A DNA stretch of 64,000 nucleotides from Takakia lepidozioides (taxonomy: Eukaryota; Plantae; Bryophyta), in contig CM060734.1 in assembly GCA_030704615.1 (NCBI GenBank), positions 55,180,001 through 55,244,000 of the forward strand, in the 5' to 3' direction. Below are positions 1 to 64,000 of the stretch, piece by piece; the stretch's first letter is position 1; each line of letters opens with the position of its first letter. Position numbers and translations under genes: made by a program. The notes below the pieces were generated by a model. The model was not told the DNA's origin and ran no database searches. It saw only the letters and a list, made by a program, of their open reading frames with translations.

Positions 1-396
1 GGAGGGAAAGAACAGGCGAGCGATCTTGTGTGCCTTGATCGGACCCCGCGTGCATTCCCATACCAGGAGTAGCCAAAGGCAGGTGGCGTGATAGCTGGAG
101 TTCTTTTCTCCCGTGAAGCTTCATGGCAGAATTTCATGAATGGAGAAGAAAGGAAGTGGAAAGAGAGCTTTAGGGGATTAGGGAAGGAGAGGAGAGGGGA
201 CGAGGGGCGGATTCAACGGATGATCTAAGCGTTTCTCTAAAGCAACATGGCATGCCATGCCAAATTTAGGGGAGGAGGGAGGTGGAGAGAAAGGGAGAAA
301 GTGTGTTGTATTCGGGGGTACCAGATGTGAGAACAGGGATCACAGGCGAGGTAATGGCTTAGAGTAAGAGGTACAGCGGAGAACAAGTCCAGCCAG

Positions 397-903
397 ATGG
401 CACAAGTGCAGTCACTTTTGGCAGCATGCGGGGGGGAGACAGTGAAGCTGTTTGATGTGTCCGTTGAAACAGGGGACCCTTGCACTTTCCAGTATACACC
501 TTCGCCTGGTTTTCAAGTCAATTGCGCACGATGGAATCATACCAGTAGGTCCCTTACTTGCCTCTTTGAATCATCGTATCGGTCCCTAAGCCGTTCCATT
601 GCTGGAACCCCTCGCACGCTCATGAACCTTTATCTTTTGATAAGGATACTTCTCGAGCTTATAGTGTGCCTTGTTATGCTTCATACTGAGAATATGTGGA
701 AACCTATTGAAAGCTACGTTTGCCGCAAAATGGTGGTAGCGTGAGTACGTAGGGCCTGCTTGCACTTATCCTGAGACAAGCTGTGTACAGATTTGGTGGT
801 TGCGAGTGCCGGTGAAGACCGGAAGATATCACTGTGGATGAAGAACGGGCAGGCAATAGGTGTGGTGCCCCAGCTTGGCGGTGAGGGGGACGATTCTATT
901 GAT
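397..903 (+). CDS. NEDD1: NEDD1/GCP-WD-like WD40 protein, first two exons (397-544, 791-903); the rest is not seen before the assembly gap
   Basis: Spliced translation [51 protein letters not shown] matches the plant NEDD1 N-terminus as I recall it. GT donors at 545 and 904, AG acceptor at 789-790. Confidence 0.85.
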
Positions 904-1281
904 GTGAGTGGTCTCTCGTAGTTACCTCCAGTCCAATCCCTTACACTTTTCCTTCTTTTTCTGTAGAGGAGTGGCAGTGAGTGATCTACAACAAGTTGCT
1001 GGAGCTGGAAGCCATCTAATTGATTATTCCAAACGTGGCGCCTTACGAGTACTTAGTTTCACTATGTGAGCTGATCCAGTCGTTTGATAATAGTAAGTTG
1101 CATGACTGTGGACATATAGTTTTCTTATAACATTCTTCCTCAAAATTTGGCTGCAATGGAGAAATGATTACATCACCGCATTGACAGCCTTGCAATGTGG
1201 TCAATAGAGAGGTGATTTCATTCATCATCCCTGGACGTTTGCTATGGTGTGTCCTTGAGGCCTTAGACCAGTAGATGTCAT

Positions 1282-1781
1282 NNNNNNNNNNNNNNNNNNN
1301 NNNNNNNNNNNNNNNNNNNNNNNNNNNNNNNNNNNNNNNNNNNNNNNNNNNNNNNNNNNNNNNNNNNNNNNNNNNNNNNNNNNNNNNNNNNNNNNNNNNN
1401 NNNNNNNNNNNNNNNNNNNNNNNNNNNNNNNNNNNNNNNNNNNNNNNNNNNNNNNNNNNNNNNNNNNNNNNNNNNNNNNNNNNNNNNNNNNNNNNNNNNN
1501 NNNNNNNNNNNNNNNNNNNNNNNNNNNNNNNNNNNNNNNNNNNNNNNNNNNNNNNNNNNNNNNNNNNNNNNNNNNNNNNNNNNNNNNNNNNNNNNNNNNN
1601 NNNNNNNNNNNNNNNNNNNNNNNNNNNNNNNNNNNNNNNNNNNNNNNNNNNNNNNNNNNNNNNNNNNNNNNNNNNNNNNNNNNNNNNNNNNNNNNNNNNN
1701 NNNNNNNNNNNNNNNNNNNNNNNNNNNNNNNNNNNNNNNNNNNNNNNNNNNNNNNNNNNNNNNNNNNNNNNNNNNNNNNNN
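1282..1781. other. Assembly gap (500 N)
   Basis: Run of N; sequence on the two sides need not be contiguous. Confidence 1.
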
Positions 1782-3865
1782 TAAAGGAAACACTGGGGAG
1801 CGATAGCTCACAAATCAGGCCCCTTAATTATAGTGAGAGGAGAAATACATAGGGCCCACCCCTGAAAAGGGGCAGTAGCCGCAAGGCGAAGTGGCTCTTA
1901 GTTACGCCGGCCTCGGCCGGAGTCGTCTCTCTCTGAGAGGAGAAAATAACCTCTTTCACATTAACCTCGCCGCTTTCGCATGGGACACCTTTGTGTTTGA
2001 ATTGAGATACAAATTTATCTCAAGTATTCCTCATTGCAAGTGATGTCTATGTACAAGCATAAGACGAAACCTGGGTTAACATATATAGTACATTTTTGGT
2101 CAAATGAATGAGAGTACCATAAATTTTCAAAATCAACTGTTCATGCAGCTGGAGAAGAAGTGTACATTCGACGGCACAAAGACAAACAAAACAAATCGAT
2201 CCGACATCCAATGGACAGTCGACCTGAATGGACATTTACAGGGGGTCGCACTCGGAGCGGCAGACCCCTCTACAAAGGACTGTGCAGCAGTTGTGGACAA
2301 GAAAGCACTGTTCCATTCCGTCCGGTGATTCATGGTCAGCCACCGCGTTGTAGAACCTGTTTGCAACCCTCTTTTCCACTCAATCCTCAGGTCCAGACAT
2401 TTTCACCCGTGTTATATCCCCACTCCAGCACCATGCCAATTTTTGCGGAGGCCATGGGGGATAATCTGACCTCGGACCTGCAACAATCTCTTAACAGATG
2501 GACCCCTTCTTTTTAATCTCAACTTTAAAAAATATTTGAATTTCTTAGGTTATATCTTGGTTATCTCAGACATTAGAATTGGAGAAGCAATTGTTTTTTT
2601 GGGGAGTAACTTATGACTTAACTTTTGATTCCTTACAAGGTCCTGGGCCTCAAGGAAGAGTGTAGTGTGCAAGTTTTATTACAGCTTACTGTTAGGGAGA
2701 TGATGTCTTTAGTATTGGCTATGGTTATAGAAGTTCGAGCCCCGGAAGTATGTGTACCTACAGAGCGACCGAAGCTCATAGCTTCAATTTTCTGTCCAGC
2801 TACGACGAAACAAGTACAATCTAGCGAAGGCTGTCCAATCACAGGTGGTGGATGAAGATGGATTATGGCAGGATATATCTATGATGCTCGGAGAAGTGGG
2901 TACCGCCTGGTGGAAGATTTTTATATGAAGGTGCGAAAAATTTACTTGTGATTAATTAGTTTATTCAATTTTGTTGGCAAATTTTCAAATGATATTGAGA
3001 TTTGCCATGCTTTGCAGCAAGTTGCAAGTTTTGGACCATCTTTCCTAATGGCTTAGTTTGATGGACTAATCTAGTTCAGTGATATTGGTGGGTTGAGAAA
3101 ATACCTGAGTGTAGTTTCCCATATTCTTACTTGTATGTTTCATTTTACTTACACTCCGGATATCTTAATTTTGTAGTGTCTACCAAGTTCTGGAGATGGT
3201 GGTCAGCTCCACAGTCCTAGTTTGTGATACACATGTGTGTACAAACAATGAACTAACTTGGAATGACTTCAAACCCATGATACAATTGTATGTATAGAAA
3301 ACTTTCCTGTGAGAGATTTGGATTAATGATGAATTTGATTGTTGATCTTGAGATCCTTGTTTTTTTTTGGAGTTCCCCCATAAAACTGTGTTGAATTGTA
3401 CTGAGTGGCATAGTTGCTTTCATCTTGGTACAAAAGGCAGGATGAAAAGAAAAACCCAATACTATTGTACCACCTGGTTTGTAAGGCCCATGTTACATTT
3501 GTGAATCTTTGCACCACCTTGGGCACATACCGGGATGCACTTGCTGTCTCTGATGCATTCTGCAAGCATCTTCTTCGTCACTGCAGCTAGGTCACATGCT
3601 CAGAAAGAGAAAGTGACCTTTGAAAGGGAATGTGCATTGACCTCTGGTTTGATAGCCTTTACTAGAAAATGACAACCTGAAAAATGCCATTGCATCCAGC
3701 TTGGAATGAACTTTCCCTTCCAATGAAGAGAGCATGCACACTTACAGATTATAGCTACAAAACCTTCTTCCTCAAATGGGCTACTCAAACTTCTTGCGAG
3801 GTGGTTGAAGAAGAATGAGAGTGAGGACACAAAGCAAATCAAAATGGGAGAGATTCCTGGTACAT

Positions 3866-6790
3866 TTATGCTGTGGTACAAGCAGGGTCACAGTGACGCT
3901 GCAAATAATTGATGCCTTCACTAAGGTTGCCAAGCATGTGATCTGACACGCACCATGGTGAGACCACTATCTCCGCCAAGTCCTCTTGCTTGGCCTCATG
4001 CAACACCCAGCTCACATTTTTGGCCTCATCAAATGAAGGGTATGTGCCGATGTTTCTTTGCTGTGGGACATTTGAGCGTTGCTCCGGCATCTTGCCGCAC
4101 CCTGGTGGGTCAGCTGCCAGCACTAGTAGCCTGCCAGGGGGATACAGAGGCGGATGTTCCTGTTTCTCTTCCTTTTCCTCCTCCTGTTCTTCCTCATCCC
4201 CCTTCTCACTTTCTGGCTTGGGCGTATAACCCACCTTGTCTTGCACGTTTTTCACCTGCCAGCAGATTCATGACAATAGCTTAAGTCTAAAATCATGGCG
4301 ATGATTGCTTGGCATCCAGGAATACTCGGAAAGGGATACAAGAATCCAAGCCAGTTTGGTGACTGAAAGCAGTGTTAATACCTGTATGCTGACGTCGTCC
4401 TGTGCTTGTTGGAAGGACTCACTGACACGATCCTGCGTTTGCTGGAACTTCTTCATAGACTCAGCTGCACTCTTTATATATTGCCAGTCCTCATCTCCTT
4501 GAGCAATTTCCTCTGCCTTATCCCAGTCGAAGTTGCATATTCGCTGCCGGAGTAGTTCGACAGACACCAGCGAAAATCGTGGGACAATGTCGTGGTTTGA
4601 AAGGAAGCTCGTCACAAAACTGCTACAATCGCGTGCCATGTCCAGCGTCAGGCATGCTGGGGTAGAGTAACCCCAGCACTCTATATTTTTGAACTGGTCT
4701 TTGAGCTTTAGTCCTGCCATTATTCCAACAGCGGCGCCCATGCTGTGTCCTACAATAACAAGCTTCAGATTCTTTTGCAGCTTACCTTGCTCTTCAAATG
4801 CTTTATGTAAGTGGGGGACTACTTCTTCTACTAACTTTTCAGTAGCATGCACAAAACCTCCATGGCCTTGCCCATTCATGAAAGATTCAGCCGAAGCCCC
4901 TGCGTTAACCAGCATGTCCACAACCTGGGAATATGCCACAAAACAACGATTACGATCGAAAGTACTCAAAAATCCGTCACAACAGCAGAGAATGTTCTGA
5001 ATTGACGTAGCTTGGCGTAGTCTTGTGACCATGTACATCTTTGGGTCCAGGGAGGGACAAAAGCAGTTTCACTAACAAGAGGGAGAGATGAAACCCTACT
5101 TGGTGGAGTGGCATTTACTGCACCTATAACGACATTCACCAACCTGAGAAGTTCCTCGCACTGTGAGCACAACGGCTCCATACGGTGCATCAACACAAAC
5201 TGCATATGCAGGTCGAAGGGAGTTCTGATCAGGCGTCCACTGCGCTGCAACAATGGCTGATTCTGGAAGGTGAGTCTGCAATGAGAAGGACGCAGGATCG
5301 AATACGTAGACGGCTTCTGCCATAGCTCGCCAATGCTGCGCACGCTCCAAAAAACGAGGATTTTGAGCGAAATCCTTCGCTGGTTGTCCAGGTGGCTTGG
5401 GAGGGGCCTTCTCTGTAACCTGCAGGCGATTTTCAAGGTTTGAGAGGGTCCTTGGGCATGAAGACCATGGAGATCCTGGGTCCTGGACCTTTTAAGAAAC
5501 TCGATGTTACAAAATTTGTGGGTGAATTTGAGTGTACGGGCATGTATCTAGGACATTCAGCAAATTGCTTGCTGCTAGCAAATTCCCAGGAGAGTCCAGT
5601 ATGGTATGACCTCCAAGAATATTCAGCAACGCAGGCACATGGAGGACAATCTGCACGAGAACTTCAGTCACAGACAGATACACAGCCAGGGTTTACGTCT
5701 ATACCTTCGCCATGGCAGCAAGGCCAAGAATAAGGTCCTGAAAAGACCAGGGTCCAAGGTTGGATTGCACGGTGGTCGCCCCCCGTGCAACGATGTTCAT
5801 AGGCGAGTCACTTCCTCCCCCTCCACCGGCATTTTTTTCCTGGAATTGGGACCATCTCTTCTTGCCTACTATATAGGCCCCCGCTGCCGCACACCCTAGG
5901 AGCACGAACGTCATCATAATCCCTGCCTTTCCTTTCCAATTCAGCTTTTGAAACTGTTGCACTCGATCGCTGAAAGGCGTGCCCTGCTCCGAGAAGGTGG
6001 AATGATTGGCTGACGCCGCTGCAAATGGAGCTGCATTTATGAGTTTCGATGGATCATACAGACATGAACAAGTGGAGACAGTGAAAGATCTCTCTAGACT
6101 GGTCTTCCCCAATGCTGGACCAAAACCGGAGGCAAATTTCGCTGAGCTTTTTGATTGCAGGTCCTCAAGCAATTCCTGCTCATAGGAACTCGGAATCGAT
6201 GCAGAAGACGAGGAAGTAGACACTGGTACAGATGCAGGAGAGGAAGCACCGGCACGGCACCGCACTACCTGCGGATTTGAGCTTCCCTTCTTCAGTCTCA
6301 GAACTCTCTCAAAACTTCTTCCCAACCTTTGCACGCACGTTGCCTTCCTCAAACATGCACCACTCAAAGATGATGAAGAAGAAGAGAGAGGTAAAGAAGA
6401 AATGCTCATCAAATTTTCGCTCTGATTTCTGTACAATGCCAGACTTCTCCAAAGACAAGACACTAGAGGTGATGCACGCAAATGTGATGCAGAGGAAGGA
6501 CTGTAGAAATTACATGAAGAAGTGGGCAGCATCCTCACAGATCGCTGCATTGTGATGCTGCTAGTGGCGGCCAGCCCTTCCGTGCAAACAATCTCGCTCG
6601 AGATTCCTGTCGATCCTTCACTGCCCCGCTTTTTGGCCCTCTCTTTCTCTACCCACCCTGCCCATGCAGCAGCCACTTGGCACTGCGTACGTGGTGCCTT
6701 TTTATCACAGCCTTTTTGCCGTACAGACATCCACGTGTTGCACTCTGGTGCTCTGGATACTGCACGTGGCGAACACTCATACGGTGCCAC
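3866..6790 (-). CDS. Lipase class 3 family (alpha/beta hydrolase) protein, multi-exon (~6790-5705, 5419-5143, 4924-4382, 4256-3866), with a transit-peptide-like N-terminus and a TM segment
   Basis: VVLTVRGT, GHSMG nucleophile elbow, NHDIVPR, LYPPGR and SDHM motifs typical of Lipase_3. GT/AG boundaries between ORF pieces. Start codon uncertain. Confidence 0.85.
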
Positions 6791-8198
6791 TGATTTCCTA
6801 CTCTGGTGATTATGGGTTCGAACTTGACTCGGCCTTGCGGAGATGGGTTATGTTCCTCGCAAGAGCTCGTTGACAGAGGAGCGGGTTCTTTCTGATGTTG
6901 CCCTTTCTCTGCATCACGGGGAAGAAGAAAGAAGAATAAAGAAGAGATGGGCGATTGCATTTGTCTGTTAGTTTTCCTTCTGAAGTTTCCATGGCCTTCG
7001 TGCACAGCAATGAGAAGATGTGGCATAGCATTGAAAGAAAGAGAGGTCACTAACAACCGAGCAGCTGAAGTTTGCACACTTGTTTCTGAGACTTGATATT
7101 TACAGTTTTGTTGCGCGACAGATTTGCCATAGTACATTGTGCGGAATGGGCACGGAAGGATCTTGTGCAGAAGGACAGTATACCAAGTTGGGCACGAGAC
7201 TTGAATGCAATCAAAGTGTGGTGGTAATGGAACATCAGGCATGGCTGAAGAAATCTGAATTATGTGTGTCGAGAGAGAAATGTAGGCTGCTATGGTAGAC
7301 CTTGGACTGCCAAGGTTTATTACAGGAGTGAGGATTGTGGTCATTTGCTTGCAATCCCATCTATGTCTGAGCTAAGCACATCTTTGCAGGGTCGCCAAGT
7401 CCTGCACATGCCACAGAACGATCAGTAACTTGATGGGCAAGTTGTAAGAAAAGAAAATGTGAACCTGTAGACGAGATTTTGTAAGAGACTAGGAGTGAAG
7501 AGGGTAAGACTCACCAGCAAGATGGTGAGGAGGGGGATGCATGCGATCCCTTTTCTGGATCTCAGTGATTCTTTGCCATGTCTCATGGCTGAACGTCGTG
7601 GCTTTGCAGCGTTTGCAATAGCTCACGATCATCCTAGCTCTAGTACGATGCAACTCCAATACGCCAGTTCCTGATTCATCCTTAGGGCCCTTGGAGAGCA
7701 AGGAGGGATTTGGTGCCTCAGACACTCATGCTTGGTCTTCTGTATTTGCGGTGTGGGTGCCAATCGCTACACCGTCTCTCTTTCCTTCTAGAGCTATATT
7801 TCTATGTACAACTGACTTTGATGTACTACTTACAATCAGTCTATACCCACATTTCTACTGCATCAGTAGGCAAGTGGCTATGGCTACCAAATCCTGTATG
7901 TATTTCTCAGAAATTGTGCTAGTGTCGCAGGAAAATACCCATTCAAAGAAAACAACGCAAGGAGAGAGCTTGGCTTCAAGGCCGCCGGATGATATGCCCC
8001 TGAATTCAGCCCCTGCACAAGCAAACATTCTCTTTGTATCAATGCTCTGTACCTATGCAGGCAAGTCAAGCTTGCATGTTCTGTGAGCAGACATATGAAC
8101 ACAACCACAACCGCTTAAGGTCAGAAATGCCAAAAGACTTAAGACTAGCCCCGCTACCTGTAGTTTGGACCAAAGAAACTCCACAAGAACTTAAGAAC

Positions 8199-10525
8199 TT
8201 ACTCAGATTTTGGCTGAATAGGCTTTCTAATGCCTCGATAGTAATGACGATGGGGGCCTGAATCCGTTATCTTACGCGCCTGTTCAAGGCCGTAGGGATC
8301 GGACGTGTCTATCTTGCCGGAACCACTCAATTCCTGGAGCATTTGTAAGCTTGCACTGCTCTTGATTGCAAAGATCTGGGAGCTCGTGCTGGAACCAGAC
8401 GTAGTCTTAGGAGCTGAGGAGGATGTGCCTGAGACTGATGCCGAGCCTGGTCGCCTCATCTTGTCGTATAGATTTCCAAGTAACTTCACCACTTCTTCGG
8501 ACAAACGATTGGGATCTTTGATTTGACCGCAGAGCATCCTCACTTGATCCGCCTGTGAAACGAATACGTTCGGTCATTGGTAGAACAAACATGAAGAAGA
8601 TGGAAGACATAAAAACAAGTGCCCAAGCTTTAGATCTAGCCATTCACAGTCGCTGTCACACATCAATTATTACAAGAAGGAGGATCCTTGGAAAATCACC
8701 TCAAAATCGGAAAGCTCCTCGGTTTCCCTATAATCATCTGCAGGACGGCCGCCACTTCTCGATTTCTCCGTTGAAACAGATGCTCTCCTGGGGACAACTT
8801 TGGAAGACATTGGATTCTTTTTCGTCTTGGGAGTTGCCTCTGGCAGTAAAGAAGATTTGGCAGCACGGGCTGTAGTGCTTGAACTGTTGACCGCGGATCT
8901 ATGCTTCAATCGTGGGACAGGGCGCTTGATCTTTGCATTTCCCGCCCCTGCATCTGTGGAAGCATTTTGTTGAAGGAGACCAGGAGTGGGATCTTTCACT
9001 GGGTGTTTCACTGAGCGCTGTTGTCCTCCCCCAGAGCTGGGCATCCTGTCGGCAGGAGCGAGCACTTTCGTAGAAGGGTGCTGGGCTTGAGTGCCGGTGC
9101 GAGTCGGCCTGCCATTTTGAATCCTCTTCATTGCGAAAGCGCTTTCCCGTGCGCTAAGTTTGAGCGATGCAGCTACGAAACTCTCTTGACTTGCCTTCTT
9201 TGTTGACGGACGTTTGGTAGGAACGCTGCCCCTGTCCTCACGATTCGTTCGGAGAGATGATACAAGTACAGCCTGAACTTTAGAATTTTCCTTTGTCTTC
9301 TGCTTGGGTTTGCCTGAAGGGAGTCGGGATTCAGGGGGGTCGGGGGTTGGACTATTAATTGCCTTCACTGTCAAAGGTTTGCCAGGAATGCTGTTCCTGT
9401 CACCAAACTTCGTAATCTTGGATACTGCAGCACGAGAACTCTCCCGACGTTCTTTCGTTTTTATTGACGGTTTGTATGCAGGAACGCTGCCACAATCATC
9501 AAGCTTCGTGACTGGAGAAGGTATATGTACAAATCCTTGAAGACTATTCTTCTTGTTTGTAAAAAGCTGAGTATACACGGTGCCCTTGTTGTCCCGGTTT
9601 GTCGGCTTGGGTGGGACAGATCCCTCTCGCAGTTCTTCCTTTGTTATCATACAAGGGTTGCTAACAACGCTGGCCTCATCGACGAGCTTTGTGGACGGAG
9701 AGGATAGTTCAGATTCCTTCTCGAGTTTCTTGCGGAGAGACCCTGCATGTCTTTCGAGGTAGACATTTTCTTCTTCCAGTAGTGCTACTTCAAACAGTAG
9801 CTCTCTTACCTGCAGATCACATGGAGTTGAGAATAAATCAGCGAACTGCGAATAGCTCATGCATTGATAGAGAGGCTCAGGCAATCAGGCCTGTATGCAT
9901 GTCAATATAATGAGCCTCATCAACCTTCAGTCTTCCCCTGCCAGTATAATTGTAAAAGTGTACACATCTTATTGCCAAAGTAGGCCCTGGACCCACCTCG
10001 CCGGGAATCTGGGCAGTGATCCGTGGCAGGGTACCCAATGGTCTGTGGAAGCCACGATTGAGTGCCTGGCGCAGATTGATCTCCTCTGTGAGCTTCTTCC
10101 TTAAGTCCACTACCTGCTCATCCACAAATTACCTAGAGCTAGATCATCAGTTCCTTGCGCTGAAAGAAACACAAACGGAGGTAGACCTCAGTTGGCCCAT
10201 ACGTGTTTGAAGAGATTGCAGAAAACGGAGCTTTTACAATTATGTACATGTTCGAATTATATGTCGTTTCAGCGGTGATGGCATCCACTCCACGCTCAAG
10301 TTTCCAGCCTCAAAGTTGGCCATTGCCGAAAAGTGGAGCTGATCAAGACTGGCCCTGTTACGATCACTCCAGATGTCCTTCATCTCCTATTGCCCATCCC
10401 TAGTTATCAATTAAAGAGTGCAGCATCGACTTACGTCTTTCTCTAGAGAAATCCGATGATCTTGAAGCTCCCTTATGCCAGCTTCCTCAGGCTTCTCTGG
10501 AGCTATCTGCTTCACCTTCACAGCA
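8199..10525 (-). CDS. Lzipper-MIP1 (ternary complex factor MIP1 leucine zipper)/DUF547-type protein, multi-exon; C-terminal DUF547 not clearly recovered
   Basis: RISLEKD-VVDLRKKLTEEINLRQALNRGF..LPRI..-VRELLFEVALLEEE leucine zipper, followed by PNRLSEEVVK and DPYG motifs characteristic of this plant family. Confidence 0.7.
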
Positions 10526-13500
10526 CAACATCCAGACCGTAGGTAGTTAAAGTTCAGTTTCATTACAGTGGATACTAGGAACCAACAAGGAAGTACATTG
10601 GTCCCCCCAGAAAGCAGAGGGACAACAAGACTAAGTTACATGCTCAAAGTCAACGATAAAGTTCTTCCAAGTACTTGTTTGCACATGATCATAGTGGGTA
10701 CCTTCAAATTGTGATACTTTCAGGACAGATCTACATCTCTTCGTTACTAGAACCTTACCCAAAATAGAGTCATTGACAGACAATATGCACAACAAATGCT
10801 CTACAAAATGGCATCGAAGATTTCTGAATTCTGGTTCCAAATCGGGGCCAGGAAGACGTGCTTCCTATGCTACAGTAAGCAATGTTCAGTCATCGCATGT
10901 GACTTGTATGTCTACAGAGCTCTCAATTGACAAGCTTCAACTTGGGAAAGCAAAAGACAAGGCCATTATCTGGATCTCGATGTAGATTGTCCATGATCAT
11001 CCAAAATGTCAGCAACATTAGCAATCAAATCAAACCGCACTTTTTGTGAGAACGGTGAGACAGTAACTACCTGAACATGTCACGGAGCAACGAACCAAGT
11101 CTAACAATACTGCATCTGGATAAAAGAGGTACCTAGCTAGGGATTTTAAGAAGCTCAGGGAGGATCGATACCTTGGCATTCTTATTGAGATTTCGGAGAG
11201 AGGGAACATGTGACACACTACATCGATTGTCCTGCATTGATCACTCTCTCCCTAACTGCTGTTCCACAGACCAATGCCCAAAATTTTGAATCATGAGCAA
11301 GTGACCTCATGACAGATTTGTCAAGTAATTACGGGCATGGACTTGATGGTGAACATAGTAGATCAGTCCTAAGAAGCCCAAGTTTTTCATTCTAATCATT
11401 ACCACAAAAGTGAATCCTCGGACCAAGATACTTCAACCTGAGTCTTAATTATTCAGCTTCTTGGCTATATCTAGAGACTCTAAGCACTCCTAGACTATCG
11501 AGAATTGCTGTAATACTATGACCCGGACGTGTGCAAATGTCCTTGAAAGACAGTCCTGAGGATTTCGACGCAAAGTTTTGCTGTGCTACAGGAAGTAACT
11601 ATTTAAAGACAGAAAACAAAAAAATGTTTGCAACATGAAACGCCACTCCAGCTTGAAGAACTCCTACAGTTAGTTAGACTGAGATCGAGGGTTTGTGCAA
11701 GCTTACTTGGAAGGTGCCTCATTTGTTTGCCTCTACACCTGCCCCAGCCTGCAACCCACACGGCAAAGAGAAAAGATGAGTGATCATAGCACTGCGTACA
11801 CGATCAAGTGTACTTTAAAGCTTTACTCGATATCAGACAGAGGGGGACAAACACAAACAGCGAGGAGAGAGCGAGCTCGAGAGCAGACCGGTCTCCGAAG
11901 GCCCACTATATTGTCCTGGGTCCAGCTCGAGTCTGAGAGCTCCAGAAAATGACATAGATCTAGAAATGCGGGCTGACGAGCTTTACCGATTTTTTTAGTC
12001 TATCCTGCCGTTGCTGTCCTGTATTCGTGGCTCCTTCCACACAGACAACAAAGCTGTCATTCATGGCAAGCAAGAAAGCGCGGAGACAGTGAAAGCTGCG
12101 AGAGGAAGTTACCTGCATGCTGTCTCTGCTGCACACACCCCTGGGATGGACGACTGTCGTCTCCATCCATCCATACCTCCTCCGTCTCTTAATGGATGAA
12201 GATTGCATCGATGGATGAAAATCATACCATATATTTTATCCATATTTATATTAAAAGAAATTAATTAATTATACTCCATATTTAAACATTTGTTCACAGC
12301 TGGCATAACTCTATAATGAAACGAAAAGGGACCCACTGCATGGCTATCGCCCTTTTCCTCGGACAGCCAAACCAGGGCGGGTTCAATTAACCACGGGGTC
12401 AGATTAACCTTCATTAAAGCGGGCCGGGTCAGCTACGGCGGGTCAATAAATGGGCGGGTGCCAACAGCGAGGGACCCGCGCAGGCGCACGGGCGGAACTC
12501 ATTCAATGCAACGAGCGCAATCGTGGCACCTCGCTCGTGCCATATTCCCGCGCACGTCTGCAGGTTGGATGGATGAACGGCCGAATCCGCATTCCGGGTT
12601 TCCGTTGTATTCCATCCGTCGGGCGGAATCGACCGGCGACAGGCGGACGGGTAACCGGCAGCCAGGCGATTGGGCGGAGGTGCCAATCGCCAGCCAGCGT
12701 AGACTACCTGGCCCGAATACCCGCAGGAGATGTTGGGGACATTTATAGGCTGGCACACTGCACGAATTGGGCAAACGTTATGGGATAATTGATGGAGGGC
12801 CGCCAGCCTGCCAATTGGTTATTGGTCGTTTGCAGGGGCCCTCCCCCGTAGCCGAGCTTTGGATCATGGAATATTGCTGTTATGTATGGGCCTCCAAAGG
12901 TTCTCAGAAACCTGAGGCTTGGTGGGCCAAGCTTGAAAGCAGCTCAGGTTGCATTGCATGCTTATTACTAAGGCCTACAAGAGTGCAGAGTAGAGAGCAC
13001 AGCTGGGCTGGGCTGCTTGTGCTGTAAGTTGGATCTCATCAGTTTCACCTACTTAAGGGTGGTACAGTTTCAGAGGGAAGGGCTGCATTGAGAAGACACA
13101 CAGCTCGGATCTTCACTCATTCGGGTTGTGATTCTTAAAGACCAGAATAAATTATGCAGTGCAACAAAGATGTTGGGTTACACGCTTCTCATCACAAGGT
13201 CAACATTGCAATGTCCCACATCAGACAGTTTGCTCTGCTTGCCATCCCTTCTCTTCACAATCGCAATGAAAAGAGAGGGAGTGGATCTGCTTTCAACACA
13301 TTTGTAGTTCGGGGGTCCACTTTCTTTTTCTACTTTTGACGCTCGGAACACTAACACTACCCTCTTTTAGAACTAAAGTGATCGTTCTACAATTAACGGA
13401 ACAATGGAGTAATGGGTCCAAGCTGTAGGGCCGTTGCGCTGGAGCTTCATGGTGCTGACCACTTCACCTCCATGATCCATCGTGACTCGCGCCATGACTT

Positions 13501-13679
13501 TCTTCTCTTGTAGAGTTCAAACATTTTTCATTGTCAAATCATCCCTTGGTTGATGTGTTCCAAAAATACAGGAACCAATAGTTGTGCCTCAGATGTCAGT
13601 AGTCAGTACACTCTACCCGCCATATCTGTTTACGCTCTTCAGTATCTAAGTATTGTGTTTTTGTTTTTACTCCCGAAGA

Positions 13680-13917
13680 TTTTATTTTTTTTTTCCTTTG
13701 TTAAAGGGAAACACCTGGGAGCTACAGCTCACAAATCAGACCCCTTAATAGTGAGAGGAGAAAATGACCTCTTTCCAAGCAACCGCGCCATGGAGGCGTA
13801 GAAATGGGACACCGCCCAAGGGAAGGGCGAGAAGAGTATACCACACCCGTCAAGTAGCAGGATTCGACTCCAGAGGCATCTGGGAGGTAACTCAGCGCAC
13901 TAACTCAGCTACTGACT
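13680..13917 (-). mobile_element. Putative tRNA-derived SINE; a related 3' portion lies at ~1782-1850
   Basis: On the minus strand: A-box-like TAGCTGAGTTAG, B-box-like GAGTCGAATCC and an A-rich tail at ~13680-13695. Body GCTCACAAATCAG..ATAGTGAGAGGAGAAA is shared with 1782-1850. Confidence 0.55.
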
Positions 13918-15649
13918 GTTGGTAAGATTTTACAAAGCAAGTGTTTAGTGTTATGTACATAGTTTTTAGTTTTGCTGTTGTTTTACTAAATGACCCTTAA
14001 TAAGTGTTAATTTTCTTAAAATATATGTATGTATAGATGTATAAAAATACAACTTGGTCTAAGATCCTGACGCAATGACATATATCAGTTAAACCTGTAA
14101 GCTCTTGTATTTTACTTAACATGGGGTTCACTCACACTCTCTAAGTGGTTTTCAAGCTCTGTGTAAGTGTTCATTCTCTAGTAGTAAGTGTGATTTTTGA
14201 AAGATTCTTATTCTATATCTGTTATAGGATGTTAAATATCTGTATGTGTTACATTTTGATCTCTACTCCCTAGGTTTGCATGTTTGCATACCCACCGCAC
14301 AGACTTGGGGAATTATCTAAACTCCAAAAAGTGTAGATTCTAGAAGTAGACAGTCACCATGAACGGTACTGCTTTCTACCCAGTTAAGTAATAGGCCTTG
14401 AGCAGCTGCCTGGCAGGCTGCATGGATGATCATCTGTCCGGATCAGGCCTCAGAGCACACAACGTGCGATGGCTGTTAAGAGTGAGTAGGCAACCTGCAC
14501 CCCCACGCCCCTCTGCCAAGCACTGTACTTAGATTCCTTGGATCTCCAAACATCAACTCCTCCTTTCGAGTACAAAGGTACACTGGAAATCTTAGCTAGG
14601 AAGAAGGAGGAAAAAAAAATTCCAGCTACAGAGAAAGCCATAAGGCAAGGGAGAGGCTTTCCTCAGGGTTATCGAGAGAGCACGCCACCCAGTACAATGT
14701 TGACGTCATTTTCAGTCGAACCTTTTGACCCCCACGGTCCACTATTGAAGCTCGGAGATTCCAAGTCTACTGTAGCTATTTTGGAGTAAGGGATTAGGGA
14801 TTAGGGATTGGCTGTCTTTGGAGGGGTGTGGTGTGCAGTGTGCACGCTGCTCGCTGATCTCCATGTGTTAATCTTTGCCGCTTGTAAGCAAAATTAACCA
14901 AAATTCAAGTTTCCTAATCTCAGGGAGAAGATCAGTGAAGGTGCAGGGAAGCGGCCGATGGCGGACATCCATCGCCGACTTGTGGATACCAACGTATGCG
15001 TATGCATATTGCTGAGCTCTAGTAAGTTCCTGCAAAAACAGGACAGCATCCAGTACTTAACCCCATTAATGTACCATGCTTTCAATAATTCCATAAGGTT
15101 CCTCAAATGGGCGACCAGCAAAACCGATGAGATCATGAACACATCTATGATCATCTGGGGATAAACCTGTGCATTATTCCTACCAGCGTGTGATGGGGGT
15201 AATGTCAGCGTCTTCAATTTCAAGTACTAAAGCTGTAGTACTCTAATCATTGAAGCGTTCAAGAGATTTGCGAACTGATCCTGGAGTCAAGCACATGCAA
15301 TGGCTCTGTTTGATCCAGGGCTTGATTGGTAAATAAAAGCTTCGTGTATATTCGATCAGCAAGGGCTGTTAAGGCATTCAACTCTGGCCCCGAAGGCTTT
15401 TCTCTAAACGCTGGAAGTAAAGGCATAAAGGGATCGTAAAGGCATAATGCATGCCGTCGACACCAATCATACATCTGTTACCTGTAGAACAGTCCATGAG
15501 GAATAAAGAAAAGGAAAGCCTTGTACCAAATTTCCCCAACAGCCTCATACATTACAGTAATGTCTGCTGTTACGACTGCCTCTGGTGGTGAAAAGATCCT
15601 CGTGCATGTTGTGTTTGCAGTTTGGGAGGTGAAATAGGGCCTTTGAAGT

Positions 15650-16669
15650 TTGGTGATGATATTGCTTCATGGATTCCCAGGCTTCCACGTAGTTGCTCCG
15701 GACTTTCGTGGCTATGGCCGTTCTGAATGGGCAGGTAACAAGAAAGATCTCACCATAGAGACTGCCGTAGCACGACCCTGTCGGCCTCCTGGATGCTGTT
15801 CTATATGTGGTGGAGGTTGTGGCACTAGAGCGAGAGAGGAGGCTCTCTTTTGACAGTTCCCTGCGAACGTTTGCTACACAAACCCCACGGAGTCAATTGT
15901 GGGGTTTCTATCCATACGGGTATGGAAGCTCAGGCCGTAGCTCTTGAGCTGAGAGAACATCTATCCAGGTGGAGGAGTAAGAAATGATACTTTAATGTAA
16001 CAACCGTGGAAAGCTCAAAGAGCTTATGGGACAAGAGAAAGCATGAAAGAAGAAAGAGAGAAGGGCCCTCCACAAGCAGCCCAAAAACAATCACTGCTCA
16101 AGGGATTGTCTAAGAGTCAACGCCTCATGCATGTATGTTGCTAAGCATTTCTGATCCTCGTAACTCCGTGAGAGAGTCACGGAGTGGACAACAGTATCTC
16201 CCACGGATCTCGTAGAAAGGACTGAATGAAGAAATGTTCTTCACTTTCAATTTCCCTGTTGTTCTCGGCTTAACCAGGGCATAGGCGGTCCTCCCGTTGC
16301 AGGTTGTCCCACCTACCAGTCTCTATCCGCAGACTGTGGGAGCCCACCCTGAACCTCCCCAATGCCCTTAGAAGAGAGAGAGATACAGCTGCAGACAGGT
16401 ATTTGGGCAGCAAGATTCTATCGAATGTCTCCCGATAGAACTGCAGTTTTGTTGCAATCATGTCTCTGAAGCTTACGGAGGTGTTGTGATCATGTAGAGT
16501 ATACTTGGCTGGTCACGATATCGGTGCAATCATAGGGTGGTTTTTCTGCTTGCTACACCCTGAGCGCGTTCTTGCCTATGCAGCCCTAGGCTCTGTATGG
16601 CGAAAGACATCATTGGACTCAGTCAGAAGTCCTACACTCTCCGAGAATTCTTACATTGCCTGCTACAAG
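15650..16669 (+). pseudogene. Soluble epoxide hydrolase remnant split by a LINE 3' fragment
   Basis: LLHGFP and VVAPDFRGYGRS (15650-15730), then GHDIGA..W...LLHPERV (16505-16600). The segment normally between HGFP and VVAPD is missing. Confidence 0.7.
15980..16470 (-). mobile_element. 5'-truncated LINE (3' end), related to the element at 41336-43686
   Basis: FYRETF..RIL.PKYLS...LLRALGRFRVGSHSLRIETGRWDNLQREDRLCP is nearly identical to 43200-43380; TTGTCCCATAAGCTC 3' motif shared. Confidence 0.85.
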
Positions 16670-16737
16670 GTACCTCCCCATTGTTCTTTGGTTGGACTTA
16701 AATGGCATGGTAATCATGAAAATTTTATAAGTACTGT

Positions 16738-16938
16738 GGTAGAAGACAATCTACATCCACAAATCAAGGAAATCCATGCTGAGCTGAGCAGATTATTTTG
16801 CCTGACGAAAGAGGCCGGGTATGTGCCTGACACACGCTGTATATTGAGTGATTTGGAGGAGGAACAGAAGAAGTTTTCACTCTGCTACCACAGTGACAGG
16901 CTAGCCATTGCGTTTGGGCTTATCAGCACGCCCCCTGG
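16738..16938 (+). pseudogene. Isolated E+/DYW domain fragment of a PPR editing factor
   Basis: HPQIKEIHAEL..L...KEAGYVPDT..L.DLEEEQK..SLCYHSDRLAIAFGLISTPPG. Catalytic HSE reads HSD and the CxxC half is absent. Confidence 0.8.
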
Positions 16939-19900
16939 GAAGGCTAAGACCAAGTCCTTTCAGATTGATCAATTTCAGGTTGGGATGGCAATGCTTCAGT
17001 TGTGGTCAGAGATGGGCCTGCATAAATGGCAGGCCAAGCCCATGGATGTACTCTGCCTTCATACCAAACTGCCTTTTCGAGCTCGAGCTCACCGACATTC
17101 AACATAGCACTGCACTTGATGCAACCAGCCCCCCATCACTGATTGAGCAAAGGCCGATCCCAAAGGCATGCATATTAAATTTCCTGGGGGCTGCCATGAT
17201 TTCCCCCTCACTAAGCAGCTTGAAGCTGGTGCGGGAGAGTGACTTCATAGCCTTGATGGCCTCCGGAGTCAGGCTCCTTGCCTTACTCTCTACGATTGAC
17301 GTCACAACCGGAGAGATCCTCTCCAACTGCCATAGTAGGCAACGGCTGTGTCTCCTGAAAGAACTGGAACTGATGTCTAGGTAGACGCAACCGCCACTTT
17401 GATTGCAAGCGTGAAGAGCGATTGCAAGCTCAAAACCTCTATCCTACCCATCCATCCATCCATCCACAACATATATATTTGGGCGGTTATAAATGCCTCT
17501 CATTGTTTAATAATAGGGTCATGAATGCACGGGTGGGCCCCGCCTTGGGGTGAGCTTGTAAGCCCACCATTCACCGGGTCGGCGAGATTCTGAAATTTTT
17601 CTAAGTCCTTGTTAATCTACCGTGGCGGACCTTCTAGCGGACTGGGCAGACCCTCCAACAGACCGACTCCAACCTTCTAGCAGACCCTTCGGCACTCCGG
17701 CAGACCGACAAGTGGACTGGCACCTCTCCAGGGGCAGACCCCCTCCAGCAGACCGGCAGACCCTTCGACAAAATATATATTTAATAACACACATTACTAC
17801 CACAGTAGTAACATAACAAGATTTGAATACCATACCTTGTGTTTATCATTCATTGCTCTTAACCACCACACTACCAGCCACTTTCTACAAACCCTTGCAA
17901 TAACTAATGTTTTATGTGCATATTGTGGGCCCCAACAGACTAGCTCATGCGTTTTGTGGGCCGCAAACCAGCTTGCCGAGCAGACCCAGCAAGTAGACTG
18001 GCGGGGATTGGCGGGGTCCGGGTAGGGGCGCTCTCACCCTCCGCGAATCCTCAAACATCTAACACCGAAGCACCCTACAAGATGACAGCCACAAGGTAGC
18101 ATCTTTGGGAGCATACAAGCATTAAAAGGCCCTTTGAGTAGTTCTTGAGTCCCGACATTGATCATTGGAAAGAGTTAAGAAGCTTAGAGTGGATTCGTAC
18201 TGGGTTTGGCCTTACCAAAATTGACCTCAATCTTCTTCCAGACGATAACAAGGGACACAGGAAAAAAATGGCATGGAGAGCCACCAATTTATTTTGAAGC
18301 CATTATCCTGCACATTGGAAGGCCCTCTAGGTAGTCCTTCAGTCCCAACTTTGATCTGAAAGACTGATGAAGCTTGGAGCAGGTATTTGTCACGTAGGCT
18401 TCAGCTTGAATGCCCTTCATGGCCTTACTAATCTTCTTGACCTCAATCTCTTCCATTGACTTCTCTGAAAGAAAAGGAAAACATTAAAGCCAAGAGCCAC
18501 TTGGTTTGATTGGTAACCATTTCCTGCAAATGTCAGTTATCACATACCCTTGAGCCATACATTGAGCATGATACTCACATTCCTGAGCCCAATAGTGCAG
18601 TTTCAGCCAACCAAGCTGAATGAAATTCAACACAAAATTGGTTTACTGCTCTCCCATTAAAGCTGATGACAGCACGATGTTGGGTGTTCATTGAAGGGCA
18701 GCCATTAACATCAAATTGAAATAATGTAAGTTTGATGTATAAGTTGACTCAAGAACTACTTCTACAGTCCTCTACCTTGGAACCACTGGCTATGGCTGCA
18801 TCCGAGGCACAATGATGAATATGTTTGTGTGTAAAAGGACGGGAGAGGAAAAGACAGACGAGCCATAAAAACTAGCATGAGACACATAGCTGGCACAAAC
18901 ATACCCAAGTAGTCCAGTGAATTTCCCACAGGATGGACAGCGGTAGCTTCCACCAGCCGCCTGCAATCCCATGCTTCAAGGCACACTCTAGGTGGCATGA
19001 AAGACCACAAAGTGTTCAGGGTCTTCTCTGCGTGCTCATGTTGCTCACTGTGTAGCAGGTGACAGATACCACCCTTTCATGAATTGCTTTTGTAATTGTG
19101 TGATGAAAAGATAACCAAGCAGATTTCAAATGCTTTACAAGTGTGAAAACAAAAGACCACCGGTCATACATAAGAGAGTTTTTTGAAGGGGTTGAAAAGT
19201 CTAAAGACAAAACACTTCCTGCTGCCAACCCTTTCTCCTTCCTCCCTGTAAGTTCTCCTTGCTCTTTGAACTTTCTGGTGAGTGGAGGTATCTTTCTGTC
19301 AAAAGCAATGTATCTAATTAGACCACTCTGTACCTTGAAGAGAATACAAAGACCTGGCAAGCTATGCAATTCAAATAAGAAAAGGTTTCGAAGTGCTTTT
19401 GGAAGCAGTAATACAATGGTCTGTGTGGGAGATTATCGGGTTCTTCTGCCACAGTAACAGACATCTTCTAGTGTGTTCCTGTGAGGCTGACAATTGGCGC
19501 AAGCTGTTAGGCTAAGGAAGAGTAGCAGCTCTGAAAAATTCTCTCTCACAGAACAAACCAAATACCTGTCAGGAATCACATCAGGGATTGCCCTTGCAAA
19601 CATCTGATCTGGTGTATGCTCGTTGACATTTCCAATTCCTGGAGACAAGCCCCAGAACAAAAGCCATGTGATATTCTCCAACCTTTATCAATCTTTAGCG
19701 ATCTCTCTGGTCTTTTTTGTTGTCTAGCTGGTTGCGAGGAATGGGGCAACAATCTTGGGGACATTTGAATTTTCTAAATCACAGTTCAGTTTCCTTTCCT
19801 CCCTTTGAACACAGTTGTTTGATCTGAATAGCCTTTAGAACTACTATGTGGTCAATGCCTACCAAGAAGTTCCTACAGGAATTTTGATATATTCATTCCA

Positions 19901-20269
19901 TTTTAGCAGCCCCCCATCTCATTGAGTGATAGATTTAAATCTCACCTTCAAGAGGGAATGCAACATACACCTCAGAAGATGATCTTCTCTTGCCATGGCT
20001 AATACTAACTTTTTCCTCACTGGAGTTGTCAAGGAGGTTGAACCCTGCACCATAAGATAAGCCTGGCGACAGATTGTCACAGCAATATTCACAAGGCATA
20101 ATCGTTTCCTACACATAAAAATATAATTGCTGTGAATCCAAGCAAAAACCAGTTTCAAATCAAGTTGAGCGAATTACAACTTGGAGGATGAGCTGCCTTT
20201 GCTGGTCCTTTCTTGATTGTGGTTTTAGGATACTGGGCCTTCACTCCTTTGGAGAAGTCTTTATCGTTC

Positions 20270-21865
20270 TTTCTTGCCTTTCTCTCTCTGGTTTCTCTCT
20301 CGCGCGCGCGGCAGCACGTCGGCGCTCGCGCGTCGGCGCTGCGCTCACTGGCGTTGGCGCGCTCGCGCCACCTCCACCACACCATGACGTCCAAACGCCG
20401 AAGGACGGCTGTCGACGAGGTAGACTACCCGTCTCCCTCACGTCGACCTATTCCCCTATGCTTCTTCTTCCTGCCCCAGTCTCTCAACTAGCCTCTCCTT
20501 TGCGTCAGTACTCCACAAGGAGTGCTGATGTTCAAACGCTTCGGGACCAAATCTCCATCTTACAAACGAAATGCATCTCGGAGAAGACTCTGCAGCAAGT
20601 GCTCGCTGCCCGCGACAGTGACTCGGAGGAGCGGTTAGCTTCCCTAGACAAAGACTGGCAGACGCGGATGGCTTCCCTTAACAAAAATTGGGAAAAGCGC
20701 ATGGATTCCTTGGACAAAGATTGGCAGAAACGCATGACAGACAGAGACACAGACTTGGAGAACAATATGCGAGTTCAGGACAGCGTTTTGCGGGCCTCTC
20801 TTCAGGAGTGCACTAGCAAACTTCAAGGTCTGGCGAAACATCTCAATGACAAATCCACACATTCGCGTCTTTCAAAACTTGAAGGCGAAGTGAAGACCTT
20901 CACAGAGAAGAGCCTCCCAGATCCCCTCACAGCAAGCATCCACCTGCAGGTGGAATCCCTTAGCAAAGAGCTGGAAACACACAGAACTGCGACGTCTACA
21001 ATGGCTCGGGAGCTCCAAGCTCACAAGGCAGAGGCCTCCTCCTGGGCTAATATAGTTAAGGGGAGCACATCCAACAACAGTCCTCACTCTCTGGAGGAGA
21101 CAGTCTCGACTACCTTGCGAGAGGAACAGCAACGGGCTTTCAAAGCCCTTAACATCAGGGTCACTGGGAAGCTAGGGGGCCTTGCTGAGGGGGACCCTCT
21201 TGACGCTGCCACCAGCCTTATTCAGCAAAACCTTGCTCTCCCACGAGGCGCGAGTGACATTGAAAAGGCTTGGCGTGCAGGATCTTCAGAGCACAAAGTC
21301 ATCTTCATTAGATTCAAGGACAAGGGTGCTCGGGATAGAGTCCTCAGGCAGAGGCCTCAATTGAGAGGTCAGGGTATGTACCTCAACGATGACTTGACCC
21401 CTTTGCAATACAATATCATGCGGGCGCAACTCTTGCAGGTTAAGCAAGCTCGAGCTCAGGGGCACTATGTTGTGTACCGGGATGGGAGGGTAATTGTTCG
21501 GAAGCACGAACGTCGTCCCTCTAGCTCTAAATAGGGGTTGGGGCACCATGAGACCAACGCACGCTCACATCTACACATTGGCTCATGGAACTGTAATGGC
21601 TCGTTGTGGAGCCACCTTCAAAGGCTTCTAAATATTATTTCCTTGTGTGATGTTCTTTTTCTTTTGGAAACTAATGCGTATGAAGGAAAGGACCCCCCTT
21701 TTATTCTCCGTTATAGCTTTCAGTCAGTGATTCGTCCACGTACAAGTCTCAAAGGATCTGGAGGTGTGGCTTGTTACTTTGCTGACTGGCTTCTCCCACT
21801 TATCTCCTTCCCATACAAAGACCCACTGACAAGGTACATTTGGTGTCACATCAAAGGCTACAACA
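20270..21865 (+). mobile_element. LINE 5' portion: ORF1 (coiled coil plus RRM/CTD-like, ~20458-21534) and start of the ORF2 APE endonuclease (21538-21865)
   Basis: Heptad-rich ORF1 with WANIVK, LNIRVTG, IFIRFKDK and YLNDDLT, followed by IGSWNCNG..DVLFLLET..KGSGGVA endonuclease motifs. Confidence 0.85.
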
Positions 21866-22454
21866 TGTTGAATAAGACTGGTGGCAGCGTCAAGAGGGTC
21901 CCCCTCAGCAAGGCCCCCTAGCTTCCTAGTGACCCTAATGTTAAGGGCTTTGAAAGCCCGTTGCTGTTCCTCTCGCAAGGTAGCCGAGACTGTCTCCTCC
22001 AGAGAGTGAGGACTGTTGTTGGATGTGCTCCCCTTAACTATATTAGCCCAGGAGGAGGCCTCTGCCTTGTGAGCTTGGAGCTCCCGAGCCATTGTAGACG
22101 TCGCAGTTCTGTGTGTTTCCAGCTCTTTGCTAAGGGATTCCACCTGTAGGTGGATGCTTGCTGTGAGAGGATCTGGGAGGCTCTTCTCTGTGAAGGTCTT
22201 CACTTCGCCTTCAAGTTTTGAAAGACGCAAATGTGTGGATTTGTCATTGAGATGTTTCGCCAGACCTTGAAGTTTGCTAGTGCACTCCTGAAGAGAGGCC
22301 CGCAAAACGCTGTCCTGAACTCGCATATTGTTCTCCAAGTCTGTGTCTTTGTTTGTCATGCGTTTCTGCCAATTTTTGTCCAAGGAATCCATGCGCTTTT
22401 CCCAATTTTTGTTAAGGGAAGCCATCCGCGTCTGCCAGTCTTTGTCTAGGGAAG
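21866..22454 (-). mobile_element. Inverted copy of LINE ORF1 (left part), continued at 40951-41335 beyond the LTR element
   Basis: Reverse complement closely matches ~20640-21225. The match resumes after the GGAAG TSD at 40951. Confidence 0.9.
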
Positions 22455-23180
22455 TGTCGCGGCCCTTTGCCTTGAGGGCAGGGGGTCGGGACACATGAGG
22501 GGCTGCTCCTGTGGTGGGGGCAGCGGCAGCGATAGGTATGGGGGGCTGAAGCACCCTTGAGTGCCCAAGGCGCTCAAGGAGGCGGAGGCGCTCACTAGGT
22601 GGAGCCCCGCACACCGGGTTGCGGTGGGGGTGGCTCCACAAGGGGTGGTGGTAGCTTAGCGGGACTTAGTGGGGGTGGCATAGGACTCACCATGGGGGCG
22701 GAGACCTCGTGGTGGGAGTCGTGGGGAGTCTTGGGACTCATCACGGTCCATAGGGGCCGTGGTGAGTGGGCCAAGACTCACCGCGACTCACCACCGGGAG
22801 TCGAGGGTTTTCGTGGTGGTTCGCCATAAAATGGCATGGCTGGTTGTGAAACCCCCGCGGACAACTACAGAAGTATATATAGGGAGTAGTAACCCCGAGA
22901 ACGGTGCAAGCCCGTTGGTGACCAAAAACTAATGAGTAAGCGAGCGAGCTGGAAAGCGAGCAAAGAGTGGGGAGCTGTTCCGGACTGCCAACTACCAAAG
23001 GGAATTCCCGCTGGGCCGAAATCGGTGGAGGGTTCTTTGGGAGATCAAAGGGGGACCGTTATGCCCCGGTGAGCAGCCGAAGCTCTAAGTTGGCCCGGCG
23101 GTTAGGTTGGGAGTTAGGCGCGCGCATCAAAGCGAGTGACTATGACTTGAAGGGGAGCTTAGCTAGTGAGGTGCGCGACA
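22455..23180 (+). repeat. 5' LTR of the chromovirus (726 bp, TG...CA)
   Basis: TGTCGCGGCC...GTGCGCGACA, repeated at 40232-40950. Confidence 0.95.
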
Positions 23181-23182
23181 CT

Positions 23183-23194
23183 TGGTATCAGAGC
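23183..23194 (+). promoter_or_regulatory. Primer binding site, tRNA-iMet type
   Basis: TGGTATCAGAGC 2 nt after the 5' LTR. Confidence 0.92.
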
Positions 23195-24299
23195 TTAGAG
23201 TTCAGTACGTGATCGTCCTTGGGATTGGCCTCATCATGGGGTCGGGCAAGCCAAAGCGAAAGCGGAACGGCCCAAAAGATGATGATCCTGGTGAGCCCGA
23301 TGGGGGCGACGTGTCACCGAGGCGGCCGTTTGAGGAAGCGATGCATGTTTCCGAAAACGAGGCCGCTTAAGAGCAGGAGGAATCCGAGGAGTCGGAGCCC
23401 GAGGAATCCCTGAGAGCTCCGACCGACCAATAGATGCCTCCCATGCCGGCAGCCTTTTGGGAAGGGTTGTTGGCGCAGTTTGGCGGGACGCTGAAAGACG
23501 TGTTGAAGGCGGCTAATGCCACTTCCACTAAGGCAAATGTCAAGTTATTTTACCACTAGTGTGAAACTAGCTAGGAAATAGCTAGCTTTTACATATTGAC
23601 ATTTGGGATTGGCCCAAGTGTCAATCCAGGGGTCAAGGCAGATTTAGGCCCTGGAGTGGTTATCTTCACGGCAAGCGTGGGAGGCTCATCTTTCTCGAGT
23701 TGAGCCTCACCGCGCCTAGCTATGGCGCCGTAGTGTGGATTCCCCATGGCGTGGGGTGCACTTGGCTTGACTTGTATTTGAGTGATGAGGTTATATATGC
23801 ATGAGTTTATGCTTCAGCTTTGTGAGCTCGCATGAGCTTGTGCTTGTATTCTTCTTCTTTATCACTCGAGAAAGATCAGCTCGTATCTGTGAGTGCCAGA
23901 TACGAGTTAGTTGTAGCACTTGTGGTTTTTGCTTGAGAATGAGAGAAACCAAGTTGTTATGCAAGGAGCACCATGGAGCTCTTGGTTGTTAGAAGCGGAG
24001 GCGATGTGGGTTACGAGGTGGTAGACCTTGGCATTCGATCTTCAGCTTCAGAGATGAAAGCACCATGCTGCAGGGCTGGAACAGGAGCTAAGAGGTGCGG
24101 CAAGGCCATGGAATGTGCACCTGGGGTTTCAGAGCTTGGAAGAAGAGCTCTTGCACCACAAGAGAAGTGTCTTGTGGCTGGAAATGTAAGCCTTAGGGTT
24201 TCAGGAGCTTGGCAAAGGCTATGGAGTGCTTAGTCTTGTCTTAGAGAGCATCAAGGAGCCAAGGAGCCAAGATAGGGGGCTGATATCTCTTGTGTGAAG

Positions 24300-24690
24300 A
24301 GGTTGCATGTGTGGAGCATGTATTCAGCTCATTGAAGCTTCCATCTTCAAGCTTGGAGGGCAAGCAAGGAAGAGGGAAGGGCTGACTTCCCTTATGTGAG
24401 GGCAATGTATGTGTGGAGCATGCTATCAGCCTGGTGAAGGCTTGCACTTTTAGGTGTGGGAGTGCAAGAAAGGAAGGAAGGGGCTGGTTTCCCTGCAGGG
24501 CATGTAGAGCATGCTTTCAGCCTGCTGAAGCTTGTATTATCAGGTTTGTGGGTGCAAGAAATGAAGCAAAGGAGCTGATTCTCTTATGGTGAGAGTGGGG
24601 CATGTGTGGAGCATGCCTTCAGCCCATTGAGGCTCTTGTTTTCAAGCCTTAGAGAGCTAGAACGGAAGGTCTAGGGCTGGTTTCCACTTG
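24300..24690 (+). repeat. Degenerate ~100-bp tandem repeat, about 4 copies
   Basis: Recurrent (GC)ATGTGTGGAGCATG..TCAGC..TGAAG..GCAAG..GGGCTG at roughly 100-bp spacing. Confidence 0.65.
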
Positions 24691-25124
24691 GAGTGAAAGA
24701 ACAGCACTTGTAGGGCCTATGTGAGTTGGGGTTTCAACTTCAAGCTTGAAGGGAGCGCAACTCTTGAAGCAACAGGTGTAGAGGGCTGGAATAGGCTCTA
24801 AGACAGATGCTATGGCCAATGAGAGTGCTTGAATGAGTGCTCACAAGGGCTGGGAACCAGCAGGGCTTGGTTGTTTGCCATTGAGTTTAGAGGCGTGTTT
24901 GGGGAGGCTAAGTGAGAAAGAAGGCTTGGTTTGTGGCAACCACCTCATGGCTTAGGGCTACTATGGTGGTGTGTGGGAGCCGAAAGAGCAAAGATACCTT
25001 GCTGATTTCCTCACAGCCACCATAGTTCGGTGGAAAGAAACCTAGAGTCCAAGAGACACAAACCCTAGCTTGGCGTGGCTAAACCCCTTGGAGAAATGGC
25101 TAAACTGCCAGAGCGGCCATGTGT

Positions 25125-26580
25125 GGGGCTGTGACAGGCTGTGGCAAGCTGTGTCAGGCTGTGACAGGCTGTGCCCAGTGGCCTTTGGGGCTGTGACGGG
25201 CTGTGACGGGCTGTGACAGGCCGTGCCCATGGCCTTTGGGGCTGTGACGGGCTGTGAGGGGCTGTGACAGGCCGTGCCTGAGGCCTTTGGGCTGTGACGG
25301 GCTGTGAGGGGCTGTGACAGGCTGTGCCCAGTGGCCTTTAGGGCTGTGACGGGCTGTGCGGGGCTGTGACAGGCTGTGCCCTGAGGCCTGTGGGGCTGTG
25401 ACGGGCTGTGACAGGCTGTGCCCATGGCCTTTGAGGCTGTGACGGGCTGTGAGGGGCTGTGACAGGCCGTGCCTGAGGCCTTTGAGGCTGTGACGGGCTG
25501 TGAGGGGCTGTGACAGGCCGTGCCCATGGCCTTTGGGGCTGTGACGGGCTGTGCGGGCTGTGACAGGCTGTGCCCTGAGGCCTGTGGGGCTGTGACGGGC
25601 TGTGACAGGCTGTGCCCATGGCCTTTGAGGCTGTGACGGGCTGTGAGGGGCTGTGACAGGCCGTGCCCATGGCCTTTGGGGCTGTGAGGGGCTGTGAGGG
25701 GCTGTGACAGGCCGTGCCTGAGGCCTGTGGGGCTGTGACGGGCTGTGACAGGCTGTGCCCATGGCCTTTGAGGCTGTGACGGGCTGTGAGGGGCTGTGAC
25801 AGGCCGTGCCTGAGGCCTTTGAGGCTGTGACGGGCTGTGAGGGGCTGTGACAGGCCGTGCCCATGGCCTTTGGGGCTGTGACAGGCTGTGAGGGGCTGTG
25901 ACAGGCCGTGCCTGAGGCCTGTGGGGCTGTGACGGGCTGTGACAGGCTGTGCCCATGGCCTTTGAGGCTGTGACGGGCTGTGAGGGGCTGTGACAGGCCG
26001 TGCCTGAGGCCTTTGAGGCTGTGACGGGCTGTGAGGGGCTGTGACAGGCCGTGCCCATGGCCTTTGGGGCTGTGACGGGCTGTGAGGGGCTGTGACAGGC
26101 CGTGCCTGAGGGCTTTGGGGCTGTGACAGGCTGTGCCCTGTGCCCTGTGGGGCTGTGATGGGCTGTGTCAGGCTGTTACAGGCTGTGCCCAGTGGCCTTT
26201 GGGGCTGTGATGGGCTGTGTCAGGCTGTGACAGGCTGTGCCCAGTGGCCTTTGGGGCTGTGACGGGCTGTGCGGGGCTGTGACAGGCTGTGTCCTGAGGC
26301 CTGTGGGGCTGTGACGGGCTGTGACAGGCTGTGCCCATGGCCTTTGAGGCTGTGACGGGCTGTGAGGGGCTGTGACAGGCTGTGCCTGAGGCCTTTGGGG
26401 CTGTGACGGGCTGTGAGGGGCTGTGACAGGCCGTGCCCATGGCCTTTGGGGTGTGACGGGCTGTGAGGGGCTGTGACAGCCGTGCCTGAGGCCTTTGAGG
26501 CTGTGACAGGGCTGTGAGGGGCTGTGACAGGCTGTGCCCAGTGGCCTGTGGGACTGTGACGGCTGTGACCAGTGAGCTGT
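25125..26580 (+). repeat. Minisatellite: 10-bp GGCTGTGA(C/G)N units organised in ~40-50-bp higher-order repeats
   Basis: Direct reading, e.g. GGCTGTGACG GGCTGTGAGG GGCTGTGACA GGCCGTGCCC ATGGCCTTTG. Confidence 0.97.
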
Positions 26581-27268
26581 GTGGCCTGTGCTGGTCTGTG
26601 GTGGCCCGTGTTGACCTGTGGACGGCCTGTGCTGACTCGTGGAGGCACTGGTGGACTGCCTAAGGACTGGCATGTGGTCTGGAAGGCCGAATTTTGAAGC
26701 TCGTGGAGGGCGGTTTGAGGAGTATCTTCATGATATTCCCATGGTCATGCAAGTGAGGGTAAGAGAGAGAAGAGTGTTGGGATGAGGGCATGCTGGGGTT
26801 AGGCATTGCTTTAGCTTCTCTTCCTCGTAGTTTCCACCCTCTCATTAGGCCAAGACCTTTCCGTAGGTGGAGGCAAGAGTCAGTCCGGGTTTGGGCTGGG
26901 GTGTCCTTGCAGGAGCAACACCGTGGAGTTGTTTTTGGTGTGGGGGAGTTGTCGATCTGATTTCTTGTGTTTGGATCCCCTCCATACCTGCATGCTTGAC
27001 TGTGCGCCATGCTAGTTTTGTGTGGGCGCTTGTTTTTATAGGTGATTGGTCCGGATTTGATCACCGGCCAGTCCTAGAGCATGCTGTCGATGGTGAGGCT
27101 GGGGTGATGACCAGCCAGACCATCATTGTTTCTCCTGTGGTGAGGTTGGAGGTGATGACCAGCCAACCATAGGAGTGCTTGCGGTGGATGCAGGTACAGG
27201 TGTAGGCTATGTTAGGAACTTAGTATTCCAAACCATAAGCCGCAACAGGTTCTCTACCCGGTTACCTT

Positions 27269-28750
27269 GTGGAGAGGGGGGGACATGTTCATGACCGGTT
27301 GAGTGTCAACACGGAGGTGCCACTAGTTGCTGGGGACAGTGCCGGTTCGAGCACTAGCGATACTAGTGGGTACACGAGACGAGGTGTGCGGTTTAGGCCA
27401 CCTTCACCTCCTGTGTCTTCCACGGAAGGTTCTGATTCGGATTGTGAATCAGGAGGGCTCATACCGGCGGTGCAAGTTGTTTCTTTGCCATTGTTGTGGG
27501 ACACAATGGAGGAGATGTATGGAGCTACCAAGGGGCCACGAAGGTACTCTGGGGCGGTGGGCACCATTGAGTTGGATGATTTTATCCAAGAGTTTGATAG
27601 TTGGTGTGATTTGCAGCAAATGCGCAATCCACAACTATTTACGCCGTTCATGGCATGGAAAGGGCTGTTTCAGCACCTTGAGGGGCCGCCTATGGATGAT
27701 TACCATGAGTTCAGGCGGGGGCATGAGGTTGAGATCGAGGAGTGGAGGATGTACTGGTCACCCGACTATGTCTCCATCACTAGGGGCACTAGAGCCACGA
27801 GGGCAGTGGCTACACCTGCCGCTGCACCGGCAGCTTCAGCAAGTAGCAGTGGGACTGGTGGTACAGTAGCTACGACGTCCACCCAAGCCACTACCACCAC
27901 CACTAGCACCAGCACTAGCACCCGTGCCTGCCTTCAACCCTGTTGTGGAGTTCTTCGAAGAGTTGAGAGGGAACTACCAAGGGGTGAGGACAGAGAAGTT
28001 GCGGAGCTTGCAAGAGTTCCAACGGAAGCCGACCGAGAGCTTGAGGGAGGCTTTCACTCGCATGAGGCGCTTGATAAATGTAACCCAAGGGGTTACGGAA
28101 GCTCAGGCAGTCCAATTCTGGTATGGGATATTGGACAAGGAGCTGAGGAGAAGGGTGCGGGATGCAACTCTCCTACAAGCGGCCCAACCCACCTTAGCAA
28201 ATGTGTTTTTGCTGGCAGAGCGGATAGAGCTCAACATGGTGGAGGAACGAGTGGTCATGGTGGGATTTGCTAAGGAGACACCACGGGGTAGTGGTGCTCC
28301 TAGCCAACCACTACCTCAACGTGCTCAAGGCAACAAGGGGGCTCAGGTGAAGCTCAGGGAAGGGCAGAGAGGACCTCAGATGCAGGGGTCTCTCCCTTCA
28401 TTTGCTGGCCAACAACGGGCGGATGTGGTGTGCTGGACATGTGGAGGACCCCATGTCAAGAAGGATTGTCCAGAGGGAGGCAAAGGGCCGGCACATGCAC
28501 AGCCTGCACAGTTGCAGTGTGGGCATTGTGGCAACACGGGCATGGAGAGGCCAGTGTTATGGTTTGCATCCTGAGTTGCGCCCAGGCCAGTTCCAAGGGA
28601 ACAATGGTGGCCGGGGGCGAGGGGAGCAGCCCAGAGGGGACGAGGTGGCCAGCCACGAGGTGCAGGCCAAGGGCAAGCTCAACGTGGCCAAGGACGCGGA
28701 GGTCAGGGTGTTGACCAAGGCATGGCCAACCGGCTTCAGCAGCTAGAGCA
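27269..28750 (+). pseudogene. gag of the nested element (frameshifted) with two Cys/His knuckles
   Basis: YSG..ELDDFIQEFDSW, FQRKPTESLREAFTRMRRL, CWTCGGPHVKKDC, and CGHCGNTGH..C across a frameshift. Confidence 0.8.
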
Positions 28751-29499
28751 GAGGCTCGCTGCCATGGCTACAGCTCAGGTGGTACCGGCTCTAAGGCCGG
28801 ATGGTCCACCTCCTGCTCCTGAGGGAGGAGATATGGGAGGCATGGGATTCATGTGTGGAGCAGCACTACCACTAGTGCAGGTGGAGTCTGCTGCAGCCGT
28901 GACTCGAGGAGCAGCACGAGTTCCTGAGCCACGAGGTGCAGAGGTGGAGTTGGATCCACAGCGTGGGGAGGCAAGCCGTCAGGCTAGGCTTCCTCAGTCA
29001 TTCACATTGGCGGAGACAGTGTCGACGCCATCCATGGCACCTAGTTCTCGCCCGACTGTTACCGTTACCGAGGCGGAGGTTACTATGCCATTGGGGAGAG
29101 CTACACGGGTAGCACCACTACCTAGTGTTGCCAAGGCTACGGCAGCTAGTGTGCTGCTAGGAGCGGCCACATCTGTGTGCCAGGCTCCATTGTTCTCGGC
29201 TACCATGATTGCGACGCCGGGGGTAAGACCAGCTGAGGTGTTCAGGCTGGCAGCTACACTCTGTGAGAGTGGGGAGGTTACTTCATCTTCTGCGGAGATA
29301 GTGGGAGGTGTAGTGCCGGAGGGATCCTCGGATTTGAGGGTCAAGACTGCCACGGCGGCGCCATGGCAAGCTGCAGCTGCCAGGTTGATGGAGCTGCCAG
29401 CTAGGCCAGCCATTGAGCGCGCCATGGTGACACCTGGAGTTGTCATGTTAGACAACCAGGATGGCATTTTCTGTTTGAGTGGACCGTGCAGGCAAGCAA

Positions 29500-29810
29500 G
29501 AGGTACCGGCCACTGCGAGTCTTGTTGGACTCGGGAGCTCAGCCATTGATGCTGGGCAGAGCTGCTATTGCAGGCTTGGGCCTCACGGAGGCGGATATGG
29601 AGCCTTGTCCTTTCCAGATACAGACGTCTCTGGGAGGATCGGAGCAGGCTCGGGGCATGACACGGCATGAGTTGGCTATCAGACTACGGCCGGATCACCC
29701 TACAGATGGCTCAGTGATGCGAGCCAAGGCCATTGTGACAGACGCAGTCTCATACGATGTCCTGGTTGGTGGGGCAGTGTTGTACCCCATGGGCTTCACC
29801 CTGGATTTTT
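29500..29810 (+). CDS. Retropepsin-type aspartic protease domain of the nested element
   Basis: VLLDSGAQP catalytic motif and a distal YDVLVG motif. Confidence 0.85.
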
Positions 29811-30229
29811 GGGAGGAGTCAGCTTCCTATAGGCCTGCATGGCAGTCAGGGGAGGGCCGGCGTGTGCAGCTCCCTGTGACGTTCATAGGAGGAGTTGCGG
29901 TTGCCCAGCGAGGCAAGATGCCGACACTAGCAGCATTCACAGCGGCAGTGAGTTGGCCTAGAGAGTTGCTTGAGGGCAATGCTCATTCAGAGGATGTACC
30001 ACCTCCGGGAGAGCAGGATGACATGTATGGTATGGCGGAGTTGCCTACCATGGTTGCTCAGACTCCATTGTGGGGCACGAGCAAGGATTTGCAGCGGGAT
30101 GCTGATCGACGGGTGCAACAAGCCTGGGTGGAGGCTTTTGTACCGTCAGGAGAGGAGGAGAGTGTGGGGATTGCACCAGGACCACCTCAATTGTCTCCAT
30201 TGGACACCACACCTATTGTGTGGCAGTCT

Positions 30230-31200
30230 CCGGATGAAGGCATTTGTCTTCTGGACTTGTTTGGCGGGATCAGCACCGGATTGGCTGCTGTGTTACAGGC
30301 AGGTGTACGAGTTCGGCGTTACCTGTATGTGGAGAGGGATGAGACTGCACGACGCGTTTCACTTCGCCATGTTGCTCAGTTGGTGCAGCGGTACCCTGAG
30401 TTGTTGTCGGTGTCTGCAATTCGTGGATATCAGCAGGCCTTGCCAGCAGACATTTCGTTGCTGGGGGGCGCAGGATTTGGAGCGGGTTGGCTCCATTGAT
30501 CTGGTAGTGGCAGGTTGGCCCTGCCAAGGGCATTCATCAGCCGGGCATGGCAATGGATTGCGAGACTCGAGGTCGGGTCTGTTTTGGGAGATGGTGGGGT
30601 TTTGCGCCACTTGCAGCTTCATCAAGCTGTATCTCCAGCATACATCTTGGAGAATGTGCCACTGATGGGCGATTCTCGGGCCAGGGTGATGGCCAGTGTG
30701 CATCAAGTCCGGTCGTGGCTTGGGTCAGCAGTGTTGCTAGATGCAGCTACAGTGGGGTCACGGGCTCATCGTCCACGGCTATGGTGGACTAACATGATGC
30801 CACCCGCACTGCTCAAGCGTGCATTTGATGGGGTGCAGCGGCCAGCACATCTCACAGTGGATAACATTCTGGACACAGGGAGGCAGTCTCAACGTGTGAG
30901 ACACGATGACCGTTCGCCTTTGGCAGTGGTCAACAAGGTGGGTCAACCACGAGCAGCATTACCTACACTGCTCAGCTTCCCAGGATCGCATGCTTTCCGG
31001 GATAGTGGACCTGGCCTCCTGTGGGATGCTCAGTTGCAGCAGTTAGTGGAGCCTAATGCTGACGAGCGTGAGCGGGCAATGGGTTTTACCACTGGTACCA
31101 CGGCGGTGTCGTCTCTTTCTGAGGCATCACGTCGTCAAGTGTTGGGGCAAGCAATGGATCTCAATTGCTTGACCTGGATTATCAGCTTGGCTCTAGCTGA
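30230..31200 (+). CDS. C5 DNA cytosine methyltransferase catalytic domain (DNMT3-like) inside the retroelement polyprotein; two frameshifts near 30465 and 30595
   Basis: Motif I LLDLFGGI, II YVERD, III DI, IV DLVVAGWPCQGHS, V SGLFWE, VI ILENV, VIII AHRPRLWWTN, IX ERERAMGF, X RRQVLGQAM, all in canonical order. Confidence 0.93.
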
Positions 31201-31647
31201 GCAACGCAGAGTGCGGAATACACTTCCCTCAATGGTCTCTCTGCCTACCGAGACGGTACAGGCAGTGAGTGGGGGCGAGCATATGAGGACCACGGGGTGC
31301 ATGCATCCATGGCACACGTGGGAGGTGCTCGAGGTTCAGAGGGAGTTGGCAGCCAAGGCGGCTGTGATGGATGAGGTTGGGGATTCTTCTCGGTTGAGGA
31401 GGTCCTCAAGGATGAGATGATGGGGCAGGATGATGCCTTGTCATTGACTGAGCAGGTAGGGAGTACTGCTCAAGAGGTTGCAGCATAGCAACCACGGGAC
31501 GCGTCCTCTACCTCTAAGCCCACTGGACTTAAGGTTGTAGTTACGGAGGACAATTGGGAGCCTGACATTGGACCCATTGTCACCGGAGGAGAGAGACGAC
31601 GTATACGGCGGTTCCTGAGGGCTTACAGGAATTGCTTTGCCTTCAGT

Positions 31648-34400
31648 TTGAAGGACTTGGGAGCACTGAAGGGTCAAGAGATCCGTATTGAGTTGGCCAC
31701 TGACACGCCAATCTTTCGGAGACCCTATAGATACAGTGACATGGAGAGGTCTTTGATTCAGATGAGGACTCAAGATCTCTGGGAGGCAGGTTTGGTGGAG
31801 CTCTCTGGTGGAGAGTATGCTTCAGCCACAGTGATGCCAGCCAAGAAGGATGTCTATGGCAATTGGACGGAGAGACGTATGTGCGGTGATTACCGGCCTG
31901 TAAATCGTCAGACCAAGTCCGATAAGTATGCCATGCCAACACCAGAGGAGATCTTTGATGCCATCGGGCATGCTAAGGCCTTTAGCACTTTGGATTTACG
32001 ATCCGGATATCACCAGTTGCCAATCAAGGAGGCGGACAAGCAGAAGACGGCATTCTGGGGGATCAATGAGCACGGCAAGGATTGCCTATATCAGTGGCGG
32101 TTCTTACCATTTGGGCTTAAGAATGCTCCTGCAGAGTTTCAGAGAGTCATGGATAGGATTCTAGCAGGGGTGGACTTTGCTCGGTGCTACATAGATGACA
32201 TCATCATCTTTAGTGTTACGATGGAGGAGCATGAGAGACACCTTCAGGTGGTATTGGAGCGCTTGAGAGCGCACGGATTGAAGTTGCATCCGGGGAAGTG
32301 CAAGTTTTTCCACAACCAGATTGAGTATCTGGGTCACATGATATATCCTGGAGGATTGGGGGTACAGCAGACTAAGGTAGAGGCCATTGCACAAATTCCA
32401 CGCCCCACGGATGTGAGCCGAGTTCGAGCTTTCATGGGGTTGGCAAACTATTATAGACGGTTTGTCAAGGGATTTAGTACCATTGCAAAGGCTCTAACCA
32501 AGCTGACCAAGGTGGACCAGGAGTGGCAGTGGGAAGATGAGCAGGAACGAGCTTTTCAAGAGCTCAAGGCGAGGTTGACCTCGGCGCCTATCTTGAGACG
32601 ACCTATCAGGGGGCGTCCCTTTCAGCTGCATACGGATTGGAGCATGCTGGGGCTTGGAGCGGTGCTCACACAGGTGGATGATGAGGGAAGAGAGTTCGTA
32701 GTGGCTTACGCTAGCCGCTCGAACAACGCTGCAGAGGCTAAGTACAGCTCATATGAGGGAGAGTGCTTAGCTGCAGTGTGGGCCGTGGCACACTTCAGGT
32801 GCTATCTATACGGCAATCTTTTCACCCTTGTCACGGATCACCAGCCACTCAAGTGGTTGATGGAGTCAGACAAGCTTACGGGGAAGCTTGCACGGTGGGC
32901 ACTTATACTCCAGGAGTATGACTTTCAGGTTGTGCATCGACCGGGTTTGGTCAATCGGGATGCGGATGGATTGAGTCGCAATCCATGCATGAGCCAGCAG
33001 GATGACACTGGAGCTCGGTGGCATGGTGAGACGGACGAGGAGATGGTGCCGGGATGGCACGCATCTGCATTTTTGTGTATCTTGGCATCGGGAGGTCAGA
33101 TTGGACCTACAACAGGGATGACTGTAGACGGAGTGTCTGAGGACCCTGAGGCTAGTGATGAGCTAGGTGGTGCCAGAGATATACATGAGGATTCGGCTGT
33201 GTTGGACTACCTCCGCACGGGAGACACGGCAGCCATTGTGACTGCCAGGGAGAGGGATCGGATCCTGCAACGAGCCAAGAGGTTCAAGTGGGAGGGGATA
33301 CACCTACTTCGAGTGTGGGAGGATGGTCGGGTGAGGATTGTGCCTCACCCCACACAGCGTGCACGGTTAGTGCGGCATGCCCATGAGGAGTTGGGGCATT
33401 TTGGAGTGCGACGCACTCACAGTTTACTGCAGGGGCAGTATTGGTGGCGTGGTATGCATACAGAGGTGCAACAGTTTGTGGCTAGGTGCATGGTGTGTGA
33501 CAGGGTGTGCTTCTTCATTCAACTCCCCTACACCACAGTTGCATCCTTTACCTATCATGGGATTGGGCTACAGGTGGAGTCTTGACTTCGCAGGACCGTT
33601 GCCACTGACTATGCGCCACCACAGATATGTGTTGGTGATGGTGGAGCACTTCTCCAAGTGGATTGAGTTGGTTCCATTGCCTGACAAGGCTAGTGAGGGG
33701 GCTGCGTATGCATTCTTGGATCGTGTGCTTAGCCGATTTGGTGCTCCAGCTGAGGTACTCACGGACCAAGGGAGAGAGTTCTTGGGAGTTTCAGGCTTTG
33801 TGTGATAAAGCCTTGATCGACCACCGCACCACTTCTCGGGATCATCCTGAGGCCGATGGCTTGGCAGAGAGAGTTGTTCAGACGGTGAAGAGGGTTTGCG
33901 CAAGTATGGCTTGCAGAAGGGACACCTAGGAGATTGGGATCTTCAGGTTCCTTGGTTAGCCCGGCTACAGGTTCAGCAAACAAGCATCACTTGCCTCCTT
34001 CTCACCATATTTCCTTCTCTTTGGCCGAGAGCCGGATTTGCCTGCAGCCATTCGTAGGGACACTGCTCAAGTCCTTAACCTTGACGATCCGGACGTGTGG
34101 GTACGTGCATGTGATCAGCGTGCAGAGTTGTTCAAGAAAGTCATGCCCATGGCTTTTGAGAACCTTGCCATTGCACAGCACCGTGATACGTTGAGGTATG
34201 CCACTATACGTGGTGGAGGATATCGTCCTGGGGTTCGGAGGTTTAGCCCTGGTGACTATGTTTATTTGCAGCAGACTGCTCCTACGACTCTGGATGTTAC
34301 TGCAGGGCGTGTTATTCTGAGGGTTCGAGAGGTGTTGCCCTCAGGGGTCCTGATCTTGGAGGGTCGGGATGGCATGACTTGGAAGGACCATGTGCGTAAT
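31648..34400 (+). CDS. RT, RNase H and integrase of the nested element (integrase frameshifted)
   Basis: [24 protein letters not shown] and YIDD (RT); HTDWS..YASR..TDHQPL (RH); H-H-C-C zinc motif, WSLDFAGP, TDQGREF, DGLAER (INT). Confidence 0.95.
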
Positions 34401-34469
34401 TGTGCCCATGTCATCTTCCCAATGTCGATGGCAGAGTTGACCCAAACTTGGCAGTGGTACCTGCAGGTT

Positions 34470-34618
34470 TGAGGTGCATGCTCTGTGGGTCTGCCAAAGG
34501 GGCAGCCACCATGCTGGTGTGTGATCGATGCTCAAGGGGTTGGTATATGGGATGCTTGACACCACCTCTTGAGAAGGTTCCTGACGGAGATTGGTTGTGT
34601 CCACACTGCTTGGGATAG
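34470..34618 (+). CDS. PHD finger at the integrase C-terminus
   Basis: CMLC..MLVCDRCSRGWYMGCLTPPLEKVPDGDWLCPHC-stop; C4HC3 pattern with the His read as Tyr. Confidence 0.88.
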
Positions 34619-35068
34619 TGGCAGTGGACATGACTGGAGGCAGCTAACAAGACATGGGAGGCCAAGCTCATAGGAGTCAATACATGAGATCCCAAGCTCA
34701 AGTTCACAGGTTGCAAGACGGCGACTAACGATGGCAACTCTTGCACCCGGCCTCTTGATCTATCGAGTTTGAGTGTAGTAGGGATAGTGGTGGAGGACTT
34801 AGTGAGGCTATGGTCACTATCACATCTTGTGGCTACCTGGACTTAGAGGGACCTAAGCACCAGCTAGGGGGGCGATTGTATGGACTAGTGACTGCCATAG
34901 TGGGCAGCGTAGTGGCAGCCTAGTGACTGACTAGTTGTAGCCTAGTGGTTGGACTAGTGGCTGGACTAGTGGTAGACTAGTGGTATACTAGTGTGTGGTG
35001 TGCACATGTGTTGTGTGGTTTTGGACAGCGATGTAGTTGTGTAGCGATATGTATGCGCACGACACAAA

Positions 35069-38000
35069 GTTTAAGGTGAAACCTAAGGAACCCGACACCT
35101 TCGAAGGCGTCCGAAATCGGAAGGCACTCAACACCTGGCTCCTGGAGCTAGAACAGTACTTCCGGGCGGCCAAGTTGAGTGACGAGGATCGGGTGGAAGT
35201 AGCTCTCACCTATTTGAGGGGCTATTCCCAACAATGGTGGCAGAAACGCCTTCACGACCGAGGTCCAAGCCCGGAAACCTTGAACTGGAGTGGGTTCAAG
35301 GAATTGATGAAGAGACAGTTTGTGCCCCTCAACGCGTCCTGGCTTGCCTGGGACAAGATGAGGAATTTGAAGCAAACAGATGACATTCGAGGATATGTCC
35401 AGGCTTTCAATGTGCTTTTGCTCGAAGTCGCGGACATGGCAGAACCGGAAATGGTCTTCAACTTTGTGGCGGGACTGGCCCCATGGGCCAGGCGGAAGTT
35501 AGAGGAGAAGCCACCTAAGACTTTGAACGAGGCAATTGAGAGGGCTGAATGTTTCTCGGATGTCCCTAGGGGTGAAAGACAAGGCCGTACGGAGCTGAAC
35601 CACAAGAAACCCCCGGCGGGAAGGTGACTCATTCCGACCGGAAAAGAAGTGGGATAGGCCACGCGGCGACAATGGCACGTGGAAATCGAAGGGAGGGCCT
35701 TCACAAGTCAAGGCGGCACCCGGTTGCTTCGAAAGGAAAAGCGGGTGGAGCGGCCTATGGCGGACAGAAGTCAACCTTTGATGGAGTGTGTTTCAATTGC
35801 GGGAGCCTGGGCACATGGCCAAGAAGTGCACGAAGCCCCGGCAATTGAACATGACTCGGGCGACCACAGAACTGTCGGAAGATACCATCAGTCGCTTGGT
35901 GGAAGCGGTGGTGGCCAGGACTTGCAAGGTAGGCAAATTTTCTTGTGAGTTGTATCAGGAAACTGGCGCCTTACGAAAAGGGAGTCAGTTATTGTTCGTG
36001 GATGGGATAATATCCGGAACTAATGTGTCGTTGTTGGTGGACACAGGAGCGTCGCACTCCTTCATGACACCGGCAACGGCACAAAAGCTGGGACTCCCGA
36101 CAAGTGACGTGGGGGCCTCTATTGAGGTGCGTTCTGCCAAAGGTAACCGCAATTGGCGACAAGGTTGGCGTTTGATGTTCCTCTTCAACTGGGGAGTTGG
36201 GAGGGACGTGAGAACTTCACCATCTGCGAGATCGATGGAGTGGATCTCATTTTGGGGATGACATTTTTGAGCAAATCCGGAGCGGTCATAGATGGCCGCA
36301 AGAGAGTAGTCACGCTGCCATGTGGGAATGGTGGCGAGGTCTTACGAGTGTCGGAAATGCCCAAACCAATGGGAGGGCGAATAAACCTTCTGTCAGCAAG
36401 GGAGTGGGCCGTGGAGGAGGCACACGAGCCCCAGTTTTTGCTCTACATTAGAGAAGTGAAGGGAGAAGGCGATGGGGAGCCGAGCCCAGATTGGATCAAG
36501 GGGATTTTGGAGAAATACCAGGATGTGATGCCGGAGGATTTACCAAGCGGTTTGCCACCGCGAAGAGGAGTTGACCACAAGATTGAGGTGATACCGGGAT
36601 CGGAACCGCCTGCCAAGGCGCCCTACCGGTTGAGCCACAGAGAGTTGGTCGAGCTGAAGACTCAACTCAAAGATCTAATGTCAAAGGGGTACATCCGGCC
36701 GAGTAAGTCACCTTACGGAGCCCCGGTGCTATTTGCAGATAAAAAGGATGGGACGCTGCGGATGTGTGTCGATTACAGGGCTCTGAATAAGATGACTATA
36801 AAAAACCGGTACCCTTTGCCAAAGATCGACGACCTCTTCGATCGGTTGGCAGGAGCGAAGTATTTCAGCCGGATCGACTTGCGTTCCGGCTATCATCAAA
36901 TTCGGGTGGCGGAAGGAGATGAGGAGAAGACCGCGTGTAGGACAAGGTATGGTTCATATGAGTTCTTGGTGATGCCTTTTGGGCTCACCAATGCACCAAC
37001 GACATTTAACATGCGATGAAGCCTTTTCCAGGAGTGGTTGGATGACTTTGTGATCGTGTACATCGACGACATCTTGGTGTACTCGAAAACAAAGGAGGAG
37101 CACCTGGAGCACCTGAAAAGGGTGCTCTAAAAATTGCGGGAAGGGAAGCTGTATGCCAAAGATTCAAAGTGCGAATTCGGGGTCACAAAAGTGGAGTTCC
37201 TGGGGCATGTGATTACTCAGGATGGGATCAGAATGGATGACAGGAAGGTGAGGGCAATCTTGGACTGGGAGCCTCCGACTTCGGTCCCGGGAGTGCGATC
37301 CTTCCTAGGACTCGCCTCCTATTACCGGAAGTATGTGAGAAATTTCACCAAGATCGCGGGACCGCTGTCAGACCTTCTGTGTAAATCCAAAGTCTGGGCA
37401 TGGAACACCTTTTGTGGCCAAGCTTTTGCTGAATTGAAGCAGCGGATGGTGGAAGCTCCAGTCTTGAAAATCCCGGAGTTCGATCTTCCGTTCGAGATAC
37501 ATACAGATGCGTCGGACTTCGCGATTGGGGGTGTACTGATGCAAGATGGACGTCCAGTGGCTTACGAAAGTAAGAAACTGAATGAAGTGGAGCGACGGTG
37601 GCCGACGCACGAGAAAGAGATGAAGGCGGTGGTGCACTGTCTTGAGCTTTGGTGCCACTATGTTGGTTCCAACCCAGTGAAGGTGTTCACGGACAATGTC
37701 ACGGTGAAGTATTTTGCCACGCAGCCCAAGTTGTCCCCAAAACAACTTAGGTGGCAAGATACTTTGGCGGTGTTCGACGTGGATATCCAATACAAACCGG
37801 GACGAGACAACGTGGTGGCCGATGCTTTAAGTAGAAAGCAGCAGCTCTTGTTGGTGTACAAGGGCGAGACGGCGCTCCAAAGGAAGATCCGGAAGGCTTG
37901 CCGGAAGGATGAGCTGGCGAAGTCTGTGATGCAAGACTTGAGGATGGGGGTTAAATCGCAGTTCCACTTGCATAATGGACTGCTCCGGTATAAGCAAAAG

Positions 38001-39325
38001 CGTCTCTACGTGTCGAAGGGAGGGATCAGAGATAGCCCCTTGAGAGAATGCCATGATAGCCCGCTTGCGGGCCACGGCGGAGCCAAGCGCACCGCGACAC
38101 TCTTGAAGAAAGAGTATTTCTGGCCCAAACTAAGGGAGGAGGCAGAGGAGTATGTCAAGACATGCACCACATGCCAACAAAACCGGAGCGAGTACAAAAA
38201 GCAAGCGGGGCTGTTACAACCCTTGCCGATTCCAGAGGGGACTTGGGAAAGTGTCTCGATGGATTTCATGACTGTTATGCCACTGTCAAAATGATTCGAT
38301 GCAATCATGGTGGTGGTGGATAGGTTCAGTAAAATGGGCCATTTCATCCCCACTAAGGAGACGACAACGGCGCAGGAGACAGGGCGACTTTACTTCGCCC
38401 ACGTCTTAAAGCATCATGGAGTCCCGAAGGATATTGTCTCGGACCGCGATCCAAAGTTTACGAGTAAATTTTGGAGGACACTTTGGAAGAAGATGGGGAC
38501 GAGGCTGAAGATGAGCACCGCCTTCCGACCTACAACCGACGGCCAAACGGAAAGAGTGAATTCCGTAGTGAAGCAGATCTTGCGGAATTACGTGTCGGCA
38601 GACCAATCAGACTGGGTGGAACACTTAGACGCGGTAGATTTCTGTTATAATAACACAGAACACTCCGCAACGGGAGTTTCCCCTTTCGTATAGGTCTATT
38701 GGAAAGCACCTCTGGTGCCGACAAGTTGGGCCGCCCAGGACGTTGAGGAACCGGCAGTAGCGGCGGTACTGGAAGAACGCGAGCGTTTGTTGAAGCTCGC
38801 AAAGTACAACATTGCCAAAGCTAGGAAACGGTATGAAAGGCAGGCGAATCGGAAGCGGAGGGAAGTGAAGTTTGAGGCAGGCACGGAGGTCTAGTTGAAC
38901 ATCAAGAATTTTCGACTACCTCCGGAAGTGAGTCCGAAGTTCGTACCTCCACATGCGGGACCCTTTCGCATTCGGAAGGTTATGAATGAGGATGTGTATG
39001 AATTGGAGCTGTCGGCAAACAGCAAGGTGCACCCAGTATTCTATGTCTCCCTTTTGAAGGCTTACTTCAAAGATGAAGCGCGTCCAAATCGGCATCAAGT
39101 GTTGCATCCGCCACCTATGCTGTTGGATCATGAAAATGAACCTGAGTACGAGGTAGAGGCAGTACTTAAAGTCGAGGAGGTTTAAGAACCGAGAAACGGA
39201 GTATCTCGTCAAATGGAAGGGCTATCATCATGTGGAGGCATCTTGGGTGCGTGCCTCAGAAATGGGAAACGCATCCGAGGTGGTTGCAGCGTTCGAAGGG
39301 CGACCTCAAAAGCGGAGAAGCGTTG
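35069..39325 (+). pseudogene. Chromovirus gag-pol remainder: gag, PR, RT, RH, INT, chromodomain
   Basis: CFNC knuckle, LVDTGASHSF, YIDD (~37059), TDASDFAIGGVL, SDRDPKF, TDGQTER, and EYEVEAVL..YLVKWKGY..EASW chromodomain (~39145-39300). In-frame stops near 37128, 38292, 38690 and 38892. Confidence 0.92.
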
Positions 39326-40231
39326 ATGGGGACATCAACCTTGGAGCGTGGGGGAGGAAATGCATGCTTAGCCTGGCTTAGCTAGCTCAGGAATCCGATT
39401 GCAAAAACTTGTATTGTACAAAATTTGCTTTAAATGAAATGTTTCAAAATGTTGTGCTTCCTATTTTGTTTGGAATAATGATGCATGGTATGGTTGGCTA
39501 GTGTGTAGAATGCATGCTAGCTTACAAAAGTGGGAGAGGTAAATTGGGTTAATCGTGTGTTTGCGCAGTGCCGAAATCGGGTGACTCCCATTCAAAGGGC
39601 AAGGAAACTTGCGCCTTCTTTGGGAGTTCACGTGCTAGTGCGCACCTGACGCGTGCGCGTACTATAACTGCGCTACCGAGGGGGGTTGCCTTGTAGTGCG
39701 GGCTAACGCGGAAGCTACGTGCTTCCGTTCACGTAATATAATTGTGTAGCCTCGGGACGAAGTCGTAGTGCGGCTTCGGCGTGTTCCCGTACCTCAGGCC
39801 AGCATTCCAAGGCGGACCCAATTGTAGTGATTGGGGCGCACGGTTCGTTCAAGGGTATCTTCCTAGTCAAAGAGGGTTTGAGGTGAACCCTTGCTCAAGG
39901 TGATGCCAAAAGCGGCATCATGAGCGGTCGCAAGCAATGTTGTTGCAGTAAGGCGATTCGATCCTCGGGGAGGATCGTTCCTTGACCTTGAAGTAGGCCA
40001 AGAAGAGTGCACTGGGAGGAGCTGGAGAGGCTCCACCCTTGGGCGGGACTTGGAGGAAGTCGGCCGAACTAGCTAGTGGAGAGTAGAGTCAAGTGTGGGG
40101 TTTGGTTCTTTGTCATGGGACGCCATGGTACGGAAACAAACTCCTTGATGTGGGACGCCACAACTTGGATGTTCGTTTCTACAAAATGGACAAGTCGATG
40201 AGGACATCGACTCCCTGTTGGTAGGGGTGTA

Positions 40232-40950
40232 TGTCGCGGCCTTTTGCCTTGAGGGCAGGGGGTCGGGACACATGAGGGGCTGCCCCTGTGGTGGGGGCAG
40301 CGGCAGCGATAGGTATGGGGGGCTGAAGCACCCTTGAGTGCCCAAGGCGCTCAAGGAGGCGGAGGCGCTCACTAGGTGGAGCCCCGCACACCGGGTTGCG
40401 GTGGGGGTGGCTCCACAAGGGGTGGTGGTAGCTTAGCGGGACTTAGTGGGGGTGGCATAGGACTCACCATGGGGGCGGAGACCTCGTGGTGGGAGTCGTG
40501 GGGAGTCTTGGGACTCATCACGGTCCATAGGGGCCGTGGTGAGTGGGCCAAGACTCACCGCGACTCACCACCGGGAGTCGAGGGTTTTCGTGGTGGTTCG
40601 CCATAAAATGGCATGGCTGGTTGTGAAACCCCCGCGGACAACTACAGAAGTATATATAGGGAGTAGTAACCCCGAGAACGGTGCAAGCCCGTTGGTGACC
40701 AAAAACTAGTGAGTAAGCGAGCGAGCCGGAAAGCGAGCAAAGAGTGGGGAGCTATTCCGGACTGTCAACTACCAAAGGGAATTCCCGCTGGGCCGAAATC
40801 GGTGGAGGGTTCTTTGGGAGATCAAAGGGGGACCGTTATGCCCCGGTGAGCAGCCGAAGCTCCAAGTTGGTCCGGCGGCCAGGTTGGGAGTTAGGCGAGC
40901 GCATCAAAGCGAGTGACTATGACTGAGCTTAGCTAATGAGGTGCGCGAAA
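40232..40950 (+). repeat. 3' LTR of the chromovirus (ends AA rather than CA)
   Basis: Copy of 22455-23180 with about a dozen substitutions and one 7-bp indel by eye; purine-rich tract immediately upstream. Confidence 0.95.
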
Positions 40951-41335
40951 GGAAGCCAACCGCTCCTCCGAGTCACTATCACGGGCAGCGAGCACTTGCT
41001 GCAGAATCTCCTCCGAGATGCATTTCGTTTGTAAGATGGAGATTTGGTCCCGAAGCGTTTGAACATCAGCATTCCTTGTGGAGTACTGACGCAAAGGAGA
41101 GGCTAGTTGAGAGACAGGGGCAGGAAGAAGAAGCAGAGGGGAATCAGGTCGACGTGAGGGAGACGGGTAGTCTACCTCGTCGGCAGCCATCCTTTGGCGT
41201 TTGGACGTCATGGTGTGGTGGAGGTGGCGCTAGCGCGCCAACGCCCGTGAACGCAGCGCCGATGTGCTGCCGCGCGCGCGCGAGAGAGAAACGAAAGAGA
41301 GAAACCAGAGACAGAAAGGCAAGGAAAAAAACAAA

Positions 41336-43686
41336 ACAATGGAGAAAAACAATTCTTCTCCAGAGTCCACTAATCTTGCTCTTAAGCACTATAAGTCCCT
41401 CATTAGATCCAAAAAGCAAGCCTACACTATCAAGTTGCAATCTTCTTTCCTTGCTAAAATCAGATTTTCTCCTCGTTCTTTTTGGTCCCTCCTTAAACCT
41501 CATAGAGATCCCCCCCCAATCACTGACATTCATGTCTGGCATGAGTATGCACAGTCTTTGTACCATTCCCCAACCCAGACTCCTTCTCCTATAACCTCTA
41601 AACCCCTTCACTTCTCTCTCTTTACTACAGCCAATGTCAGTAAGGCAATCAAGAAGCTGCAAAATGGCAGAGCGGTGGACATTTCAGGACTTCAGAGTGA
41701 ATTCATCAAGCATGCTGCACCTACTTTAGCCCCTTTTATAGCTAACCTCTTCAATGAGGTGGTGCAACGGGGCTTTCCAACAGAGTGGACAAAGAACATC
41801 ATCCACCCACTTTTTAAGAGCGGTGACTGGCTCGCACCGACAAACTATCGTACTATCATGGTGTCATCATTACTTGCTAAACTGTTTGGGGCAGTAGTGG
41901 CCATGGAACTGGATGATTGGGTTGAGTACTCTTGCATTCGTGCTGAGGGACAGGCTGGTTTCCGTCGAAACCGATCCACTATTGACCACATCTTCACTCT
42001 TCAGGTTATGGTGGAAAGTGCACGCTATGACAAAAGAATGGTCTATGTTTGCTTCGTGGACTTTCACAAAGCCTTTGATTCAGTTCCTCGGGACCTTCTC
42101 TTCCAACGGCTCCATAGAGTGGAAGTCCCTCCAGGCATCCTTTGTGCCATCTCTTCTATGTATGAGATTGTCACTGGCATGGTCAACGTCGCTGGTGAAT
42201 TCTCAGTCGAGATCCACAGCAACATTGGAGTCAAACAGGGCTGCCCCCTTTCACCTACCCTGTTCGGGATCTACATTGACACCTTGGAGAATTACATATC
42301 AAAAAACCATGGGGTTGGGGTCCCATTGGATGGGGGACCAACCCAATCAGATCTCCTCTACGCTGATGATGTTGCCCTTTTGGCACAATCCCCGGTCTTT
42401 CTGCAACGCCATCTCAAAATTTTGGAACAGTTCTGCAAAGACTATGGGATGCAAGTCAACCTTAGCAAGACCAAGATCATGGTCTTCAATGGCCAGGCTG
42501 ATCGTAGATTCATCTTCAACCAGCAGGAAATTGAGATTGTGAAATCATACCGGTACCTAGGTCTGGTTATCCACTCCCCCAAGTTTCACTTTGCAGCCAC
42601 AGCCTTGGACAGATTGACTAAAGGTAAGGCGGCCTCCGTCCGCCTTCAGGCCAAATGTAAGCAAATACATCTGCGGCATCCCCCGACCAAAAAGTGGCTG
42701 TTTGACACTGTTGTCAGCCCTGCTACCATCTATGGTTGTGAGTTCTGGGCACCTGGTGTCCCTGTCTCCTGGTGGGAAAAGAATTTGGAACCATTACAGT
42801 CATCTTTTCTCCAGCAATGCTTGGCGCCAGGAGCACAACTCCATCTCAGATCCTAGGTGCAGAGTTCGCATGTGTACCATTGCAATCCGAGGCCCTCTTC
42901 AGGCTTACAATCTTTCTCCATAGATTGCAGGCCCTTCCACCCAAAGGGCTAGTGGCAAGGGCCCTCACAACATCTATGAGGCTCAAAGCTGCAGGTTTCA
43001 GGAACTCCTGGTATGCTCGAGTGGACAGTTTATTTCAACGTAACGGACTTTCTACTGCTTTCCTATTACCAATGAACCCAGAAGAGGTGGACATCACATC
43101 CAGACATGACCGCAACAGACTCATTCGGAGAGAGCTTATGGAATTACATGTCAAGAGAACTTGGATGCTACCCAATCTCACAACAAAGGTCCACTTCTAT
43201 CGAGAGACATTCTTGGTGCTCCGCGATGATAGAATCTTGAGACCAAATTACCTTTCAGCACCCTTATCTCCTTCGCTCTTGAGGGCATTGGGGCGGTTCA
43301 GGGTGGGTTCCCACAACCTACGGATAGAGACTGGCAGATGGGAAAACCTGCAACGGGAGGACCGCCTATGTCCAGCTTGCATAGGGCGCAGCAAGGAAAT
43401 TGAAACTGAAGAACACTTCTTCTTCTACTGCCCTCTATAATTCGAGATCCGTGGGAGATTCCACTGTTTATTCAGTGGAACCCAAACTCTCACTGATGTC
43501 TTTCACTATGAGGATAAAAAATGCTTGGCAGCCTACCTACACGAGGCCTTCACCCTTAGACAATCGCTAGAACATTAATTGTGGTTTCTGGATTTGTTCC
43601 TCTCTCATGTTTTCTTCCATTTTGTCCCATAAGCTCTACGAGCTTTCCGCGGATGTTATAAAGCACCATTTCATTTCATTTCATTT
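41336..43686 (+). mobile_element. LINE ORF2 3' part (RT plus C-terminal CCHC finger) with (CATTT)n tail; RTEX/L2-group-like
   Basis: NYRTI, QAGFR, FVDFHKAFDSV, GVKQGCPLSP, YADD, YLG and CPAC..ETEEHFFFYC; one frameshift near 42800; tail CATTTCATTTCATTTCATTT at 43667-43686. Clade is inference. Confidence 0.9.
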
Positions 43687-44070
43687 CTCCTAGGACACAT
43701 TTTGCTCTTACTGGGGATTGAATGTTCTCCACAGCCTGAGGAGCTGCTTGCAGCAGACCCAGGTGTCCACTTGAGTATTGACACTGCAGGAAACAAAATA
43801 TCCTCTCAGTATCTTGAAGGAAACAAAGTGAACGTGCAGCATAGTCACTTGAGTGTGAAGTCTTACTCTAGAGTGAGACATGTTGGTGTTCTTGGATGGT
43901 TATTTGTCTGAGACTCTTTCATTGTACCTGTTTTCACCCTCACACACTAGAATCTTACTAACTCGAGGAGACCTGCAAATTGAAGCTTCTTAGAGTGCAT
44001 GTATCAGAATGACTGACAATGATCAAGCCTACAAAACTCTACAAGAATTAGAGGACAGAGGCAAGAACAG

Positions 44071-44142
44071 AAATGAAATGGAATGAAATGGTGCTTTATA
44101 CCATCCGCGGAAATCTCATAGAGCTTATGGGACAAAATGGAA
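44071..44142 (-). mobile_element. ~70-bp 5'-truncated copy of the same LINE 3' end
   Basis: Reverse complement of ~43615-43686, including the CATTT tail. Confidence 0.85.
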
Positions 44143-44699
44143 CAATGACCATGACCATGACAATGACTATGTCGCCTTCAATTGAATGAACCTTTTAAGC
44201 ACAGGACCAGACACTTGGACAATACCAGGTGCATAGACCATTGTTCAGTTGTTCTGATGTTTTCCTGTAATGCTTGACAAGCACGATCCTCCAGTCCAGA
44301 TGTTGTGCGAGGTTCACTTCTCTGAGTACCACCTGGTACACCATTTGTAACAAATTTCACAGCTAGAACCTGGAGGTTAAAAGGAGGGTAGAAGTCAGGA
44401 GTGGAGTTGTGACAGAAGGGTTTTGTGAAGGATATGAGTAGGTTTTGACGCAGGTTTGCTATGCCCCAGCACAGGTACCCATCCCCTACACTCTTTTCAT
44501 GTTTGAAGCAAGCTAAGGCCTAATACTACTCGGAACTGAACTATTTCCTCCCCCTCACCAACAAAAAGACCAGTCCGCAATCTTTCTGAATCCTCTATTC
44601 AAAGGACCTTCATTTCATTTCCGTGAAAAATGTTACTATACCAGCAATACATGATCGTGCTATCCCTTCTGGTTCAGAGCGGTTAATCTGATGTTGAAA

Positions 44700-45045
44700 C
44701 ACAGAGCCTAGCACTGGATTGTCCTGCATTGCGTAATACTTTACTTGCAGGAAGGATGGTCGGGCATAATCTCAGTAGGCCAGTAATGTCCCTTGAACGC
44801 GGGAGTAGATTTTGCTGCAAGGACTCTCCAAACTTCTCTGCTAACTGCTCTTCTGCAGCCTGACTTCTTTGAATTCTTTGCTGCTCCTTTCGCTGTTGAA
44901 AAAACTGCTTTTGCCTGAGAGAGACGAAGAGCAGATTCAAGTTGATGGACGACAGTCACTTTTAATGTTCCCTGCTGCCTGTTACGTCGAGTTGTTATGT
45001 CTTCAACTGAATGCATGCTAACGATCCTCCCATCCATTGCAGCAT
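44700..45045 (-). CDS. HEIP1/C12orf40(REDIC1)-like meiotic crossover factor, N-terminal exons
   Basis: ATG at 45045 gives MLQWMGGS followed by a GT donor; then QKQFFQQRKEQQ and SRDITGLLRL, matching the family N-terminal motifs as I recall them. Downstream exons unresolved. Confidence 0.6.
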
Positions 45046-45915
45046 TATCAGCTTTTTACAGGGGCACTTGAGGAGCTCTTCTGCCCTCTCACTAGAACCT
45101 AATTATTAGTGAATATCTCCCCTTGATAGATAAGGTACGTTGCGTGAGAAACCTCAAGCCTTGTGGTTTCTTTCAGTGTCACTTGACTTGATTGCTTCTT
45201 GTGAGTGGGCCAGTCTATGTGGGTTGTAGAAGTTTAGGATCTATACATTTTGTAGTGTTGGTCACTCTTCCTTGTCTCTGGCCAGCAAAATGAAGGAGTA
45301 CACAAAGCCTTGGCCTTCTTGTTCCTTATGAAAGCAAAGGCCTGCAATTTTGAGAATAGAAGCCCTCTGGGAAATGTCAGGGAATCCAGTTGGAACTCCT
45401 TTGACAACGGTGCAGTAAATCACATTTTAGACATGGTCAGCGGGAGTAGTTGGTCTTTTTGTGGAAGATAGAAGGTATGGAGGTACGGGGCCTCATAACG
45501 TAGGTAGCAATGTAACTGAGAAGACTTGCGGTGTGATATCAGCGAGGGCGTGGCCGTCCATCTCCGAGTTTTGCTATGGCGACGTGGCTCACTATTTTCC
45601 ATGTTTCTATGGCCTGCAGGGTTTAGGGTTTAAGGCTCACTTTTATTTGGTGCCAGACAGGGCCATCTTGGTGTTTCATTCCCACACATTCCAGGCTTTG
45701 GAGAAGCTTTTCGAGTGCAAGAGAGAGGGAGAGAGATAGAGAGAGAGGCAAGGTACTCATGAGACTTTGTTTGCCGTAGCCTTGTGGCCTCTGTGGAGAG
45801 AGAGAGAGAGGGGGGGGGGGGAGGGGTGAGGCTAAAGAAGTTCGAAGGTTAAAATAGAGTACAGGGTCTGATAAGAAGATTTTGCAGCAGGGGAGGGGCT
45901 CCGGGTCTGGACCCA

Positions 45916-48900
45916 TGATAGAACACTGTGCATCTGGAGCATCGATCACCCAAATTCATGCACGCTCTTGTTTCTCAACCCCCCGGTGTGGTGCGATGCT
46001 CAGGGTTTTTCGCTTTCAAGCGCAAAGGCGCCTGCTTTCGAAGCCTGACCTTCGATATGGACAACGTCTTTTCAAGCAAATGGAGTTCTCCCCTCAGCTT
46101 GCTGAACTAAACTTTGATGGTGAATTGCCACAAGAGTCTCCAGAGACGAATGTCTTACTAAAAGGTAAGGGCCGCAAATCCGCCAGTTTGCAGGCATTTC
46201 GCGGCTGTTTTCCTGCAACCCATGCCTCCCTCGCCGATGCCCCCTTTCGGAGATTCAAAAGGGAGCAGGATTCACTAGGGAGGAGGAGCCGACTTAGGTC
46301 AATAAATGTGATAGGCCGCAAAAGGATAGTCAGTGATGTGCCAGTCGGATCTTCGACACAAGTCCGAGAGCTTGCATACTACTCGGCAGACTCGGTCTCA
46401 GATGAGGAAGAAGGGAGAGATTACGAGCAGGACAGTACTCCCTACTTTGTGGATCTGGATGGTTGGAGGTGGCGATTAAACAGGTTTATGCAGAAAGTTA
46501 ACGAACAAGAGATTATCTCCAAGGAGAAGAAGGATCGTCGAGATTATGAGCATATTCTCGCACTGGTGAAGCAGATGGGCCTTCACAGCCAGTTATATGG
46601 GAAAGTCGTGGTGATTAGCAAAGTTCCTCTTCCCAATTATAGGCCTGACTTGGACGAGCGCCGCCCACAGCGTCAGGTAAGAACTTTCCTTACCATATTT
46701 TGTGCTGATTTTGGCAAACGTCACAACCTCTATGATCTAGTTCTCACAATCATGACTAATCCAGAATGGTGCAACTCCCCCAAAGACTGGACTCGGGTAG
46801 TTCAGACCTGAACCCTTAATGGGGCTGGGCAGGGAGGTGATTCGTTCTGTTAACTTTGGCATGAGAAATACGTCAGAAGGTAACTGAGGTGTGAATTTTT
46901 CCAAAGAACGGCTCATTATATTGGAAGGCTGAATATCCCATGGTGTGCAGGTGTCATTTGCTAGTGAAGCACAAATAAAAGTTGACTCTCTCCTCAAAGA
47001 GTATGTTTATGAGAAAAAACGGAATTCGACAGCAATGCCAGGAGACCGGTCATCAGACAGGGATTCTGACAGCGAGTTTTCAGATGAATTGTTGAACATG
47101 AATAGACATGATGGGAGGCTGAGGCCAGGTGGCGGACGTCTGACAGGACCAGCAAATGAGAATCAGCTCGAGGAGCTGTTGAAAAGAAGGAATAGGCAAA
47201 TTCGGAATAAGCAGAGGGGCTGGCAAGAGTCTGAGGAAGGAGAGAAAATGATGTCCTTCCGCAAGACGCTGCCTGCATACAAAGAAAGAGAGGCAATATT
47301 GGCGGCCGTTTCAAATAATCAGGTAGTAAGGAAAATGTGCTCAATCTCCAAATGTTACTTGATTTTACAGTCCCACTGATGTCCTTTATTCTTGTCAATA
47401 GCACCCTTGTCGCTGGCCTGTGTTTCTCTTCTTGCCTCTCTCAAGCAACAATCTCATGCCCTTACCCTTGCATCATCCTACCTTCACCAAATGATGCAGG
47501 TGCTGGTGGTTTCTGGGGAAACCGGGTGTGGGAAAACAACCCAATTGGCACAATATATATTAGAGTCGGAGATTGAAGCTGGCCGTGGAGCCACCTGCAA
47601 TATTATATGTACGCAGCCTCGGCGGATCTCAGCTGTCTCAGTGGCAGAGAGAGTGGCAGCAGAGAGGGGGGAAGAGATTGGAGAGTCTGTTGGTTACAAG
47701 GTTCGTCTGGAGGGCATGAGGGGTAGGAACACTCAGCTACTGTTTTGTACCACTGGTATACTGCTACGGAAACTGATGGTCGACGCAGAGCTCAAGGGGG
47801 TGAGCCATGTCATTGTGGATGAGATTCATGAGAGAGGGATGAACGAAGACTTTCTATTGATTGTGTTGAAGGATCTTCTGCCCCAACGACCAGACCTTCG
47901 GGTGATACTAATGAGTGCAACCCTAAATGCAGAACTGTTTTCATCATTCTTCAACGGATCTCCTATGTTGCATATCCCTGGGTTCACTTACCCTGTCCAG
48001 GAACATTTTTTGGAAGATGTCTTAGAAATCACCAGACACCGGCTCACTGCATCAAACCAAATTGATGATTATGGCCAAGATAAGATGTGGAGAACTCAAA
48101 AGCAGTACCTCTCTCGGCGACGGAAGAACCAAGTGAGTACTTTGGCTGAGGATGCCATGGCCAATTTTGAGTACAGCGAAACAAGCCTCTGGACTCGGAC
48201 GTCATTAGCCTGTTGGAGCCCAGATTCCCTGGGCTTCAATCTTATAGAGAGAGTGTTGTGTCACATCACAGGAAATGAGAAAGAGGGCGCAGTTTTGGTA
48301 TTCATGACAGGGTGGGAAGACATTTCAGCATTGATGAAACAGTTTCAAAATCACCGAGTGTTAGGGGATACTCAACGAGTGCAACTCCTTGCTTGTCACG
48401 GGTCAATGGCCACCGCGGAACAGAAGCTTATATTTGGACACCCGCCACCTGGGGTGCGGAAGATTGTACTGGCCACCAATATGGCAGAGACGAGTATCAC
48501 AATCAATGATGTGGTGTTTGTTGTTGATTGTGGGAAGGCCAAGGAAACTTCCTATGACGCGCTGAACAACACACCATGTCTCTTACCTTCATGGATTTCA
48601 CAGGCCTCTGCCCGGCAGCGCCGTGGGCGGGCAGGTCGGGTTATGCCTGGGGTATGCTACCGTCTGTATCCAAAAGCAGTGTATGATGCCTTCCCAGAGT
48701 ACCAACTACCTGAACTTCTTCGCACCCCCCTCCACTCCCTCTGTCTCCAAATCAAGAGCTTGAAACTTGGCAGCATTGCCGAATTTTTATCACATGCACC
48801 ACAGCCACCTGAGGCCCGAGCAGTTCAAAATTCTATAGAGTTACTGAAGACGGTAGGGGCTCTGGATAATAATGAAGAGCTCACCAACCTGGGCCGCCAT

Positions 48901-50477
48901 CTCTCACTTCTCCCCGTTGAGCCCAAGGTAGGAAAAATGCTGATCATGGGCTCCATTTTCCAATGCCTTGATCCAGTGCTTACCATTGCAGCAGGTCTTG
49001 CAGTTCGCGATCCCTTTTTGATGCCCATGGATAAGAAGGAGTTTGCCGAAGAAGCAAGGTTCAGTTTCTCTGGCAATGATTTCAGTGACCACATTGCACT
49101 GGTGCGCGCCTATGAGGGTTGGCAAGAGGCAATGCGGACTGGTAGTGGGGCTGATTACTGCTGGAAGAACTTCCTCTCCATGCAAACCCTGTTGGGAATG
49201 AGCTCTCTCAGGCGCCAGTTTTCCAACCTTTTGAGAGAAGCGGGGTTTTTGGACAGTGACACGGCACCGTTCAACAAGTACAGCAGCGATCGTGACCTTG
49301 TTAAAGGTGTTATTTGTGCTGGCATGTTCCCTGGGGTTGTCTCGGTATATCAGAAAACAAGGTTGGTATGCCTTCCTCTCTCTATGGTAGATTTTCCTGC
49401 CTTCAATCTGGTGCTTAGCTTTTACAAAGACTTCCTTTCTTTTGTGGGCCATCAAGTCAAAGTGAATAAGGGCGTCTAACTTCCACACAAATGACTGACC
49501 ATTCGACAACTATATGGGGAACTTAGTGTGCAGCAGAATACGATACCAATAAGATTTTAAATGATTATGCAGCTTCCATTCATGTGCCATTGGGTAACAT
49601 TGTCCAATATGATTAACAAGAGTGATGTTCAGGTCAACTTTATACAAGACAATGGAGGATGGCCAGGTGCTGCTGCATTCAAGTTCAGTGAACGCGAAGG
49701 AACTTCAGCCGTACTATCCATGGCTGGTCTTCAACGAGAAAGTAAAGACGTCAAGTGTATTTATTCGAGATTCCACTGGGGTCTCTGATGCAATGCTGCT
49801 GCTATTTGGGGGTCAGGTAGGCACCAAAGCTCTCAGAACTGCTGAAACACCCCTTTGCTTCTAGCAATACAGTTTCTCTATCTCCTTTTCAGGATTTTCG
49901 TTGAGTGGTTTGCAAACCGCCCAAGCTTGATACATAATGTCACATGCAGGTACAACCTGGAGGTGGGCCAGGCCATTTACTCATGCAGGGTGCCTACCTA
50001 GAGTTTTTTATGCAACCTGAAGTGGCCACCATGTTCTCCCGTTTGAGGGAGAAACTCGACAATCTACTGCACAAGAAATTGGCAAATCCCGAAATAAACA
50101 TTTATGATGAAGGAGGACTGCTGATGGATGCAATTTTTAAAGTGTTGCGTGCTGACCGCTGTGAAGGGTCTTTCACTTTTGGGCGGAAGGTTAAAAAGAG
50201 CCCGGCTTTGCCAAGGATTTCTTCTGATCAGATGGACGTGATAGATACCAAAGGCCTATTGCAAACATTGGTGCAGCGGGCTGGAAGGAAAATTCCGCCA
50301 GTGTATAAGACACGTTTAGTCAAGGGCCACCAATACGAGTCATCAGTGGAAGTGAAAGGCAAGATTTTTGTAGGGGAGCCTTCAGCTAGCAAGAAACAAG
50401 CTGAGAAGAATGTGAGTGCAATTGCACTAGATTACATTACTGGCCTTTCGCAGAAAGGGGTAGAGAGAATGGCTTAG
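45916..50477 (+). CDS. DExH-box ATP-dependent RNA helicase (DHX36-like, plant DExH3/DExH5 group) with C-terminal dsRBD; exons ~45916-46676, 46951-47322, 47500-49361, 49633-49816, 49950-50477
   Basis: [34 protein letters not shown] and QRRGRAGR motifs, HA2/OB regions, SKKQAEK dsRBD end; GT-AG introns keep the frame. Start codon uncertain. Confidence 0.93.
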
Positions 50478-50550
50478 GGCTGGTAAAATGGCTGGAAGCA
50501 CGAGGGGTAGAGAGAATGGCTTAGGGCTGGTAAAATGGCTGGAAGCACGA
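50457..50550 (+). repeat. Perfect 47-bp tandem duplication spanning the helicase stop codon
   Basis: GGGGTAGAGAGAATGGCTTAGGGCTGGTAAAATGGCTGGAAGCACGA x2. Confidence 0.95.
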
Positions 50551-50679
50551 GATGTTTCATCTAGAAAGTATATGAGTTGAAGTGGATGGGGCATGATGAG
50601 AAAATGAGATGGCTGATTATCGACAGAGTAGGTCCAAGTGTTCCTGAAGCACTCCAAGATTTTGTCTTCAACTTGAAGT

Positions 50680-52510
50680 CAATGCCATGGGGACATGTCA
50701 GATCTGCTGTGCAAAGGCATGGCCAGCCGATGTTGGCAATTCATCCCTGGTAGGTGGGCTCACAGTTGAATGCCTGAAGAATGCCTGAACGACGATAAGT
50801 TTTACGTGGAGTATAATTATGCATGGTAAAATGCCCAGCATGGGCGTGATAGGGAGGGCCCTTCCGAGATCTATGAGAAAATGATATGTGAAGGGGTGAC
50901 ACCAGACAAGGTCACCTTCACTTGCATTCTAACAGGTGTGGGTGCCCAACCTGGCAGCCCTGGACCAGGGCATAGAGGTCCACGGCGACATCACAAAGCT
51001 CAATTGTGGCCTGATATATCATTTTGGAGACTTGCCCTCGTCAACATGTATGCCAAATGTGGAAGTATGAAAGATGCACATCAATTGGGTTTTGACAATA
51101 TGGCCACAAACGAAAACGTGTCTCATGGGAGTTGCCAATGATGCAGGATATGCTAAGCGTGTGGGTGTGGAAGGGAGGCCCCTGCACCTACTTGAACAAA
51201 TGCAACAGGAAGGCTTTGACGCCAATGTGGTGGTCATGGAGTGCAATGATTGCAGGATATGCTCAGCACAGGCGTGGTTGGGAGGCTGTCAAGATTTACC
51301 AGCAAATGAATATGGAAGGGGTAACACCCTACAGGCATGTCATTTTTGCATTCTGAAAGGGCATGTGCCGGCCTTGGCAGCCCTAGAAAAGGCAAAGGAA
51401 GGTTCATGCAGACATGTATCAAAGCTTGGTTGCACCGACATTGTTCTAGAAACTGCCCTTGCTGACATGTATGCCAAATGCGGAGCATGAAGGAATGCAC
51501 GCCAGTGTTTGACAGCATGGATCAACGAAATGTGGTTGTCTTGGAATGGTGCATGCTTGCAGGGTACGCTCAGCAATGGATGTGGTATGGAGCCCTGCAA
51601 CTATTTTGAACAAATGCAAAACAGGCTTGAAGCTGGACAAAGTTACTTTAATATAATTGTTCTCTCTGCATGTAGCCCATGTGGGTCTAGTGTGGATGAA
51701 AGTTTGTCACTATTTCAATTCCATTCACGGCCTCCACCCCTACAGTGGCCCCGTTTTGGCTGCCATAGTAGAACTTCTTTGGCCGTGCAGGGCGGTTGGA
51801 TGAGACGCAGAAGACTTCATTTAACAAAATGCCAATGGAAGCAGATGCTGCTGTGTGGGGAGCCTTGTTGTGCAAGCAAAATTCATGGTAATGTGGGTGT
51901 AGCATATGTGCAGCAAAGTGCCCTCTTTCAGTGGGATCCAACGGATGCGCAATGTATTGTGCTGCTTATCGAACTCTGTGCTGCAGCGCAGCTGGCAGGT
52001 GGATGATACTGCCAAAGGTGATGAAAATGATGAAGACCGGGGGTGTCAGAAAGGATCCAGGGTCACTCACTGTCGCATTGAGGTCAACAACTGCTTGCAT
52101 ACGTTTCGTTGTAGATGACAAAGTGCACCCCGCCCAAATCAAAGAAATCCAATGCCTGAGCTGAAAGACTTGTCTGGACAGATGAAGGAGGCCCCGGGTA
52201 CTGCCTGAGAACGCGCTTTGTGGTTGCATAATGTGAAAGAGGGAGCAGAAAGGAACTTTTTCTTTGCTACCACAGTTAGAAGCTGGCCATTGCTTGCTTT
52301 TTTTTTTTGCCTCATCAGCACATCCCCCCCGGATTCCTCTCCGTAATCATCAAAAATCCTTCGTGTTGGTGTGGTGACTGCCACACAGCCACCAGATTCA
52401 TCTCAAAAGATATTAGGCGAGCAAAATTGTTTTGTACGGGACGCCAATAGTTTTCATTTTTCACCACTTCCAAGATGGGGTTTGCTCTTGCGGGGAATTA
52501 CACTGTGACA
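50680..52510 (+). pseudogene. PLS-class PPR-E-DYW gene, heavily frameshifted
   Basis: Fragments GVTPDKVTFTCIL, ALVNMYAKCGSMKDA, WSAMIAGYAQH, VLSACS, IEVNNCLHTF..DKVHP, CYH..KLAIA, DCHTA and HHFQDGVCSCG, in changing frames. Confidence 0.88.
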
Positions 52511-53904
52511 GAAAAACATGCACAGAAATGAAGTGCCGTTGCAGAACTGTGAGGGTGGAATGTTTTTTGTAATTTTGTCCCATATTCTTTTAGTCAAAGA
52601 AAGAGCCAAGTCTTTTGCAACTGAGTTTTTAGGTCATAGAGCTGCTTCCGTACATCAGTTGGGAAATTAAATGCAGTAGATTTAGAATCTGATCTATGCT
52701 CACTGGGTGTACGATAGCAATTGAATAGAGGTCCCCCCAAGGAAGGCCAACAAGCAATCCCATTCCAAGCAGGTGCCGGTCAGCTAAATAACTAGTCATG
52801 TGAGGATCTCAAGGGGGTTCATGGGTCCTTTGAGAGATGAACTTTTGGTGAGTTAGTTTTTTTTTTCTCACCTACCCAAGTGTTCAACAGCTGACATTCC
52901 ACTCGACAGCATCATTTATGACCAGGGGTCACAGATTGCTGCAAATAGAGGAAAAAAGTGTTGGGGAGCGACTGTCGAATTTAATTAATATCCACATATA
53001 TTTTCAAGCTATCCCTTCATCTTCAATCCCCAGAGGAGGTATGCAAGCCCCCAGCTCCACACCCAGGAGTCCTGCGGGTCAGGTTATGCAGGGTGTGTGA
53101 AGCTTGCATCAGCAAAACAGAATCTCTCTAAAACTCACAGAAATGTACCAAAATTTCCTGCAACATAACCACAATAGAAAGAAAGTTCGGCAACATCATG
53201 AAGCATCTGGAGCCATCCTCCCTTGAAGAATTTGAGATGTTACTCAGAAGAAATCAATCATTTGCTACTTCAGAATCTAGGCCCCAGGAGCTGTACAAGA
53301 ATAGCTCCAGGTACAGATCCTGAAAGCTTTCCCTCGCTCCGATTTGCGATAGGACATTTGATTGGCGAAGCACGGTCATCCTTCTCTGATTCTTGCATCT
53401 CAACAATTTCACCGAGAGATGAGGAAGAAAGGGAGAGCAGCATCAAGACAGAAAATGGAGATGGAGAGATCCAGGAAGGGACCCCGAATGAGGATACAGC
53501 TGACGACAGGATCACTTTGCTCAGGGATGGTATCCCAAGACCTTTTGCAACGGTAAATCTTTTTTGGACTTTCTCGTTCTTCCGTCTGGCCAGACACAAA
53601 TGTTTTTTTGAGACACCCAGACCAGTGCTTAATTTAGCAGATAGGACGCTGGTAGCAGTGAAGCGGAGATGATCGATGGTCGCATGCACTTGAGGTCACG
53701 ATGCTACTAAAACCCGGTCAAAGGAAGTTCACTACTGGGGAGTGCATTTTTATATCTTCCCCTTCACCTGGTACTCTGATGCCATAAGGCTACATAGAGG
53801 ATTCATGTCTCAAGAGTTTGGGTTGAAGACCTAAGACTTTGCAGTCAGGGAGATATGCATGTTCTTCAAGAGTTTGGGTTGAAAGACCTAAGACTTTTTG
53901 CATT

Positions 53905-54424
53905 CAGGAAGAATGCTTTCATTGGATCCTTGCGGACCTGAAGTCGAATTACATGGCAGAAGAGGTGGGATTTCAAAATCCAACATCAGTGCAAGTCCTT
54001 GCCTCTTATTCTATCTGGTCAAGACTGCATCCCCCATGCCCAGGTGATGTTTAAATTTCCGACAGCTCAACATGTTACTTTATATCTGAAGTGGGACTGC
54101 AAAATAAGTTCTAATCACTGCACATGGGAGCCTGTTCTATAAGCAATTGGATGAGGTCCATCAATTTATGGCTACTCTCGTAGTAACTTCAAGGTTCTAG
54201 TGTGAATGTTTGCACCATTGTTTTCATCCCAGAAAGCCCTTTGTAGAAGCTCTGGTTTGGATTTCTTGATACATGATTTCTGTCTTGCTTGTTTCATATA
54301 TGGTATGCAGTCGGGTTCTGGGAAGACAATGACTTACCTCCTTCCCACTCTCACGAAGATTGTTCCGACTCGAGCAGCTGTGCAAGCTATAGTGGTTGTC
54401 CCGACTCGAGAATTGGGCATGCAG
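53905..54424 (+). pseudogene. DEAD-box RNA helicase (RH58-like) fragment: Q motif, motif I and Ia exons
   Basis: EEVGFQNPTSVQ, then the AG/GT-bounded exon 54311-54424 SGSGKTMTYLL..VQAIVVVPTRELGMQ. No DEAD-motif exon found downstream. Confidence 0.7.
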
Positions 54425-54718
54425 GTACTGGACACTAATGAATTAACAAGTTGGTGCTGTTATGCACAGTGGTTTTTGGACAATCTGTGCAGGGGACTTC
54501 CATAGCTCATGCATTCCAGTTTCAATATTGACAGTAGCGGTGATTGGCAGATGAGAGAGGGAGACAGTAGTGGAAGCAAGGTGGATGGACATAAAAACTA
54601 TATGGGTTAAAGCTAATGGCACATTCAATGCAGGTTAACCCCTAAAGGACGAAGTGACCCAAACTGGGTCGGTTCGTTTAGAAAAGTGGCTCGTTATCAC
54701 TGGGGTTAAGCCTGATTT

Positions 54719-55040
54719 GGGCATCACTTTACACTAGGGACCAAGACCAAGCGGACATGGAGCATTCTTATTGGTCGAGGGCCGAAATTGGTCCCAATGG
54801 CTTTACATTAGGGACCAAGCCCAAAAGACCAAAGCGGGCCAATATGCTTACATGGCACCTATTTTTGCTTCAATGGCACCTACTTTCGGCGCGAACTTTT
54901 TGGTCCAGACCAAGGAAAAGGAACCCTCCTAATAGCGGGGCCAACTCTTTGCCTCCAGACCAAGACGTCGGACCAAGACCAGCCCAAGAACTTCTCAGTC
55001 CCACGATTTATTGGTCTTGGTCCCTAGTGTAAAGTGGCCC
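54719..55040. mobile_element. MITE with ~26-bp terminal inverted repeats, PIF/Harbinger (Tourist)-like
   Basis: CACTTTACACTAGGGACCAAGACCAA ... TTGGTCTTGGTCCCTAGTGTAAAGTG; right end GGCCC followed by TTA; internal GACCAAG repeats. Confidence 0.8.
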
Positions 55041-55142
55041 TTAAGCTCATTGGAAAGGTAATCGAGTCAGCTATGAGGTGGCATTTCCCAATTCGTCATT
55101 GGCCTGGCTCGAGCCCTAGTAAATACTTAAGAATCCGAGTTG

Positions 55143-55217
55143 GTTTCACGGTAGCGTGACGGTAAGGTGATAGCAACGCACATGGTGAGGTTCTGGGTTC
55201 GATTCTTGATGGGAGGC
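55143..55217 (+). mobile_element. tRNA-like head (SINE or tRNA pseudogene)
   Basis: A-box-like TAGCGTGACGG and B-box GGTTCGATTC at tRNA-like spacing; no clean cloverleaf. Confidence 0.4.
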
Positions 55218-56557
55218 TCTTGTAGTGTAACCCTCTGCAACCCTTGTCTCTCATGTAACTCTCTGGTTAGTCCATTTAATACTTAGCCAAATTTGGACTT
55301 AGTCAAATTTCGAGACCAAGTGACACTCCATTTTGTGTAACCCCGAGCGGAGTTATACACCTCGTCATGTAACCCAATGTAACCCCAAGTGGGATTACAC
55401 GGGTTGTAACCAGTGTTGTACCGGTATATAGGGTATTCCCTGGTATGTGCACAGGTATATGCAATGGTATCAAGGACCCTACCAGCCTGATATCAACCAA
55501 GAGAAATACCTCAGCTATGCACAAGTTGCCCCCAATAAGCCCCAAATTAATACCCTGGCTTCTACCATACCAATATGGTATTCATTATTGTCATACCCTT
55601 GTAGATACCAGTACTCCCCCCTTGGTGTGGCGAAGTCCCTCGAGTATTCGCTGTATAGCATAGGTGGGGGCCCGCTTCTTCAATGTCTAGTGTAATGGCT
55701 GTAAATTTTAGTTCAGAGGCTGATTTGGTCAAGGATCACGAAGATGAATTGCAAGAGGCTGGATATTTTGATGACTTCAGCTGTAATCATTACAGGTTTC
55801 ATCTGTCAGGGAGAGAATGAGGCTGAGAGAATGTGGCCTCCACATGGCGCCAGCGTTTCTTTTAAGAAATTTAGAAAACAGCACGAGTGGCTACAGAGTT
55901 TTGCAAAAAACAGCGATACGATCTGTTTATCCACTGAAATTCATCCTCCTCTGTACTTTAATCCATTTAAATCATCCATATTTGGCGAATTCATCCCCAT
56001 AATTTATTTTTTATTTGGAGAAGTTTGGCGATTTCATCCATGAAAAATAGGGAATTTGTGACAGAATATTCTATTTTATTTTTGACGTCACAATCTGGTA
56101 ATAAATCAACAATAAAAGAATGGTTGCATGGTGGATGGTGCCGCAACTCCAAACCCTAACACTTGCTACATAAAAGCAAAAGAAGAACATCAACAAAAGT
56201 TTGTTGTAGCCCCCACAACAAACGTAAAAGAAGAACATCAAGGCTTTGTTCCCATGGACAAAAGTAAAAGCTCGTTAGGATGCTAGCTAGTGCCAAGTTT
56301 TAGTTGACAGAAGGCCACGTCGACAGGTTTTGGCTAAACCCTAATACAATTTAGCCAAAAAAGATCACATTCTTTTTTTGTTGAGGAACTTAGGGGAGGA
56401 AGCCTGCAAAAGCTTTATTTGAATTATTGAAGGGAAGACTTTAAAAAGCATTGTCTCTATGGCACCCACTTATGGCACCCACTTTGGAGGTTTATCTTTT
56501 CCTCTATGTACCACTTGGGCCTTTGTGCTTCCATCCCTTTTTTTTAAATAATAATAA

Positions 56558-56950
56558 TAAGGGAAAAAATTAAAACCCAAGTATAGGCCCGAAGGCTACC
56601 ATAAGGACTGAACGGTAAACCAACACGGAGAAGATGACTGATAACGTTTGAACGATAGAGTCGTGAACTTGAGAAGAACTAAGTCCTTGGATTGCAGCTT
56701 TGGTATTCACATTAATTTCAATGTCAATTTTTAGCCAAATAGCCATATTGTTAATAGATATAAATTGAATTTTATTATTTTTTGAATTATTGAAGGGAAA
56801 AAAATTAAAAACCCTTATAGGCCCAAAGGCTGCCACAACTCCTGAACGGTAAACCATGACGGAGATTCCGACGATAACGTCTGGACGATAGGCCATGAGT
56901 CGTGAACTCGAGAAGAACTAAGTGCCTGGATTTCAGCTATGGTATTCAAA
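56558..56950 (+). repeat. Diverged ~235-bp-period tandem duplication
   Basis: AAGGGAAAAAATTAAAA..TATAGGCCC..CTGAACGGTAAACC..GAGTCGTGAACT.GAGAAGAACTAAGT at ~56558 and ~56792. Confidence 0.8.
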
Positions 56951-57799
56951 ATAATAATTTTATTTTTGTATAGGGATTTGAACCCTTATAGCTATCCATT
57001 ATAGCATACAAAATTACAGCCCAAAGGCCTTTAGATTAACCATAAAGGTTAAAGAAAAAAAAGTTTTTGAAATATAATATGACAAATAATTGGACTGAAT
57101 GGATTTTGAACTTATTGAAATAATGAAATCTGAGGTTGAAAACATGATATAATATAGTATTATAGTATTATATTATTATATTATTTTTAAATTAATATCT
57201 ATATTATTATATATTATTAATAGTTCAAATAAATTCGTTCATATAAATATTATAATTAATATATTTGGAGTTTTTGAGATGTAATATGATAAATATTTTG
57301 GTTGATTGGATTTAAGTTGGAATGATGAATATGAGGTTGAGAGCATGATACAATACGATAATGTGTTGTACACATCCGATCCTTCACATCACACAACTCA
57401 TCATTCGTAGTCCGCAACTCATCCTTCGTAACTTCACATTCGGCTGTGACAACACGCAACTCAGTACTCATCCGATCCTTCACAATATGCAACTCATCCT
57501 TCATAGTCACCTTCGGTTGTGACAGCACCTTCTAGAGGTGCTAGTTCTCTTGTCAATCTCTCAATCTCCTTCTTGAACGCCGGCGGCCCAGTTGTCAACT
57601 TCTTAGACTTAGGAATGGTCTTTTGTGTTGAGGAGATGACTCCAAATTGAATTTGACATGGTGGCAAGGACTTTCTTTTCATCGCTCAAGGCCTTGTATA
57701 ATTGTGATTGCTCCCGCAGTTCCTTATTTTTCGCTTCAAGCTCCACATTTTTCTCTTTGAGTGATTTATTTGGCCCAAGACATTAACATCCTTGTCGTT

Positions 57800-60170
57800 T
57801 AGATGTGGCTTCAAAAATGAATAAAACTATAACTCATCAATTGCAATCAATCCTACAAAAATGCAAAACTCATCAGATCAAAGTAATCAAACGAATCAAA
57901 AAATGGTCATTTTTTAATGCACAACAAATGTCTGCACAATTAGCAATCTACATGGTTTTTACTAATCTCTTCCATTGGATCATTCATCAAGATCATTTCA
58001 ATTTGTCAATACTTCTATAGTAGAAGATCAAACATTTGTTTATAAACCAACACATATGTTATGTGAACTCCCTCCAGTTTGAACCGATGTAAAATGTATA
58101 TCGGTAATTGATAAATATATAGGAAGGCCAGTTCAATCATTAAACCATATTTCTCTTACAGGAGTAAGTGCTGAATTATATAATATCAAATCATTTAAAC
58201 GGAACGGAAAAACAAGTTATACAATGGATTAATTATAATGTACATCGTGATTCAGAAAATCATTACGAGAACAATTACTTCTGTTTTTGCCAATATTTCA
58301 AAATACAAAGCATCTTAAAAAATAAATTGGCATCATGGCATCAACCCTACACAAACGAACAAACTCTTATTGGAAACATCCGGAAAAGTTTTATTTGTAC
58401 ATTCCCCCAAAATAAAACAATTGTGGATGTAGATTGGTCTCACTTAAAACCAATTGCCCATTATTTGGTACATACAAATGATAATAACATATGGATGGAT
58501 CTTTTTTCAAATTTCGATATTAAAACTAGTCCAAATTTTATCTAAAAAAAAACTAATAACTTAACAAATACTAATGGAATTGAATCGTGAGATTTAAACT
58601 TTGAGCGTCGAGTAATTCCTTGAGTTCATACAGAATACATAAATATATATTATAATTCAATAATTTGTATGATAAACTTTTGTCAAGTTATAAGTAGGTT
58701 TTATTCTATGGTTCGCACGTTGAACATACAACAACGGTTTATTTTTTAGGATGTTTTGCACAAAAAAAGTATAAATCTTCATGAACCTATCCATCGTTTT
58801 TTAATTGATAGGGCTGGCACTGGAAAATTTTCACTTAATGATTATAATACAATGTCTTCTTCGTTTGTACATCAAACAAAATAAAAATTCAGATCCTCTA
58901 AAAGAAATCTTCAAAATGGCGTACACTATGAAAGCTGCTTTTAACATAGATGGATCAACTGGTTTGGCCATTCCTTTTAACGAATTATCATCTTTGAATG
59001 ATGAACGTTGTAACAGATTAAGTTGATTAACAAAATAATATAATCAGTTATAATTGCTCGTATTAGATGAAATTTCAGTGATTGAAAATCGGATGTTAAC
59101 ATTTATTAATAGGTGTTTAAGAACAAGAAGACGAGTACACAACAGTTTTTTTTTTAATTTAATCTTGATACTATCGTTACTCGAGATCTATAAGGGTGTT
59201 CTCTTTTCTTTTCTTTTCTATATCTACAGACTATTGACCCATAGCATACTTTGTCCACAGGCAAGTGCTTGTGTTGCCTATCACATGTCCCCGCAGCTGT
59301 AGCTCTGGAGTTGGTTCAAGATCGCAAGGCAAAAGTGCTCTTTCACAAACAAGCTGGACCAACCAATTCGTCTGGTGGTGGACAACCGCTACAGAGCATT
59401 TGCAGGTCTGGAGTTGGTTCAAGATTGTGGCGAAAGGGCTTTTTCACAAACAAGCTGGACCAAACAATTCGTCTGGTGGAGGACAACCGCTACAGAGCAG
59501 CTGCAGGTCTGGAGTTGGTTAAGGCGAAAGGGCTCTTTCACAAAGAAGCTGGACCAAGCAATTCGTCTGGTGGAGGTCAACCTAGCGGTTGTGCCGCCAT
59601 TGGTAATCACTTATTCTTTTCATCATATGTATTGCTTAATTTGTTGTTGATGTTCAATAACCTCTTGTTGGTGTCGGTGTTGATGCAGATGCAGATGCAG
59701 ATCTCGATAGAAATGCAAATGACGATGAGGGAAACATGACAAACTTTTATGCCATGTATTGATACAGGTAATGCGACAAACTGATATTATGCAGTTCATT
59801 GAAATTCTCAATAGGGTCAGAATTGCCAAACAAACAAACGACGATATAACTATTAGAATTAGACTTTGCTATAAGAACGCCCCATCCGATCCTACATTCT
59901 CACATCTTTTAAAAAAAAACGAATCTACCCAAGACCACAATAATATAACATTTGAAAGAATAAACGAGCAAGTTTATTTTCTTAAAGCAAATGATATGAG
60001 ATATAATACATGTCCCCACATTTTTCTCTGTCTGCTGAACCAAACAAAACTGCTGGTCTGCATGCCGAAATACAAGTGAAATCCAATATGTTGGTAGAAT
60101 TATGCATAGAAAATTACACAACAGATGATGGGCTTATAAATGGAGCAAATGGTATATTTGATACTAGTCA
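57800..60170 (+). mobile_element. Decayed Helitron-type Rep/PIF1 helicase coding sequence
   Basis: QQMSAQLA, QWINYN..DSENHY, AGTGK (~58815), AYTMKAAFNIDGST, LVLDEIS, VMRQTD..FIEILNRVR and DGLINGANG, in PIF1 motif order; many stops; AT-rich. Confidence 0.8.
59290..59580 (+). repeat. ~105-bp tandem repeat, about 3 copies, inserted in the PIF1 remnant
   Basis: TCTGGAGTTGGTT..TTTCACAAA.AAGCTGGACCAA..AATTCGTCTGGTGG recurs three times. Confidence 0.85.
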
Positions 60171-61384
60171 TCAAAATTTGAAGTCTGTTAGTCAGAGAGT
60201 TATGATTGCATCTCGCAATGTGCAAGATGGATTTCTGCGGTTAGTACCCAGCCTCCAAATATTGGTGTGAGATCAGGAGCCCTTATAGAAACCACCTTTC
60301 AATTTGCAGAAAAGAATGTGTTTTAGATATGATGTGTACAATTAGGGGTCAGTGTAATGTCGGGAACAAAAATAAGTCTCTCCATTTTGTATTCAAATAT
60401 TTGAGGCAAAGAACTGAAAATGTGGTCCAATTGAGCATTACAATCATCCATCAACTGGGAATTGTTCAAAAGAACGTTCTCTTTACAGGGCTAAGTTGGC
60501 TTTCTACACATATACCATCCACAAATGTAATTCTTGTGTTTCCATTCTTGATACAATAGAATCCATGGTTTCCCTGGGGACAAATTTCGGCTACACCACT
60601 CACTTCCATTTTGCAGATACTCATGATGGGATCAACATATACTTGGGGTTGATATCTGACATCATGTCCTGTCTAGCAACACGCACAACTGTTGTCTTTC
60701 ACACGTATGGGTCATCATACTACTTGACCCAAATAGTCGCACTTTTCAGTGAAGGAAAATACGCTTGATAATACTGAAATTCTCCATTCTGCCTCCACTC
60801 TTCAACACATCAAAGAGAGCATAAGGCAACAAATGTAAGAAACTGCACTGTCAATAGGAAAACCCCTTCTTCAACGGTTTACAAATCATAAGGAAAGTTG
60901 ATGCACCTTGAAGCACCTTGAAGAGGGTCACACAGATAAATGTGTGATCTTGTTCACGCATGTACACCCCATCATCCTTATCACCAATAGGATGGTTGGG
61001 ATCTTGTGAATATGGTGAAAAATATATTTTCCATTGTTTGTGTGGTAATGGCACTTGAAAATGGGCAGTAACTAAACAATCCACAACGATCAACAAAATT
61101 CTACAAATGTCGAGTCGAAACGACCACAACGCTTTACAGCCAATGAGACAATTGCTAGGGACAATAACTAGGGTAGCCTTCTTATCCTAAGATCATTTAT
61201 ACGGGAGGATTTTTAAAAGATGCACACATAGGATACGGAACCTACAACATTGGCACTAGTACAAAGTCGATATAGCATGGTCATCCAAAACCACATAATC
61301 ACGGGTTATCAATATCACATTTAACGAAAAAATTGCTGATTCCACATAACCGGGTTGATAACCTGGTTTCATACCCTGAAAACC

Positions 61385-61450
61385 TAATAGCTCAGCTGGA
61401 AAGTGCACAATGTGTCGCCTTGGTGGTTCGGGGTTCAAACCCGCTGCCCA
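61385..61450 (+). mobile_element. tRNA-like head (SINE or tRNA pseudogene)
   Basis: A box TAGCTCAGCTGG and B box GGTTCAAACC; acceptor stem does not pair. Confidence 0.45.
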
Positions 61451-64000
61451 TGTGTGGATTGTTCAGTGGTGTTCTGTTTGGATCATGTGTGCCTCCATTG
61501 CCCATAAATGAAAGGGGGTTATGTTGCCCCCTCCTTGAAGGGCTTGAATTGGGGCTGTTGCTCCCAGGTTTAAGAAAACAACAAAAACCTAATAACCGCC
61601 CAACACTGCTTTGCATACCATCTACAAACAACCAGTATAGATTATATAATCTACAAACAACCAGTTCTTTATGGACTGACTTCAGTTCATCCTGTTTTGA
61701 AGGATGCACAGTGCAGGAGTGAGGTTGAGTGCAGGTACAGAAGCTAGTGTTAAACCCTAATCACTAAACCCCACTTTCGTTGATCGAATGACTGCAATCC
61801 CAGTCATTCATCGACTCGACACCCTGCTTCAATCCACCAACTTAGCCCTAAATCTTTGCTTCTTGGATCATCGCCAACAACCGCAGGGAATCCTCGACTC
61901 TTCGAAGACATACACCCGAGCACAAATTATCGTAGCTTGTAATTATCAGGACCGCATTGACGAAGTGGCAGCATTTATGCTGCAGTGATGGCAAGGGTAT
62001 GGAGCTCGAAGCAGCGAGAAGAGCAGTATCTATGTGCAAGCCTACCGAAGGTAACTGAGGATGTGATTTGTGAGTCCTCTTTTCCTCTTCCACAGCCTGC
62101 ATTTCGGCCACCCTTCCCACCTGCACTCCAATTTCCGACAGGACTTTCCGCACCACGCCGCTGTGTTGACGATGTTTCTCTACTCTGATTAGCTTTGGAC
62201 GATTGGAAGACATTGTATGCAAGTTTTGAAGGTTGGTGGAAGTCCTTAGTTTGGGTTGCTAGCTTCGGGAGCCATAGTGTACGCAGTTGCAAAATAGTAT
62301 AATCCAAACCCTCAGTGTGTCCGCACATGTTGCCAGTTGATATGGAAGTTGGGCAGAGTGTAGTGGCCGACTGGGGGACGGGCTCAAGAGGATCTGAGCT
62401 CAGGGATTTTGTTGGCTTTGGTCTGCTGGATCTTCCTTCTTCCTCTTTTGACGTTTGACATAGAATTAGCACTGGCGGAATTCGTTAGTTTGTTCTTTGG
62501 TATGGGTAAAAGTAATATGGTGCACCACCGGTGATGACAAGCAAGGTACCATGAGCCTCTGCAGGAATAAATGCGCACCGAGGTAGCTATCCTACCCGGC
62601 CTGCAGGGGGCGTAGATTATTGTGCCGTCATGCTAATCTGAGGTGTTTGTCTGGCAATGTCCATGTCTTGGGTTGCGCCCAGGTTCCCGCTTTTGCTGAT
62701 ATTAAGGGTTTGGCTGACTCATGCAGCAAAGTGGATATGTTTTGTCCGTACTGTATACCGTGGCAATGCAAAATATTGAGATGAACTTCACCTCTGGTAG
62801 CAGGAGCCTCTGGAGATTGACTGAAAACATAATGCTTTGAGTCGGGGGTCCTTCCTGAGCTGAGGAGGTGATCTCCAAGCACAGGATATCCTTTTCAGAC
62901 TGGCACTGGCTTGACTTATTCTTAAAGTAAGTTTTTTGACCTTCAAGAAAGACTTTCTAATCTTTTTGAGGTGCTTAGATGTTGTAGGCATGCTAGGAAA
63001 CGAGGTAGTGGTAAGGTTGGATGTGTCTGCAGCTTGTGGATTGCAAGGGTTACAGGTGGCAATTGGAGCCACAGCTTCAATCCCAGATATGGGAGACAAA
63101 GAAGAAGTGTCACCTATTTTGAATGTATGAGTCGTGCATATAGTTTGCAATTCTACAAGAATGTCTTTCTACCAATGACCCTCTTTCCAAGTCTTCGTTG
63201 GCACAAGCATTGTTGCATTTGCAGTCTCCCACAAAAACAAATAAATAGATAAACACAAACCCATGAGTATTGGTGTGTGTACATCTGGTATTACTCACCA
63301 TTCATATTCTAGGGTTGATGATGCTCATTGCTGTTGTTTTTGTCCTTCATGTCTTCTTGTCTAGAACAAAACACTCCTGAAAATGCCTCAAGTGGTGTGT
63401 GGCTAAAACACAACTTGTTCACAAGGCTTCGGAGACTCACCTTTGCTACTGCCAGCTTTATTGAAAACCTGAATGGTTGAAGAAGAACAGTGATAGGTGC
63501 ATGTCGCATGGTCTGGTTGAATGTGATTTGAAGGTCCGATTCTTTTGGGCAGCGGTATTTCCACTTCATCACGCTGTGCATAAAGCAAAGTTGTTTACAT
63601 AAGAACCTCGGTCCTCCTCTGAAGGCAGATTGGATAGAACTATTGATGTTAGTTAGGATCTTAATTCTTGAATTGCTCATGGTCATGATCTTTCTCTGCA
63701 GGGGCAGATCCCTTCTTCTCTCAATACCACTGGAGCTGCTGGGTTTTGAGCTTGTGCATGTCATAAGGGCTTGTACATGCTGGGTTTCCTTCCATGTAAC
63801 CAGGGTGCCATATAGGGTGAAGATGGCAAGCATGGATGTCAATGACGGTCCTGCCAGGGCCGGCAGCAAGCGACACTACCCAGGGGTTGGGGGCCGGGGA
63901 CAACAAGTTTGCAGATTCTGGCAAAATGGGAGATGCATCAAAGGTGATGCTTGCCAGTGGTTGCACCCAGGCAACCCAGGCCCCACAGGCCGTGGCGCAG

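Follow-up and report, generated by a model that had tools for sequence, protein, structure and literature searches.

A Ty3/Gypsy retrotransposon carrying a Dnmt3-related cytosine methyltransferase domain, KnitGypsy-Dnmt3, has been described in the alga Klebsormidium nitens (de Mendoza et al. 2018, PMC5890265). Its domain is intronless, unpermuted and under purifying selection, its repeats follow the DIRS-like order A-coding-B-A-B, and the capture was called specific to the K. nitens lineage. That paper puts the methyltransferase (DNMT) in the Pol frame, and its text mentions no PHD finger, circle or leaky stop. In yeast no methylation was obtained with the Klebsormidium domain, a result that the authors call inconclusive, while domains of SymbioDIRS-Dnmt3 methylate CG de novo there (PMC5890265). 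SymbioDIRS-Dnmt3 and the methylase-bearing DIRS and PAT elements, for the last two of which a circular step has been proposed, likewise combine a retroelement-borne methyltransferase with split repeats, and they use a tyrosine recombinase (PMC5890265; PMC7192593). Why a transposon keeps a host silencing enzyme has been a question since 2018, and the cases known then came from algae that are difficult experimental organisms.

The element described here lies in a 64,000-nucleotide stretch of Takakia lepidozioides DNA (the window). Judged by its sequence and by the published text, it is an element of the KnitGypsy-Dnmt3 kind (PMC5890265). It shares the intronless, unpermuted, selected domain, and its relatives share the A-coding-B-A-B repeats; the window copy, however, is A-coding-B only, and the relatives span mosses, liverworts and chlorophytes rather than one algal lineage. 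Unlike the DIRS-like elements, it has a DDE integrase, TG...CA ends and a 4-bp target duplication. The fold and motif order of its domain are those of host DNMT3, as seen in animal DNMT3A/B/C structures and moss DNMT3 (PMC10952607), but the domain comes without PWWP/ADD, the plant companion domain or introns, and sits inside a polyprotein. Like the self-priming Gypsy elements Tf1/Sushi and Tcn1, it has no tRNA primer site and a predicted self-priming duplex adjoining the LTR end; those elements are chromoviruses with ordinary LTRs, whereas here a PHD finger is present and the ends are permuted (PMC6317226). Finally, foamy virus integrase sets a precedent for cutting a palindromic CA...TG circle junction, although the viral palindrome is the end-to-end junction and the one here lies inside the LTR, so that the integrated form is permuted (PMC1180852).

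The element in the Takakia window

The element is a plus-strand Ty3/Gypsy copy of 11.5 kb (Table 1). The preliminary description had placed it at 23538..35064, and these prove to be its exact ends: TGTC opens it, GACA closes it, CAAA flanks both sides as a 4-bp target duplication, and the empty insertion site was found in one contig of run X6. Gag, protease, RT, RNase H and DDE integrase follow in Gypsy order. The gag region matches the N-termini of Marchantia and Sphagnum relatives, and the protease, a weak PF13650 match in the window copy, is above the Pfam cut-off in relatives P0019 and P0020. Among 13 frames scanned with Pfam no tyrosine recombinase family was found, PF00665 and PF17921 being found instead. 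The chromodomain position after the integrase is taken by the PHD finger, so the element does not classify as a chromovirus. ESM Atlas matches gave the same names as Pfam. TG...CA ends with a 4-bp target duplication, within the 4-5 bp expected of Ty3/Gypsy elements, occur in the window copy and in loci L026, L029 and L031. A repeat search of the window copy found no direct LTR pair flanking the coding region. This copy is broken by frame breaks; its family is abundant in host reads.

Table 1. Features of the Takakia element, in window positions
Feature	Position	Strand	Evidence
Left target-site duplication copy, CAAA	23534..23537	.	Sequence; empty site in run X6
Terminal segment A, from TGTC to a final CA	23538..23864	+	Sequence; homology with A of Sphagnum-type loci
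Predicted self-primer, pairing with the site directly 3' of A	23688..23700	+	13-nt perfect inverted repeat
Predicted self-priming primer-binding site, directly 3' of A	23864..23876	+	Inverted repeat, covariation
G-rich tandem repeat array, 5' leader	25091..26630	+	Sequence
gag, capsid-like region and zinc knuckles, frame breaks	27506..28570	+	PF03732 weak, E 0.0017
Aspartic protease, DSG at 29528	29498..29830	+	PF13650 weak, E 0.0029
C5 cytosine methyltransferase domain of DNMT3 type, with motifs I to X in unpermuted order	30233..31213	+	Motifs, Pfam, profile, fold
Conserved TAG then CAA CCA, end of Gag-protease-DNMT; predicted readthrough site, RT frame	31486..31488	+	Locus comparison
Reverse transcriptase, YIDD at 32188	31702..32400	+	PF00078 E 3.4e-33
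RNase H	32617..32982	+	PF17917 E 6.8e-36
DDE integrase (zinc finger, core, C-terminal part), frame breaks	33319..34400	+	PF17921 E 6.8e-16; PF00665 E 3.3e-11
PHD finger, integrase end	34472..34612	+	PF00628 E 9e-11
Polypurine tract-like motif before segment B	34864..34875	+	Motif shared by 9 metagenome loci, before B
Terminal segment B, with GACA at its end	34876..35064	+	Sequence; run X1 contigs
Right target-site duplication copy, CAAA	35065..35068	.	Sequence

The DNMT3-type domain, its relatives and the stop codon

Between the protease DSGA and the RT YIDD, the plus strand carries in order motif I (DLFGG, 30254), PCQ (30519), ENV (30650), RPRLWWTN (30770), ERERAMGF (31064) and LGQAMD (31142). 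The C5-methyltransferase motifs claimed earlier, including PC and ENV, RPRLWWTN, ERxMGF and LG.A, are all there. Two compensating frame breaks fall inside the domain, near 30463 and 30596, and a third after it, near 31391. The frame with motif IV matches PF00145, the profile proposed as a check (E 8.6e-8, 32.4 bits against a cut-off of 22); the other two single-frame pieces have no Pfam match on their own. Profile ranking against solved structures gave E values of 5e-26 for DNMT3, 5e-13 for DRM and 2e-8 for bacterial enzymes. Structure was predicted from the intact natural domain of locus L008 (pLDDT 97), the fold of the C-terminal piece alone being poor (pLDDT 51) and left unused. The predicted fold is closest to DNMT3A (Z 29.5, rmsd 2.6 over 274 residues, about 25% identity) and, across the whole domain, to DNMT3A/B/C, with the DNMT2-type tRNA methyltransferase far lower. 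By these profile and predicted-fold rankings against solved structures, the domain is DNMT3-like, closer to DNMT3 than to DRM, DNMT1/CMT, DNMT2 or bacterial enzymes, in line with the DNMT3 rather than DRM resemblance first proposed. A bacterial methyltransferase and DRM were both rejected. An assembly chimera or nested host gene was also rejected, since there are no introns and the order is identical in 30 loci. The motif IV cysteine is kept as PC, EC or GC in 113 of 123 full domains and EN in 117; many algal relatives have EC where others have PC. The catalytic cysteine, the ENV glutamate and the motif VIII arginines are kept, and by sequence the domain is a candidate de novo DNA cytosine methyltransferase.

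Sister copies carry the domain. In runs X1 and X6 the depth of DNMT contigs equals that of gag, and the order protease/gag-DNMT or DNMT-RT occurs in 30 of 37 metagenome loci, which come from about three lineages, several being a single insertion found in a pair of samples. In run X1 the RT is covered to about 1.5 times the depth of the DNMT, and part of the copies that share this RT may therefore be without a DNMT. Run X8, with only 5 contigs, has no cover over 29351-32529, which we do not read as domain loss. Relatives were found in Sphagnum, four liverwort species, Klebsormidium and chlorophytes, and none in the viral contigs scanned; 964 clusters (50% identity) match. The DNMT lies between protease and RT in mosses, liverworts and Klebsormidium, but between RNase H and integrase in chlorophytes; the preliminary description had asked whether it always sits between PR and RT. 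The PHD finger is on the integrase in both orders. K. nitens contributes a protein, KFL_013780020 (P0141), in protease-DNMT order, and in the midpoint-rooted DNMT tree the protease-DNMT-RT type groups with this protein (support 0.935, one intruder). The RT tree, made without a K. nitens RT, has a root support of 0.23 and was left out for the order of events. Marchantia polymorpha has many intact-looking Gag-protease-DNMT frames annotated as ordinary genes, with gene models Mp4g09160, Mp5g06330, Mp5g06860 and MpVg00370 among them.

Occurrence in land plants, put forward as new, is real but probably no independent novelty, the element being of the same kind as that of Klebsormidium. For a land-plant case a literature search that covered neither Repbase nor most subscription journals gave only the 2018 paper and its citers, and a prior mention is possible. 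The text consulted of PMC12344493, PMC10952607, PMC11982613, PMC5784723, PMC6317226, PMC9940879, PMC8557442 and bioRxiv 2021.11.30.470311 contains no land-plant case.

Between the window copy and six distant loci, pN of the DNMT is 0.18-0.21 against a saturated pS of 0.72-0.81, and by this comparison of sequences the domain is under purifying selection, as the earlier reading required. That a host DNMT3 was captured once and rides along as a neutral passenger is very hard to credit. The broken window copy would suit such a passenger, as would DNMT dN/dS of 0.39-0.86 in close Sphagnum-type pairs, but these pairs are decayed copies and their RT gives 0.26-0.54; the many matching clusters, the position shared by mosses, liverworts and Klebsormidium, the domain orders in relatives, the 37 loci and the selection between families refute it.

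The N-terminal part of the domain shares the protease reading frame, as had been claimed, and to this extent it is an integral polyprotein domain. The conserved stop before RT shows that it ends the Gag-protease frame instead of running on into RT. A stop followed by CAA stands at the same codon in 25 of 26 loci, the 26th having two stops there; in the window the stop is in frame with RT, and intact-looking liverwort proteins end 74-76 residues past the DNMT. This placement suggests that the DNMT is likely made at Gag level. The leaky-stop motif is UAG-CAR-YYA (PMC3159437); the full CAR-YYA context occurs in the window and L008 only, Sphagnum-type loci have CAA-CCC, and five have TAA. Gag-level supply is not general, because among algal relatives some are without a stop (P0347, P0067) and others have the DNMT inside Pol (70 of 185 proteins).

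Split repeats and predicted priming sites

Copies have the form A-coding-B-A-B or A-coding-B. The longer form, with 4-bp duplications, is seen in L026 and L029, B-A-B in L007, L009 and L024, and B-A in L003. L031 and the window are A-coding-B with a 4-bp duplication. The window copy is thus a reduced form, the DIRS-like arrangement being met in relatives and in 20 contigs of run X1 that run from the end of B into the start of A across two bases. The B/A palindrome is present in L003, L009, L029 and the host's own contigs. The form A-B-A-coding-B was absent among 10 complete 5' ends, and a search for split repeats gave none in L032 and L033, possibly incomplete loci, while L030 was below the length limit of the test. 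Base changes aside, the five A/B junctions are exact, and the B copies of the longer form lie about 340 bp apart.

Segment A would correspond to the 3' part of U3 plus R-U5 of a true LTR and segment B to the 5' part of U3. The self-priming inverted repeat of 13 nt is perfect, a match reached by 7 of 2000 resamples, and 6 of its 13 pairs are changed on both sides relative to Sphagnum-type loci. Together with the conserved purine tract, this predicted site supplies the primer-binding site and polypurine tract expected of Ty3/Gypsy, and B+A appears to behave as a true LTR, with the purine tract before B and the self-priming site after A. The integrated ends would derive from a palindrome inside this LTR, which fits integration of circular cDNA; opening of such a circle at the internal palindrome is likely. 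The exact A/B junctions may instead mean templated copying rather than end joining.

A proposed replication route and its rivals

By a small margin over even chances, we think that this is an old green-plant Gypsy lineage in which a packaged DNMT, made at Gag level, methylates the cDNA of the element itself, and this cDNA enters the genome as a circle opened at the LTR palindrome. Most ribosomes would end translation at the UAG behind the DNMT, with occasional readthrough yielding RT-RNase H-integrase-PHD. Released by the protease, the DNMT would probably be packed into the particle. The RNA would start within A, fold back onto the site after A and prime itself, and the plus strand would start at the purine tract before B, giving linear cDNA with a B+A LTR at each end. 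These ends would join, and integrase would cut GACA-GC-TGTC at the B/A border after each CA, leaving ordinary processed ends. A single cut in a two-LTR circle would give A-coding-B-A-B, a form still able to be copied; the A-coding-B form of the window, which would be without the 3' repeat needed for strand transfer, would come from a one-LTR circle, from two cuts or from later recombination between B copies. By marking this free DNA, which would last longer, the DNMT would protect it or let it arrive with the look of host chromatin; we infer both packaging and cDNA methylation. Against a simple circle model stands the absence of the predicted A-B-A-coding-B. A more specific version is doubtful, namely that the lineage moved its integrase site into the middle of the LTR and spreads by inserting circular cDNA, with the packaged DNMT3 guarding the circle or marking one palindrome so that only the A-coding-B-A-B cut is made.

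For the repeats alone, it is possible, though not probable, that A-coding-B-A-B arises by templated copying of the Ngaro/PAT kind, the B-A junction rebuilding the ends and later B-B recombination yielding A-coding-B, with no cut two-LTR circle. Exact junctions in all five loci, the missing A-B-A-coding-B, the short distance between B copies and the fact that this arrangement is the rule in tyrosine recombinase elements (PMC5890265; PMC7192593) would all suit it, but a purine tract preceding B and a priming site following A are what an ordinary B+A LTR would have, and the DDE integrase, TG...CA ends and 4-bp duplications come with no tyrosine recombinase. As for the DNMT, an active enzyme working on chromosomes, where it would methylate the new insertion and its flanks or other copies, dampening harm to the host or silencing competitors with the aid of the PHD finger, is unlikely. 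The PHD finger in both orders and the DNMT adjoining the integrase in chlorophytes agree with it, and the discussion in PMC5890265 raises host benefit and chromatin effects; in bryophytes, however, the integrase and PHD finger lie beyond a stop that follows the DNMT, as would be expected of a particle protein more than of a subunit of the integration complex, and the CpG ratio of the element (0.52) does not differ from that of the neighbouring LINE (0.47) or a host exon (0.50), neither CpG nor CHG ratios setting the element apart. Quite improbable is a domain kept for nucleic acid binding or RNA methylation. The yeast result for Klebsormidium (PMC5890265) and EC for PC in many algal relatives would allow it, but the kept catalytic residues and a predicted fold nearest DNMT3A/B/C, far from the DNMT2 type, argue against it.

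What is added here to the known kind is the position of the predicted leaky stop after the DNMT (25 of 26 loci) and the A/B split-end reading. Integration through circles was long proposed for retroviruses and then set aside; if the proposed route is true, a DDE-integrase element inserted as a circle permutation would exemplify circle-based integration in nature, and carriage of a methyltransferase would be linked to split-repeat elements, which escape LTR-pair finders. Mosses and liverworts, Marchantia among them, carry the family in abundance, so that activity, packaging and effect on the host methylome become testable. The Marchantia methylome paper counts five host methyltransferases and is silent in its text on Gag-protease-DNMT genes (PMC5784723); if our reading holds, these genes may add to the methylome of Marchantia.

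A DNMT3-type methyltransferase within a Gypsy element

The 11.5-kb Gypsy element on the forward strand of the window carries a genuine DNMT3-type C5 cytosine methyltransferase domain (DNMT). All motifs named in the preliminary description are present and in order, from the protease through the methyltransferase motifs to RT, RNase H and integrase. Against PF00145, the frame containing motif IV scores above the cut-off (E 8.6e-8), while the other two single-frame pieces of the domain gave no match when searched alone. The DNMT domain of this copy is broken by two compensating frame breaks, and further breaks lie in gag and integrase. At these positions, contigs from three sequencing runs, X1, X6 and X7, vary in length, indicating that the breaks are the window copy's own and not the family's. 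A PHD finger, absent from the earlier motif list, closes the integrase (E 9e-11).

Two comparisons place the domain nearer to DNMT3 than to DRM or bacterial enzymes. A profile built from 75 relatives puts DNMT3A (E 5e-26) ahead of DRM (5e-13) and M.HhaI (2e-8). The intact domain of L008, a metagenome locus of a relative, was modeled (pLDDT 97) and aligns with DNMT3A over 274 residues (Z 29.5, rmsd 2.6), compared with scores of 24-26 for the best bacterial enzymes. Among 123 full domains, the motif IV cysteine occurs as PC, EC or GC in 113, and EN is kept in 117. When the window is compared with six distant loci, DNMT pN is 0.18-0.21, near that of RT (0.12-0.16), with DNMT pS saturated at 0.72-0.81. 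Comparing close Sphagnum-type copies, which are decayed, gives a dN/dS of 0.39-0.86 for DNMT and 0.26-0.54 for RT.

Table. Positions of features in the window
Feature	Position	Remark
Assembly gap	1282-1781	500 N
LINE-like element	20119-22454 and 40951-43440	
ORF1-like frame	20119-21534	read by eye
RT-like frame	41234-43440	read by eye
Outer Gypsy	22455-40948	
Outer Gypsy LTRs	22455-23178 and 40232-40948	
Chromodomain-like end, outer Gypsy	near 39145-39250	read by eye
DNMT element	23538-35064	
Segment A (5' terminal stretch)	23538-23864	
Protease DSGA	29528	
DNMT domain	30233-31213	
Motif I	30254	
PCQ	30519	
ENV	30650	
RPRLWWTN	30770	
ERERAMGF	31064	
LGQAMD	31142	
TAG stop	31486	RT frame
Segment B (3' terminal stretch)	34876-35064	
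DExH3-type RNA helicase	47380-49479	host gene

Relatives, hosts and domain order

Sister copies also carry the domain. In X1, 93,265 contigs align on an 8.7-kb stretch of the element, and depth over DNMT (18-27 thousand) is about that over gag (15-24 thousand), both below RT (31-43 thousand); in X6 all three are alike. Of 37 metagenome loci, which were retrieved using DNMT itself as query, 30 have the order protease/gag-DNMT-RT, four have RT-RNase H-DNMT-integrase and three are too short. With the C-terminal piece of DNMT as query, 964 protein clusters (50% identity) were matched. Among 185 proteins, 41 show the first order, 70 the second, and 74, mainly short pieces, DNMT alone. Because DNMT lies between RNase H and integrase in those 70, the domain has either been relocated or been captured twice. 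A midpoint-rooted tree of 121 DNMT sequences unites the first type and the Klebsormidium nitens protein in one clade (0.935) with one intruder; the root of an RT tree of 50 sequences is poorly supported.

Relatives from the chlorophytes Scenedesmus sp. and Monoraphidium have the second order, as do many other proteins; examples of this type are proteins P0087, P0310 and P0037 and loci L030 and L032-L034. EC replaces PC in motif IV of many of them. Two loci, L027 (1062-2711) and L035 (3381-4635), are deletion derivatives that lost the protease region and kept DNMT.

Occurrence in land plants is confirmed by the liverworts Marchantia polymorpha, M. paleacea, Riccia sorocarpa and Calypogeia fissa and the mosses Sphagnum fallax and S. 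troendelagicum. Algae among the named hosts are K. nitens, Scenedesmus and Monoraphidium; the matches listed name no vascular plant. Two proteins encoded on the Marchantia male sex chromosome, P0332 and P0333 (MpVg00370, MpVg00540), have intact-looking Gag-protease-DNMT frames. P0367, whose DNMT is 52% identical, comes from a 2.4-kb contig labeled as a bacterial metagenome bin and is likely a misbinned plant or algal element.

KnitGypsy-Dnmt3 of K. nitens is described as a Gypsy with DNMT3, DIRS-like repeats and purifying selection, acquired within that lineage, whose DNMT showed no activity in yeast (de Mendoza et al. 2018, PMC5890265). For one alga, then, the literature already has the DNMT3-Gypsy pairing and the split repeats. 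What goes beyond it, and is apparently unpublished as far as our searches reach, is the range across land plants and chlorophytes, the predicted leaky stop, the PHD finger, the predicted self-priming and the permuted-LTR anatomy; the literature searched, of limited coverage, contained no land-plant description of a DNMT3-bearing Gypsy.

A predicted leaky stop and split terminal repeats

A TAG followed by CAA CCA lies 72 codons upstream of the RT probe. A stop followed by CAA occupies the matching codon in 25 of 26 loci, the window counted (20 TAG, 5 TAA), and the remaining locus has TAG TAA; the 26 represent about three lineages, several being the same insertion sampled twice. Liverwort proteins stop 74-76 residues past DNMT. 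The readthrough signal reported for tobamoviruses, UAG-CAR-YYA (PMC3159437), is fully matched in the window and L008 and at five of six bases in Sphagnum-type loci. No stop interrupts some algal-type proteins (P0347, P0067), and this arrangement is thus a bryophyte feature. Gag-protease-DNMT would be the main product, with RT-integrase arising through readthrough, which would make DNMT abundant in the particle.

The window copy has no LTR pair. It begins TGTC, ends GACA and is flanked on each side by CAAA; an empty insertion site was seen in one X6 contig. In 20 X1 contigs, the 3' end is joined through two bases to the 5' start, which is explained by the repeat layouts of Sphagnum-type loci. 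The layout A-coding-B-A-B, bounded by 4-bp duplications, is seen in L026 and L029. The 3' terminus is B-A-B in L007, L009 and L024, B-A in L003, and B alone in L018, L031, L036 and an insertion sampled in both L010 and L014; L031 also shows a 4-bp duplication. The B/A border is a palindrome, GACA-GC-TGTC, in L003, L009 and L029 and has an altered form in three others. The central two bases are altered in three of six internal palindromes (L007 6624, L024 7715, L026 14243), mostly in the way that methylated cytosines would be expected to change; cut sites in genomic copies may be decaying, or methylation may shield them.

A conserved purine tract lies directly 5' of the first B. Segment A ends in CA, and the sequence that comes next is complementary to a stretch within A rather than to a tRNA. 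This self-complement spans 13 bases in the window (reached by 7 of 2000 resamples; fold z -6.4) and up to 17 in Sphagnum-type loci. Six of the 13 pairs are changed on both sides between the window and Sphagnum-type families, effectively one comparison. Self-priming is known from Tf1/Tcn1-type elements (PMC6317226).

Insertion age, integration route and the role of DNMT

The DNMT element interrupts the gag of a second Gypsy, which has ordinary LTRs, a 5-bp duplication and a primer site that is presumably of tRNA-Met type. Its LTRs differ by 13 substitutions in 719 columns. At a moss rate of about 9e-9 per site per year, the outer Gypsy would be roughly 1 million years old; insertion of the DNMT element is therefore recent, with this age as upper bound. 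The outer Gypsy itself sits within a LINE-like element, part of whose ORF1-like region is duplicated in inverted orientation (95-99% identity). The neighboring helicase gene contains ~620 codons in a single open frame, with best named matches in Ceratodon (80%) and Physcomitrium (78%); clubmoss and liverworts are lower (72-75%), a ranking that points to a moss as the probable host.

Judging from the purine tract and the predicted self-priming site, B+A would be the LTR of reverse transcription, and the inserted ends would derive from its middle. As B is then shifted from the left to the right end, the cDNA ends would have to be joined. A two-LTR circle opened at one palindrome would yield A-coding-B-A-B; A-coding-B could come from an opened one-LTR circle, two cuts or later recombination. 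Cutting the palindrome after each CA would recess the CA ends and leave overhangs of two bases, as is usual for processed retroviral ends. For foamy virus integrase, cleavage of a junction of this kind has been reported (PMC1180852). However, none of the ten 5' ends that are complete shows the mirror form A-B-A-coding-B, and A and B are joined exactly. Both points count against the circle route and leave room for a templated Ngaro-like route instead, which we regard as possible but rather unlikely.

DIRS and PAT elements are described as likewise combining methylases with a proposed circular step, and DIRS-1 cDNA as mostly linear and single-stranded (PMC7192593). It is doubtful that DNMT acts on chromosomes, and a role that is non-catalytic or on RNA seems more improbable still. 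Taken together, we lean slightly toward the whole chain, from readthrough at the stop through self-priming and circle opening, ending with DNMT that would most likely act on free cDNA.
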